Source: a virus
Length of the DNA stretch: 37,724 nt
Virus record (IMG/VR): IMGVR_UViG_3300045988_158116
Reading direction: 5' to 3' (one strand)
Shown: positions 1 to 37,724 of the stretch, piece after piece
Layout: each line of letters begins with the position of its first letter
How positions within the stretch are numbered: position 1 is the first letter of the stretch
Position numbers and translations under genes: made by a program
Notes under the pieces: model-generated
What the model was told of the DNA's origin: nothing
Databases searched by the model: none
Seen by the model: the letters and a program-made list of their open reading frames with translations, nothing else

Positions 1-53
1 GCAAGATTGGCTTTGGGAGCAGGGGGTCGTGGGTTCGAATCCCGTCGCCCCGA
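1..53 (+). tRNA. 3' portion (anticodon arm to discriminator) of a tRNA-Pro(UGG)-like gene; the 5' part lies left of the window
   Basis: Anticodon loop TTTGGGA at 12-18 (UGG); variable loop GGGTC; T arm GTGGG-TTCGAAT-CCCGT. The acceptor 3' strand CGCCCCG plus A53 implies C1:G72/A73, as in bacterial tRNA-Pro. The anticodon stem has one mismatch and the T stem has two G-U pairs. Confidence 0.55.
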
Positions 54-55
54 CA
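1..55 (+). repeat. attL core: direct repeat identical to 37670-37724
   Basis: GCAAGATTGGCTTTGGGAGCAGGGGGTCGTGGGTTCGAATCCCGTCGCCCCGACA is repeated exactly at the right end. The true repeat could extend beyond the window. Confidence 0.9.
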
Positions 56-63
56 GATATTTT

Positions 64-112
64 AAACCGTTGGTTTTCAAGGATTTACGACTTGAGAGCT
101 AACGGTTTTTTT
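64..112 (+). terminator. Hairpin plus T-run just after the tRNA end
   Basis: AAACCGTT (64-71) pairs with AACGGTTT (101-108). An inner TCAAG/CTTGA pairing is present, followed by a T-run. Confidence 0.4.
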
Positions 113-292
113 GTTGTATATGGCTCATTTTTCAGTTATATTTTGTTAATTACGACCAATTATTTATGTGTTTTTATGCACTTTTGTGTCGCTTTGTGTG
201 GCTTTTTCACAGGTTTCTCACAAAAAAAGGGCAAAAAACGTGTTTTTACTGATTTTGAATACAATTATTAACGCTGAAAAAATGAGTTTGGC

Positions 293-1567
293 ATGGCTTA
301 TAAATTAAAATGGTATTTGGATTTAAGGAAATTGGATAAGGACGGTAGGGGAAGATTATATTTGGCGGTATATAACCAGGGAAGCACTGGACTGATTCCT
401 ACAGGGGTGGCTCTGATGGAGGGCGATTGGGGGAACGGACGAGTGATGAGGAGGGTTCCGCTTGCTGATAAGTTAACGATTATGCTTAAAGAGAAAATGG
501 TTAGGGTGCAGCTGGCGATAGAAGAACTTGCCTTGAGCGTGGACGTGAACTCGATGAAGGGAACGGACTTAAAGAAGGCTGCATTGAAGTATTTAAACCT
601 GGACGCTAAGGGGAGATGTGTGGGCAAGGTGGGGACTTTCGAGAAGTTCGCCAATAGGTATGTGGCAAGAATTAGGAATGAGAGGACGAGAGGGGTGTAT
701 GAGGGTACGGTTAAGAAGATTGGGAAATATTGTGACCTTGAGCAGTTGACTTTTGAGGATATAAAGGTGGGGTGGCTGAAGGACTTTGAGGCTTGGATGG
801 CTGAGACGTGTGGTGTGAATGCGAGGGGGATTCATTTGAGGAATATTAGGGCTCTGTTTAATGCTGCAATAGATGAGGAGGTTGTTGGGGCTGATGTGTA
901 TCCGTTTAGGCGCTTCAGGATTAAGAAACAAGCCACGATGAAAAGATCGCTGACGGTGCAGGATTTGAGGAGGTTGCGGGATTATCCTTGTGAGGATTGG
1001 CAGCGTAAGTATGTGGATATGTTTATGTTGTCGTTTTACTTGTGTGGGATAAACATGGTAGATTTGGTGGCGCTACCTAAGATTAGGAGGGGGGATGTGA
1101 TAGAGTTTAGGAGGAGTAAGACGGGTGTGCCTTGTAGGATGAAGGTGCCTGATGTGGCTTGGGATATTATTGAGAGGTATGCGGGTAGGGATAGGTTAGT
1201 GTGTTTTGGTGAGGACTGTGTGGGTGTGGGGGCATGGCATGATAGGTTGCACAGGATGAATATGGCGCTGCAGAAGGTAGGTCCTTCGAGCTACGTATAT
1301 GTGAGGGCTAAGGGAAGGGGGCGTAAGTTGAAGCGTGAGAAGGTGTATGAGGGGTTATTCCCTGAGTTGACATCGTATTGGGCAAGGCATACTTGGGCTA
1401 CGTTGGCAGCTGAAGTGGATGTGCCTGATGCGGTGATAGATGCTGCATTGGGTCATAGGTCGCCTTATCCAATGGCTGATATTTATATTCGGCGTAATTA
1501 TAAGAAGGTTGACGAGGCTGTGGATAAGGTGATTGCTTATTTGAATTGTTGTGATGTTATGTTGTGA
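293..1567 (+). CDS. int: Tyrosine recombinase / phage integrase (Bacteroidota type with N-terminal arm-binding domain)
   Basis: 424 aa, adjacent to attL. C-terminal catalytic motifs are ARHTWAT, LGHRS and ADIYIRR (Y). The N-terminus YLDLRKLDKDGRGRLYLAVY resembles arm-DNA-binding domains. Confidence 0.9.
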   Translation: MAYKLKWYLDLRKLDKDGRGRLYLAVYNQGSTGLIPTGVALMEGDWGNGRVMRRVPLADKLTIMLKEKMVRVQLAIEELALSVDVNSMKGTDLKKAALKYLNLDAKGRCVGKVGTFEKFANRYVARIRNERTRGVYEGTVKKIGKYCDLEQLTFEDIKVGWLKDFEAWMAETCGVNARGIHLRNIRALFNAAIDEEVVGADVYPFRRFRIKKQATMKRSLTVQDLRRLRDYPCEDWQRKYVDMFMLSFYLCGINMVDLVALPKIRRGDVIEFRRSKTGVPCRMKVPDVAWDIIERYAGRDRLVCFGEDCVGVGAWHDRLHRMNMALQKVGPSSYVYVRAKGRGRKLKREKVYEGLFPELTSYWARHTWATLAAEVDVPDAVIDAALGHRSPYPMADIYIRRNYKKVDEAVDKVIAYLNCCDVML

Positions 1568-1585
1568 GATTGTGGCATGTGTTAT

Positions 1586-1614
1586 GGGCTTTTCTTAACG
1601 GGAAAGCCCTTTTT
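1586..1614 (+). terminator. Rho-independent terminator after the integrase
   Basis: GGGCTTTTC...GGAAAGCCC stem followed by TTTTT. Confidence 0.6.
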
Positions 1615-1643
1615 ATTGCAGATGAAATTATGCAAATAAAACT

Positions 1644-1677
1644 GCGCTCCCTTACCATTGGGATGGTAGGGGAGCGC
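1644..1677. terminator. 13-bp-stem hairpin between the convergent int and repressor genes (bidirectional terminator candidate)
   Basis: GCGCTCCCTTACC / GGTAGGGGAGCGC with an 8-nt loop. T-rich on the + side and A-rich on the other side. Confidence 0.55.
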
Positions 1678-1728
1678 GGTGTTTTGTATTATAGTAAACA
1701 TAACCTTTATTCTACGAACGTAGAGGGT

Positions 1729-2145
1729 TTATTTACGATCGAGAAGTACACTTATGAGGCGTTCTTTTTCAGCGAGTAGGGTGTTTAGAGAGGAGATTTT
1801 TTGCTTTAATAATTGCACATCTTTTTCGGTTTCGGAAGTATCAGAAGCCCCGTAATTACTGACTTCTAAGCTACCTGACGAGTTTACTTGTGCCGTGTTA
1901 TGATGTCCACTCACATGCACAGAACTTGAACCTTCTTCAGGCAATAACATCTCCCCCTCCCCCGTTAGCAACCAATTACCATCAACTTGGGGAAAAGCAC
2001 GCTTTATACGCTCGGGATCGAAAATTTTACGTGCTAACCATGTACCAATAGTACCTTGACTTGCACCCATCTGTTTTGCGAATAAACTTTGATTACCTTT
2101 CGCAAATGTTATGATTAACTGTTCTAATTGTCCGCAATCCTTCAT
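1729..2145 (-). CDS. CI-like prophage repressor (HTH, Bacteroidota Phage_CI_repr type) with a C-terminal coiled coil
   Basis: 138 aa and the only convincing minus-strand gene. HTH region is NQSLFAKQMGASQGTIGTWL. The motif DGNWLLTGEGEML is typical of CI-repressor HTH proteins of Bacteroidales. It diverges from the early operon. Confidence 0.8.
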   Translation of the reverse strand: MKDCGQLEQLIITFAKGNQSLFAKQMGASQGTIGTWLARKIFDPERIKRAFPQVDGNWLLTGEGEMLLPEEGSSSVHVSGHHNTAQVNSSGSLEVSNYGASDTSETEKDVQLLKQKISSLNTLLAEKERLISVLLDRK

Positions 2146-2165
2146 AATTATTGTTTTATATTTCC

Positions 2166-2240
2166 TATTTTGCTATCGTAAATAAAAATAATTGCAATAT
2201 CATTTGCTATTATATTATTGCATTTGCTATATTTGCAGCA
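2166..2240. promoter_or_regulatory. Divergent immunity control region: repeated TTTGCTAT operators overlapping a rightward -7 box
   Basis: TTTGCTAT at 2169-2176, 2203-2210 and 2223-2230 (the last two within CATTTGCTAT, 20 bp apart). Variant TTTGCAGC at 2232-2239. ATTGCA at 2191 and 2217. TATATTTG (TAnnTTTG) at 2228-2235. Confidence 0.55.
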
Positions 2241-2293
2241 CATAACCGCGTTACTTAACATTGTTAATAATACAAAGGTATAGAATAAAGGTT

Positions 2294-2638
2294 ATGTTTA
2301 CAAGTAAAATGGATAAAAAAAATAGGATTGTGAAGACGTGGAGTCCAACGCGGACGATGCGTGCGATGGGGGTTGGAACACAGATTTCGTTGCCCCTGGT
2401 GATGGTAGGTAGTCCACAGGCTATGTATATGGCCAAGATGCGGTTGAATGCTGAATGTGGATGGGAACAGTGGTTGGTGAAAGTTACCGAGGTGGTTGAC
2501 GCTAAGGGTATGCCGAGGAAGCGTGTAGTTGTGGAACGACGTGAACGACCTGCGGATTTTCCCCTGCAGCCCCCCACTGCTGCTGTGAGTGACGAACAGA
2601 ATATGAAAGAAAAGAAAGGAGGACATGAAGATGACTGA
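2294..2638 (+). CDS. Hypothetical early protein (first gene of the rightward operon)
   Basis: ORF 2261-2638 with ATG options at 2261, 2294 and 2309. It overlaps the start of the next gene. The two minus-strand ORFs here are low-complexity shadows. Confidence 0.55.
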   Translation: MFTSKMDKKNRIVKTWSPTRTMRAMGVGTQISLPLVMVGSPQAMYMAKMRLNAECGWEQWLVKVTEVVDAKGMPRKRVVVERRERPADFPLQPPTAAVSDEQNMKEKKGGHEDD

Positions 2639-2831
2639 TGTGAGACCAAAGGTGGAGCCCGATGGGCGTTACACTGTGACCGATGCTCGCAAGGCTTTAG
2701 GTATATCGCACAGAGCGATGTATGATTGGATTAATAAGGGCTGGATTAAGTGTGAGTATAGGAAGGTTGGTTGTAGGCGTTTTATCTTGGGTAGTGAGAT
2801 TCTGCGCGTGTGGGACGACTTTTATAGATAG
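2625..2831 (+). CDS. Excisionase-like / MerR-type HTH DNA-binding protein
   Basis: 68 aa. YTVTDARKALGISHRAMYDWINKGWIK resembles Xis/AlpA HTH_17 proteins. Located in the early operon near the integrase. Confidence 0.6.
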   Translation: MKMTDVRPKVEPDGRYTVTDARKALGISHRAMYDWINKGWIKCEYRKVGCRRFILGSEILRVWDDFYR

Positions 2832-3157
2832 AGTTGGATTTCATCCTTCGTTTTCTCGCCATGGCATAACTCGAGCAAGCTCGGTTCTGCTCATTTGGCT
2901 TAACGAAAACGTTCGGCACGTAAGAAGAAGTAGAAGACAATAACTGGAAAAAAATGGTGCTTGGGAGGTGACGTGCCAACGCGTCACGGTGACACTATGA
3001 CATATCCCCTAAAAGGACTGCGCGGGGGTGTGGGGTGTGAAGACATCGAATGGTATAGGGTTAGTGCACGGTGGTGCATGTGGTGGCTGCTATGCGTGGC
3101 GATGTGCCTGGGTGCTATATGTGAGCTATAAGATTATTAACAACGAAAAAAAAAAGA

Positions 3158-3400
3158 TTGAATATGAAATGGTGTGTGACTTTAGATGCTGTGGCGCGAT
3201 GCGCTAAGTGGGTGTTGTGTGGTGTGGTGATGTGTGTGGGCTTTGCGATGGCTGGGCAGATGGACTATGAGGACCATGTGTTGACCGAGATGAAGAATAA
3301 CGGCAGCTATGGTGCGATGGTGCATGCTCATCCTGACTGGAGCGAGCACGAGTTGGTGGAGGCGTATGTGGCTGGGCGTGATGGTGTGTGTGGTAACTAA
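3158..3400 (+). CDS. Small hypothetical membrane protein
   Basis: 80 aa with one hydrophobic segment (WVLCGVVMCVGFAMAG) and an acidic tail. The overlapping minus-strand ORFs are His/Thr/Pro-rich shadows of GT-rich DNA. Confidence 0.45.
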   Translation: MNMKWCVTLDAVARCAKWVLCGVVMCVGFAMAGQMDYEDHVLTEMKNNGSYGAMVHAHPDWSEHELVEAYVAGRDGVCGN

Positions 3401-3601
3401 TGGAACGGTAATGCCGAGCAGGGTTGTGTGAGCAGAGCAACGTGGTGACTGCTGCATGTGTTGTGCCAAATTGTGTGGCTTGCGCCTGAGGTTTTATTGC
3501 TTGTATGGCGGGCTGCACGAAATAGTGAATATTAACATGTTTATTAAAAGGAGTAGTGGCATGGCGGTGGTGGTGTGCGTTTGTGATGACGCTTGCAAAT
3601 T

Positions 3602-3627
3602 GCGGTTCGAGTCCGCGACTCGGCACA
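3602..3627 (+). repeat. Left 26-bp direct repeat (tRNA T-arm plus acceptor-3'-strand-like)
   Basis: Identical to 5736-5761. Reads as T stem/loop GCGG-TTCGAGT-CCGC, then ACTCGGC plus A. Confidence 0.85.
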
Positions 3628-3637
3628 AAATGGTGAC

Positions 3638-4762
3638 ATGTATATGGAAAAGGAAACTGCGTTTAGGGACTATGCCAAACATTTAGCTAAAAATGGTGAT
3701 GGCTGCAATTATGCTACCATTGGTAAAAGGCTTTGTGTGGCGCAGAGGTATCTTGATGAGGTTGAGGGCTTGACGCTGAAAGATTATAGAAAATGGCGCA
3801 AGGAGAATGCTCAGAAAATAGTGTTTGACCATGCGAATGTGTATGACCTTTTAAGTCCGTTTCTACAGTTTGTGGGTATAAATAAGTGCGGTAAACGGTC
3901 GCGCGAGCCTAAGCCCCTTGCGAGCAAAAAGGAGGTGAGCGAGAGTTGTGAAAGAGAGGTAAATGCTTTTGCCTTATGGTTGCAAAACAACAATGACATG
4001 AGCACTCACACCATACGCAGTTATATCACGGCAATGCGCGAATATTTTGCTTACGCTGACAAGGTTAGCAATGAATTGGTGCGTGCTTACATGTGTACCC
4101 TTACGGCACAAGGACTGAAGCCTAATACGGTTAATTTGCGGTTATGTGCAATTAGGGCTTTTGCTAAGATGAAGCGCAAACAGCTTGATGTAAAACGCAT
4201 AAAAATACACCGTGTGTTAGACCTTGAAAATGTTCCGAACGAGACAGAGTTTAGAAAGCTTACCGAATGGTTAAAGCAGCAAGGCAAGATGCGGTTTTAT
4301 TTTGCAGTGTTGGCATTTGGTTTGACTGGTGCTCGTATTAGTGAGATGCTGCAAGTGACGTGGGAACAGATTGAGACAGGCGAGGCTGTGATGATAGGCA
4401 AAGGGCGTAAGCAGCGTAGGTTGTTCTTCCCGAAACAATTTCAGCGTGAGGCCGTGCAATATGCCAAGGCTAATAATTTGCACGGGTTGTTAATGACAAA
4501 CAAAACGGGAGAGCCCATTACGAGCCGTGGTTTTTGCTCTATGCTCAAGATTTATGGCGCAAAGTGTGGCATAGATAAGTGCAAGATGCACCCTCATGCT
4601 TTTAGGCATATGTTCGCCAAGATGTATTTAAAGAAGTCGAAAGGTGACATTGCTCAGTTAAGTGCCTTGTTGGGGCATTCAAAATTAGACACTACACATA
4701 TTTACATTCAAAAAAGCAAAGATGAACAACGCAAAGAATATGATAGAATCGTTACGTGGTGA
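3638..4762 (+). CDS. Second tyrosine recombinase (XerC/XerD-like integrase)
   Basis: Motifs are GARISEML (Arg I), HPHAFRHMFA (H-x-x-R) and LLGHSKLDTTHIYI (His/Tyr). Start chosen at the ATG at 3638 or 3644, just after the left repeat, rather than the ORF-track start at 3593. Confidence 0.85.
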   Translation: MYMEKETAFRDYAKHLAKNGDGCNYATIGKRLCVAQRYLDEVEGLTLKDYRKWRKENAQKIVFDHANVYDLLSPFLQFVGINKCGKRSREPKPLASKKEVSESCEREVNAFALWLQNNNDMSTHTIRSYITAMREYFAYADKVSNELVRAYMCTLTAQGLKPNTVNLRLCAIRAFAKMKRKQLDVKRIKIHRVLDLENVPNETEFRKLTEWLKQQGKMRFYFAVLAFGLTGARISEMLQVTWEQIETGEAVMIGKGRKQRRLFFPKQFQREAVQYAKANNLHGLLMTNKTGEPITSRGFCSMLKIYGAKCGIDKCKMHPHAFRHMFAKMYLKKSKGDIAQLSALLGHSKLDTTHIYIQKSKDEQRKEYDRIVTW

Positions 4763-5726
4763 GATAAAGACCCTTGACACCATGACGAACGAGTTAAAGG
4801 ATTGCACGCTCTATGACGAGACGGGGCACGTTGGTTTTGAACACTTGGAGGATACCATTGCGCTGATGAAAGAGTTCGCTCAAACAGCCATAAAATTCAA
4901 TAAAACAATAGAAAGTATGTTTGGCATTACTGACGATGATTCCCCTAAAAACGCTAAAGGCAAACGTGGTGGCTGTAAGCGTAAACCAGAAGATGTGTTG
5001 CGCGAGTTGACCCTTGATGATAAGGGCATAGTGCATTTGCCAAATGTGCAATTAGACGCTAAGACCTACGACAAGGTAAAACAGTATATAACCGAGGCTG
5101 GAGGAAATTGGGTAGGAGGTAAGACTCAAGGCTTTAGCTTTCCGTTTAACCCCGAACGTGTGTTCGCCATACTTAAAACTGGCAAGCGTTGCAATTTGGC
5201 ACAAGAGTTTCAATTCTTTGCCACTCCATCGACGATAGCCGACCGATTGGTAGCGTTAAACACTGCCATAAGCACCGCAGAGTGTGTGCTTGAGCCCTCG
5301 GCAGGTACAGGTGCATTGATTGAAGCTGTTTGGCGCAAATATCCAGATAAGAAGGTTGAATATTTTGAACTCATGCCTGAGAATAAGGAGAGGCTCGCAC
5401 AGATGCAAGGACCTATGGAGTTTCTTGGCGAGGACTTTCTGCAATGCGATGGAAACAGACGTTGGCAAGCTATAATAGCTAATCCACCCTTTAGTGGGAA
5501 CCAAGACGTTAAGCACGTGACGCGAATGTATGAGGCATTAGAGCGTGGTGGGTGCGTTACTGCCGTAATGAGTAATCATTGGACCTTTGCCGAGGAAAAG
5601 ATCTGTAAAGACTTTCGGCAGTTGCTTGAAGCCCAAGATGCACTCATTGAAAGTGTGCCAAGTGGTGCTTTCAGTAAGAGTGACACATCTATTAGTACAA
5701 CTATCGTACGGCTAATAAAGCCCTAA
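4722..5726 (+). CDS. Orphan N6-adenine DNA methyltransferase
   Basis: FATPSTIADRL, then motif I VLEPSAGTGAL, then motif IV IIANPPF. No adjacent restriction gene. Overlaps the recombinase by 41 nt; alternative starts at 4740 and 4782. Confidence 0.75.
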   Translation: MNNAKNMIESLRGEIKTLDTMTNELKDCTLYDETGHVGFEHLEDTIALMKEFAQTAIKFNKTIESMFGITDDDSPKNAKGKRGGCKRKPEDVLRELTLDDKGIVHLPNVQLDAKTYDKVKQYITEAGGNWVGGKTQGFSFPFNPERVFAILKTGKRCNLAQEFQFFATPSTIADRLVALNTAISTAECVLEPSAGTGALIEAVWRKYPDKKVEYFELMPENKERLAQMQGPMEFLGEDFLQCDGNRRWQAIIANPPFSGNQDVKHVTRMYEALERGGCVTAVMSNHWTFAEEKICKDFRQLLEAQDALIESVPSGAFSKSDTSISTTIVRLIKP

Positions 5727-5735
5727 AGCCATTTC

Positions 5736-5761
5736 GCGGTTCGAGTCCGCGACTCGGCACA
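5736..5761 (+). repeat. Right 26-bp direct repeat
   Basis: Identical to 3602-3627. Begins 9 nt after the methyltransferase stop. Here the T stem is perfect (CGCGG/CCGCG). Confidence 0.85.
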
Positions 5762-5854
5762 TTGTTTTTTTTATGGTGTGAAGATTTTTACACTTTACTC
5801 ATTGGTTACTATTTTTGGGTGCTTGCCTGCTGTGAAGCCCGTGGGCACCACCTT

Positions 5855-5928
5855 GGTGGGATAGGCTGTTAATGGGATAGGCAGCCATAAATCGGAACAT
5901 TAGTGGGGTTCGACTCCCCACCCCACCG
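5855..5928 (+). ncRNA. tRNA-like element (pseudo-tRNA or att-like minihelix)
   Basis: 74 nt. Acceptor GGTGGGA/CCCCACC pairs at 6 of 7 positions. T arm is perfect: TGGGG-TTCGACT-CCCCA. The D and anticodon regions do not fold canonically (4-bp stem with a 15-nt loop, 3-bp anticodon-like stem, no variable region). Confidence 0.4.
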
Positions 5929-6015
5929 CAACTTTAATTTAATGGTGGGCATGGCTGCTTGTATGTGTGCGTATGGCCCACGCTGATATTGCATCCATAA
6001 AAAAAACGATAAAGA

Positions 6016-9000
6016 ATGATTAGTAAAGAAACGATTGACCTGGTGCTGGACCGCACGATCCTTGAGGACGTGGTGCGTGAGAGCGGTGTGGCGCTAACGA
6101 AGCGGGGTAAGGACTTGGTGGCTTGCTGTCCGTTTCACGAGGAGAAGACTCCGAGTTTTTATGTGTCGCCAAGTAGACAGTTGTGGTACTGCTTTGGTGG
6201 TTGCCAAGAAGGAGGCAACGTGATAAGTTATGTGATGAAGCGCGAGGGGCTGACGTTTGTAGAGGCTGTGAAGAGGCTTGCTGAACGTGCGCACATTGAG
6301 GTGGAGAACGATGCCACCGAGGATGCGAACACGGAGCAACAACGGCTGAAGCGCGAGGCGATGACGCGACTGAACAAGAAGGTGGCGGAGTTTTATGACT
6401 CGCTGCTGCACGATGGCAGTAATGCGGACGCGGTGACTGCGCTGAATTATGCGCACCAACGGTTTGGCAAGAAGTATGTGGAGGAGGCAAAAATGGGTTA
6501 TGCCCCTAACAAATGGAACACGCTGACTGAGTGGGCACGCAAGACGGGCGAGAGCCAAGAGTTGTTGATAGAACTTGGGCTGCTGAAGCGCAAGGAGGAG
6601 AATGGACGGGTGTATGACTTTTTGCGTGGACGATTGGTGATTCCGATTACAGACCGACGTGGCGAAGTGATAGGCTTTACTGCCCGTAACCTTGTGGACA
6701 ATGTGGACGCTGCTAAGTATGTGAACTCTCAGGAGAGCGAGGCGTATCATAAGGGTGACACGGTGTTTGGCATGAACGTGGCCTTTGCCCAGGCTCGCAA
6801 GGAGGAGCGCATGTATTTGGTTGAGGGTGCGCCTGATGCGATGAAGATGCACTCGGTGGGTATTGATAACGTGGTGGCTACGTTGGGTGGTAACTGGACG
6901 GAGAAGCAGTTTGAGTTAGTGAAAAAGGCTGCTACGAACGTGTGCTTTATTAACGATGCCGACCCTGTGCCTGTGGGCAAGCGTTATGGCACGGGCATTG
7001 GTTATGTGCTGCGCAATGGTGAGTTGGCCATGAAGCAGGGACTGAACGTGACGGTGCGCGAATTGCCTTGCAAAGAGGGTAACTTGAAGCAGGACCCTGG
7101 CGACTTTTTTACGACCAGCACAAGGCTGAATGAGCTAAAGGAGGAGGACTTTGTGACGTGGGCTGCGCAAAAGATTATAGACAAGGATGCTCCGAGCGAC
7201 CGACTGAGTGCAGCGCTAAAGCAAGTGGCTACGTTGGCATCGTATGTGGTTGATGACACGCTACTGGAGATGTTGATTGACGGCCTTAACAAGATACGCA
7301 GAGGTAAGGAGTTTTGGCGTGGACTGATACAGAAGGTGCGATGGGACCGCGAGAAGACGGATAAGCGCAAGAATGGCGAGATTGACCTTAGGGAGTATGG
7401 CTTCTATAAGGAGGCGGGCGGTTATTGGGGTCAGACGGAGAAGGGCTCGGAAATTCAGTGGAGCAACTTTACGATGCGCCCTGTGTTCCATATTAAGGAC
7501 GCTGATCAGCCTAAGCGCATCTTTTATATAAAGAATAATAAGGGTGCTGAAGATGTGGTTGAGATGTCGATTGAAGACTTGGTGAGTTTGAGCAAGTTTA
7601 GGCAACGCATTGAAAGTATTGGTAACTACATGTGGATGGCAGGTGACCGCGAACTGATGAAGCTCAAGACCTACCTCTATGAGAACACCGAGACCTCGCG
7701 ACTCATTAAGCAGTTGGGGTGGAACCAAGCAGGCTTTTATGCCTTTGGCAATGGTGTGTGGATGGATGGAACATTTAGAAAGGCTGATGAATTTGGGGTG
7801 TGCAAATTACAGAATGGTGATAATTGGTATATACCCGCAGCCTCGAAACTTTACAAGGAAGACCGTAAGAAGTTTGAACGTGAGCGCAAGTTTATTCATC
7901 AAACCTTGCAGAATGTGCCTTTTAGGGGGTATATGGAGGACTTTGTAATGGTGTATGGCAACAATGGTATAGTGGGTTTGTGTTATTGGTTGGCTGCCTT
8001 GTTTAGGGATGTGGTGACGGATAGCACACGCTCCTTTCCGCTGCTGAATTTGTTTGGTCCTAAGGGTTCGGGAAAGACTGAACTGGGTGCTGCGCTGATG
8101 GCGTTTTTTGTGAGCGACAATAAGGCGCCCAACTTGCGCAACTCTACGGCTACGGCACTGAACGACGACGTGGCTTTTGCCTCGAATGCTCTTGTGCATC
8201 TCGACGAGTATAAAAACGACATTCGCCCTGACAAGATTGAGTTTTTGAAGGGACTGTATGACGGTGTGGGACGTGTGAAGATGTCGGGTGCTGCGTTTGA
8301 CGCTCGCATTATGACGAGTGTGAAGAGCGGTGTGATAGTTTCGGGACAGGAAATGCCTACTGCTGACCCAGCATTGTTTTCGCGTTGTTTGTTCTTGTCG
8401 TTTCCTCGATCGGAGTTTAGCACCGAAGAGTGCCGACGCTTTGCAGCGCTACGCGAGGTGCAAAAGTTTGGTTTGTCGTTTTTGACGATTGAGGTGTTGA
8501 AGCATCGCAAGCACTTTGCAGCCAACTTTGCCGATAACTATGCTTTGGTGCGCGACGAGGTGAACCGTATGACGGATTATGCACGTTTGGACACTCGTAT
8601 TGTGGAGAATTGGTGTAAGGTGGCTGCAGCGTTTAAGGTGCTTGAGGCGAAGTTGGACTTTCCGTTTCACTATGCCGAGGTGTTGCGCTTGTGCGTGGAT
8701 GGTATCAAGACGCAGAACGACATATTGAACACGGGCAACGAGCTCGCTGTGTTCTGGACGGCTGTGGCTTACTTGAAGAACACGGGCGAGGTGTTTGCCA
8801 CTGCCGACTATAAGATAGCCACCTTGCAAACGCTGCGCACTACGAAGCAAGACTTTGACTTTGGCACTCCAAGGCGCGTGATCTACGTGAACAAGAGCCG
8901 ATTGTTTAGCCTCTACAAGCGTGCAGCTTTGCAAACGGGCGATTCGGCATTGCCTGAGGATTCGCTGAAGATATACTTAGAGAATGCCGACTACTTTTTG

Positions 9001-9186
9001 GGTTATGCGCGAAGCGTACGTTTTAAACAGATTATTCACGGCATAAAGCAAGTAGTGGTTACGGGCGATGGCCATACGCGCGACAAAGAACAAGTGTTGC
9101 AAGCTATGTGTTTTAACTATGACAAGATAGTGGAAAGGTATGGCATTGAACTCGAAGACCAGCTAAGTGGTGGATTTACTGACTAA
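6016..9186 (+). CDS. DNA primase / P-loop helicase fusion (DnaG-like zinc finger and Toprim, plus C-terminal NTPase)
   Basis: CHC2 zinc finger CCPFHEEKTPSFYVSP...CFGGCQEGG. Toprim motifs YLVEGAPDAMK and INDAD. Walker A GPKGSGKT and Walker B VHLDEY in the C-terminal half. 1056 aa. Confidence 0.9.
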   Translation: MISKETIDLVLDRTILEDVVRESGVALTKRGKDLVACCPFHEEKTPSFYVSPSRQLWYCFGGCQEGGNVISYVMKREGLTFVEAVKRLAERAHIEVENDATEDANTEQQRLKREAMTRLNKKVAEFYDSLLHDGSNADAVTALNYAHQRFGKKYVEEAKMGYAPNKWNTLTEWARKTGESQELLIELGLLKRKEENGRVYDFLRGRLVIPITDRRGEVIGFTARNLVDNVDAAKYVNSQESEAYHKGDTVFGMNVAFAQARKEERMYLVEGAPDAMKMHSVGIDNVVATLGGNWTEKQFELVKKAATNVCFINDADPVPVGKRYGTGIGYVLRNGELAMKQGLNVTVRELPCKEGNLKQDPGDFFTTSTRLNELKEEDFVTWAAQKIIDKDAPSDRLSAALKQVATLASYVVDDTLLEMLIDGLNKIRRGKEFWRGLIQKVRWDREKTDKRKNGEIDLREYGFYKEAGGYWGQTEKGSEIQWSNFTMRPVFHIKDADQPKRIFYIKNNKGAEDVVEMSIEDLVSLSKFRQRIESIGNYMWMAGDRELMKLKTYLYENTETSRLIKQLGWNQAGFYAFGNGVWMDGTFRKADEFGVCKLQNGDNWYIPAASKLYKEDRKKFERERKFIHQTLQNVPFRGYMEDFVMVYGNNGIVGLCYWLAALFRDVVTDSTRSFPLLNLFGPKGSGKTELGAALMAFFVSDNKAPNLRNSTATALNDDVAFASNALVHLDEYKNDIRPDKIEFLKGLYDGVGRVKMSGAAFDARIMTSVKSGVIVSGQEMPTADPALFSRCLFLSFPRSEFSTEECRRFAALREVQKFGLSFLTIEVLKHRKHFAANFADNYALVRDEVNRMTDYARLDTRIVENWCKVAAAFKVLEAKLDFPFHYAEVLRLCVDGIKTQNDILNTGNELAVFWTAVAYLKNTGEVFATADYKIATLQTLRTTKQDFDFGTPRRVIYVNKSRLFSLYKRAALQTGDSALPEDSLKIYLENADYFLGYARSVRFKQIIHGIKQVVVTGDGHTRDKEQVLQAMCFNYDKIVERYGIELEDQLSGGFTD

Positions 9187-9202
9187 CCAACAATAATGGA
9201 TT

Positions 9203-9367
9203 ATGAAAAAGAACGAAAAGGAAAAAGAGTTGCCAAGGCCTTGTGCCAAGTGCCGACGCGGACAAGAGGGACTTTGCAACTGTAACTATTCGGGCGGTGC
9301 GGGTTATCCTTGCCAAGGGTATACTGACAACCCTAACAAAGTCCTACATCTACGCCCTAATTTTTAA
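9203..9367 (+). CDS. Small Cys-rich ORF (54 aa), below the ORF-track cutoff
   Basis: MKKNEKEKELPRPCAKCRRGQEGLCNCNYSGGAGYPCQGY... It fills the gap between primase and the next gene in the same orientation. Confidence 0.35.
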   Translation: MKKNEKEKELPRPCAKCRRGQEGLCNCNYSGGAGYPCQGYTDNPNKVLHLRPNF

Positions 9368-9387
9368 CCCCTAAAAAAGTTTTTGAC

Positions 9388-9639
9388 ATGAAGCTAAGAC
9401 AAGCGCGAAAGATCCTCAAGCGCAAATTTGAGATAGAAACCAAGCTACGGGATCATGGCATGCCACGCCCAAAGAATTATGGCAGTATAATACTGAGCCA
9501 TGAAACAAAAGCATGTGCTGTAGTTAACCATCAGACTTCGGTTGGCAGAACGCTCAACTGGTTAAACAATAAATACATGGCAAAGATTCACAAGGAATTG
9601 AGAGCCAAAAACCCAAATTTATTTAGAACAAAACCCTAA
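9388..9639 (+). CDS. Hypothetical early protein
   Basis: 83-aa basic ORF in the operon orientation. Confidence 0.55.
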   Translation: MKLRQARKILKRKFEIETKLRDHGMPRPKNYGSIILSHETKACAVVNHQTSVGRTLNWLNNKYMAKIHKELRAKNPNLFRTKP

Positions 9640-9654
9640 TAAAAACAAAAAGAC

Positions 9655-9855
9655 ATGGAAGTAGAAATTGAAGCAATGATTGAAGATACTGAAATCCTTA
9701 GGTATGTTTCAGAATCCAAACAATCAACAGTGATAAAAAATATATTTTATGAATGCACTGAAGATTCACAACAGAGATTTATCAGCGAACTTGATGATTC
9801 TTACCTTGTTAAAGAATTAGAAAGAAGAGGTTTTACGATAACTAAAAACAAATAA
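9655..9855 (+). CDS. Hypothetical small acidic protein
   Basis: 66-aa ORF, tightly packed with its neighbours. Confidence 0.5.
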   Translation: MEVEIEAMIEDTEILRYVSESKQSTVIKNIFYECTEDSQQRFISELDDSYLVKELERRGFTITKNK

Positions 9856-9894
9856 CATGACACAATTTATAATTTCAAAAAGATACACCCCACA

Positions 9895-10326
9895 ATGAAA
9901 CAAGAACAAGTAACAATTAAAGCAGTGTGTCGAGGTCGTTATGCTGCCCTGCCTCGACGCATGCACCCAGGCGATGCAGGCTTTGACTTGGTGGCAAACT
10001 CTCGACAAATGGACATAGAGAACAACTGCTATGTGTATGGCACAGGTTTGAGCGTAGAGGTTCCGATAGGTTACGTCATGTTAATTTTTCCTCGATCGTC
10101 GTGTTACAAGCACGCAGCATTGATGGCCAACTGTGTAGCCGTGATAGATTCGGGCTACCGTGGCGAGATTCACGTCGTGTTTAAGGGGCTGACCTCTTGC
10201 TACAAACTTGGCGATCGCATAGCACAAGCCGTGGTTATGCCCGTGCCCGAGGTGTGTTACCAACAGGTGGAAGCGCTTGGCGAAGGCGACCGAGGTGAAG
10301 ACGGATTAGGTAGTACAGGTGTTTAA
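9895..10326 (+). CDS. dut: dUTP diphosphatase (dUTPase)
   Basis: Motifs GDAGFDL, FPRSS, VIDSGYRGEIHV, GDRIAQ and C-terminal RGEDGLGSTG. Confidence 0.9.
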   Translation: MKQEQVTIKAVCRGRYAALPRRMHPGDAGFDLVANSRQMDIENNCYVYGTGLSVEVPIGYVMLIFPRSSCYKHAALMANCVAVIDSGYRGEIHVVFKGLTSCYKLGDRIAQAVVMPVPEVCYQQVEALGEGDRGEDGLGSTGV

Positions 10327-10344
10327 TTTAATAACTAAGTAATT

Positions 10345-10791
10345 ATGAACATTGCAGAAATTTTGAAGAAATGCCCGAAAGGGACGAAGTTGTATAGCTC
10401 ACTTTACGGAGAAGTCGAACTCGTAAAAGTTAAGGATAACACTATATATCCAATAGTGGTTTCTTGCCTTGAATTTGAAAATTATATAATGAAATTTGAC
10501 AAGGATGGGAAAAACATGACTGCGCATAAAGAGCCTACGCTCTTCCCATCCAAGACACAACGCGATTGGAGCAAGTTCGGAATTAATGACCAAGAAACCA
10601 AATATCAGTTCAAGCCATTCGATAAGGTGCTTGTGCGAGATAGGGATGATAAAACATGGAGGTGTGACATTTTTAGTCACTTAGATGATAAAGGGAGAGC
10701 TTTTATTTGCCTTAGCACATGGTGGAGGCAGTGCATCCCATACGAAGGCAACGAACACTTATTTGGAACCACAAACAATCCCGAAGAATGA
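10345..10791 (+). CDS. Hypothetical protein
   Basis: 148-aa ORF. Its stop overlaps the next start (ATGA). Confidence 0.6.
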   Translation: MNIAEILKKCPKGTKLYSSLYGEVELVKVKDNTIYPIVVSCLEFENYIMKFDKDGKNMTAHKEPTLFPSKTQRDWSKFGINDQETKYQFKPFDKVLVRDRDDKTWRCDIFSHLDDKGRAFICLSTWWRQCIPYEGNEHLFGTTNNPEE

Positions 10792-11117
10792 AACCGAGAA
10801 AGAAACTAATCGAAGAAGCAAAAGCAGACGGAACACTTGATAAGTGCGACAGACTAATTAGTTCAGCATTCTTGCTCTTTGTGATTGCGCAAGACTTCTA
10901 CGATGAAGCAGGCGAAAAGCTATTAAAACACAAGCTATTGCTCGGAGAAGATAAAAAGCAGTTCAACAAGAGCATAGATGAGATGAGCAAATATACACGC
11001 GACTTTGCTCAAACCTTCTTAAACGGACGTGAAGGAGGTAGGATGTTTAATGAAGATTGGGGCACATACAAGGATAAAATTTTAAAGTTGCTTGAATTAG
11101 AGGAGGACTACAAATGA
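10788..11117 (+). CDS. Hypothetical protein
   Basis: Start taken at the ATGA overlap (MKPRKKLIEE...), not the track start at 10719. Confidence 0.55.
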   Translation: MKPRKKLIEEAKADGTLDKCDRLISSAFLLFVIAQDFYDEAGEKLLKHKLLLGEDKKQFNKSIDEMSKYTRDFAQTFLNGREGGRMFNEDWGTYKDKILKLLELEEDYK

Positions 11118-11335
11118 AAAGAAAATACAGAATAAAAAAGTATCAGCGCGAGGATGTGGACGCTTGGCTGAACACACAATACATGGATGTAGCCCCACGA
11201 ATCAACGTCTACGCAGTGCAAATGCGCGTGATGTGGTTTTGGGTAACCATCAAAGAGTTTGATGACGATTCAGATTGGGTGGGCTATTCGCGTGCTCAAA
11301 ACCTCATGGACGAACTCAACAAAGAAACATTATAA
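11114..11335 (+). CDS. Hypothetical protein
   Basis: 73-aa ORF with a 4-nt overlap with the upstream gene. Confidence 0.55.
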   Translation: MKRKYRIKKYQREDVDAWLNTQYMDVAPRINVYAVQMRVMWFWVTIKEFDDDSDWVGYSRAQNLMDELNKETL

Positions 11336-11356
11336 ACCCCACAAACAAAAAAGATT

Positions 11357-11770
11357 ATGGTAATAGACATTAAAAAATGCGATATTCGCACAGCAACTCC
11401 CAACGACTTTAAAGGCGAAATTAGAGAAATTGTTCAATGTTTAGAAAACTATGTGAACAAAGACCTCGAGCAACGTCGCGTGTTGGTCTTCATCGAAGAC
11501 GACAGCACAAAAACTGACACAAACTTGAGCAGCCATTTTAGCTCAATGGAATGGAACCTAACACGCGAATCTGCCACAAATTGGCTGGTAGGTGCAGCGG
11601 TGAAAAATCCCGAATTTTGCTTAAGCTTGTTAGATGCCTTCGAAGAACTACACAAAGTTGTACGCTGGGAGTTTCCCAAGGAGTTTGAACGGCTCAGACA
11701 ATACGACGGTAAAACCATTCGCACAGAGTTTGCGAAGTTGGTAAAGAAACTGGCTGAAAAGATGAGTTGA
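11357..11770 (+). CDS. Hypothetical protein
   Basis: 137-aa ORF, last gene before a strong terminator. Confidence 0.6.
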   Translation: MVIDIKKCDIRTATPNDFKGEIREIVQCLENYVNKDLEQRRVLVFIEDDSTKTDTNLSSHFSSMEWNLTRESATNWLVGAAVKNPEFCLSLLDAFEELHKVVRWEFPKEFERLRQYDGKTIRTEFAKLVKKLAEKMS

Positions 11771-11801
11771 TTGATTTGATTAGGATTAATTGTTTAAGTG
11801 T

Positions 11802-11840
11802 GCCCTGTGCGGTCCGTGAGGATAGCACGGGGCTTTTTTT
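11802..11840 (+). terminator. Rho-independent terminator ending the early/replication operon
   Basis: GCCCTGTGC...GCACGGGGC stem followed by T7. Confidence 0.7.
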
Positions 11841-11894
11841 ATGTGTAAACTCAAAAAAAAAGGGGAAAAAATTGCATAATATCGATTTGTTTAT

Positions 11895-11902
11895 TATCTT
11901 TG
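11895..11902 (+). promoter_or_regulatory. Bacteroidota-type -7 box TATCTTTG
   Basis: Matches TAnnTTTG, 24 nt upstream of the ATG at 11926. The same octamer recurs at 36949-36956. Confidence 0.35.
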
Positions 11903-11925
11903 CAATGTCTTAAAAATCAAAGACA

Positions 11926-12102
11926 ATGGGTTTCGCAGACAACAGTCTAAAGGACTGGGAGGATATTCTGAACAAATTCAGATACCTCTTCCGAAACGAG
12001 AAGACTCTGCTTAGCAGCGGAAGACTCACCGAATCGGAATTTCTTGAAGAATTCTTCTTTGCAGTGTTCGACGCAATCGAGAAGTATTCAGAAAAGGAAT
12101 GA
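11926..12102 (+). CDS. Small hypothetical ORF (58 aa), below the track cutoff
   Basis: MGFADNSLKDWEDILNKFRYLF... It has its own -7 box and a downstream hairpin. Confidence 0.4.
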   Translation: MGFADNSLKDWEDILNKFRYLFRNEKTLLSSGRLTESEFLEEFFFAVFDAIEKYSEKE

Positions 12103-12212
12103 AAGTAAATTAGGGCGTCCTGCCTTGCTCCACGGATGTGGGGTAGGACTTCCCTTTTTACTAAAAGGTTTGCGAAATCTTTTTTAGAAACTCAGTTTAA
12201 ATTATCTATAAT

Positions 12213-12626
12213 ATGAAGGAAGAAATCAGACGTAAATTAGAGGAGAGTTACGCCGTGATAAACGACAAAGATCCCAATCTAAGCACCAAACTCTTAGACG
12301 AGGCATTTGCCATGGCCAACACTCCCGAAGAAGAGCGAGAAGCAGCACTTTACGTCCGTACGATGTTAAAGCGTGGTCGTAAACGCGACGATGTAGACAT
12401 TTCCTCATTATTGGCCGATGTGCGAGATGCGGTGTCGATGTCGTATATTTCTCAAAGGTTTTTTGGCAAAGAGCGTTCATGGCTTTCGCAAAGATTAAAC
12501 GGAAGCATAGTGAATGGCAAACCCGCTGCATTTACAACAGAAGAACTCAAAATGCTTTCCGACTCGTTTAAGACGTTAGGTAGCAAAATGATAAGTGTCT
12601 CAAGCGAAATCCATAAAAGCATCTGA
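12213..12626 (+). CDS. Small HTH-like protein, paralog 1 of 3 (DUF5053-like motif SWLSQRLNG..NGKPAAFT)
   Basis: The C-terminal segment ISQRFFGKERSWLSQRLNGSIVNGKPAAFTTEELKMLSDSF aligns with 35539-35859 and 37184-37426. Monocistronic, with its own terminator. Confidence 0.7.
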   Translation: MKEEIRRKLEESYAVINDKDPNLSTKLLDEAFAMANTPEEEREAALYVRTMLKRGRKRDDVDISSLLADVRDAVSMSYISQRFFGKERSWLSQRLNGSIVNGKPAAFTTEELKMLSDSFKTLGSKMISVSSEIHKSI

Positions 12627-12639
12627 CACTGTGCTTGAG

Positions 12640-12665
12640 AGCCCCCACGAGTTGGGGGCTTTTTT
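12640..12665 (+). terminator. Rho-independent terminator
   Basis: AGCCCCC-ACGAGTT-GGGGGCT followed by a T-run. Confidence 0.7.
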
Positions 12666-12762
12666 GTACCCCAACAAGTAATTAGGAGGGGTGTTTTTTT
12701 TAGAAAAAAAGAAGAAAAGCCCCAATTCTGTGCAACTTTCTCTCACGACCCCTTATTTCTTG

Positions 12763-12949
12763 ACTACATTCACTACATTTTACTACAATGTTATAAAAGA
12801 TTGATTATTAAGGAGTTATGAAATGCGGAGGAGGGAAAAAAACTCACTACATTTGACTACAACTGACTACAACGAGAGTTGCTCTCACTACAATGTAGTG
12901 GGGTTGTAGTGACGTAAGTCGTTGAAAATCAAGTATGTAGTGTTGTAGT
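12763..12949. repeat. Iteron-like array: 7 direct ACTACA plus 4 inverted TGTAGT
   Basis: ACTACA at 12763, 12772, 12782, 12846, 12856, 12866 and 12887. TGTAGT at 12894, 12905, 12936 and 12944. Two triads have 9-10 bp spacing. Perfect palindrome CACTACAATGTAGTG at 12886-12900. Confidence 0.8.
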
Positions 12950-13152
12950 CAGTGCGATAACGAAAAAAACTACGCGTGTGCGCGAAAGATGCTGTTTGGG
13001 TGAGTAGGGCTGTTTACCCCTATAAACCCTGAATGGCGAGCGCTGCATGATGTGATTTTAGGCATAGCGCATGCAGTGCGTTTGCTCGCTATGGTTTTGG
13101 GTAAGGATTATTGCAAATGTATTTGTGTTTATTGTATTTGAAGTTTTTTTTG

Positions 13153-13160
13153 TAAATTTG
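13153..13160 (+). promoter_or_regulatory. -7 box TAAATTTG upstream of the packaging operon
   Basis: Matches TAnnTTTG. About 48 nt upstream of the ATG at 13208. Confidence 0.3.
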
Positions 13161-13207
13161 TGTGCGTATACATCCTTTTACTTATTCAGCTAAAATCTTT
13201 TTTATTG

Positions 13208-13699
13208 ATGAAAGACATTACCGTGCTATTACGTCTTGAGCCTTATCTACGCCAATGGCTTACCCACGCATTTGGCGAGCCTGTTCGGTTTCCTGCTCAA
13301 AGCTACGAAAACCACTTGTTGCTGCGTTTGGTGCAACGTGTGCCTCATGCGTCAACTATCGCAAATGAAGATAAAAACTCACATAAATGCGTTAGGGTGG
13401 TCATTCCCGACAGTGCGCATCGCCGTCCCGAATACTATCACCACCTATCGCGACGTGCCAATGCCAAGATGTGTGCAGCCTTAGTTAGCCTGTTCCGCAT
13501 CCACCTATGGAGCGATATTGCGCCCAAGATACATGCCGATGGACTGAACCGAGCCATCGACGATTGGTGCCAGAGTCAGGGCATAGACATAGACTATCGC
13601 GAAGGCGTGCGCCAAAAGTTTTACCGCATGCGCAGATCGTATGAGACCTATGGCATAATTTTAGGTAAAAAACACTGCCATAAGGTCGGTAAAAAATGA
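13208..13699 (+). CDS. Hypothetical protein immediately upstream of TerL (small-terminase or late-regulator candidate by position only)
   Basis: ORF 13160-13699. Start chosen at MKDITVLLRLEPY. No motif recognised. Confidence 0.55.
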   Translation: MKDITVLLRLEPYLRQWLTHAFGEPVRFPAQSYENHLLLRLVQRVPHASTIANEDKNSHKCVRVVIPDSAHRRPEYYHHLSRRANAKMCAALVSLFRIHLWSDIAPKIHADGLNRAIDDWCQSQGIDIDYREGVRQKFYRMRRSYETYGIILGKKHCHKVGKK

Positions 13700-13720
13700 A
13701 CAAACAAAATAAACATATTT

Positions 13721-15325
13721 ATGGAAGTATTTTTTAACCGCATGCAGCGCGAGGTGTGTGCCATCGACGCGCACACCAACGTGATAGTGGCAGGACGAGG
13801 CACAGGCAAGAGCGTGTTGCATGCTTGGATAAATCTGCGCAACTTTCAGCAGATGCCACGCAGTACCACCGCCTTTGTCACCCCCACCGCCATACGTGCC
13901 AAAACCAACACCTTACCATCGATGTTCCAACATTGGGAGGATTGGGGCTATCATCGGGGTGTGCATTGGGACATTGGACACCGTCCACCGCGAGCCCTTG
14001 GTTGGCCCGATCCCATTGTGGTGCCCGATAATTGGGAAAACGTCATCTCGTTCTACACGGGAGCCATTGGTCAGATAATCAGTCAAGACCGCGTGGGCAC
14101 AAGTAACTCAAAGAGTTTCGACTACATCGACATAGACGAAGCCAAGTTTGTAAACTTTGAGCGCCTTAAAGACGAAACCTTCCCTGCTAACCGCGGACAG
14201 CAGCGCGAGTTTGGTGACTTGCCCTTTCACCACGGCATGCTCGTTACAAGCGATATGCCTGTGACCAAAACAGGATCGTGGTTTATGCGCTATGAAAAAG
14301 ACCTCGACCCTGAACTCATTAGCACCATCGAAGCCCTAACAGCCGAAGAACTCTCGGTGAGTTGGCGCATTGCGCAAGGCGACACCACTCCCTACTTGCC
14401 TCGCAAACTTGCCGAGGTGCAACGTGTGCTCAGCACCTTGCGCAAGCATGCTACACTATTTAGGCGCTACTCCTCGCTCACCAACATCGAGGTGCTTGGC
14501 GAGGCATGGATCAAACAAATGCGTCGCGACTTGCCCCCAATGGTGTTTCGCACCAGCATTCTGTGTCAGTCGGTGAGCATACTGAAGGATGGCTTCTACT
14601 CGTCGATGCAACCGCGCAACAAGTATACAGCCACCGACCATAGCAAACTCGATGCCCTAGGCTACGACTTTAAAGCCATAGGCACAGCTGCCAACACCTG
14701 CAGGCTCGACTCCGACCTTATTGCCACTCACCCCCTCATCATAGCCTTCGACTTTAATGCCAACATCAACTGGCTTGTGTGCGGACAGGTAGACGAGGAC
14801 CGACGAAGGCTCAATGTGGTGAAGAGCTTCTACGTGAAGTACGACCGCAAGTTGCCCGAACTCGTGGCAGACTTTTGCCAATATTATGCACCCTTCCCAC
14901 TGCACGAAGTGATTTTTTATTACGATTCAACGGCTTTAGGGTCGAACTATGCGGTGAACGATCAAGACTTTCAGTGGGTGATTACGCATGAGTTGCAAAA
15001 GCACGGATGGCGTGTGCGCCCTGTGTATATAGGTGCCCCTATGCGCCACATGGAGAAGTACACACTCATTAACCGAGGCTTTGCAGGTCAAGCCCGATTG
15101 GTGCCCTACTTTAACGAGGCGCAGAACCAAGACCTATTGGTGTCGGTTCAAACCGCAGGCGTGTATAATGGCAAGAAGGATAAGCGAGGCGAGAAGTTGG
15201 CAGAGACCGAGGAGGACAAACTTGAGAGTCGTACGGATGGTAGCGATGCCTTCGATACCCTTTACATCGGTTGCGAGCGATTCCCGCAACAAGTTTTTGT
15301 GTTACGAGTGACAGGCGGTGGATAA
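13721..15325 (+). CDS. terL: Terminase large subunit
   Basis: 534 aa. Walker A VAGRGTGKS, Walker B-like DYIDIDEAKF, and a C-terminal nuclease-size domain. Sits at the head of the morphogenesis block. Confidence 0.85.
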   Translation: MEVFFNRMQREVCAIDAHTNVIVAGRGTGKSVLHAWINLRNFQQMPRSTTAFVTPTAIRAKTNTLPSMFQHWEDWGYHRGVHWDIGHRPPRALGWPDPIVVPDNWENVISFYTGAIGQIISQDRVGTSNSKSFDYIDIDEAKFVNFERLKDETFPANRGQQREFGDLPFHHGMLVTSDMPVTKTGSWFMRYEKDLDPELISTIEALTAEELSVSWRIAQGDTTPYLPRKLAEVQRVLSTLRKHATLFRRYSSLTNIEVLGEAWIKQMRRDLPPMVFRTSILCQSVSILKDGFYSSMQPRNKYTATDHSKLDALGYDFKAIGTAANTCRLDSDLIATHPLIIAFDFNANINWLVCGQVDEDRRRLNVVKSFYVKYDRKLPELVADFCQYYAPFPLHEVIFYYDSTALGSNYAVNDQDFQWVITHELQKHGWRVRPVYIGAPMRHMEKYTLINRGFAGQARLVPYFNEAQNQDLLVSVQTAGVYNGKKDKRGEKLAETEEDKLESRTDGSDAFDTLYIGCERFPQQVFVLRVTGGG

Positions 15326-15507
15326 CAGAGGTAGTGCATATTCCGCTAAAAAAAAGAGGGGGTGGCCCCCCCCGGGGGTGCAGGGCGTTGGTGGGTGGGA
15401 AAGGTGTGACACCGCACATTTTTAGCCTTCGGCTCCTGTCGAGATGCGTAAAAATGGGGAGAGTGAAGAAACTTAGGGTGGAAAAACTGAAGTAAGGTTT
15501 TGGGGGC

Positions 15508-15819
15508 GGTATTTGGATGGTATCTGGGCGGTATTTGGGTGGTTTTTGGGTGGTGTTTGGAAGGCTTTGAAATGGCTTTGAAATGGTATCGGCATTTCTT
15601 CGGAATGGTATCGGAATGGTATCGGAATGACTTCGGGGTGTTTTTGGGGTGTTTTTGTGGTGGTTTTGGGTGTGTTTTTGGGTGTGGTTTTGGGTGTGTT
15701 TTTGGGTGTGGTTTTGGGTGTGTGTTTTTTTTGTGTGTTTGGGTGGGTGTTCTTGGGTGTGTTTTTGGGTGTGTGGGGTGTGTTTTTGTGGGGTTGGGGG
15801 TGTGTTTGGGTGTCTTTTT
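15508..15819 (+). repeat. Degenerate 11-12-nt tandem repeat array ending in a 189-nt A-free G/T tract
   Basis: 11-nt register from 15508 (GGTATTTGGnn x5, GGCTTTGAAAT x2, GGTATCGGAAT units). This changes to 12 nt (GGTTTTGGGTGT/GTTTTTGGGTGT) from 15662. There is no A between 15631 and 15819, and only 4 C. Confidence 0.85.
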
Positions 15820-15890
15820 ATTCTTTTAGTTAAAGGTGTATCTTCGCCCTTGCAACATGCCACGTAGGGTGTTGTTACGAAAAAAACGAT

Positions 15891-16967
15891 ATGGCACGAA
15901 ATTATAACATAGACATTGACTCTTACATTGGGTATCCTATATCGAAGGGGTATGTGAAGAGCAAGCTTGAGCCGTTGAAGGGGAAGCCTTGCACGGTTCG
16001 CATCAACTCGTATGGAGGTGATGTGATGACGGCACTTGATATTCGCCAACAGTTTTTGGACCATGGGGATGTGACGGCTTACATAGTGGGCATGACTGCG
16101 AGTGCAGCCACGATCCTCGCCATGGGTGCTAAGAAGGTGGTGATGAGCCGTTATGCCCTGATGCTTGTACACCAGGCTTCGGGCTTTAGTGAGACTTGGG
16201 GGTATTACAACAAGGAGCAACTTGAAAGCAAGATTGCAGAACTTAGAAAGAACCAGGCGAAGCTTGACACGATTGACCGCGTGATAGCTTCGATTTATGC
16301 GGTGCGCAGTAAACGCGAAGCTAAGGAAATTGCTGAGTTGATGAGCGAAGAACGATGGATCACTGCAGAAGAGGCTTTGGAGTATGGGTTGATTGATGAG
16401 ATTGACCCCGACGAAGAAGAACAGCAACCCGAGGGCTTGAGTGCTTCGGCTCGCGAACATTTGGTGGCTTGTGGTTTTCCCTTGCCCGTTCGCGTTCGAC
16501 ACGAGGGTGTTGTACCCACACTCACTCCCGATGCTACTGCCAATGGGGTAGACACCGATTCGGCACTCAACAAGGTGGTAGGCTTTTTGCGCTCGCTGTT
16601 TGGTTCCATGCACACCGAAAGCACCGCCGAAAACGACACCGAAAACACAACAAACAATAAAAACGAAATGAACAAGAAGACAACGACGGTTGCGCTAACT
16701 TTGCTTTGCGCTACTCTTGGTTTGGAAAACTTAACAGCTGCTGAAGATGGCAGTGTTACCCTTAGTAAGGAACAACTAAATGCTGTGGAGGGTGCTCTTG
16801 CTGCATTTAAGAGTGAGAAGGAAGCAGCCGAAGCCAAGGTGAAAGAACTTGGTGCGCTCGATGGTGACACCACAGGCAAGGCAGGTCCTACAGCCGAAGC
16901 CGACGACAACACCCTTGCAGGTGCCGAGGCTATGAACTTTTACAACAAATTCAAGTCGATTATTTAA
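15891..16967 (+). CDS. ClpP-like prohead serine protease fused to a scaffold-like C-terminal region
   Basis: INSYGGDVMTALDI, GMTASAATILAMGA and MLVHQASG resemble S14/ClpP. The C-terminal half is acidic and coiled coil (EKEAAEAKVKEL). Confidence 0.8.
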   Translation: MARNYNIDIDSYIGYPISKGYVKSKLEPLKGKPCTVRINSYGGDVMTALDIRQQFLDHGDVTAYIVGMTASAATILAMGAKKVVMSRYALMLVHQASGFSETWGYYNKEQLESKIAELRKNQAKLDTIDRVIASIYAVRSKREAKEIAELMSEERWITAEEALEYGLIDEIDPDEEEQQPEGLSASAREHLVACGFPLPVRVRHEGVVPTLTPDATANGVDTDSALNKVVGFLRSLFGSMHTESTAENDTENTTNNKNEMNKKTTTVALTLLCATLGLENLTAAEDGSVTLSKEQLNAVEGALAAFKSEKEAAEAKVKELGALDGDTTGKAGPTAEADDNTLAGAEAMNFYNKFKSII

Positions 16968-16994
16968 CGACCAAAAACGAAAACTATTCAGAAC

Positions 16995-17963
16995 ATGGCA
17001 AATACAATCACTACAGTGGGCGCATTGCAGAAGAGCGCCACAAAGTATGAAAAAGACCTTTTGATTATGCCTGTCACTGCTGCTCAAGCCACTTTGCAGC
17101 ACATGCAGGGCATTCCAGGTTTGACAGGCAACATTGTGCTTGGTCAACTCGATGGTGAGGCAGAACTTGGTCCTTACAAAAACACCCGTAAGGCCGACGG
17201 CAACTTTACCATTGCTCCGCGCGAGCTTGAGTTGTTCTTGGGCAACTGTGCCTACGGCTTCGACCCTAACGAAGTGTGGGGCACCATTTATGGCTCGCTC
17301 GTGACTCAGGGCGAGGGCTTGAAGGGAGTTGATATAAACAAGAGCATCTTGATGCTTGTGGCTGGCAAATTGGGACGAAAACTCAATATGGCCATTTGGA
17401 ACGCTAAGCGCAATGCCAATGGCGACTCCACCAAAGACCTCTTTAATGGTTTCGACACCATTACAGATACTGAGAAGACCGCTGGTAACCTCTCAGTTGA
17501 GAAGGGCAACTACATGGAACTTACCGAAGCCATTACAAGCGCCAATGCGGTAGACACGTTTAACTCCATCTTCGATGCAGCTAACGACGAGTTGAAGGGT
17601 CAGCAAGTAAAGATTTATTGCTCGAAAGAACAATACATGGCTTATAACCGCAACTACCAAATGTTGCATGGTGCTTTGCCCTATAACCAAGAGTTTAAGA
17701 AGACCTTCCTTGAAGGTACCGACAACCTTTGGGAGTTCTGCCCCTTGGCATCGAAGAAAGGCTCGCCTTACATCCACATTGCTCCGAAGAACAACATGGC
17801 ATACGGCTATGGCGCGGGCGAGAACCCCGCCGAGAAGTTGGCGATCGAGAAGTATGACTCTTGGAAACTGACGCTTGAGGCTGCAATGGCATTTGGTGTG
17901 CAGTTTAAGACCCTTAGCCCCGAAATGTTGCTGGTGGCAAAGTTGAAGGTAGGCGAAGTATAA
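16995..17963 (+). CDS. Major capsid protein candidate
   Basis: 322 aa, directly after the protease/scaffold gene. Called by position and size; no motif verified. Confidence 0.6.
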   Translation: MANTITTVGALQKSATKYEKDLLIMPVTAAQATLQHMQGIPGLTGNIVLGQLDGEAELGPYKNTRKADGNFTIAPRELELFLGNCAYGFDPNEVWGTIYGSLVTQGEGLKGVDINKSILMLVAGKLGRKLNMAIWNAKRNANGDSTKDLFNGFDTITDTEKTAGNLSVEKGNYMELTEAITSANAVDTFNSIFDAANDELKGQQVKIYCSKEQYMAYNRNYQMLHGALPYNQEFKKTFLEGTDNLWEFCPLASKKGSPYIHIAPKNNMAYGYGAGENPAEKLAIEKYDSWKLTLEAAMAFGVQFKTLSPEMLLVAKLKVGEV

Positions 17964-17984
17964 ACCAAAAAATAAAAAACAGAT

Positions 17985-18578
17985 ATGGCAGAAAATTTGA
18001 ATCCATGCCCTGCAGGGGCTCCTTATGATAGTTTGCGCTTTTGCCAAGGTCAGCGTGTGATTCCTGGCATTCGCAATAAGGTGTATTACATTGCTAAGCG
18101 CGACATTGTGAAGTGGCCCACCTTGCCCGATGTGTCGGCTACAGGCACTACGCTGAAAACGGCTGCGGTGTATGTGGGCGACTTTACGCTTGCTGCAAGC
18201 AAAAAGTGGAAGAGCATAGACCTTGCCTTGAACAAGGGCAACTTGGAGTGGGAAACACAGGGTGAGCAACCCTCGTGCACAGTGCTTAACAAAATCACTC
18301 TTTCATATCCTGGTACCAGTGCCGAAGCTGCAGCCTTCTGTGGCATGGCTATGAACGACGATATTGTGTACCTTGTGCAACAGCGCGATGGTCAGTATCG
18401 CGTGTTGGGTAACGAAATGTTTAACACCGTGACCAAACCCAAGGGTAGCACAGGCGAAGGTTCGAGCACCAATGGTGGTACCGACTTAGAGATTGAGTCG
18501 ACCGATATCTATCCTGCCCCCTTCTATGCGGGCAAGATTGATACAGACGATGGTGTAATTAACGAGACCAAGGAATGA
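17985..18578 (+). CDS. Hypothetical virion protein
   Basis: 197-aa ORF in the head block. Confidence 0.6.
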   Translation: MAENLNPCPAGAPYDSLRFCQGQRVIPGIRNKVYYIAKRDIVKWPTLPDVSATGTTLKTAAVYVGDFTLAASKKWKSIDLALNKGNLEWETQGEQPSCTVLNKITLSYPGTSAEAAAFCGMAMNDDIVYLVQQRDGQYRVLGNEMFNTVTKPKGSTGEGSSTNGGTDLEIESTDIYPAPFYAGKIDTDDGVINETKE

Positions 18579-19099
18579 TCGATCAGATTAAAACCTACTT
18601 AAATGTGCCCGCTGCCGAACGCGATGTGGCTGCGGGCGCATTGCTTTTGCTCAAGTTGAACCGCAACCGTGTGCTTTATAATGGTGCTTGCATTGCGCCC
18701 AAGCGTTATGCGCCAGTGATTGAACATGAGTTGAAAAAGCACTTGCGCATTTTGCTCGATGGGCAGACCGCGCAAGGCATTGTGGAGATGGAGCACGAGG
18801 TGGTTCCTGTGGCAAAAGAGAGTTTAGACGAGGGCGCTCCCGTGGTGAGCACCGATGTTGACCATCCAGAGGGCACATACCGAGGTTGTAGGGCTGATCA
18901 CGACGAACTGCCCGAAGAAATCCGTGCGCTGTACGAGAAGAATGGGGAGATTTACTTTAAGATGAAACAGACGTTTGAAACGCTGAAGACTCTTGAAGAG
19001 GCTGCTCCTTGCGACCGCTACGAGCATTTGAAGGTGCTTAAGAGCTTGGACGAACAGTATAGGCGCAACTGGAAGAAGTATGATGAGTTTAAAAGATAG
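18575..19099 (+). CDS. Hypothetical virion-associated protein
   Basis: 174-aa ORF with a 4-nt overlap with the upstream gene. Its TAG stop is the first unit of the CTAGA array. Confidence 0.6.
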   Translation: MIDQIKTYLNVPAAERDVAAGALLLLKLNRNRVLYNGACIAPKRYAPVIEHELKKHLRILLDGQTAQGIVEMEHEVVPVAKESLDEGAPVVSTDVDHPEGTYRGCRADHDELPEEIRALYEKNGEIYFKMKQTFETLKTLEEAAPCDRYEHLKVLKSLDEQYRRNWKKYDEFKR

Positions 19100-19164
19100 A
19101 CTGGGCTAGACTGGGCTAGATTTACTAGAAGAACTAGATTTACTAGAAGGGCTAGAGAGGGACT
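19097..19164 (+). repeat. CTAGA-core tandem array 1 (7 units)
   Basis: TAGACTGGGC x2, then TAGATTTAC, TAGAAGAAC, TAGATTTAC, TAGAAGGGC, TAGAGAGGG. Period is 10 nt, then 9 nt. Confidence 0.85.
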
Positions 19165-19184
19165 TGAACTTTTAAAAAAAAAGA

Positions 19185-19781
19185 ATGAAGGCTGAATTTG
19201 TGGAGAGGGCGCAACGCTATTTGCTTGCTTCGGTTGAGGAAATGCGGGAGGCAAAGTTGGCTCCAGCTGTGCAACAGCGGATGTTGCGACTGCGCGAGTT
19301 GTATGCCTATTGGTTGCAGAACCCTCGGTTGGTGGATAAGGACATAGTGGTTGAGTTGCAACGGCGCCATGGAATAGGTGTGTCGCAAGCCTACGAGGAT
19401 GTGCGCATCATAAAGATTTGCTTGGGCAACTTGGGACGTTTGACGCGAGATTATGACCGCTACCTATTTCGTTGCAGATGTGAGGAAGGGTGGCAGATGG
19501 CACGAGAGCAAGAAGATGCAAAAGCCTTTGCTGCGGTTACTGCCACCTACCTAAAGGGCACGCAACTCGACAAAGAAGAGCATAATGCCCCCGACTATTC
19601 AGTGATTGTGCCACAACGCTTCACCATTAGTGCAGATCCGAGTGTGGCAGGCTTTAAGGTGGTGCCTGGAATCTTAGAGAAGGCAAAGAAACTCGAGGCC
19701 CGCTATGTGCAGGAGGTAGAAGAACAACTGACCGAAGAGTTTGACGACAGCGAGACAAAAACTCAAAAACACGAGGACTAA
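19185..19781 (+). CDS. Hypothetical protein
   Basis: 198-aa ORF. Confidence 0.6.
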   Translation: MKAEFVERAQRYLLASVEEMREAKLAPAVQQRMLRLRELYAYWLQNPRLVDKDIVVELQRRHGIGVSQAYEDVRIIKICLGNLGRLTRDYDRYLFRCRCEEGWQMAREQEDAKAFAAVTATYLKGTQLDKEEHNAPDYSVIVPQRFTISADPSVAGFKVVPGILEKAKKLEARYVQEVEEQLTEEFDDSETKTQKHED

Positions 19782-19784
19782 ATA

Positions 19785-20186
19785 ATGCGCTATATACACA
19801 AAATAGAGAAGGTTGCTGCAAAGCACTTGCGTTTGTTGCAAGTGATGCCCGATGGTGTGCATGCTTTCATGGCAGCGTATGTGCCGTGGCAGGTGGTTCC
19901 GATTGTGGGCTTGGCTAGCCTTGAGGTGAGCGATGAGAATGTAGATGGTGTGCGCACGTATGCCTCGAAACTCACAGCTACGCTCAAAGAACGCCCCTTG
20001 CCCGATGCAGAACCCATGGCATACAGACTGACGCAGACCGATGGACGACGGTGGCTGCTTGGTTGTGCCGATCGCCCTTTGCCCCTTACCACCATCACAG
20101 ACACACATCCCGACCGTGCAGCCGAGAAATGTGCTTGTACGCTGATGGTGAATGTGGGGCGCACTCCTTTTTTGCTAAACCCTTAG
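19785..20186 (+). CDS. Hypothetical protein
   Basis: 133-aa ORF. The minus-strand overlaps were judged to be shadows. Confidence 0.55.
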   Translation: MRYIHKIEKVAAKHLRLLQVMPDGVHAFMAAYVPWQVVPIVGLASLEVSDENVDGVRTYASKLTATLKERPLPDAEPMAYRLTQTDGRRWLLGCADRPLPLTTITDTHPDRAAEKCACTLMVNVGRTPFLLNP

Positions 20187-20196
20187 AAATTACTTT

Positions 20197-21225
20197 ATGA
20201 CTACTGAAGAAATAAGAAAAGCAGCTGCTGTGGTTCGGGATGAGGAAACGGCAAATGCGAATACTGCAACGCGTGTGGGCGGTGTATTGGTGGATCTTTG
20301 TGATGCGATAGATGTTGCGAGTGGTGAAGCAGCTGCTGCAAATGGTGCTACGAACCAGGTAGTGGCTGCACACACCCAATATATTGATGTGCTTAAACCT
20401 TGGTTGAGGGGTTCGTTAGGTCACTTTGCCACGAGTGAGGCTTTTAATATTTACTTGGACGGATTGAGTTACGACACCTTGAAGAGCGGACGTTATGTGG
20501 CGTATTTAGGTGGTGTGCCCTTCTTTGTGACATTCTCCTTGCTCTATGCCAAAGATCAGATTTCGGCTATATGGGTAGAGGGTAGCTTGATGGTGAGTTC
20601 TAACGCTATAAATTCGAACACGGGTAAAGGCATAACCATTGCTTATCGCTATTACAAGAATGGAGCATGGGAAGCGTGGAAAACCATTTATGATGATTTG
20701 AATGGTGCGGTAGCTTCGCAAGGTTCGCGTATTAGCACATTGGAGGGTAAGATGCCCTCGGTGCAGACTTCGGCTAATGGCACAACTAAGAATTACATTT
20801 ATTCAGCAAGTAGTGATGAGATGCACACTGCATTGAGTGGCAAGATATGGATATATCAAAATGGAGGCTATGACAAGTTCATCAGATTCAAACATTGGGG
20901 CGCGAATAATGACGAAAATGCCGAGAATTACAGTCAAGTATGGCTGCCCCCTGCTTGGACGGGTGGTAATGGTTTGATGCGATGGGATGTGTACAGACGG
21001 CTTGATAGTTTTGCGCTACGCGAAGAAAATTCTACAGCTGATGCGGTGAACATTGTAACTCCTATATTCACTACGGGTGGTACACGTAGTTTTTCCATTT
21101 CTAAGGCAACCACTGCTAAGGCAGGTGTGATGACGGCTGCTCAGGTGACTGCGCTGAATAAGGCGATTGAAGACATCAAAGCCCTTGAGAAGAGAGTGGC
21201 AGCTTTAGAGGCTAAAATAAAGTAA
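20197..21225 (+). CDS. Hypothetical structural protein with a C-terminal coiled coil (fibre- or decoration-like)
   Basis: 342 aa. Ala-rich N-terminus and C-terminal heptads AIEDIKALEKRVAALEAKIK. Confidence 0.6.
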   Translation: MTTEEIRKAAAVVRDEETANANTATRVGGVLVDLCDAIDVASGEAAAANGATNQVVAAHTQYIDVLKPWLRGSLGHFATSEAFNIYLDGLSYDTLKSGRYVAYLGGVPFFVTFSLLYAKDQISAIWVEGSLMVSSNAINSNTGKGITIAYRYYKNGAWEAWKTIYDDLNGAVASQGSRISTLEGKMPSVQTSANGTTKNYIYSASSDEMHTALSGKIWIYQNGGYDKFIRFKHWGANNDENAENYSQVWLPPAWTGGNGLMRWDVYRRLDSFALREENSTADAVNIVTPIFTTGGTRSFSISKATTAKAGVMTAAQVTALNKAIEDIKALEKRVAALEAKIK

Positions 21226-21241
21226 AAGATAGAGGAAAGGT

Positions 21242-21763
21242 ATGATTAAGACGGTATCGACGAGTGAGGCGAACCCCGTGTTGACTGCGAGTGGAGCGGT
21301 AATAGGCGGAACATTCTACACCGAGTTACTGCAAGTCTTATTTGATTTAAGATGGGCGGTTCTGTTTATTATCGTGATGGTCTTTACTGACTTTTGGAGC
21401 GGTCTTACAGCAAGCGTTAAGGTACGCAAGGAAGATTTTCGTTTGTCGCGAGCTTTGAGGCGAACGATTTGCAAGTTCCTTGAATACGTAAACTTTATCA
21501 TCTTTGGACTACTCCTCGCCAAGGCTACGTTAGAGCCATTCGGAATAGGTTCTGATACTACTGGAGGAGCAATCGGTGCAGCTGCTGCATTGCTGATAGA
21601 GTTTGACAGCATCTATGGGCATGTGTGCGACATTCATGGCATAAAGAAGCGTTTTTCGTTAAAACGGCTTTTTGTGGCTTACTTGAAACGAAAGAATGCG
21701 GATGTTGGGGAGGCTGTGGAAGAAGTGATGAAGGAGAAGGATGACGATGAGAGAAAGGGGTGA
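21242..21763 (+). CDS. Holin-family membrane protein
   Basis: Three hydrophobic segments. FTDFWSGLTASVKVRKEDFRLSRALRRTICKFLEY resembles the phage holin_4-type signature. Charged C-terminal tail. Lies upstream of the endolysin. Confidence 0.65.
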   Translation: MIKTVSTSEANPVLTASGAVIGGTFYTELLQVLFDLRWAVLFIIVMVFTDFWSGLTASVKVRKEDFRLSRALRRTICKFLEYVNFIIFGLLLAKATLEPFGIGSDTTGGAIGAAAALLIEFDSIYGHVCDIHGIKKRFSLKRLFVAYLKRKNADVGEAVEEVMKEKDDDERKG

Positions 21764-21939
21764 TGCTTTGGGCTTAAATGAAAAAACAGCCACACGGCAA
21801 ACTCGTGTAGCTGTTAGGTGTTCTAATAAATCTTATTCGGAAATGGCTAAAAGTTTGCAGCCCTTTCAGAGTTGAGCACAAAGGTAACAAAAAAAGTTTC
21901 AAAAAAGGAAAGAGTTTAACAAGAAAAATTTAAAAGATT

Positions 21940-22359
21940 ATGGCAACTTTATATCCTGAGAAAGTGAAGTATATTATTGTGCATTGCTCGGCTACGGCTG
22001 AGGGTAAGGATTTTTGCGCAAAGGACATTGATCGTTGGCATCGTGCTAAGGGTTGGGATGGTATAGGGTATCACTATGTGGTGAAACTTGATGGTACCGT
22101 GGAGAAAGGACGCGATGAAACTAAGGTGGGCGCTCACTGCGCTGGCGTGAATGGCATTAGCCTTGGTGTGTGCTATATTGGTGGACTCGCTGCGGACGGA
22201 CGCACGCCTAAGGACACACGAACCGTGGCACAGAAGGCTGCGCTGGTGGCACTTGTGGAACGGTTGAAGAAGAAGTATCCGAGAGCTCGGGTGGTGGGAC
22301 ACCATTACTTTAATAAGGGGAAGGCTTGCCCTTGCTTTGAGGCTGAGAAGGAGTTTTAA
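21940..22359 (+). CDS. N-acetylmuramoyl-L-alanine amidase endolysin (Amidase_2/PGRP type)
   Basis: IIVHCSAT, WHRAKGWDGIGYHYVV, GAHCAGVNGISLGVCYIGG and GHHYF..KACPCF. Confidence 0.9.
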   Translation: MATLYPEKVKYIIVHCSATAEGKDFCAKDIDRWHRAKGWDGIGYHYVVKLDGTVEKGRDETKVGAHCAGVNGISLGVCYIGGLAADGRTPKDTRTVAQKAALVALVERLKKKYPRARVVGHHYFNKGKACPCFEAEKEF

Positions 22360-22447
22360 TAGATGGCTAGATGGGCTAGATGAGCTAGATGGACTAGATA
22401 GACTAGATGGACTAGATAGACTAGATGGACTAGATGACTAGATAGAA
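22360..22447 (+). repeat. CTAGA-core tandem array 2 (10 units, strict 9-nt period)
   Basis: TAGATGGC, TAGATGGGC, TAGATGAGC, then alternating TAGATGGAC/TAGATAGAC. It starts in the codon after the endolysin TAA. Confidence 0.9.
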
Positions 22448-22457
22448 GATTGATGGT

Positions 22458-22871
22458 ATGCGTAATTTGATTTTTTTGTGGGCTTTGGTGTTGGTGTGCT
22501 CTTGTGCTACTCGGGTGGAGTATGTGCCTGTGGTTCGGGTGCAGACTGACACGCTGAAAGTGACGGTGGGCCGTATAGACAGTGTGGTGAAGCATGATAG
22601 CGTGTTTGTGGTGCATGAGAAACGGGGCGACTCGGTTTTTGTGACACAAACAAAGGTGGTGACAAACGACCGCTTGCGTGTGCGCCATGACACGGTGTAT
22701 AAGGTGAAAGTAGACACGCTGCGCTTGCCCGAAACTGTTAACACACGATGCAGACATCCTACCACCACACGAAAGGATTATTGGGGCACGGTGCGTAAAT
22801 GGTGCTTATGGATAGGTGCTTTGGCAATGGTGGTGTGGTTTGTTTGTAGATTTGGTAGATTAAAAAAATAA
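22458..22871 (+). CDS. Spanin-like protein (lipoprotein signal plus C-terminal TM: unimolecular spanin architecture)
   Basis: N-terminus MRNLIFLWALVLVCSCA (lipobox-like) and C-terminal TM WCLWIGALAMVVWFVCRF. Positioned after holin and endolysin. Confidence 0.5.
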   Translation: MRNLIFLWALVLVCSCATRVEYVPVVRVQTDTLKVTVGRIDSVVKHDSVFVVHEKRGDSVFVTQTKVVTNDRLRVRHDTVYKVKVDTLRLPETVNTRCRHPTTTRKDYWGTVRKWCLWIGALAMVVWFVCRFGRLKK

Positions 22872-22879
22872 GAGGAATT

Positions 22880-23956
22880 ATGGCTGTGATGGTAACACAA
22901 GGATGGCGCGAAGCGATGTTTCCGAGTGAACTCAACGTGATAGAGTTGACGGGATGCGGTGAACAAGTAAGGGTGGTGCTAACACTGGGAAGCAATAAAG
23001 TGTTTGAAGCTACACTCACTACGTTAAAAGGCAAGGTGAGAATGGAAAACCTTATGCCTTTGCTTCGCGACAAAACCACCGACCCAATAGACGGCGTGCA
23101 ACCACAATATCTCAGCTTAAATGTAGACGGCAAAGATTTGGAAGAATGCAGATGCTTGCTTATTCCGTGTCGTGTGCGTGTGGCAGATGTTACAGCTATG
23201 CAGGTGGTGAATAATGCGTTTTTGACGTTTGCTGGGCGCGAACCCAAACTTATACCCCAACAAGCGAAAGAAATGCTTTATTGGTATAAATTCGGTGAGG
23301 ATTTGAGCCAAGTGAAGGCTACAGCCAATGCCTGTTGGTGGAACGCTGAGACACAGCAAGTAGAGAACACCGAACAAAGACTTGAGGTAGGCGAAAATGT
23401 TGAAGGGGGATTGTTCTATTTAGACGCTTCGCCCCAAATGCTCACCGCGCCCCGTGGCAATCACGCTGCGTGGGCCTTGGTGAGCTATGAGGTGAAGGTG
23501 GGCGCTCGCACTATGCGCTACAGGCTGATGCCACAAGGCATGAACTTGGCACCTGTGACGGGGGTGCGCTATCGTAATGCACTTGGGGTAGATGATACGT
23601 TCTACTTCTTTGGTGCGGTGACAGAGAAACTTAAACCTACGTATAGCGCTGCGCAAATAGGAGGCGTTACTCGTAACTATCGCATAGAGGCACAAACTGA
23701 GTGGGAGGCACAAACAGGACCTATGACGCGTGGCATGGAACGCTTGTTGCATGATGTGGCGGTGGCACGTAGGGCTTGGCTGTTGGCTGATGGCGAGGAA
23801 ATTACGCTGACGGGGTGTGACATAAAGCAGAGTAATGAATGGGGCATTACGCCTACTGCTGCTGTGAGCTGGCGCGAAGCAGGCGAGGGACAACGCTTGA
23901 TGGCTCCGACGGGGGTGCGGACTTTTGACGGGAGCTTTGACGAGGCTTTCTTGTAA
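22880..23956 (+). CDS. Hypothetical virion protein
   Basis: 358-aa ORF. Confidence 0.65.
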   Translation: MAVMVTQGWREAMFPSELNVIELTGCGEQVRVVLTLGSNKVFEATLTTLKGKVRMENLMPLLRDKTTDPIDGVQPQYLSLNVDGKDLEECRCLLIPCRVRVADVTAMQVVNNAFLTFAGREPKLIPQQAKEMLYWYKFGEDLSQVKATANACWWNAETQQVENTEQRLEVGENVEGGLFYLDASPQMLTAPRGNHAAWALVSYEVKVGARTMRYRLMPQGMNLAPVTGVRYRNALGVDDTFYFFGAVTEKLKPTYSAAQIGGVTRNYRIEAQTEWEAQTGPMTRGMERLLHDVAVARRAWLLADGEEITLTGCDIKQSNEWGITPTAAVSWREAGEGQRLMAPTGVRTFDGSFDEAFL

Positions 23957-23961
23957 GAGAA

Positions 23962-24010
23962 CTAGAGGGGCTAGACGAACTAGAGGGGCTAGATGGGCTG
24001 GCGCTTGAGG
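23962..24010 (+). repeat. CTAGA-core array 3 (4 units) plus GGCTGGCGCTTGAGG module
   Basis: CTAGA at 23962, 23971, 23980 and 23989. GGCTGGCGCTTGAGG at 23996-24010. Confidence 0.85.
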
Positions 24011-24078
24011 AAAACGGGGAAAAAGGAAACGAAGAAAAAAACAAAAAAAAACGAAATAAATGAAGGAGGGTTGAGAGG

Positions 24079-25413
24079 ATGACAACTTCGGAGATTTTTG
24101 ACATACCGCAGACACCGTTTCAGGCGGTGATGCAAGAGGTGGCGGACACTACCTCGGTTTTTGACTCGCCTGGTGGACGTTTGCATGTGCGACCTGTGCC
24201 TGGGTTTGAGCATGAGATGTATGTGCCTTATGGCGATGACAACCAATTGCCCTATGAACTGATTGCGTTGGTGGGGGGAGACGAGGTGACGGCACAGAAT
24301 AAACTTTTTAATGTGCTGACCTGCTATGGGGCAGGACTGCGCATGGTGGATGCTGCATCGGGCGAGGTGACGCAAAACGCAGACGTGAAAAGTTGGATGC
24401 GCCGTCAGTTTATGCCCAGGTATATGCTTGACCAAATGACGGACATGAAATATTTTTACTACTCGGTGTGCGTGATCATTTTGAACCGCGAGGGAACGCG
24501 CATTAACCGTTTGGTACATAAGGAGGCTTGCTACTGCCGACTGGAGCAAGCGGATAAGCGTGGACGCATTGGGCATGTGTATTATGCAAATTGGCAGGAC
24601 TACCAAGAAACGCTGTCGGGTGTGGAAAGAATAGAGTTGTTGGATCCTGACGACCCTTATGGGGATTTGTGTGGGCGCATGGGAATTGACCCTGACACGC
24701 GACGACCTAATGGGCGACCTAAACAGCGGTGCAGAAAGTTTGCGATGCTGATGCGTTTCCCGACGGCTGGGTGCCAATATTACCCCGTTCCTTACTGGAG
24801 TGCGGTGTTAAGGGGTGGATCGTATGACGAGAAGCGTTTGATTTCGACTGGTAAGCGTGCGAAGCTTAGAAACACGACGAGTGTGAAGTATCAGGTGGAG
24901 ATTGAGCGTTCGTATTGGCAACGTATTTGCACTGAGGAGAACATTACGGATCCTGTGGAGATGCAGGAACGTGTGAAGCGCGAGAAGGAGAACATTAAGA
25001 ACTTTGTGTGCGGTGTGGAGAACTCGGGCAAGGCTTGGATTAGTGGCTACTATGTGAACCCTGATGGGCACGAGGTGCGCGATATTCGCGTGACGAACAT
25101 TGAGGGACAGAAGGAAGGTGGCGACTGGAACGAGGATGTGCAGGCTGCTGCGAACACGATTTGCTATGCTGACAATGTGCATCCTAACCTTGTGGGTGCT
25201 GTGCCTGGTAAGACGCAAACGAATAACTCGGGCTCGGATAAGCGAGAGTTATTCACGATGAAGCAGGCTTTGGAGATTGCTTTTCATGATATGCTGCTTG
25301 TGCCCTTGCATGTGGTGTGCTGGTTTAATGGGTGGACGGATGTGGTGCCACAGATACCGATGATTCAGCTGACTACGCTGGATAAGCATAAGGATGCGGA
25401 GGTGGTGAAATAG
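24079..25413 (+). CDS. Hypothetical virion protein (portal candidate by size only)
   Basis: 444 aa. No portal-sized gene follows TerL, so this is the best-sized candidate. No motif verified. Confidence 0.6.
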   Translation: MTTSEIFDIPQTPFQAVMQEVADTTSVFDSPGGRLHVRPVPGFEHEMYVPYGDDNQLPYELIALVGGDEVTAQNKLFNVLTCYGAGLRMVDAASGEVTQNADVKSWMRRQFMPRYMLDQMTDMKYFYYSVCVIILNREGTRINRLVHKEACYCRLEQADKRGRIGHVYYANWQDYQETLSGVERIELLDPDDPYGDLCGRMGIDPDTRRPNGRPKQRCRKFAMLMRFPTAGCQYYPVPYWSAVLRGGSYDEKRLISTGKRAKLRNTTSVKYQVEIERSYWQRICTEENITDPVEMQERVKREKENIKNFVCGVENSGKAWISGYYVNPDGHEVRDIRVTNIEGQKEGGDWNEDVQAAANTICYADNVHPNLVGAVPGKTQTNNSGSDKRELFTMKQALEIAFHDMLLVPLHVVCWFNGWTDVVPQIPMIQLTTLDKHKDAEVVK

Positions 25414-25525
25414 ATGGACTAGAGGAGCTAGAGAGACTAGACGGGCTAGACGGACTAGACGGGACTAGAGGGGATAGACGGGACTAGAGGGGCTGGCGCG
25501 ATGACTAGAGAGGGGTAGATGAGAC
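25411..25525 (+). repeat. CTAGA-core array 4 (11 units) with an internal GGCTGGCGCGATGA module
   Basis: Six TAG triplets at 25411, 25420, 25429, 25438, 25447 and 25456 are in frame with the upstream stop. The module lies at 25491-25504. Confidence 0.9.
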
Positions 25526-25543
25526 TAAATTAAGAAAAGAGTT

Positions 25544-26434
25544 ATGGTTGAAATAGATAAAAATACTTTTGAGCGGGTGGTGCCTGCTTTTAAAACGCCT
25601 ACTGGTGAGGTGTTTAAGAAGGTGGAGCGGTTTGTGAAGGAGGCTGCTGCTGAATGGGACTCGGTGATGGTGGAGGGCGCTAAACTCTCGGCTGTTATTG
25701 AGGAGAAACTGAAGGTGGCAATTTGCTCGAGAGCTGCTTATAATGCTATGCCTCACTTGGACCTTGTGCTTACGCCTACGGGATTTGGCATTGTGAGTAA
25801 CCAAAACACGGCTCCTGCATCGAAGGAACGAGTGGGGGCGTTGCGTGAACAGTTGCGCATAGATGCCAGCGAAATGGAAGACGATGTGATGGAGTATTTG
25901 GCCTGGCAGAACCTGATGGTGGATAGACAAATGCGGGTGAGAAACTTGCTTTGGACTGCGCGACTGATGGACCGCTATGGCATTAGACCGACTGACAATG
26001 TGCTTGAACGATTGTTTCAGCGCAATGTGTTGTGGCAAGCTCCTTACTTTTATGGCTATGGTACGAGAACTAAGGACTTGCGCAGGGTGTATAAGGAAGA
26101 GAGGCAGGAGCTTATGACGGCTATGCATGATGCGAACGCAAGGCTTGTGGACGTGATTTCGCCTGAACTGAATGAGGCCTTGATAGCCTTTCAGTATGGT
26201 GGGGTTAAGCCTGATGACGCGGTATTATACGCTATGTTGCTTGAAAATGCGCGTTATTTGCTTGCAGCCTACGTGATGCAACAGCCGACGGCTCACTTTG
26301 AGCGACAGCTGCTTGACATGCTAATGAAGCATGCTGCGGAGATTCCTGAATTTTACAATAGTAGGACTTATGAGGCCTACAAGGTGAAGGCTTATGAAAA
26401 TGGGAAAGATGATGCGTGCTACTTCTTCTGTTAA
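25544..26434 (+). CDS. Hypothetical virion protein
   Basis: 296-aa ORF. Confidence 0.65.
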   Translation: MVEIDKNTFERVVPAFKTPTGEVFKKVERFVKEAAAEWDSVMVEGAKLSAVIEEKLKVAICSRAAYNAMPHLDLVLTPTGFGIVSNQNTAPASKERVGALREQLRIDASEMEDDVMEYLAWQNLMVDRQMRVRNLLWTARLMDRYGIRPTDNVLERLFQRNVLWQAPYFYGYGTRTKDLRRVYKEERQELMTAMHDANARLVDVISPELNEALIAFQYGGVKPDDAVLYAMLLENARYLLAAYVMQQPTAHFERQLLDMLMKHAAEIPEFYNSRTYEAYKVKAYENGKDDACYFFC

Positions 26435-27122
26435 GAACGGAGAGGTGGTGGTGGAGCTGCCCAATGGGTGGAAGCAACTGACTGACGGACAACGACGCTA
26501 TGTGTGTGACTTGCTGAGTGCTGAAGCCTGGACGATGGACGAGGTGAAGGCGCTGCTGATTGTGAGACTTGGTGGTGCAAGGCTTAGGCAATGGCGTGGT
26601 GCAGATGGGCAAAAGGAGTTGGCTATGCAGATAGCTGATGGCATGAGGTTGCTCGACTGGATGGATGCTCCACCTGATGAACCTTCGTTGCTTGGCGAGA
26701 TTGATGGGTGCAAGGCTAAGGATGCTATGCTTTATGGTGTGGCGTTTAGGGACTATTTGGCAATAGAAAATTATTATCAAGGCTACTTGATGAGTAAGGA
26801 CGATGCTGCGCTCGATGCGATGGGCAGTGTGATGTATGGCGGATTGCGCAAGGCATTTACTCGCAGCGAACGCTATATGCTGTTGCTATGGATGGTTGGG
26901 CTTAAAGGTGCTTATGCTCGGATGTTTCCCCACCTTTTTAGCCAAACGGCAGAAGAGGGTGGGGAGGCTCCCGATCCGCGTGAGGTGATGTGTGCTGAGA
27001 TTAGAGCCTTGACGGGTGGCGACATTACGAAGCAGGAGGCAGTGCTGAATGCTGACACGATTGATGCACTGACAGAACTTGACGCTAAGGCGCGGGAGAG
27101 TGAGGAATTAAGTATTAAGTAA
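26394..27122 (+). CDS. Hypothetical virion protein
   Basis: 242-aa ORF. All candidate ATGs (26394-26412) overlap the upstream gene by at least 23 nt. Confidence 0.6.
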   Translation: MKMGKMMRATSSVKNGEVVVELPNGWKQLTDGQRRYVCDLLSAEAWTMDEVKALLIVRLGGARLRQWRGADGQKELAMQIADGMRLLDWMDAPPDEPSLLGEIDGCKAKDAMLYGVAFRDYLAIENYYQGYLMSKDDAALDAMGSVMYGGLRKAFTRSERYMLLLWMVGLKGAYARMFPHLFSQTAEEGGEAPDPREVMCAEIRALTGGDITKQEAVLNADTIDALTELDAKARESEELSIK

Positions 27123-27135
27123 TAAGTATTAAGTA

Positions 27136-27645
27136 TTGATGGACGAACGCGAAAATAAACAGCCCTTTGACTTTGTGAGTTACATGGGGCAACTCGTGAA
27201 GGAGAATAAATTGGCGCAGAAGGAGGGTTTTGCGGTGACTACTTGCTCGGGGATTGAGCACCTGGAGGGTATGTTGGAGATGTACCAGACGGGGGCGAAC
27301 TTTGTGTGTACGAGTGATGTGTGCCAGGAGAGTTTGTTCACTGCGAGCGGTGGATGGTTTAAGCGCAGGGTGTTCACTGTGTTTGTGTTGGCTCGGTATG
27401 CGTATGGCGATGGTGCGGACTATGCAGCGAAGATGGGACTTTGCCGTGAGTTGTTCAGGCAGATGTGTGCGAGGTTTATTCGTGACAGTGAGGAATTGCA
27501 GACTCGGTTGCTTTACTTGAACACGGGGGACATTCGGAGTAATGAGTTGGGCGGTATGTTTTTGAATGGTTGCACGGGGCTTTATTTTATGCTGTCGATG
27601 GATGAGCCTACGGACTTGGTTTATAATGCGGAGGAATGGTTATGA
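27136..27645 (+). CDS. Hypothetical virion protein
   Basis: 169-aa ORF. Confidence 0.6.
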   Translation: MMDERENKQPFDFVSYMGQLVKENKLAQKEGFAVTTCSGIEHLEGMLEMYQTGANFVCTSDVCQESLFTASGGWFKRRVFTVFVLARYAYGDGADYAAKMGLCRELFRQMCARFIRDSEELQTRLLYLNTGDIRSNELGGMFLNGCTGLYFMLSMDEPTDLVYNAEEWL

Positions 27646-27881
27646 AGATGCGTAAGATTTATTTGAAGGATGCGTTGCGACTGCTTGAGGATAAGGGGGC
27701 GCATGACTTGAAGGTGTGGAAGTTGAGCACTGGGGACATTTTGAGCTATAAGGGTGCTGTGTGCGTGGGTGGCTGGAACCGCGGTGGCACGCATAGGGTG
27801 AAGCTGCCTAAGAGTGCGCTGATTAGGGAGTTTCGGGATGTGACGGTGTTTGAGGTGGATGGTATGGAGGTGTATTGGTGA
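27642..27881 (+). CDS. Hypothetical small protein
   Basis: ATGA overlap with the upstream stop at 27642-27645 (track start 27636). Confidence 0.55.
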   Translation: MKMRKIYLKDALRLLEDKGAHDLKVWKLSTGDILSYKGAVCVGGWNRGGTHRVKLPKSALIREFRDVTVFEVDGMEVYW

Positions 27882-27981
27882 TAGATGGGTAGATGGGCTA
27901 GACGGACTAGAAGGCTGGCGCGATGAATGGGGCTAGATGGGCTAGATTGACTAGAGGGACTAGAAGGGCTGGCGCTTGAGG
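27882..27981 (+). repeat. CTAGA-core array 5: two sub-arrays, each closed by a GGCTGGCGC module
   Basis: TAGA units at 27882-27911, then GGCTGGCGCGATGA (27913-27926). Units at 27934-27966, then GGCTGGCGCTTGAGG (27967-27981). Confidence 0.9.
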
Positions 27982-28098
27982 GGCGATGAGCTTGAGGGCG
28001 CGACCGCGCGGGCTGGGACGATGAAGAGGCGCTCGGATGGAAAGGGCGAATGGTGGGGCGAATGGATGGTTTGTGTTAAAAAATAAAAAATGCTTTAA

Positions 28099-28533
28099 AT
28101 GATGGAGAATTGGCGTGAAAGGGCTGATGTGCTTTACTTGAAGGCTTGGCGGACTAAGATGGTGCAGATTTGGCAGGACCGATTGGACTTGCTTGGGGTG
28201 CATGATACGGGGGCTTTGAGACGTAGCGTGAAGGCTGGTGAACTGAACTTGCGCGATGCGGAGGCGGATATGGCTTTTAAGTTTTTGGAGTATGGCATTT
28301 ATGTGGACTTGGGCGTGGGTAATGGGTACCGCCATGGGAATGGTGGTGACTTGGCGTTTTTGGGCAAGGCGTATAGGGCTGAACATCATTTGGGGAAGGC
28401 TCGTGAACGTAAGCCGTGGTTTAACAAGTCGTGGTACATTTCGGTGGAGGTGCTGAAGAATAGGCTTGCTGAGATTTTGGGGGATGACTTTGCGGGGGCA
28501 TTTGACTCGCTGACGGATAAGGAAAGGGGGTGA
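28099..28533 (+). CDS. Hypothetical protein (head-tail joining or tail-completion candidate)
   Basis: 144-aa ORF upstream of the tape measure. FLEYGIYVDLGVGNG is loosely gp10-like; this is weak. Confidence 0.55.
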   Translation: MMENWRERADVLYLKAWRTKMVQIWQDRLDLLGVHDTGALRRSVKAGELNLRDAEADMAFKFLEYGIYVDLGVGNGYRHGNGGDLAFLGKAYRAEHHLGKARERKPWFNKSWYISVEVLKNRLAEILGDDFAGAFDSLTDKERG

Positions 28534-28549
28534 AGAACTCCCTTTTTTT
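28523..28549 (+). terminator. Hairpin plus T7 overlapping the stop codon
   Basis: AAAGGGGG-TGAAGAA-CTCCCTTT followed by a T-run. Confidence 0.55.
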
Positions 28550-28654
28550 GTTCTTTTTGGAGTTAACGGTGTTACTTTTGGGAAAAAGGTTTGGATGATT
28601 GGATGTGAATGTTTATATTCGCGGTATGAAATGGGTATTAACGATTTAAAATGA

Positions 28655-28825
28655 ATGGTTATGTTTGAAATTATTGGTACTTTCGTGGTTTTGACGATTC
28701 TTTTCTTTGTGACAGGAGGGCATAAGAGCAAACCGAACGTTGGTAAATATTCGAGAGAAAGACAGTATAAAAAATTTCTTGAGACTGGTAATAAAAATTA
28801 TTTGGTAAATCGAAATTTAGACTGA
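28655..28825 (+). CDS. Small membrane ORF (56 aa), below the track cutoff
   Basis: MVMFEIIGTFVVLTILFFVTGG, then a basic tail. TACTTTTG -7 box at 28573-28580. Confidence 0.35.
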   Translation: MVMFEIIGTFVVLTILFFVTGGHKSKPNVGKYSRERQYKKFLETGNKNYLVNRNLD

Positions 28826-28853
28826 TTGTTGTTTGTCTTTTTATGGGGCATAG

Positions 28854-28894
28854 AAATGTGTTACTTTTGTAGAAAATCTAAAAGTAACACATTT
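28854..28894 (+). promoter_or_regulatory. Perfect 15-bp-stem hairpin abutting the tape-measure start
   Basis: AAATGTGTTACTTTT (28854-28868), 11-nt loop, AAAAGTAACACATTT (28880-28894). It contains TACTTTTG at 28862-28869. Confidence 0.6.
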
Positions 28895-28895
28895 T

Positions 28896-31800
28896 TTGTA
28901 TATGAATAGCAATGACATTAAGACCGTGACGCTTGCGATAAACTCGGAGCAAGCGCAACGCAAACTTGACGAGATTAATAAAAGGCTTGAGGAGGCACGT
29001 AAGAAGAAGTTGGAGGCTTTTGATCGTGGCGACGGTAAGGCTTTGCAGGCTTATGCGAAGGAGATAAAGAGTTTGGAGGCTCAAAGCGCACGTTTGCAGA
29101 GCCGTGCATCGACGGTGACCCATGTTTTGAACAACTTGGATAAGGCGACTCCGCGTGAACTGAAGGCTACGATTAAGGAGATTAACCGAGAGTTGAACAG
29201 CGGAAGTGTGGAGCGTAACTCGGAACAATGGAAGGCGCTGACACGTGGACTGCAGGAGGCGAATGCTGAACTGAAGAAGATTAAAGATGAGCAGAAGGCT
29301 GCGGAGAAGAGCCTTGGAGAACCTAATAAAATTTCAGAATGGGGTACTAATTGGAGTGGCGTGACCGTTATTCTTGATAGTGCCTTGAACAAACTGAGTG
29401 CAGCCAAAGAGTTTATGGAGCAGTTCGTGAATGAGTATGCTGAAATGGCTGAGCACGAGTCGGGTGTGGCAAAGTATACGGGGCTTGCAAAGGAAGATGT
29501 GGACGCGCTGAATGAAAGTTTTAAGCGTTTGGACACTCGTACACCGCGTGAGAAGTTGAATGACCTTGCTGCGGATGCTGGACGCTTGGGTATTCAGAGC
29601 AAGGAGGCTGTGCTTGACTTTGTGGAAGCTGCAGACCAAATAAATGTGGCTCTTGGCGAGGACTTGGGCGAGGATGCAGTGAAGAACATTGGTAAGTTGG
29701 CGCAGATGTTTGGCACTGACAAGACGATGGGACTGAAGCAAGCTATGTTGTCGACTGCAAGTGTGATTAACGAGTTGGCGCAAAGTTCGAGCGCGAGTGA
29801 GGGGTACATTATGGAATTTACGAACCGCTTGGCAGGTGTGGGTAATCAGGCAGGAATGTCACAAGCACAGTTGATGGGTCTTGCCTCGGTGATGGACCAA
29901 AACCAAGTGGCGGTGGAGAAAGGCGCTACGGCATTGCAGAATGTGTTGACGGCACTGTTTAAGGACCCTGCAAAGATGGCAAAGGCTGCAGGGCTTGAGG
30001 TGGAGGCATTCACCAAGAAACTTTCGGTGGATGCGAATGGTGCATTGTTGGAATTTTTGCAAGCACTGAATAGTGCAGGAGGCATGGACCGACTGACGCC
30101 AATGCTCGCTGAGATGGGACTAAGCGGTGCTGGTGTGACGCAAACACTCTCGACGCTTGCAGGAAAGCTGGGCGATGTGAAGGTGGCACAGACTGAGGCT
30201 GCAAGAGCCTTTGAGGAGGGCACATCATGTACAAATGAAGCTGCGCAAGCAAACCATACGGCACAGGCAGAATTGGAGAAGGCACAGAAGAAGGTGAAGG
30301 ACCTGCGTGTGGAACTTGGGCAAAGATTGTATCCTGTGTTTACGGGTATGAATAATGCGGTGGTGGCTGCTGCGCCTGTATTGAGACGTCTTATTAGTTT
30401 GCTTGGTGTGGTGGTGAACTTTGTGGGCGAGAATGCGCGTGCGATAGTGACAGCAACGGTGGCTGTGACAACTTTTACGGCTGTGATGAAATTGCACTTG
30501 ACGTGGCAAGCCATTTGCAAAGCATGGACGACGGCATGGACTGTGGTGACGAACATTCAGACTGCAGCGACGGTGGCTTTGACGGCTGCTCAAACTGCCT
30601 TGAATGCTGCGATAAAAGCCAATGGTTTTGCTGCACTTGCTTCGCTCATTTTATCGGCAGTTGCTGCGCTTGTTACTTGGGCTTTTGTGAGCAATAGTGC
30701 GACGGAGGCTGAGGAGAAGAACACGAAGGCTAAGAAGGCTAATGCTTCGGCTACGGACGAACAACGCCGTAAGCAAGAATTGCTGAACGAAGTGAAGAAG
30801 GCGCAAGCTGACAGCACGAAGAATGAGCGTGCGCAGATTGAGATGTTGACGGGGATTATTCGTGATAACTCTGCGAGCATAGATGATAGACGTGCTGCGA
30901 TAGCTAAGTTGCAACAGATTGTGCCAGGGTATCATGCCTCGATTAGTTCGAGCGGTGTGTTGATTGAGAAGAACACAAAGGCGATTGATGACTATATTGC
31001 TCAACTTGACCGTTTGGCTTTGGCGCAAGCTGTGTTTGAGAAGATACAGGAGAATGCGAAAAAGCAGATGGACATTGACAGAGCCATTGATTCTTGGAAT
31101 AATGCTATTGCTAAGCGCGAAGGGGAGATGAAGAAGCCTGGGCATGAGAGTCGCACTGAGGGACCTGGTATTACCTTGACAATGCCTGGTGGCAAGAAGG
31201 TGACGAGCAAAGTTGAAACGAATTTTACGAGAATTGAAGATGAGCGCAAGCTAAATTATGATAAGAGTAGGCTAAACTTTTGGACGAATAAACGAAAGGA
31301 GGCGGAAAAAGACAAACAATGGTATATTGACTATTTGAAAAAGCAAGGTGCTTGGGGTGCATATACTAAGATAGTAGCAAATGGTGGTGTGACTTCAGCG
31401 TTGGGAGGTGTGCCGACGTTTAGTCCTACTGCAGGTGGTGGAACAGGTGGCAACCATGGTGGTGGAACAGGTGGCAGCCATGGTGAGACGGACTTGAAGA
31501 AGAAGGAGCGTGAGAAGTTGGAGAAAGAGGCAGAAAAGCAACGCTTGGTGGCAAAGACGCAGTATGATGCGGGACTTATTGACCATCGTGAATATTCAGC
31601 CCAAAAATTGGATATTGACGCGAAGCTTTATGCTGATGAACGCGACCTATACGACAAAAACTCTGAAGAATGGGTGAAATTTGAGCAAAAGCGACTTGAC
31701 GTGAAGAATGAAACACGCAAGGAGAACCATGCTTGGAGTATCCATGAGTTGGACGTGGAGGAGAAGGAAGAATTGGAGGTTGCTAAGAAGAATTATCTTA

Positions 31801-33260
31801 ACGGTACGGTGACGGAGGAGCAGTATGAGAAGAAGAAAAGCGAGATAAAATTGAACTACCTGAAGCGTCGTGCTGCGATGAGTAAACTTTATGGGCAAGA
31901 GGAGGCTGCTGCAAAGTATGAGAGCGAATATGACGAGGCGGTAGAGGCTGATGCTTTGCAGAGAAGAAAGGAATTTTGGCAAAAGGTGGAGACGCTGAGA
32001 AAGGACTATGAGCAGAAGGGGGCAAAGGAGCGTATGGACATTGAATTGCAGATGTTGGACGCTGTGTATAATGCTACGGACGAGACGGGAAAACGCATTG
32101 GCGAGATTACGGATGCGGAGTATGAGCGGTTGAAGAAGCTCATTGGGCTGAAATATAATGGGCTTGATGGTAGTGCGAATGTTGATGGCACGGGAGAGAT
32201 TGCTGATGAACGCAGAAAGAAAGCGCAACAGGCATTGAGCGATGCTGGATATGGTAAGGACTCGGGGGCGAAGAGTGTGGATGCTTCGGTGGACTTTGGC
32301 TTTACTGGTGTGGCAAAGGCTGCAAATGATATTGCAGACACGCGGAAGGTATATGACAACTTGAAGGAGATGCGCGATAAGGACTTAATTAGTGAGCAGA
32401 CTTATCATGATGCTTGTAAAGAGTTGGCTAAGAAGCGTTTTGATAATTTTCAGAACATGGCTGCTGCCTCGTTTTCTGCGGTGAATGCTATTATGAGTTC
32501 TGCCTCGCAACTGTTCCAAGCGCAACAGCAAGAGGAAGAGGCTAAGGTGACGGCAAAGTATGATGCTGAGATTAAGGCTGCTGGACAGAACTCTGCGAGG
32601 GGTAAGCAGTTGGAGGAACAGAAGCAGAAGGACTTGGCTAAGATTAAGAATAAGTATAACAAGAAGATGATGGCCGTGGAGCTTGCTCAGGCTGTGGCGC
32701 AAACTGCGATGAATGCTATTATGGCTTATGGCTCGGTTGTGAAGATTCCGATTGTTGGTCCTGCCTTGGCGGTGGCTGCTGCAGCTGCTGCTACGGCTGC
32801 GGGTATGATTCAGATTGCTACGATTAAGAAGCAGCATGCTGCGCAGAGTGAGGGCTACTATGAGGGTGGCTTTACGGGTGGTAACAGATGGCGACGCACG
32901 GCTGGTGTGGTGCATGAGGGTGAGTTCGTGGCGAACCATGAGGCGGTGAGGAACCCGAATGTGTTGCCTGTGTTGCAGCTGATTGACCATGCGCAACGCA
33001 CGAACCGCATTGCTAGGCTGACGGCTGCGGATGTGAGTAGGGCTATTGCTGCTCCGCTTGCTACGTCGGCTAACACGGCTGCTACGGCTGATGTGGCTGC
33101 TCTGCAACTGGCTGACGGGGGAGCGAATGGCGCGACGAATGAGGTGCTGACGCGACTGACGGAGCAGATGGACCGGGGCATTAAGGCTGTGGTGGTGATT
33201 GATGGGCCTGATGGACTTGATAGACAATGGAGTAATTATAACAAAATGAAGAGACAATGA
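28896..33260 (+). CDS. Tail tape measure protein
   Basis: 1454 aa and the largest ORF. It has a TP901-type TMP-core-like segment (AADAGRLGIQSKEAVLDFVEAADQINVALGEDLGEDAVKNIGKLAQMFG). It also has hydrophobic segments, long coiled coils and a GGGTGGNHGGGTGGSHG repeat. TTG at 28896 or ATG at 28902. Confidence 0.9.
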   Translation: MYMNSNDIKTVTLAINSEQAQRKLDEINKRLEEARKKKLEAFDRGDGKALQAYAKEIKSLEAQSARLQSRASTVTHVLNNLDKATPRELKATIKEINRELNSGSVERNSEQWKALTRGLQEANAELKKIKDEQKAAEKSLGEPNKISEWGTNWSGVTVILDSALNKLSAAKEFMEQFVNEYAEMAEHESGVAKYTGLAKEDVDALNESFKRLDTRTPREKLNDLAADAGRLGIQSKEAVLDFVEAADQINVALGEDLGEDAVKNIGKLAQMFGTDKTMGLKQAMLSTASVINELAQSSSASEGYIMEFTNRLAGVGNQAGMSQAQLMGLASVMDQNQVAVEKGATALQNVLTALFKDPAKMAKAAGLEVEAFTKKLSVDANGALLEFLQALNSAGGMDRLTPMLAEMGLSGAGVTQTLSTLAGKLGDVKVAQTEAARAFEEGTSCTNEAAQANHTAQAELEKAQKKVKDLRVELGQRLYPVFTGMNNAVVAAAPVLRRLISLLGVVVNFVGENARAIVTATVAVTTFTAVMKLHLTWQAICKAWTTAWTVVTNIQTAATVALTAAQTALNAAIKANGFAALASLILSAVAALVTWAFVSNSATEAEEKNTKAKKANASATDEQRRKQELLNEVKKAQADSTKNERAQIEMLTGIIRDNSASIDDRRAAIAKLQQIVPGYHASISSSGVLIEKNTKAIDDYIAQLDRLALAQAVFEKIQENAKKQMDIDRAIDSWNNAIAKREGEMKKPGHESRTEGPGITLTMPGGKKVTSKVETNFTRIEDERKLNYDKSRLNFWTNKRKEAEKDKQWYIDYLKKQGAWGAYTKIVANGGVTSALGGVPTFSPTAGGGTGGNHGGGTGGSHGETDLKKKEREKLEKEAEKQRLVAKTQYDAGLIDHREYSAQKLDIDAKLYADERDLYDKNSEEWVKFEQKRLDVKNETRKENHAWSIHELDVEEKEELEVAKKNYLNGTVTEEQYEKKKSEIKLNYLKRRAAMSKLYGQEEAAAKYESEYDEAVEADALQRRKEFWQKVETLRKDYEQKGAKERMDIELQMLDAVYNATDETGKRIGEITDAEYERLKKLIGLKYNGLDGSANVDGTGEIADERRKKAQQALSDAGYGKDSGAKSVDASVDFGFTGVAKAANDIADTRKVYDNLKEMRDKDLISEQTYHDACKELAKKRFDNFQNMAAASFSAVNAIMSSASQLFQAQQQEEEAKVTAKYDAEIKAAGQNSARGKQLEEQKQKDLAKIKNKYNKKMMAVELAQAVAQTAMNAIMAYGSVVKIPIVGPALAVAAAAAATAAGMIQIATIKKQHAAQSEGYYEGGFTGGNRWRRTAGVVHEGEFVANHEAVRNPNVLPVLQLIDHAQRTNRIARLTAADVSRAIAAPLATSANTAATADVAALQLADGGANGATNEVLTRLTEQMDRGIKAVVVIDGPDGLDRQWSNYNKMKRQ

Positions 33261-35215
33261 TTAAATTGATAATAGACGGCAAGGAGGCTGTGATTAAGGC
33301 AGGAACGTCGTTTAAGTTGACACGCATGAATCCTTATTTTGAGGATCAGGGGGACTTTACGTTTGAGGTGCAGCTGCCCTTGGATGGGTGTGCTGAGAAC
33401 TTGGCGATTTTTGGGGCTCTGCATCGGGCAGAGGTGGGGAAAGTAGGCTTGATAGGCAAGAAATATGACATGCAGTTGATTGCTCCGCCTGTGGACATTC
33501 ATGGATATGCGCAAATAACCCATATAACGGATGCTGAAGTTAAGGTGCAACTTGTGGCGGGCCGTTCATCGTTTAGGCATGCTATAGAGGATACTGCGGT
33601 ATATGTGGATGAAATGGATTTGGGCAATGCTTGGGATATTTTTCCTGAATTTACAGACGGCGGATACTCTTGGAGTCCTGGGTATGATATAAAAGAACAA
33701 ACTTCGATATTTTATTTTAGTCCAAGAGACAATGATAAGAAGGTGGATGTGGGGAAAATGATGCACGGACGATATGGGGAAACGGACTGTGTGTGTTTCC
33801 CTGTATATAGTTTAACAGATGATAAATTTGTAAATCCACATACAACGAGAACTGGGGTTGGTAATAGCGGTGCTGGTACTAGGCAAAAATATAGACTTGC
33901 GGGGTATGGAGAGACTGACGAGACGTATGCTAAATTGTATGATACGTTATTGGCTCCTCAACCTTATTTGCTCGATATCATTGGGCGAGTGGTTAAAACT
34001 GCGGGGTATGTGATGGGTGATATTCAAGAGTTGGAAGAATCTTGGATGAGCGGTATTTTTATTGCTAATACACGCAGTGTGTTACGACGTAATGCTGCTT
34101 TGCCTCATTGGACTTTATCTGAGTTTATTAAAGAACTTCAGAATTTTTTGGGTGTTGTTTTTGTTGTTGATGGGCAAAAGAGAGTTCATATCAGAACTCG
34201 TAGCTCATGGTATAGCGACACGTATGCTGCACAATATCTTAAAGAAGTGACTGATGACCTTAGCACTGATATAGACCATGATGGAAGCAATAAAGGTTCA
34301 TCGGCGGGTAATGTGGATTATGAATGGCCTAATAGCGACAATATGCTGCATCTGCCTGACGAGGTTTGGGAAAATGCTATTATTGTAAGGTGTGCAAACT
34401 TTGCAAGTATTCAGAGTTCATTTAATGCGCTTAAACCATCGGAGAGGGAGAAAACGCAATACTTGTACATAGACCAAGAGAAGAACTATGTGTATGCAAT
34501 TTTACATAAGGTGGAGGACCAAAAAACGACATACGTACTGCAACGTGTAGACCAATATGGCGCACTCATACGCAAAAAGGACAAACGCGAGATTGACACA
34601 AAGCTGAAGATTGTTCCTGCAAGGATGAAGGTTATGAATGAGACTCGTTCTTATTCTGAAGATACCCCTCCAAGTGTATGGGTAGAGGGTCGCATAGAAA
34701 CGGGGTTGCCTGTTTTATCTGTGGCAGACACGGCATTAACAACATTGAACTATTATAGTGTGGACAATGCTATTAACCCCAAGGAAGATGATGCCCCCAA
34801 AAACACAGACCAAAGAAAGGATGTTCTTGAGGTGGCGTATTTTAGTGGCGATACGTTTTACGATGGTGATACCGAAATGCCCGTACCCATAGCTGTTCCA
34901 TATATAACTAATCCTAAGAATGGTTTTCCTGAATGGCCAACGAAGTTAATTGATTTTTCAGACAGAATTCCCGAAGATGGAGTTTTTACACTTCAATATG
35001 CTCGACAGCAATCTATTGGTCAAGGTTTAAATAATGGTGCAGCGGTTAACACAGGTGTAGAGCATTTATTTTGCTTTACTGATGCCATTTCTTGCGACCC
35101 GACGGAGGTTTATGTGATTCGTGGACGTAGGTATGCTTGCCATAAGTTAGAATTTACTATTGACGAATTCGGTGTGCAGCCTTTGAAGCGTGGGTATTTT
35201 TATGAGATAGAATAA
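33257..35215 (+). CDS. Tail tip / receptor-binding candidate
   Basis: 652 aa with an ATGA overlap with the tape-measure stop. It is the only gene between the tape measure and the accessory island. Confidence 0.6.
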   Translation: MIKLIIDGKEAVIKAGTSFKLTRMNPYFEDQGDFTFEVQLPLDGCAENLAIFGALHRAEVGKVGLIGKKYDMQLIAPPVDIHGYAQITHITDAEVKVQLVAGRSSFRHAIEDTAVYVDEMDLGNAWDIFPEFTDGGYSWSPGYDIKEQTSIFYFSPRDNDKKVDVGKMMHGRYGETDCVCFPVYSLTDDKFVNPHTTRTGVGNSGAGTRQKYRLAGYGETDETYAKLYDTLLAPQPYLLDIIGRVVKTAGYVMGDIQELEESWMSGIFIANTRSVLRRNAALPHWTLSEFIKELQNFLGVVFVVDGQKRVHIRTRSSWYSDTYAAQYLKEVTDDLSTDIDHDGSNKGSSAGNVDYEWPNSDNMLHLPDEVWENAIIVRCANFASIQSSFNALKPSEREKTQYLYIDQEKNYVYAILHKVEDQKTTYVLQRVDQYGALIRKKDKREIDTKLKIVPARMKVMNETRSYSEDTPPSVWVEGRIETGLPVLSVADTALTTLNYYSVDNAINPKEDDAPKNTDQRKDVLEVAYFSGDTFYDGDTEMPVPIAVPYITNPKNGFPEWPTKLIDFSDRIPEDGVFTLQYARQQSIGQGLNNGAAVNTGVEHLFCFTDAISCDPTEVYVIRGRRYACHKLEFTIDEFGVQPLKRGYFYEIE

Positions 35216-35221
35216 GGAGAG

Positions 35222-35250
35222 GCTCCAGGATTGATGCTTGGGGCTTTTTT
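35222..35250 (+). terminator. Rho-independent terminator ending the late operon (copy A of a duplicated terminator)
   Basis: GCTCCAGG-ATTGATG-CTTGGGGC plus T6. The same stems recur at 35992-36021. Confidence 0.65.
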
Positions 35251-35309
35251 GTTTAATAAGAAATTTATTATTATTTTCTTGTTTAATAAGAAATTTATTA
35301 TTACCTTTG
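35249..35309 (+). promoter_or_regulatory. Two 25-bp direct repeats, each a near-palindromic operator, overlapping a -7 box
   Basis: TTGTTTAATAAGAAATTTATTATTA at 35249-35273 and 35279-35303. The core TAATAAGAAATTTATTATTA is an 18/20 palindrome. TACCTTTG at 35302-35309. Confidence 0.6.
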
Positions 35310-35338
35310 TATTGTCTAACGAAAGGAGGTGTAAATGA

Positions 35339-35476
35339 ATGACTAAGCAAGAAAAGAAGACAGCTGCTCAAGTAATAGTGATGCTCGAAGAGTTGAAACG
35401 AATTACTAAGAAGCAAATCGTCAAGGACGAAGCGCAGCGACTAATTGAGGAATTGATTGATTCAATAGAAAATTAA
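35339..35476 (+). CDS. Small helical ORF (45 aa), below the track cutoff
   Basis: MTKQEKKTAAQVIVMLEELKRITKKQIVKDEAQRLIEELIDSIEN, preceded by AAAGGAGGTG. Confidence 0.4.
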   Translation: MTKQEKKTAAQVIVMLEELKRITKKQIVKDEAQRLIEELIDSIEN

Positions 35477-35478
35477 CC

Positions 35479-35521
35479 TCTCACTCCCCACTCTTTGGTT
35501 ACAGAGTGGGGACAAGTGAGG
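35479..35521 (+). terminator. Strong hairpin (15 paired positions with a 3-nt bulge) without a clear T-run
   Basis: CTCACTCCCCACTCT / AGAGTGGGGACAAGTGAG. Confidence 0.4.
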
Positions 35522-35538
35522 ACTAAATATTTAAGAAT

Positions 35539-35859
35539 ATGGAAAAGACTGCATTGGATAAGGCTCGTGCCTTTTTATCTGAGACTAAAGATGGGGCTGT
35601 ATGGCTCGCAATGGTTGATATTAACGATTTGGTGAATTATTCGGCTATTGCTAGACAGTATTTTAATAAGTCGGGTAATTGGCTGCTTCAACGATTGCAT
35701 GGGAATGTTGTGAACGGCAAACCTGCTACTTTTAAGCCTCATGAGGCTCGCTTGCTTTCAGATGCTTTGCGCGATATGTCTGCACGGCTTGCTGTTGCTG
35801 CTGATCGTATAGATAAAGCTGATGAAGGAGAAAAGGCTGAGGATGCTGTGATTGATTAA
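35539..35859 (+). CDS. Small HTH-like protein, paralog 2 of 3
   Basis: IARQYFNKSGNWLLQRLHGNVVNGKPATFKPHEARLLSDAL aligns with 12213-12626. Confidence 0.7.
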   Translation: MEKTALDKARAFLSETKDGAVWLAMVDINDLVNYSAIARQYFNKSGNWLLQRLHGNVVNGKPATFKPHEARLLSDALRDMSARLAVAADRIDKADEGEKAEDAVID

Positions 35860-35991
35860 CATGGTGTAAATGCCGTATTTGTAAAAAGATTTTGCTTAGT
35901 CATTCTTTCGTTAGACACTTTTTATCAGCTGGGCTGTAACGGCTGCCCGCATGTGAAAGTCGCCTATGGCTGATGGGCGCAAAAAAAGAAG

Positions 35992-36021
35992 GCTCCAGGC
36001 TTGACGGCTTGGGGCTTTTTT
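35992..36021 (+). terminator. Rho-independent terminator (copy B)
   Basis: GCTCCAGG-CTTGACGG-CTTGGGGC plus T6. Confidence 0.65.
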
Positions 36022-36085
36022 GTCTTTTGTCCTGTGGTGTTTTTCCTATTATTTTGTGATATTGTTTTATTTATTTTTTTACAAT

Positions 36086-36904
36086 ATGGCTCAATCATTA
36101 CAACAAAAAGGAAAGAAGAGAAAAGAGGTTTTGGAGGATTACGATGGATTTGTAGAGAAATTCAAGCCGAAGAAAACGACCGATGACTGCTATACACCAC
36201 AGGAGGTGTATGATGTAATTGTGGAATGGCTAACTGAGAAGGGGGCCATAGATGCGAACACTCCTATTGTGAGACCTTTTTGGCCTGGTGGAGATTATGA
36301 ACACGAGAAATATGATGAAGGGTGCGTTGTGGTGGATAATCCTCCCTTCTCGATATTGTCGAAGATTACGAAATTCTACAGTGAAAGGGAAATTGGGTTC
36401 TTCTTATTTGCTCCAACTTTGACGGCTGCTAGTAGTAATATTTGCGAAGCATGCACTATTATAGTAATTGGTGGAAGTATTAAATACGAGAATGGGGCTA
36501 AGGTGCCGACTGCGTTTATTACGAACCTGCCGTTTTGTGCCCAGTATGCGATGATGACAGCTCCTGAATTAGGGGAAAGAATTAAGTGTGTACAAAAATC
36601 GGGGGGGGGAAAAATTCCTTCTTATAAATATCCTGAGAATGTGATTTCTACTGCGATACTAAATGGGTTGGCTAATGTTGATTTAAAAATACGACGCAAA
36701 GAGGTCTTGCATATAAAAGCATTAGATGCGCAGCGTGTAAAGAAGAAAATGGTGTATGGTGGGGGATATTTAGTTTCGGACTATGCTGCTGCAAGGTTGA
36801 AGGCTGCAAGGTTGAAGGCTGCAAGGGAAAGTGTTGTTTGGAAACTTAGCGAGAGAGAACGGACTTTAATTTCGAGGTTGAATGATTTTGCTGATGAGGA
36901 GTAG
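36086..36904 (+). CDS. Phage Dam-like N6-adenine methyltransferase candidate with an internal G9 tract
   Basis: TDDCYTPQEVYDVIVEWL ... VVVDNPPFSILSKITKFY resembles the phage N6A-methyltransferase pattern (xYTP ... NPPY/F-S). Start chosen at MAQSLQQKG, not 36020. Confidence 0.5.
   Translation: MAQSLQQKGKKRKEVLEDYDGFVEKFKPKKTTDDCYTPQEVYDVIVEWLTEKGAIDANTPIVRPFWPGGDYEHEKYDEGCVVVDNPPFSILSKITKFYSEREIGFFLFAPTLTAASSNICEACTIIVIGGSIKYENGAKVPTAFITNLPFCAQYAMMTAPELGERIKCVQKSGGGKIPSYKYPENVISTAILNGLANVDLKIRRKEVLHIKALDAQRVKKKMVYGGGYLVSDYAAARLKAARLKAARESVVWKLSERERTLISRLNDFADEE
36601..36609 (+). repeat. Homopolymeric G9 tract inside the CDS
   Basis: TCGGGGGGGGGAAAAA encodes SGGGK in the current, in-frame state. 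Confidence 0.95.
36788..36826 (+). repeat. 15-bp tandem repeat x2.6 inside the CDS (AARLK repeats)
   Basis: GCTGCAAGGTTGAAG at 36788 and 36803, with a partial copy at 36818. Confidence 0.9.
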
Positions 36905-36930
36905 TTTTTTAAATAGTATAAATACTTGCA

Positions 36931-36956
36931 TACTACGAAAATTTGTAGTATCTTTG
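36931..36956 (+). promoter_or_regulatory. Inverted ACTAC/GTAGT pair overlapping -7 box TATCTTTG
   Basis: TACTAC (36931-36936) and GTAGTA (36945-36950). TATCTTTG at 36949-36956. Confidence 0.45.
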
Positions 36957-36981
36957 TAATATTTTAAATATCTAATAAGAT

Positions 36982-37137
36982 ATGGAACGAAAAACATTAA
37001 AAGTAACAGTTTCTGAAGAAGAGCACAAACTGTTAGAAGCAATTAGGAACTACAACAAGAGTTTTCCCGATGGTTATCCGCAACTTAGATGATATGCACA
37101 GGAGTTACTTGATAACATGCTTCGCCAACCTTATTAA
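36982..37137 (+). pseudogene. Ribbon-helix-helix-like small ORF interrupted by an in-frame TGA
   Basis: MERKTLKVTVSEEEHKLLEAIRNYNKSFPDGYPQLR-TGA-YAQELLDNMLRQPY. This gives a beta strand plus helix A before the stop (37090-37092), with helix B after it in the same frame. Confidence 0.4.
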
Positions 37138-37145
37138 AACAACAA

Positions 37146-37172
37146 GCCCCGCTCATCGCGGGTGGGGCTTTT
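37146..37172 (+). terminator. Hairpin plus T-run
   Basis: GCCCCGCTC...GCGGGTGGGGC, then TTTT. Confidence 0.5.
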
Positions 37173-37183
37173 ATATATAAAAT

Positions 37184-37426
37184 ATGGAAGATAAAAAAGT
37201 ATTTACAGAAATGAAGGAACGCTGCAAGGATATCCTAATGAGTGTTTCATGGTTAGACTTTAGTAATCGTTATTTTAAGCGTTCTTCTTCATGGTTCTAC
37301 CACAAGATGGATGGAATAGATGGTAATGGCGGTGTCGGTGGGTTTACGCCTGAAGAGAAGGAACACTTTCGTGCTTCTCTTTTAGATTTGGCTAAACGAA
37401 TACGCGAAACTGCCGAAAAAATATAA
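37184..37426 (+). CDS. Small HTH-like protein, paralog 3 of 3
   Basis: FSNRYFKRSSSWFYHKMDGIDGNGGVGGFTPEEKEHFRASLLDLAKRI aligns with the other two paralogs. Confidence 0.65.
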   Translation: MEDKKVFTEMKERCKDILMSVSWLDFSNRYFKRSSSWFYHKMDGIDGNGGVGGFTPEEKEHFRASLLDLAKRIRETAEKI

Positions 37427-37457
37427 TTCAGCCAACTTATTATATCTTTAAAACACG

Positions 37458-37488
37458 GGTGTGTTTGTGGCTGACGGACACACCTTTT
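37458..37488 (+). terminator. Hairpin plus T-run
   Basis: GGTGTGTT...GACACACC, then TTTT. Confidence 0.5.
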
Positions 37489-37491
37489 CTT

Positions 37492-37530
37492 AGTCTCTTG
37501 CAAGTCTTTGGACATGCGAGAGACTTTTTT
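37492..37530 (+). terminator. Second tandem terminator before attR
   Basis: AGTCTCT...AGAGACT followed by T6. Confidence 0.55.
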
Positions 37531-37669
37531 ATGCTTATAATTGCTTGATTTTCAACTCCAAACAACTATATGCCTAAAGGATAGGTGGAAATGGATTTTG
37601 TGAGATATTTATGAGTAACTTTTTTGGAATGGTTTGAATGTGTTGATTATCAAAAAGTTAGATGTTGTT

Positions 37670-37724
37670 GCAAGATTGGCTTTGGGAGCAGGGGGTCGTG
37701 GGTTCGAATCCCGTCGCCCCGACA
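37670..37724 (+). repeat. attR core: displaced partial tRNA 3' copy
   Basis: Identical to 1-55. The upstream sequence (AAAAAGTTAGATGTTGTT) is not tRNA-like, so the intact tRNA must be on the left side. Confidence 0.9.

Follow-up and report, generated by a model that had tools for sequence, protein, structure and literature searches.

On balance, we favour the view that a 2,134-bp segment of an Alloprevotella-type prophage, which comprises two genes and one copy of a 26-bp repeat (positions 3628-5761), is a site-specific integrative cassette of the tRNA-targeting kind that lies inside a phage genome. The window, that is, the whole stretch of DNA that was analysed, is the IMG/VR record IMGVR_UViG_3300045988_158116 and is 37,724 nt long. 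By its sequence, the cassette looks like a miniature tRNA-targeting integrative element. The features of the window that are needed below are the following.

1-55, + strand: attL of the prophage, a 55-bp copy of the 3' part of tRNA-Pro(TGG)
293-1567, + strand: integrase of the prophage itself (Bacteroidota type), not to be confused with the cassette recombinase
3413-3625, + strand: TLE-1, a non-canonical tRNA-like element and the putative integration target (homology, fold and compensatory changes)
3602-3627, + strand: left 26-bp direct repeat, an attL-like cassette junction that completes TLE-1
3638-4762, + strand: Xer-like tyrosine recombinase (Pfam, PDB relatives and catalytic residues)
4722-5726, + strand: predicted orphan gamma-class N6-adenine DNA methyltransferase (motifs, PHROGs, PADLOC and Foldseek)
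5736-5761, + strand: right 26-bp direct repeat, an attR-like cassette junction
5762-5772, + strand: T-rich run TTGTTTTTTTT, terminator-like, the presumed displaced 3' flank of TLE-1
5855-5928, + strand: TLE-2, a tRNA-like element of 74 nt (fold, conservation and compensatory changes)
6016-9186, + strand: primase gene, the right-hand neighbour of the cassette site (Pfam Zn_ribbon_DnaG, DNAG_N and Toprim)
37670-37724, + strand: attR of the prophage, the second 55-bp copy of the tRNA-Pro 3' part

The two terminal copies form an exact direct repeat that bounds the whole window, and the host tRNA-Pro(TGG) is intact at the corresponding place in two contigs (L045 and L047), where it adjoins the phage integrase. 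This integrase contains the Pfam domains Phage_int_SAM_5, Arm-DNA-bind_5 and Phage_integrase and was assigned to an integrase family in PHROGs. We considered whether the 26-mer might be the attP core of the phage itself and rejected this, because the ends of the prophage consist of the other, tRNA-Pro-derived repeat of 55 bp. A search of the GenBank phage collection returned no relative of the region, the sole match being 84 bp in length.

The 26-mer GCGGTTCGAGTCCGCGACTCGGCACA is present in two exact copies in the window, both on the + strand, and no third copy was found there with up to 3 mismatches allowed. It appeared 0 times in 100 dinucleotide shuffles, so that none is expected by chance, and a local alignment of the two cassette flanks gave z = 12.8 against shuffles; the direct repeats that had been claimed in the initial annotation were thus borne out. 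In order, the 26-mer consists of the T stem, the T loop (TTCGAGT), the T stem, ACTCGGC as the 3' strand of the acceptor, the discriminator A and CA. The initial reading of the repeat as a tRNA 3' end gained support from the environmental contig L050, in which a genuine tRNA-Phe(GAA) ends in the 24-nt core (T-loop C variant) followed by CCA; with both T-loop variants allowed for, a matching tRNA 3' end would read GGTTCGA(C/G)TCCGCGACTCGGCA. The 3' half of a tRNA-Phe with the T-loop T variant in contig L053 was set aside as uninformative, as this contig has only toxin-antitoxin genes and no integrase. The G variant of the core had 0 matches in the 185,579 species genomes of the genome collection. 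Base 10 (G or C), the sole polymorphic position of the 26-mer, corresponds to the freely variable T-loop position 59. It varies in the empty-site copies and in the right-hand copies alike, the right copy in L004, L047 and L063 having the T-loop variant TTCGACT, and the G/C data conflict on the side of the crossover unless base 10 lies within the overlap region.

It had been held that neither copy of the repeat is preceded by the body of a tRNA and that there is no GCCGAGT 5' acceptor upstream. This exact heptamer is indeed absent, but GCCGAGC at 3413-3419 pairs with ACTCGGC at 6 of 7 positions. Because of this pairing, and because the 5' region is homologous to shorter elements in related phages (94 nt long in L017-type phages and 142 nt in L061), the left copy is seen to follow the body of a non-canonical tRNA-like gene, TLE-1. 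The target is therefore not a tRNA-like pseudo-target, as had been supposed; it belongs to a conserved phage gene for a tRNA-like RNA, of which it forms the 3' end. TLE-1 is 213 nt long. Its 5' acceptor strand is followed by an expanded body, in which approximately 150 nt stand where the anticodon arm would be, and then by a T arm, the 3' strand of the acceptor and the discriminator A. In the minimum-energy fold predicted for it, the acceptor stem and the T arm are both closed. Compensatory changes, in which both partners differ and pairing is kept, affect pairs 2 and 3 of the acceptor stem and pairs 1 to 3 of the T stem; such pairs were counted from sequences read directly at the loci, and an alignment that misaligned the divergent elements was set aside.

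TLE-2 has an acceptor stem, a D-like hairpin and a T arm, and a linker of 17 nt replaces its anticodon arm. The z-score of its fold is -2.6, and it stands as a conserved island amid otherwise unalignable intergenic DNA. Both partners differ at its acceptor pairs 1, 2, 3 and 5 and at its T-stem pair 2, and the A7-C66 mismatch is kept. ARAGORN called 0 tRNA genes in the window, leaving both elements uncalled, and Rfam reported nothing in the window at the gathering score; the only matches of TLE-2 were weak ones to tRNA-Sec (17.9 bits versus a gathering score of 47) and mascRNA. Neither element forms the cloverleaf with an anticodon arm by which tRNA finders recognise a canonical tRNA. Similar elements with compensatory base-pair changes were found in many early regions of Bacteroidales phages, and these phages frequently have them on the coding strand. 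The elements combine an acceptor stem of 7 bp with a D-like hairpin, a centre that varies and a canonical T arm; they escape both ARAGORN and Rfam and may form a new family of non-coding RNAs in phages. A literature search retrieved no description of these tRNA-like elements or of the cassette.

The initial annotation had proposed a search for the empty site, in which a single 26-mer joins base 3601 to base 5762. This allele was found in eight independent related phage contigs (L001, L003, L013, L045, L046, L049, L054 and L055), the flanks of which are the same as those of the window. Five distinct contig sequences are occupied (the window, L002, L004, L047 and L063), and they represent four independent sequences because L004 and L047 are identical across the cassette and its flanks; further occupied copies exist among contigs with an identical recombinase. 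In neighbour-joining trees of both flanks, the occupied and empty alleles are interspersed, which indicates repeated gain or loss, or recombination between phages. The divergence of the cassette among phages is 2.8-4.7% versus 1-4% for the flanking DNA, and there was no occupied-empty pair with near-identical flanks among these phages. Since the cassette is as divergent as its flanks and no such pair was found, there is no sign of recent movement, and the cassette is an old resident and not a recent invader. Two other predictions of the initial annotation were not borne out. First, no circle junction (…AAAGCCATTTC-26-mer-AAATGGTGACATG…) was found in the contigs with the core, 4 of them viral and 12 from metagenomes, assemblies being a weak test for circles. 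Second, the cassette was sought in other contexts, and all 17 contigs with an identical recombinase have it at the same site in the same phage family; likewise, every occurrence of the 24-mer core adjoining the recombinase is at this site of this family. The claim of a self-integrating or excisable element thus has precise empty sites and an intact recombinase in its favour, but neither a circle nor a second context.

Between the repeats lie exactly two overlapping genes on the + strand, as had been reported, and the first of these is the second tyrosine recombinase that had been noted close to the left repeat. Its start codon (ATG 3638) is 10 nt past this repeat, and gene callers elsewhere place the start at ATG 3644, which gives a protein of 372 aa. 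Pfam searches identified Phage_integrase (7e-21) and SAM_1; the closest solved relative by sequence was XerA (PDB 4a8e, 1.4e-15), and XerD was also among the best relatives. Residues R233, K255/K258, H320, R323, H347 and Y356 (R, K, H-x-x-R, H, Y) are invariant in 22 homologues. With the full R-K-H-R-H-Y set in a simple Xer-like architecture, the enzyme is catalytically complete. Its scores against the NCBIfam models fell below the cut-offs for XerA (130.9 bits vs 220), XerC (119.5 vs 335) and XerD (86.9 vs 330); as the equivalog cut-offs were missed and no dif-like site was identified, a XerC, XerD or XerA dimer resolvase was rejected as its identity. Integron-integrase models matched approximately 50 residues near its C terminus, with 50 bits vs a cut-off of 265. 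Domain searches of the recombinase recovered only the SAM-like and catalytic domains and no arm-binding domain, the first approximately 100 residues being uncharacterised. No excisionase or directionality gene was recognised, and the cassette has no third gene.

A 566-bp invertible segment is located at 1715-2280 of the window. The orientation seen in the window occurs only in cassette-bearing phages (3/3), and the other orientation occurs in 4/4 empty-site phages. The idea that the cassette recombinase is the invertase of this segment was not adopted: for the association, p is ~0.07, and the inverted repeats bear no relation to the 26-mer. Of the 13 other pair-bearing loci scanned, only one (L061) has an inverted-repeat segment that is clearly comparable.

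The start of the methyltransferase gene overlaps the recombinase gene by 41 nt, and its stop codon lies 9 nt before the right repeat. In the protein, motif I (LEPSAGTG) is followed by motif IV (NPPF), both invariant in 33 homologues, and an N-terminal domain of approximately 160 aa is uncharacterised. PHROGs searches gave phrog_9133 (1.4e-56) in addition to DNA methyltransferase families, and PADLOC gave Type II and orphan methyltransferase models (~1e-10). The AlphaFold model has a pLDDT of 82.7, and its top PDB matches in Foldseek were HsdM (2okc), PacII M (7vs4), CamA (7lni), M.TaqI (2adm) and M.BseCI (7qw5), with E values from 4e-10 to 3e-08; at the sequence level, matches to the PDB were insignificant and the Pfam Eco57I match was below the cut-off. 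Relatives of this protein are labelled 'predicted RNA methylase' in one source and 'SAM-dependent DNA methyltransferase' in another. There is no nuclease partner among the two genes between the repeats or their neighbours, which are TLE-1, TLE-2 and the primase gene. The modelled fold and the motifs agree in predicting an orphan N6-adenine DNA methyltransferase, as the initial annotation had stated. Its most probable role would be to methylate phage or host DNA, the benefit being protection from restriction or an epigenetic mark.

These observations are consistent with the following scenario. Conservative site-specific recombination at the 3' end of TLE-1 would have brought the cassette into the phage genome, in the same pattern of events as for islands that target tRNA genes. 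The block of identity between the junctions begins on the 5' side of the T stem and stops 2 nt beyond the discriminator. The left copy would regenerate the tRNA-like RNA gene, with the recombinase gene directly adjoining this copy, and the original 3' flank would have been pushed to the far end of the cassette; in the empty-site phages, the T-rich run directly follows the single 26-mer. The catalyst was likely the cassette's own Xer-like tyrosine recombinase, for which the T stem may serve as dyad-symmetric binding arms and the T loop as the crossover region, presumably by way of a circular intermediate. Recombination between the direct 26-mers would then remove the cassette precisely and leave one 26-mer, matching the empty-site phages. 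The cargo would be the orphan methyltransferase. Homologous recombination between the 26-bp repeats could also delete the cassette, without the recombinase.

That this recombinase, and not another enzyme, made the insertion and can reverse it can only be inferred, given that elsewhere the pair lacks both repeats and a 26-mer-like site. With 37-79% identity, the recombinase and methylase genes recur as a fixed, overlapping pair in Bacteroidales phages, in at least 17 other contexts; in many phages they keep the same overlap and adjoin replication genes (DnaB, primase and DUF7833). In 17 other contexts, the pair is not flanked by direct repeats (z from -1.0 to 1.5), and a scan of 12 contexts revealed no 26-mer-like or T-arm-like site near it; a 26-mer-like site is likewise missing from the closest relatives (L057, L062 and L146, with 72-79% identity). 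Empty sites for the lineage with 72% identity (L057) were sought through a neighbouring gene, and there were no close relatives in IMG/VR. It is possible, if rather unlikely, that the pair is an ordinary module of the early region of Bacteroidales phages, in which the recombinase has another job, such as multimer resolution or some other rearrangement. The module would then have been spliced once into the tRNA-like gene by a different enzyme (e.g. another tRNA-targeting integrase) or in an unusual event, and the empty alleles would have arisen later through homologous recombination between the 26-bp repeats or through exchange between phages. The distribution of the pair described above, a cassette as old as its flanks and the single insertion context all speak for this explanation. 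However, the extent of the duplication is exactly that expected for a tRNA-type att core, and the repeats lie within 10 and 9 nt of the genes, with an intact recombinase beside a regenerated RNA gene. In addition, the right copy has no tRNA-like body, the space being filled by the conserved C terminus of the methyltransferase, so it is not a paralogue of the RNA gene. Finally, RecA-type recombination would be marginal over a length of 26 bp, and still the cassette appears to have been precisely lost or gained in several clades.

It is very doubtful that the 26-mers are duplicated RNA or terminator modules, that is, tRNA-like 3' ends that process or stabilise the upstream and cassette transcripts, and not recombination sites. 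The 26-mer together with the T-rich run does score as terminator-like (the match covers 5741-5757 plus the tail), but the common C variant breaks the terminator hairpin, whereas the T-arm reading tolerates C. TGCCGAG, which pairs with CTCGGCA, occurs 212 nt upstream of the left copy and 170 nt upstream of the right copy; the latter heptamer lies within the methyltransferase gene, where it may be due to chance (~1-5%), and its codons are not conserved in homologues. The frequency of tRNA-like elements on the coding strand would also suit such modules, but precise presence-absence alleles with exactly one copy are left unexplained. A meaningless chance or assembly duplication is refuted, as no copies are expected by chance, the same structure occurs in many independent assemblies from different studies, and clean empty alleles exist.

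If the recombinase moves the cassette, few autonomous integrative elements known would be smaller: approximately 2.1 kb would hold a single recombinase, a single cargo gene and a 26-bp site. In that case, the cassette would be a parasite of a phage and not of a cell, its target would be an RNA gene of the phage, and integration at tRNA-type genes would operate inside viral genomes too. It would also provide a compact recombinase-site pair for Bacteroidales genetics, and a gut or oral prophage would have its methylation state as an accessory trait that can be switched, with effects on restriction evasion and host range. A broader scenario, which we consider unlikely, is that tRNA-like RNAs without an anticodon arm are an undescribed class in Bacteroidales phages and that the pair is a self-mobile 'epigenetic' mini-element that attaches at their T arm and acceptor end, and possibly at the matching host tRNA as well. 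The RNA genes would then be landing pads for the exchange of cassettes between co-infecting phages, which would mean a phage-internal platform for integrative cassettes and not a one-off insertion. As a candidate family of non-coding RNAs, the tRNA-like elements matter independently of the cassette.

Several known systems share features with the cassette. Integron gene cassettes also have a small promoter-less cargo, a tyrosine recombinase and a structured site; however, the present cassette carries its own recombinase, and no attC-like or attI-like sites or repeats were found, which sets it apart from integrons. As in XerC/D-dif, XerA-dif and Cre-loxP, the recombinase combines a SAM-like N-terminal domain with a catalytic domain, the 26-bp repeat is near dif or lox in length, and direct sites would give excision. 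The 26-mer does not resemble dif, its dyad being short and confined to the T stem, and where simple-site resolution systems have a single site, here a pair of sites flanks the recombinase gene.

The closest parallel in junction anatomy is with elements that target tRNA and tmRNA genes through tyrosine integrases, for which Williams in 2002 is said to have distinguished a T-loop sublocation class. As in those elements, the repeats of the cassette cover the 3' portion of a gene shaped like a tRNA, running from the T stem to slightly beyond its 3' end; one junction, with the integrase adjoining, would restore the gene, and relatives have precise empty sites. Unlike them, the cassette has as its target a phage-encoded non-canonical tRNA-like element and not a host tRNA, spans only 2.1 kb with a single cargo gene, is served by a simple Xer-like enzyme with no recognised arm-binding domain or excisionase, and is known from sequence alone. 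The tycheposons of marine cyanobacteria, attributed to Hackl et al. in 2023, are reportedly small tyrosine-recombinase elements at tRNA 3' ends with variable cargo, and some of them are said to interact with phages. Compared by description, tycheposons reside in host chromosomes at genuine tRNAs and usually carry cargo related to replication or packaging, whereas the cassette lies inside a phage and its cargo is the conserved partner of the recombinase. Furuta, Abe and Kobayashi (2010; PMC2853133) describe mobile units of restriction-modification or methyltransferase genes that are linked to integrases and lie between direct repeats. Like those units, the cassette links a methyltransferase to an integrase homologue and shows a presence-absence polymorphism bounded by repeats; unlike them, it has no restriction partner, it sits within a prophage at a tRNA-like gene, and its recombinase-methylase pair is conserved across phages.

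The 26-mer GCGGTTCGAGTCCGCGACTCGGCACA was found in two exact copies on the + strand of the window, at 3602-3627 and 5736-5761, in agreement with the direct repeat described in the initial annotation. There was no third copy in the window when up to three mismatches were allowed, and the pair appeared in none of 100 shuffled sequences; together with the recurrence of the structure in 17 contigs with an identical recombinase, the shuffles exclude a chance or artefactual origin. Local alignment of the DNA upstream of the two cassette genes with that downstream gave z = 12.8 against shuffles. Gene calling recovered exactly two overlapping + strand genes between the copies, as had been claimed, in a cassette of 2.1 kb, and returned the same gaps of 10 nt from the left 26-mer to the recombinase start and 9 nt from the methyltransferase end to the right 26-mer:

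3638 (ATG; or 3644, the choice of gene callers elsewhere) to 4762, + strand: tyrosine recombinase gene (gene calling, Pfam)
4722-5726, + strand: methyltransferase gene, 334 aa (gene calling, motifs)

The reading of the first gene as a tyrosine recombinase was borne out by a Pfam Phage_integrase match (7e-21), beside a SAM-like N-domain, and by the residues R, K, H-x-x-R, H and Y, which are intact here and invariant in 22 homologues. Its best solved relatives by sequence were XerA (4a8e, 1.4e-15) and XerD; all NCBIfam Xer models fell under their cut-offs, and the domain search recognised no arm-binding domain, the first ~100 residues matching no characterised domain. By these comparisons the protein is a simple Xer-like enzyme. 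The second protein carries the motifs LEPSAGTG and NPPF, had no significant sequence match in the PDB, and matched the PADLOC Type II and orphan methyltransferase models at ~1e-10. The best structural matches of its AlphaFold model (pLDDT 82.7) were adenine-N6 DNA methyltransferases (HsdM, PacII M, CamA, M.TaqI and M.BseCI). As far as fold and motifs go, and with no nuclease partner found, the earlier designation as an orphan N6-adenine DNA methyltransferase is upheld; its activity is a prediction.

A search of IMG/VR and the metagenome collection with the core returned 16 contigs. The predicted empty site, a single 26-mer joining base 3601 to base 5762, was present in 8 independent contigs from phages of this type (L001, L003, L013, L045, L046, L049, L054 and L055), each with one 26-mer directly between …CGCTTGCAAATT and TTGTTTTTTTTATGGTGTG…. 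Occupied alleles, with the cassette between two 26-mers, were found in the window, L002, L004, L047 and L063, and further contigs were reached via protein search; L004 equals L047 across the cassette and flanks, making the five occupied contigs four independent sequences. Within the 26-mer only base 10 varies: it is always G in the left copy and G or C in right copies and empty sites. This base is T-loop position 59, which varies freely in tRNAs. Neighbour-joining trees of both flanks mix occupied with empty alleles, divergence between phages is similar in the cassette (2.8-4.7%) and the flanks (1-4%), and no occupied-empty pair with near-identical flanks occurs among the sampled alleles. The polymorphism is therefore old and has repeatedly arisen or been reshuffled, and the sampled alleles include no recent insertion or loss event.

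Neither ARAGORN nor Rfam called a canonical tRNA at the 26-mer locus. The initial annotation held that nothing tRNA-like precedes the left 26-mer, but GCCGAGC at 3413 opens an element, TLE-1 (3413-3625; the proposed insertion target), whose body is conserved in relatives. In more distant relatives, the L017-type phages, the primase is 87% identical, and the DNA upstream of its gene is almost unalignable with the window; the two islands that do align are the 26-mer and, ~140 nt downstream of it, another 3′ end of tRNA-like type. In these phages GCCGAGA lies 94 nt ahead of the 26-mer; in the window, the homologous GCCGAGC is followed by the shared …AGGGTTG…TGCTGCATG…, with an extra ~120 nt. In both versions the minimum-energy fold has a closed acceptor stem and a closed T arm, with unremarkable energy z-scores. 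The 142-nt homologue in contig L061 has the CTGCTGCATGAAG motif in common, and both partners differ at its acceptor pairs 2 and 3 and at pairs 1 to 3 of its T stem, with pairing kept. The second element of the window is as follows:

5855-5928, + strand: TLE-2, whose fold has an acceptor stem and a D-like hairpin, then a 17-nt linker where an anticodon arm would be, then a T arm

The fold energy of TLE-2 has z = -2.6. In its homologues both partners are altered at acceptor pairs 1, 2, 3 and 5 and at pair 2 of the T stem, G-U pairs result from several single changes, and the A7-C66 mismatch is kept. As a separate observation, TGCCGAG at 5588-5594, within the methyltransferase gene and 170 nt upstream of the right 26-mer, could pair with CTCGGCA of that copy and mirrors a TGCCGAG placed 212 nt before the left one; the chance expectation is roughly 1-5%, and its codons vary among distant homologues.

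We scanned 1.37 Mb of compared loci for a T arm with a complementary acceptor strand. Matches without an ARAGORN call, except for a 'tRNA-???' call at L064, were found in several further Bacteroidales phage lineages (contigs L061, L064, L070, L071, L072 with five consecutive ones, L076, L078 and L025-27). Element positions were:

window: 3413-3625, 5855-5928
L017: 4224, 4414
L061: 6610, 6777
L064: 5769
L070: 8136
L071: 4838
L072: 507-1412 (five)
L076: 1342, 5455
L078: 4043

The elements share an acceptor stem of 7 bp, a D-like hairpin and a canonical T arm, and in place of the anticodon arm they have a variable centre, 17 to over 100 nt long; in many of those scanned the hairpin has the loop motif TAA(A/T)NGGA, and one has a GNRA-capped insert. 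Matches lie on the coding strand wherever phage gene orientation is known, those on the − strand being loci retrieved in reverse orientation. Orthologous elements show compensatory pair changes, and Rfam missed them. The scan requires complementarity, and therefore the unbiased covariation evidence is that from the window and the L017-type phages, which were found by synteny, together with the independent hairpin and linker motifs. We conclude that the left 26-mer forms the 3′ terminus of a genuine tRNA-like gene, which is conserved and non-canonical. We found no description of these elements in the literature, and they may be a new RNA family. The suspected match to a tRNA 3′ end was also found in a genuine tRNA, in environmental contig L050, where the 24-nt core recurs with another T-loop base; a further variant lies in contig L053:

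L050, 819-896: tRNA-Phe(GAA), ending with the 24-nt core (C variant), then CCA
L053, 134-157, minus strand: tRNA-Phe 3′ half (T variant) without a 5′ half, beside toxin-antitoxin genes

The L053 half looks like an att remnant of an unrelated element. The G variant of the core, the one searched, had no match in 185,579 species genomes.

The termini of the window form an exact repeat of tRNA-Pro(TGG) sequence, which makes the window an entire prophage running from attL to attR:

1-55 and 37670-37724: exact 55-bp direct repeat at the window ends, made up of the 3′ portion of tRNA-Pro(TGG) (repeat search)
293-1567, + strand: the prophage's own integrase, Bacteroidota type (Pfam)

Related metagenome contigs have the host tRNA-Pro intact, immediately beyond the phage integrase, and the 90%-identity cluster of the host-side RecG includes an Alloprevotella sp. 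entry. The 293-1567 integrase uses the 55-bp core, and therefore the 26-mer is ruled out as the phage attP. The window's genes lie on the + strand, and GC skew is strong. Perfect 21-bp inverted repeats (1694-1714 and 2281-2301) surround a 566-bp segment, 1715-2280, with a repressor-like gene (1729-2145, minus strand). Both orientations occur among closely related phages, the window's only in cassette-bearing phages (3 of 3) and the opposite one in 4 of 4 empty-site phages; the segment probably serves as an invertible switch of the lysogeny region. In L061, an analogous 25-bp inverted repeat surrounds a 138-aa gene. Between structural-module genes, the 9-nt unit CTAGA(T/C/G)GG(G/A) forms short intergenic arrays (repeat families D1 and D2):

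19108-19164, 22359-22451, 23954-24010, 25402-25485 and 27881-27981: arrays of the 9-nt unit

Contigs L151 and L152 (1-1650 in each) hold the same cassette-bearing prophage with different DNA left of the phage integrase, one with RecG and its neighbours and the other with DUF5053 and other genes; this could reflect another host, integration at a second site or a tandem element at tRNA-Pro.

At 37-79% identity, and with the two genes overlapping in the same way, the recombinase-methyltransferase pair recurs in many contigs of viral or metagenomic origin and in many Bacteroidales genomes, among them those of Phocaeicola, Bacteroides, Prevotella, Paraprevotella and Butyricimonas. Its usual surroundings are genes of early function or replication, for example DnaB, primase and DUF7833. 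Flanking direct repeats were absent from 17 other contexts (z between -1.0 and 1.5), as was a 26-mer-like site near the pair from 12 contexts scanned, closest relatives included. On this comparison the pair acts as a conserved phage module, with att-like repeats confined to this lineage. In contig L146, whose lineage has the closest non-identical methyltransferase (79% identity) and the pair again ahead of the primase gene, a further Phage_integrase-family gene (1938-2888, 316 aa) lies immediately upstream of the pair. Two contigs have, immediately ahead of a distant pair, a perfect 98-bp direct repeat with 973-bp spacing, which is a separate duplication or insertion:

L007, 2914-3011 and 3887-3984: 98-bp repeat copies
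L008, 1695-1792 and 2668-2765: 98-bp repeat copies

With moderate confidence, we favour entry of the cassette by conservative site-specific insertion of the tRNA-targeting kind, for which the adjacent, catalytically intact recombinase is the obvious candidate enzyme. This reading is preferred because the shared stretch reaches from the T stem to slightly beyond the 3′ end, the left junction regenerates the RNA gene with the recombinase gene adjoining, the right end has the displaced original T-rich 3′ flank, and the empty alleles are precise. The same precise empty sites and att-like anatomy uphold part of the earlier proposal of a self-integrating mini-element. Its expected occurrence elsewhere was not seen: all 17 contigs with the identical recombinase have it at the same site in the same prophage, and no second insertion context or circle junction was seen among the contigs examined. 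The main evidence against a simple self-mobile element is that the pair is a conserved module without repeats elsewhere. That evidence would suit a tentative, less probable scenario, in which the pair is an ordinary module whose recombinase has another job, inserted once by another activity and later lost through homologous recombination or inter-phage exchange. Duplication of the 26-mers purely for RNA processing or termination is improbable, as it leaves the clean empty and occupied alleles unexplained and the alternative terminator hairpin is disrupted by the C variant, which is common. Overall, the observation is confirmed, and the mobile-element interpretation is partly supported.

The cassette is a clean, testable mini-element with its predicted empty sites found, and the analysis also brought out an unexpected family of tRNA-like RNAs; the mobility reading is held back by the fixed state of the pair elsewhere and by the lack of any direct sign of movement. 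Under tRNA-type insertion, the cassette would work like tRNA-gene-targeting islands and tycheposon-type small integrative elements, and it resembles the integrase-linked mobile methyltransferase or restriction-modification units (PMC2853133). Unlike these three systems, it lies inside a phage and its putative target is a phage-encoded tRNA-like RNA; it is also small (2.1 kb), with a simple Xer-like recombinase and a cargo that is the conserved partner of this recombinase.

Follow-up and report, generated by a model that had tools for sequence, protein, structure and literature searches.

A length-variable, G/T-rich tandem array between the terminase and head genes of a temperate Prevotella siphophage, next to a probable cos site

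The locus between TerL and the head genes

What lies between the packaging genes and the head genes of a gut siphophage? The window analysed here, 37,724 nt in all, comes from a complete, circularly assembled temperate Prevotella siphophage. The large terminase subunit (TerL) and the prohead protease are separated by 565 nt (10% C, 38% G), most of which is filled by a compound tandem array (table 1). The half-kilobase of non-coding DNA that a first-pass annotation had placed inside the morphogenesis region is therefore real. A search with TerL returned 115 related loci from Bacteroidales phages and prophages, and tblastn with TerL matches annotated terminases in phage records. A GenBank search found no near-identical phage, only distant relatives of this TerL, and of the literature titles and abstracts found none pointed to a tract of this kind in phages of Prevotella or Bacteroides.

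Table 1. Features at and around the array, in window coordinates.
Feature	Position	Strand	Basis or remark
163-aa ORF (ORF163)	13208–13699	+	directly upstream of TerL; conserved partner of this TerL family
Large terminase subunit (TerL)	13721–15325	+	phrog_2, terminase large subunit
Conserved TerL-linked element, probable cos region	15333–15495		follows TerL across Bacteroidota phages
Box 1, CATATTCCGC	15337–15346		conserved element
G/C hairpin and T8 run, intrinsic-terminator-like	15353–15373	−	scored: GGGGGGGGCCACCCCCTC then TTTTTTTT
Box 2, GCAGGGCGTTGGTGGGTGGG	15380–15399		conserved element
Putative cohesive-end sequence GGCGTTGGTG	15384–15393		contig breakpoints and Leef_1 homology
Further hairpin	15404–15417		conserved element
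Array, 11-nt part	15497–15630	+	repeat finding, autocorrelation, unit parsing
Block I, (GGYGGTATTTG)n	15504–15560	+	array, 11-nt part
Block II, (GGCTTTGAAAT)2	15563–15586	+	array, 11-nt part
Block III, (GGAATGGTATC)n	15582–15629	+	array, 11-nt part
Array, A-free G/T part	15631–15819	+	repeat finding, autocorrelation, unit parsing
First units of A-free part, (GGGGTGTTTTT)2, then 12-nt units	within 15631–15819	+	array
12-nt units GGGTGTGTTTTT/GGGTGTGGTTTT, then irregular G/T sequence	15638–15774 (units)	+	array
Bacteroidetes-type promoter-like site for head genes	15812–15846	+	read from sequence
ClpP-like prohead (head maturation) protease	15891–16967	+	phrog_2976 and phrog_94, E ~1e-42; PF00574 label
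Major capsid protein candidate	16995–17963		directly after protease

The position of ORF163 makes it a candidate small terminase. It has no match in Pfam or PHROGs and no known domain. Its AlphaFold model (pLDDT 85.8) finds no fold match in the PDB, and its sole structural match in a viral fold library is an uncharacterised protein of the Polaribacter phage Leef_1. The fold is novel, and the predicted structure contains no recognisable DNA-binding fold. Since the Pfam, PHROGs, PDB and viral fold searches returned only that Leef_1 protein, we do not identify ORF163 as the small terminase.

The promoter-like site consists of a −33-like T-run (GTCTTTTTA), 19 nt, and a −7-like box, TATCTTCG, at 15839–15846, which departs from TAnnTTTG by one mismatch. 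No perfect TAnnTTTG occurs within the TerL–protease gap of the window; at the homologous position, the lineage L007/8/10/11 has a perfect TAcaTTTG with GTGTCTTTTA upstream of it. We regard this site as a putative head-gene promoter, with the array directly upstream of it. A terminase promoter motif, TAaaTTTG, lies at 13153.

Is the array translated? It is spanned by an ORF of 109 aa, and in one relative (L165) a gene caller joined the array ORF to the protease. The array ORF belongs to no family in Pfam or PHROGs. Open frames run across the array because the sequence lacks A. The lengths of the alleles described below fall into all three residue classes modulo 3 (3/9/9), and their differences are not multiples of three. 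A coding function is rejected on these grounds: the array is non-coding. Nor do known RNAs occupy the locus, for the window has no Rfam match at gathering score, 15200–16000 gives only noise (E above 5), and no tRNA or tmRNA was found. An attP is unlikely here, with the integrases 10 kb off and the most curved DNA at 58–350, beside int.

Repeat units and composition of the array

The phased 11–12-nt repeats of the first-pass annotation, their coordinates (15497–15819) and their composition were reproduced exactly. The period is 11 nt and then 12 nt, and by base count the last 189 nt (15631–15819) contain 85 G, 100 T, only four C and no A. This is the longest A-free run of the window, the runner-up being 43 nt. 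It does not represent 189 independent events, because A-free units of 11–12 nt were amplified in tandem, in a genome already at 65.5% G+T at its fourfold-degenerate sites.

Tandem Repeats Finder reports a period of 11 with 5.2 copies at 15504–15560, GGCTTTGAAAT with 2.2 copies at 15563–15586, AATGGTATCGG with 4.4 copies at 15582–15629 and, with the top score of 170, a period of 12 with 11.3 copies at 15638–15774. Autocorrelation peaks at lags 11, 22 and 33 (0.71, 0.67 and 0.62) over 15497–15630 and at lags 12 and 24 (0.66 and 0.64) over 15631–15819; block I carries super-periods of 22 and 33 on top of its period of 11. The units are degenerate, the sequences of the blocks are unrelated to each other, and the A-free part terminates in GGGTGTCTTTTT. 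Runs of three or more G number 19 and runs of four or more T number 13. Windows of 100 nt attain 100% G+T, the mean of the genome being 54.6%. Composition and autocorrelation thus confirm the extreme strand asymmetry of the phased tract.

Variation of the array among relatives

How constant is the array from one phage to the next? The 22 loci at which both flanks are present carry 21 distinct arrays of 286–452 nt (mean 348, s.d. 40), none of them shorter than 286 nt, and ten distinct alleles come from phages whose TerL proteins are 100% identical. Between the window and L161 the 600-nt flanks are identical and the arrays differ by exactly two 12-nt units. Parsed unit by unit, the alleles differ largely through the gain and loss of whole units. 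Block I is common to two types of allele, A and B, always abuts the conserved cos-like element and ranges from 3 to about 11 copies, individual copy numbers being open to error in what are throughout short-read assemblies. In the type-B alleles, 13-nt units, GGTGTGTTTGCAA, take the place of the A-free G/T part and the content of A is 15–18%. The absence of A is therefore not a conserved feature; what every allele retains is the G/T bias and a period of 11–13 nt. ORF163 is the stretch most divergent between the lineages of the two array types (54–82% DNA identity).

Over 30 independent contigs, which differ in sample and assembler, show the same architecture, and some contigs (L122, L127, L130 and L131) are broken inside the array. 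The array thus has the attributes of a variable-number tandem repeat (VNTR) as far as short-read assemblies report them: head-to-tail units of 11 and 12 nt, copy-number polymorphism and no coding constraint. It is remodelled, largely by whole units, faster than its flanks acquire substitutions. Arrays of a 9-nt CTAGA unit elsewhere in the same genome are intergenic minisatellites whose length also varies among relatives. A lock on the helical phase between the flanks of the array was considered and rejected, the Rayleigh test on allele lengths giving p above 0.08 at all helical periods tested.

For a functional site, the first-pass annotation had expected the tract to be neither freely variable in, nor absent from, otherwise identical phages. 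The first expectation fails, for the number of units, and in part their sequence, varies freely among near-identical phages. The second holds within the clade, where the loci compared include no case of loss, but not beyond it: the sister lineages L007/8/10/11 and L014, at about 73% DNA identity, have no array but keep both the conserved element and, close to the promoter, the GTGTCTTTTA motif. The variability of the units and their absence from sisters speak against a nucleoprotein site of precise sequence specificity, but leave room for the tract to act in bulk, as architecture or spacer.

Predicted DNA and RNA structure

Is the array strongly curved, as its phased T-tracts had suggested at first reading? 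In a wedge model it ranks among the most curved 0.1–2% of the 60–150-bp windows of the genome in nearly all alleles, and in the top 0.1–1% at 100–150 bp in 20 of 21. At this scale the model agrees with the expectation. Over 300 bp it does not, since the array falls to the 19th percentile of the end-to-end ratio; the z-score against shuffles is about −2.4, and the T-tracts recur every 11–12 nt (13 in type B), not every 10.5. We therefore describe the predicted curvature as moderate.

The proposed G-quadruplex (G4) potential turned out to be weak. No canonical motif (four runs of three or more G, loops of at most 7) lies inside 15497–15819, where only relaxed-loop matches (at most 12) occur, and G4Hunter exceeds 1.5 only at 15754–15816, with a maximum of 2.04 at 15775–15800 and an array mean of 0.98. 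A canonical motif is present at 15374–15399, inside the cos-like element. As RNA, the plus strand folds weakly through G–U pairs (−46.8 kcal/mol for 323 nt) and the minus strand practically not at all (−6 kcal/mol).

The conserved element after TerL

The array is preceded by a conserved element which, in nhmmer searches, follows TerL down to 57% TerL identity and also in other gene orders; its matches (nhmmer, regex) lie 90–200 nt after TerL. Across 24 divergent sequences neither box 1 nor box 2 varies, and the element is 97–100% identical between lineages of about 82% ANI. The length of the poly-G/C in the 15353–15373 hairpin varies among alleles. Two hairpins that follow box 2 show covariation among relatives, where 73.8% of cells are paired (32–36% in slid controls); the second hairpin is not evident in the window. 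A weak plus-strand hairpin and T-run occupy 15404–15423, upstream of the array.

Where is this DNA cut? A viral contig of 36,926 nt ends at the window equivalent of 15383 and starts at that of 15394, so that exactly 10 nt are missing, and the junction of a second, independent contig, a chimera, falls at 15387/15388. The record of Leef_1 ends in ...CATATTATCT-N30-CGTAGGCCACGGCGTTGT, 83 nt after its TerL; homologues of boxes 1 and 2 thus stand at its terminus, spaced by 30 nt as they are in Phocaeicola prophages. For phage Leef, PhageTerm called Cos 3′ ends (PMC8776804). None of 25 Phocaeicola-type viral contigs starts or ends at the cos-like box. The two breakpoints and the Leef_1 terminus suggest that 15333–15495 is a 3′-overhang cos site, an assignment drawn from two contigs and from homology to a single phage with software-predicted ends. 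The terminase would cut in, or within a few nt of, the putative 10-mer at 15384–15393. Reckoned from that putative cut, the array extends from roughly +104 to +426, so that some 100 nt probably separate it from the left end of the chromosome as packaged. Of the packaging role once proposed for the tract, the location is thereby made probable: the array adjoins a probable cos. Protection of the chromosome end by Chi-like motifs was set aside on the polarity of RecBCD and Chi, the G-rich motifs of the plus strand facing the wrong way for a nuclease entering at the putative left end.

A recombination boundary, composition and a shared 11-mer

Compared with lineages L006 and L012, the window is 97–100% identical from about 14600 to the array (92% in the 14500 window) and 91–96% identical from the array to about 16430, over a background of about 81% and with 60% beyond. 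A mosaic boundary, seen as a drop in identity in these two resolved lineage comparisons, therefore coincides with the array, in agreement with the recombination that had been proposed there. In several relatives, TerL is 98–100% identical and the protease 79–91%.

Fourfold-degenerate sites are 65.5% G+T genome-wide; the array has 87–100%. On the plus strand G exceeds C in nearly every 1-kb window, 13001–15000 being flat or slightly negative, and no inflection of GC skew marks an origin in the window.

Does the repeat unit occur elsewhere? Outside the array, the block-I motif was found only in one unrelated contig of 98 kb (L171), and its 12-mer form has no other occurrence in the window genome. 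In the replication module of that 98-kb phage the 11-mer TTTGGGCGGTA forms tandem dimers, 54–90 nt apart and out of codon phase. The dimer occurs four times inside a single gene, with AAA_24, helicase and VRR-NUC upstream. The orthologous region of a relative (L172) holds phased 11-nt repeats of another sequence, which is what iterons would show. From these patterns, a protein that reads the 11-nt unit may exist; among the genes of the window, the L171 protein has no homologue.

Interpretation

What, then, is the array, and what might it do? On balance we lean towards a non-coding compound minisatellite, driven by slippage and recombination, whose role would be that of a spacer or of architectural DNA. 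Its units are degenerate 11-mers of the GG..T-tract kind, with derivatives of 12 and 13 nt, and it fills the space from the probable cos behind TerL to where the head-gene cluster begins. Slipped-strand mispairing, together with misaligned annealing or recombination, would add and remove units, a turnover that is probably stimulated by the nearby double-strand end made by terminase, and the sequence would drift to G+T through the genome-wide strand bias. The tract would act as length-tolerant spacer or architectural DNA and would not be recognised through its exact base sequence. If packaging or the promoter were affected at all, this would be due to bulk properties: DNA of moderate predicted curvature, poor in C, in which neither hairpins nor stop codons are possible. 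The length floor of 286 nt despite rapid turnover, and the retention of bias and period, hint at selection for presence or length. Against a spacer stand the retention of block I in both allele types, a G+T content of 87–100% that exceeds the 65% neutral expectation, and the use of the same 11-mer as a DNA-level repeat in an unrelated 98-kb phage. Nothing shows that the array carries a sequence-specific function.

Could the array nevertheless be read by a protein? It might be an iteron-like platform whose 11-nt units lie on about one face of the DNA and are bound cooperatively or wrapped. We consider this unlikely. The binder could be a small terminase, anchored as at cosB, or a regulator of the head promoter, each unit being one module and the number free, which is equally unlikely. 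The period of 11 and the super-periods of 22 and 33 in block I would suit such a platform, as would the conservation of block I in both allele types, always against the cos-like element, and the persistence of the array throughout the clade. Its place at +104 to +426 resembles that of lambda cosB just inside cosN. The divergence of ORF163 between array types, beside a cos element and a TerL 3′ end that are 97–100% identical, recalls the Nu1–cosB specificity of lambda and 21, and the same 11-mer is a DNA-level repeat in another phage. Yet the units are degenerate, the blocks are unrelated in sequence, and copy number ranges about threefold among phages with identical TerL protein. The 13-nt units of type B drift out of helical phase, and sisters with the same cos element package without an array. 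The equivalent of the 15-bp site of the HK97 small terminase falls here within the conserved, non-repeat element; the block-I 12-mer occurs nowhere else in the genome, and ORF163 lacks a recognisable DNA-binding fold. A more specific version, to which we give slightly less credence, has a phage protein (the small terminase or a late regulator) or a host protein polymerise on 11-nt TTTGGG-type units beside cos as a length-plastic platform, the same 11-mer being read elsewhere as an iteron. If a platform were present, packaging or late expression would be tuned or diversified as units come and go, and a DNA-binding specificity would be shared with the replication module of an unrelated large phage.

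It is improbable that the array acts as RNA, whether through G-quadruplex regulation or as a G/U-rich, C-poor, hairpin-free linker that allows read-through; no more probable is the particular form in which transcription from the TAaaTTTG at 13153 enters the head genes free of Rho-dependent or intrinsic termination. Such read-through would suit a gap of 10% C and 38% G with a weak plus-strand fold, no strong plus-strand terminator after TerL and an imperfect local −7 box, whereas in L007 the gap is rich in C and a terminator and a perfect TAcaTTTG are present; the G4Hunter peak of 2.04 would suit a quadruplex. A weak hairpin and T-run nonetheless precede the array at 15404–15423, and type-B alleles are neither A-free nor equally poor in C in the stretches relevant to function. 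The rut preference of Rho is an assumption from E. coli that may not be that of Bacteroidales. Moreover, an RNA function accounts for the composition but not for the tandem periodicity.

More doubtful still is a selected recombination hotspot, at which G4 or R-loops formed by the G-rich non-template strand, or GT-rich pairing, would promote exchange of the head module between phages. The mosaic boundary, the contrast between TerL and protease identities and the frequent G runs speak for it. The neighbouring cos cut alone would explain raised recombination, however; the array has no canonical G4 motif, the effect could be a by-product and not a function, and only two lineage comparisons show it.

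A replication origin or cis-replication region, with iterons read by the 1056-aa primase-type protein and with P4 ori/crr and lambda ori as parallels, is very improbable. Phased direct repeats of 11 and 22 nt and the fourfold recurrence of the identical 11-mer dimer in the L171 replication-module gene, together with the other 11-nt phased repeats of its relative, are what such a region might show. But the primase gene is 6.3 kb away and the array sits between packaging and head genes. No AT-rich unwinding element adjoins it, the flanks being G-rich or a short promoter-like T-run; the GC skew does not inflect, the L171 protein lacks a homologue here, and sister lineages do without the array. 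The C-terminal 700 aa of the primase have no solved relative, and the PHROGs labels are primase or unknown only. Finally, an assembly artefact or a low-complexity protein-coding gene is hardly credible, for although short-read assemblers break in the array, a 109-aa ORF crosses it and one gene call merged it with the protease, the architecture is shared by over 30 independent contigs, length differences are not multiples of three and the open frames follow from the missing A.

The tract itself is of mainly practical and descriptive value. It is a hypervariable locus in an otherwise 95–100% identical gut phage, a possible strain-level marker for following Prevotella phages between people or over time, and, in metagenome assemblies, a recurrent reason why contigs break and ORFs are called wrongly. 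If bound by protein, it would be an unusual packaging or regulatory site in which the number of modules is free to vary. The context of the cos-like element may matter more than the array. The two-box element occurs after TerL in a wide family of Bacteroidales prophages and marine Flavobacteriia phages and is probably their cos; if this is confirmed, genome ends and packaging mode would become predictable for many uncultured Bacteroidota phages.

Comparison with known systems

With VNTRs the array shares degenerate head-to-tail units, the gain and loss of whole units, a non-coding position and a sequence that is unique in nearly every genome. It differs in being compound, with at least five unit families (11, 12 and 13 nt), in its extreme G/T bias and in being fixed, at 286–452 nt, between a cos-like element and a promoter-like site.

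Phage T7 has imperfect repeats with about 12-nt spacing, SRL and SRR, inside the genome end and ahead of the first promoters. These short-repeat arrays beside the terminal repeats were reportedly described by Dunn and Studier in 1983. Here too, short imperfect repeats lie just inside a probable end and before a promoter-like site; T7, however, has direct terminal repeats and 7-bp cores in fixed number, in place of probable 3′ cohesive ends and hypervariable copies.

In the centromeres of R1 (parC) and pSK41, ParR binds tandem iterons of 10–11 bp that surround a promoter. The array resembles parC in that some ten or more direct repeats of 11 bp stand against a promoter-like site, which would suit a protein solenoid, but the units of the array are not conserved, and the long ORFs scanned against Pfam or PHROGs gave no match to ParR, ParM or ParA. 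In lambda ori, the origin iterons are embedded in the initiator gene O. The L171/L172 repeats resemble them, and the L171 module shares its 11-mer with our array; the units of the window form one uninterrupted array outside genes and far from the replication genes.

How close is the array to a cosB? In lambda, cosB (R3-I1-R2-R1) packs three 16-bp R sites and an IHF bend into about 120 bp immediately inside cosN and on one side only. The small terminase of HK97, the best-studied phage with 3′ cos ends, recognises one 15-bp site, at +15 to +29 (PMC11331095). The likeness to both lies in repeated or bent DNA inside what is here a putative cut, on one side only, and in a conserved, probable cleavage region whose neighbouring segment and candidate small subunit diverge. 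Unlike either, the array consists of 21–32 degenerate units, variable in number, at about +104 to +426; and unlike lambda cosB, it has no conserved recognition repeats and is dispensable in sisters that carry the same cos-like element.

The genome and its terminase–protease gap

The ends of the window share an exact 55-nt overlap, and the genome is thus complete and circularly assembled at ~37.67 kb; all of its long ORFs lie on the plus strand (see table). An uncultured Prevotella sp. contig carries a TerL (large terminase) matching that of the window at 100%. Remoter relatives occur as prophages in Prevotella, Alloprevotella, Phocaeicola, Bacteroides and further Bacteroidales, and no close relative was found among deposited phage genomes. 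On the plus strand G exceeds C in nearly every 1-kb window (mean skew ~0.23), and fourfold-degenerate sites are 65.5% G+T. Gene order varies by lineage: the genes for protease and capsid sit ~4.3 kb upstream of TerL in Phocaeicola-type relatives and downstream of it in the window. These remarks on gene order and skew cover the whole window and the related loci L020–L063 and L087–L111.

TerL is always preceded by a 163-aa ORF (ORF163, 13208–13699). Its AlphaFold model is confident (pLDDT 85.8), has no match in the PDB and finds one viral structural match only, an uncharacterised protein of the Polaribacter phage Leef_1; ORF163 may be a small terminase of novel fold. Upstream of a promoter-like TAaaTTTG box at 13153, which precedes the ORF163–TerL operon, an intergenic cluster repeats TCACTACATTT / TGACTACAAC some seven times, in direct and inverted orientation, and could be an operator-like or terminase-related site. 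Elsewhere, five intergenic arrays of 9-nt units containing CTAGA (e.g. GGACTAGAT) directly follow structural-gene stop codons. All 47 occurrences of the motif TAGA[CTG]G[GA] are on the plus strand, and the first of these arrays is 60 to 117 nt long across close relatives.

What fills the 565 nt between TerL and the protease? The gap has three parts: a conserved element, the array and a promoter-like site. The first-pass annotation had described phased repeats and an A-free G/T tract, and it is right on every point. Tandem Repeats Finder (TRF) and autocorrelation recover period 11 at 15497–15630 and period 12 at 15638–15774, and 15631–15819 contains no A and four C. At 189 nt this A-free run is by far the longest in the window (the next is 43 nt), and the G+T content of the array is unique within the genome. 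The run is a mechanical outcome of amplifying A-free units, not 189 independent events, and the G/T skew has the same direction as that of the whole genome.

On the 3′ side of the array a T-run is followed, after 19 nt, by TATCTTCG (15839–15846), one mismatch off the Bacteroidetes −7 consensus TAnnTTTG and 44 nt ahead of the protease ATG. The homologous position in a sister lineage (L007/8/10/11) reads GTGTCTTTTA...TAcaTTTG; no perfect TAnnTTTG occurs in the window's gap. We infer a putative promoter for the head genes at this box.

Features of the window and of related loci
Feature	Position	Strand	Remark
Tyrosine integrases, two	293–1567 and 3593–4762	+	annotation
Methyltransferase-like gene		+	annotation
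DnaG-type primase, 1056 aa	6016–9186	+	annotation
dUTPase		+	annotation
DUF5053 protein		+	annotation
Repeat cluster	12770–12953		intergenic
Large terminase (TerL)	13721–15325	+	annotation
Conserved element	15333–15495		non-repetitive
Array	15497–15819		parsed into units
Block I			(GGYGGTATTTG)n
Block II			(GGCTTTGAAAT)n
Block III			(GGAATGGTATC)n
Block IV			GGGGTGTTTTT, then GGGTGTGKTTTT, 12 nt
Irregular G/T tail of array			terminates in GGGTGTCTTTTT
ClpP-like prohead protease	15891–16967	+	annotation
Probable capsid gene	16995–17963	+	annotation
CTAGA 9-nt arrays	19097–19161, 22360–22443, 23959–23999, 25411–25494, 27882–27970		intergenic
Tape-measure protein	28896–33260	+	annotation
Element in relatives	L096:7727–7832, L015:6549–6654, L098:3911–4016, L132:2960–3020 (Leef_1)		conserved boxes
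Sister-lineage hairpins after TerL	L014:7603–7710 and 7903–8010; L082:4800–4930; L083:7600–7800		arms are tandem 7-mers
11-nt phased repeat dimers	L171:7268–7530; L172:6257–6496		replication-module gene, 98–102-kb phages

Variability of the array

To compare the array among relatives, we extracted it by fixed flanks on both sides from 22 loci in IMG/VR, JGI and ENA metagenomes, GTDB genomes and Logan assemblies. These hold 21 distinct alleles of 286–452 nt (mean 348, sd 40), with TerL protein identical to the window's in 10 of the 22. Between the window and L161 the 600-nt flanks are identical on either side, and the sole difference is two 12-nt units. Allele lengths show no preference modulo 3 and no clustering modulo helical periods of 10 to 12. 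All alleles come from short-read assemblies, so individual copy numbers may be off, and a contig break interrupts the array in four contigs; the diversity is nevertheless too large for an artefact, because unit sequences differ as well as counts.

A second allele type (L006, L012, L125, L127, L130), at ~82% ANI to the window, keeps block I and also has further 11-nt units (among them GGTATTGGGAT), a 13-nt unit, GGTGTGTTTGCAA, and an interruption rich in A; A makes up 15–18% of these alleles. Lineages at ~73% DNA identity have the conserved element and lack the G/T array. In its place lie one or two small ORFs, equipped with a promoter and terminator of their own, in L007/8/10/11, and long hairpins built of 7-mers (TGTGCAA/ATGTGAG; AAGTAAT/AAGTATT) in L014, L082 and L083; the latter are repeats of another kind at the corresponding place in the genome. 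Several remoter relatives have 19–23-nt tandem repeats within 1.5 kb downstream of TerL. We conclude that the array is a compound minisatellite, non-coding and hypervariable, which is confined to a single shallow clade of Prevotella phages and set within unusually conserved flanks.

Physical properties

Are the bulk properties of the array as unusual as its sequence? In modelling, the strong curvature predicted at the outset comes out as moderate. By the Bolshoy–Trifonov wedge model, the array contains the second most curved 60–150-bp windows in the genome (end-to-end ratio 0.73–0.86, top 0.1–2%), while at 300 bp it is unremarkable (ratio 0.85, 19th percentile), since a tract period of 11–12 bp gives a superhelical rather than a planar path. 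The window allele is ~2.4 sd more curved than its own mononucleotide shuffles, and at 150 bp 20 of 21 alleles rank in the top 1%, with a maximum whose place shifts from allele to allele. The strongest predicted curvature in the genome lies at 58–350 (150-bp ratio 0.44), shortly before the first integrase gene, in a plausible attP arm region.

The proposed G-quadruplex potential is weak: the array contains relaxed-loop motifs only and no canonical one, and G4Hunter reaches 1.5 or more solely at 15754–15816 (maximum 2.04). Plus-strand RNA of the array folds weakly through G–U pairs (−46.8 kcal/mol for 323 nt); minus-strand RNA is essentially unstructured (−6 kcal/mol).

The conserved element as a probable cos site

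The element follows TerL across Bacteroidales prophages and in the marine Polaribacter phage; Rfam holds no match. An HMM built from it and searched against relatives matches at 90–200 nt from the end of TerL, in lineages whose TerL identity is as low as 57%. The matches include Phocaeicola-type prophages, where protease and capsid genes precede TerL. The element thus travels with the terminase gene rather than with the head genes. Two boxes are invariant in 24 divergent sequences, CATAT-CCGC and AGGGC..TGG.GG (in full CATATWCCGC and GCGTAGGGCNNTGGGGG), at a spacing of ~30 nt (30 nt in the remoter lineages). A G5-TGG-C8-G5 hairpin lies at 15355–15379, its poly-C and poly-G lengths varying among alleles (C6–C8); taken with the A8 run ahead of it, it resembles an intrinsic terminator, and does so on the minus strand alone.

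That a physical DNA end lies in box 2 is suggested by three independent observations. The 36,926-nt contig IMGVR_UViG_3300029796_000019 ends at window-equivalent 15383 and starts at 15394, missing exactly GGCGTTGGTG; its start contains the whole array, so it broke in unique sequence and not in the repeat. Blunt-ending of a 3′ cohesive end removes the overhang, and the gap would fit such a loss. Secondly, L125, a 1.5-kb ENA contig, is an inverted chimera with its junction at 15387/15388; natural DNA ends are over-represented in such chimeras. Thirdly, Leef_1 has a homologous TerL and encodes, among cultured phages, the closest structural match of ORF163; its record stops 83 nt past TerL with CATATTATCT-N30-CGTAGGCCACGGCGTTGT, both boxes at equal spacing; aligned on AGGSC, this end falls at most 3 nt from the start of the contig. 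PhageTerm called Leef_1 Cos 3′ (PMC8776804). Against such an end, none of 25 Phocaeicola-type viral contigs starts at the site, most of them being, in all likelihood, prophage or metagenome assemblies.

Two hairpins 3′ of box 2 covary (73.8% of cells paired against 32–36% in slid controls; covariation score 0.20 against 0.03–0.14), which would also suit an element acting as a structured RNA. Taken together, the boxes and the ends make it probable that the element is a cos site with a 3′ cohesive end. It is strongly suggested that the array lies ~100 nt in from the chromosome's left cohesive end and directly ahead of the head-gene start.

Recombination and the possible role of the array

If the array lies so close to a cut, has the region been exchanged? 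We compared the window with L006 and L012 at 100-nt resolution. Identity is ~81% over most of TerL, 92% in the 14500 window and 97–100% from ~14600 to the array; beyond it, 91–96% to ~16430 and then ~60%. A recently exchanged tract (~14550–16430, 91–100% identical against a background of 60–81%) therefore surrounds the cos–array region, on which it is centred, and the differing histories of its left (97–100%) and right (91–96%) halves place a junction at or in the array. The pattern is consistent with a terminase cut that stimulates recombination and an array in which misalignment and crossover are favoured. The recombination hotspot proposed at first has this junction in its favour; the pattern does not show that the array was selected for such a purpose.

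We suggest that slippage and misaligned recombination close to the terminase cut create the array and keep remodelling it. It may be retained as architectural or spacer DNA, for which bulk properties rather than exact sequence would matter. Protein binding to the array is a candidate reading, with which the retention of block I and the bounded allele length would agree, as would the use of the same 11-mer as a DNA-level repeat in an unrelated setting.

Outside the lineage the block-I dimer GGTATTTGGGYGGTATTTGGG occurs in one viral contig only, a 98-kb phage (L171, IMGVR_UViG_3300028048_003175); the motif appears nowhere besides in 1.8 Mb of related loci. There GGGCGGTATTTGGGCGG occurs four times in 270 nt, within an ORF (L171:7059–8039) to which the window has no homologue. 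This ORF belongs to a module for replication and recombination and comes after genes for AAA_24, an SNF2-type helicase and VRR-NUC. The repeat is out of codon phase (translated PKYR, then PNTA) and is thus a DNA-level signal. This lead keeps an iteron-like reading of the array alive without establishing it. In L172, a large phage related to L171, the orthologous region has phased 11-nt repeats of another sequence, as expected for iterons whose specificity has diverged, and in both phages the repeats look like origin iterons embedded in a gene.

Follow-up and report, generated by a model that had tools for sequence, protein, structure and literature searches.

A run of nine guanines inside a probable orphan methyltransferase gene was found to vary in length among otherwise identical copies of that gene. 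We consider it likely, with a probability of roughly two in three, that this run is a slipped-strand contingency tract that switches a probable N6-adenine methyltransferase of a human-gut temperate phage. The sequence analysed, referred to here as the window, is the whole 37,724-nucleotide stretch of IMG/VR virus record IMGVR_UViG_3300045988_158116. The gene (36086..36904, plus strand; ATG at 36086, stop codon at 36902-36904) encodes a protein of 272 amino acids, assigned as a probable orphan DNA (adenine) methyltransferase from its match to PHROG 21498, its homologues and its fold matches. The hypermutable homopolymer (36601..36614, plus strand) consists of G9 (36601-36609) followed by A5 (36610-36614), as read from the sequence, and the G run spans G6 to G10 across the clade. 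The tract codons, tcg ggg ggg gga aaa, encode S172-G-G-G-K176, and the G9 occupies codons 172-175.

We edited the tract of the window allele in silico and translated the resulting frames. As a result, G6, G9 and G12 gave full-length products of 271-273 amino acids, G7 and G10 gave products of 179/180 amino acids, and G8 and G11 gave products of 185/186 amino acids. The gene thus shows one hallmark of a contingency locus, namely an intragenic G/C run of at least seven, which is long enough to slip and in which a change of ±1 shifts the frame (G8, 185 amino acids; G10, 180 amino acids). An earlier, sequence-only reading of the window had described the tract and its SGGGK product exactly, and had predicted that one G more or less would truncate the protein about 100 codons early; the actual loss was 87-92 codons. 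In the AlphaFold model, the tract encodes a surface loop, and because the pLDDT of this loop falls below 50 at residues 174-177, one glycine extra or missing would be tolerable, so that the position can, as modelled, accommodate ±1 glycine.

No other G run longer than 6 occurs in the window. Dinucleotide shuffles predicted 0.21 G9/C9 runs per window by chance, with at least one such run in 19 of 100 shuffles, and a G/C run of at least nine appeared in 4% of trials when the synonymous codons of the window's ORFs were shuffled. In a window of such size, the G9 by itself is only mildly unusual, and the case therefore rests on the comparison among relatives. Elsewhere in the window, the intergenic stretch 15348-15385, between ORFs 13721-15325 and 15891-16967, is a G/C-rich near-palindrome composed of A8, GAGGGGGTGG, C8 and GGGGG, and holds the sole other G/C run of at least eight.

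We then compared the tract among relatives, all of which are assembly consensus sequences. The homologue search yielded 11 full-length clusters of 89-100% identity, and two further clusters that end exactly at the tract. In the member lists of seven clusters, about 101 contigs encoded a full-length protein (267-329 amino acids; ON) and about 135 a truncated one (OFF). All 29 truncated members for which the sequence was read stop at the tract, and their tails, ending in SGG, SGGG, ..KNSFL or ..FLLINILIM directly before the stop, are those predicted for both wrong frames. In one lineage, 15 loci representing at least four data sets showed zero differences over the 783 coding nucleotides flanking the tract (495 + 288), and these otherwise identical loci carried G8T (seven), G9T (five), G10T (two) or G9A6 (one). 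The copies thus differ at the tract only. The sequence-only reading had suggested comparing tract lengths across relatives, and this comparison decisively ruled out an invariant tract.

Three kinds of sampling that are independent of gene intactness, based on viral-contig similarity, an upstream DNA pattern and neighbour-gene anchoring, recovered mostly OFF alleles. The similarity search among viral contigs gave L001 (G9T) and L002 (G8T), both out of frame. In metagenomes, a 20-mer upstream of the tract detected two alleles: L047 has G9T and is out of frame, and L048 has G8T and is in frame, making it the ON allele of this sampling. Finally, among 20 related phage loci anchored on the two neighbouring DUF5053 genes, three contained the gene, and all three copies were out of frame (L056, G9T; L070, G9T; L071, G6T).

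Full-length and tract-truncated members occurred together in every 90%-identity cluster with more than six listed members. That ON and OFF alleles recur from lineage to lineage implies that switching happened more than once, as opposed to one loss; a single pseudogenisation event was thus rejected, since the two kinds of allele are interspersed and the 95-codon frame 3' of the tract is still open in OFF alleles of several lineages. As a point against a maintained switch, the tract is interrupted in some lineages, for example as SGEKK or SGGEVK.

The main rival to switching is that recurrent frameshifts arise at a neutral hotspot in a decaying, dispensable cargo gene, where they would go unselected and serve no adaptive switching. 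We regard this explanation as unlikely. In its favour, OFF alleles outnumber ON alleles, and in one lineage the same N-terminus is found on about 50 OFF contigs (P0163 and P0164) versus about three ON contigs (P0008). Of the 20 loci sampled through the neighbouring genes, 17 lack the gene. The pN/pS ratios of 0.38 (N-terminal) and 0.55 (C-terminal) are moderately below 1, from small counts too noisy for telling purifying from relaxed selection. In addition, L001 (IMGVR_UViG_3300045988_120821) bears a second frameshift, a 1-nt deletion about 50 nt 3' of its G9T (at about 2075-2085); it is the sole clearly dead copy seen, in which the full protein is irrecoverable at any tract length. Against a neutral hotspot, however, the tract is kept across lineages of 89-93% identity and in several flank contexts, even though a single synonymous change would disrupt it, the ON and OFF alleles are interspersed, and OFF alleles keep their downstream frame intact. 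Another lineage is mostly ON (47 contigs of P0122 and P0135 versus about 15 of P0136, P0139 and P0148), and long G/C runs occur independently at three further sites of the family, where few runs have a length of 6.

These further runs emerged from a homopolymer survey of 142 distinct viral homologues, in which the run-length histogram was bimodal, with length 6 scarce (three C6, two G6) and lengths 7-9 frequent (14 C7, six C8, three G9). In a sister clade of viral contigs (L195-L220), a poly-C run lies at the CYTPPP motif, at about nt 62 of the gene; C7 is in frame (14 loci, 12 of them with complete ORFs of 251-291 amino acids), and C8, found in four loci (L214-L217), leaves a 31-residue stump. 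In two other members, G9 encodes the conserved FGGG motif (L033, 2149-2157; L035, 2110-2118), which is the YGGGY motif of the window protein. The loop that carries the window tract is encoded by C8A9 in L037 (1988-2004) and by G7 in L172 (about nt 492 of the gene). A search of viral_contigs for close relatives of L033, L035 and L037 found none. G/C runs have thus arisen independently at other sites in branches of the family, and their recurrence in a family that comprises more than 2000 clusters suggests that the strategy is general for such phages.

The gene carries another repeat. A perfect 15-nt tandem repeat, GCTGCAAGGTTGAAG, is present in 2.6 copies at 36788..36826 (plus strand) and encodes (AARLK)n, predicted to form a helix. 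The copy number ranges from 1 to about 7 in close relatives, giving proteins of 267, 272, 277, 282 and 287 amino acids with the frame kept, and distant homologues contain analogous repeats (AAELK, ERAAA and AERKAE). The repeat is thus a second hypervariable element, one that varies in frame. In Type I HsdS, a short central repeat sets the spacer length of the recognised sequence, and by analogy the (AARLK)n helix might act as a ruler. A family built for switching, with ON/OFF runs at at least four independent sites and a ruler that alters target specificity, is a speculative extension to which we give little credence. If true, common human-gut Prevotellaceae phages would carry a self-diversifying epigenetic module.

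We next asked what the protein is. The HMM of PHROG 21498, which is listed as 'unknown function', matched residues 11-266 of 272 with E=2.3e-87. The homologue search retrieved more than 8000 homologues, and the profile search 2174 50%-identity clusters at E<=1e-3, including 1035 at E<=1e-30. Pfam and NCBIfam gave no match for the 272-residue protein, nor did a sequence search of the PDB with the single sequence or with a profile; when 50 members were scanned singly, sub-threshold N6_Mtase and EcoRI_methylase hints were the only signals. The alignment of 50 homologues was more informative. The motif TTDDCYTP (residues 31-38; 36176..36199, plus strand) is invariant save for position 36, and DNPPFS (residues 84-89; 36335..36352, plus strand), the putative catalytic motif IV of amino-methyltransferases, is invariant, as is RPF..P. 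D84-N-P-P-F-S89 conforms to the pattern (D/N/S)PP(Y/F/W) of amino-methyltransferases (N6-adenine / N4-cytosine), and in the predicted structure DNPPFS directly follows the first strand of the core sheet. The AlphaFold model has a central sheet and a mean pLDDT of 79.8.

The part of the protein encoded 3' of the tract is likewise conserved. Invariant residues after the tract are Y180, P183, G225, G227 and E258 (50 members), two of which, G225 and G227, belong to the conserved glycine motif YGGGY (residues 224-228; 36755..36769, plus strand) that is missing from every truncated allele. No canonical FxGxG or clear SAM-binding motif I could be assigned in the protein, and YGGGY is only a candidate for motif I.

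Comparisons of the predicted fold point in the same direction as the motifs. Each of the best 20 PDB fold matches is a methyltransferase, and nearly every one acts on adenine N6; among them are KsgA/Dim1, E. coli Dam, T4 Dam and CamA. Their scores are weak, with rRNA adenine dimethylases at the top (E ~1e-2, TM ~0.3), and Dam and T4 Dam at E ~0.05 over ~90 columns. In BFVD, entries named DNA N-6-adenine-methyltransferase matched with E values of 1e-5 to 1e-3 (TM ~0.3). Some family members are fused to an N-terminal ParB_N domain; homologues of 39-47% identity from Porphyromonas, Bacteroides and Eggerthella phages carry the depositors' label methyltransferase; and homologues occur in phages of four phyla (those named being Bacteroidota, Actinomycetota and the archaeal Methanomassiliicoccales).

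We also tested membership of two known families. For Dam (PF05869), the window protein gave no HMM match even at E<=1, whereas T1 Dam as a positive control scored 1.7e-70, and BLASTP and hhalign detected no similarity between T1 Dam and the window protein. For N6_N4_Mtase (PF01555), there was neither HMM nor profile similarity, and no match to Bpm of phage BPP-1. Since hhalign and BLASTP against T1 Dam and Bpm found nothing, the protein was kept out of both families. It is thus, as judged from motifs and modelled fold, a probable orphan N6-adenine DNA methyltransferase of an uncharacterised family distinct from Pfam Dam. The xYTP ... DNPPFS pattern pointed out by the sequence-only reading is present, and its 'Dam-like' methyltransferase call is reasonable, though weaker than its wording suggested: at the sequence level the protein lies outside PF05869, and what supports the call is the invariant DNPPFS, weak fold matches, the ParB fusions and the depositors' labels.

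The tract could also switch a gene whose product is not a DNA methyltransferase, and which instead methylates RNA or protein or binds DNA without catalysis. This would be in keeping with the lack of a sequence-based family assignment, the 'unknown function' of PHROG 21498, the rRNA adenine dimethylases heading the PDB fold matches and the failure to find a clear motif I. We nevertheless consider it rather improbable, because DNPPFS is invariant, the BFVD matches are mostly phage DNA adenine methyltransferases, ParB_N fusions are typical for phage DNA methyltransferases, and the spread over phages of four phyla resembles that of orphan DNA methyltransferases.

The length variants might, alternatively, reflect homopolymers miscalled during short-read sequencing or assembly. 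Some contigs indeed have only ~3x coverage (L042, L044, L233 and L234), and the Illumina indel error is higher in long G runs. However, identical truncated proteins are encoded on 23-27 contigs each, the range of G6 to G10 goes beyond ±1, contigs as long as 45-88 kb or covered at 15-16x (L045 and L074) show the variants too, as do SPAdes, MEGAHIT and Logan assemblies of separate studies, and the rest of the gene is invariant in the 15 identical loci. An assembly artefact is thus very unlikely, and we rejected it on the recurrence across many contigs, the range of lengths and the number of assemblers. Least plausible of all, programmed slippage or frameshifting on G9A5 might give short and long products from any allele, as the slippery arrangement of G9 then A5 and the common occurrence of alleles in all three frames would allow, but no conserved stimulatory structure was found, the tract and its flanks vary by lineage (G8T, G9A5, G10T), and the C8 of the sister clade stops at codon 31, leaving a useless product.

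Returning to the slipped-strand contingency tract as our preferred reading, we propose that polymerase slippage gains or drops G's in the run. The full 272 residues would be made from 6, 9 or 12 G in the window allele, or from 8 G in the commoner G(n)-T alleles, and any other run length would bring translation to a stop at 174-186 residues. The truncated product would lack the conserved C-terminal third, including YGGGY and the repeat helix, and would probably be inactive. If the protein is, as seems most likely, a methyltransferase, ON/OFF switching would make populations of the phage or its lysogens a mix of methylating and non-methylating cells or virions; such switching is expected to be fast and reversible within a clone, its rate and reversibility being inferred from assembly consensus sequences. 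A possible benefit is bet-hedging, if some hosts restrict unmethylated DNA and others methylated DNA. Alternatively or additionally, a methylation-dependent shift in lysogen gene expression may be of advantage.

The genomic context is that of an optional cargo gene. The window encodes Bacteroidota-type integrases, primase, and Clp protease-like, tape-measure and repressor-like proteins, and the gene has the tail genes on one side and the attachment site on the other. Terminator-like hairpins on the plus strand upstream (35986..36021) and downstream (37144..37170) bracket it as a separate cargo unit. It is flanked on each side by a small DUF5053 gene, with no res or hsd gene of a Type I/III restriction-modification locus next to it. 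In the 17 related loci that lack the gene (of L054-L073, whose slot is homologous to window 35900-37150), the slot contains small ORFs, mostly of 72 or 51 amino acids, and the gene is therefore optional cargo, in a position that is a hotspot for cargo; L065 and L072 carry a HicA toxin gene and a 132-residue ORF near the slot. The DUF5053 neighbours are indexed in hundreds of public metagenome assembly blocks, including Hadza samples. Two tandem 30-nt A/T-rich units (35245-35303) directly follow the 652-residue ORF that comes after the tape-measure gene, and lie upstream of the small ORFs preceding the methyltransferase gene.

At the end of the window, 37680-37724 resembles the 3' part of a tRNA (T-arm and acceptor end) as a partial copy, and ARAGORN called a tRNA in neither the window nor L074. 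In the related contigs L055, L056 and L058, the sequence of the window's end runs straight into the integrase gene of the window's start, consistent with a circular or tandem arrangement in which the attachment site lies at this junction. Near that start, a second tyrosine recombinase gene (3593-4762) overlaps the beginning of a 334-residue ORF (4722-5726), which has matches among the DNA methyltransferase PHROGs of phages and a weak one to the Eco57I methylase domain. The second, cassette-borne methyltransferase that the sequence-only reading placed at 4722 thus exists as a methyltransferase-like ORF, and the phage has two candidate methyltransferases, encoded at 36086-36904 and 4722-5726. 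The epigenetic switch envisaged for the tract-bearing gene, and the two methylation states envisaged from this pair, are predictions.

A 20-mer scan of genome contigs gave just a chance Treponema match, and the host was thus inferred from L074, an integrated copy from a Hadza gut with recG, pdxJ and NAD kinase genes at its flanks. PdxJ of L074 is identical at 236 of 237 positions to a UniRef entry labelled Alloprevotella sp., of the family Prevotellaceae. The window therefore appears to derive from a temperate phage of gut Prevotellaceae, with an integrated relative in a genome labelled Alloprevotella sp.

The closest mechanistic precedents are the phasevarions, in which phase-variable Type III mod or Type I hsd genes have been described in Haemophilus, Neisseria, Helicobacter and Moraxella (PMC13076061, PMC11868660, PMC5149525). 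As in phasevarions, a repeat inside a methyltransferase ORF slips, the gene alternates between an in-frame and a truncated form, and methylated and unmethylated states end up mixed, which is here a prediction. Phasevarion genes, however, sit on chromosomes of Proteobacteria and Firmicutes and form part of Type III or Type I systems that include a restriction partner, whereas the present gene is a small orphan cargo gene of an uncharacterised family in a temperate Bacteroidales phage. In Bacteroidales, phase variation as covered by a recent review works via DNA inversion (PMC11868660).

Homopolymeric contingency loci are also known in phages. Hypermutable polyG tracts occur in Campylobacter Fletchervirus phages (Sorensen et al. 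2021, as cited in PMC12823448), and contingency loci in T2/T4 (bioRxiv 10.1101/2025.10.21.683753). Like the present tract, these are phage homopolymers with frameshifts that are reversible, or predicted to be so in the present case, and that are read as bet-hedging, but they affect receptor-binding and other genes of lytic phages, whereas the gene described here is a putative DNA-modification gene of a temperate phage. A nearer parallel is bpm (bbp30) of Bordetella phage BPP-1 (L223, NC_005357), which has a G8 at 29922-29929, just before its DPFAGSG motif, and this is the sole G/C run of at least eight in the 42-kb BPP-1 genome. The same preprint mentions the bpm polyG and says that it was not studied further (bioRxiv 10.1101/2025.10.21.683753). 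Both genes thus encode a temperate-phage adenine methyltransferase (a probable one in our case) with an internal polyG, but Bpm belongs to PF01555 (E=3e-33), and similarity between the two proteins is not detectable by hhalign or BLASTP. T1 Dam is likewise a small phage orphan enzyme, with a 'TP' element ~50 residues before (D/N)PP(Y/F); the spacing from TP to the catalytic motif is 51 residues in T1 Dam versus 47 in the window protein, a likeness of order judged by eye. Unlike T1 Dam, the family of the window protein has a C-terminal domain of its own, which comprises YGGGY and the pentapeptide-repeat helix.

With respect to lifestyle, the gene resembles the 'roving' prophage methyltransferases of the Bacteroides fragilis group (PMC10333322) and PamA of S. 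aureus (PMC13076061), which are swappable cargo of temperate phages expected to methylate the lysogen genome. The word 'homopolymer' is absent from the Bacteroides fragilis group paper (PMC10333322), the passages on PamA in the review contain no description of it as phase-variable (PMC13076061), and our literature search found no report of a phage methyltransferase switched by simple sequence repeats in Bacteroidales. What is known is thus the phasevarion mechanism and the polyG contingency loci of phages, and what is new is a probable slipped-strand switch in a methyltransferase-like phage cargo gene. Phase-variable methyltransferases have so far been found mainly in chromosomal restriction-modification systems of a few pathogens. 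If the present protein methylates DNA, two epigenetic states would be found among the lysogens and virions of a single phage, which, if true, could alter both the hosts that it can infect and the gene expression of its lysogens.
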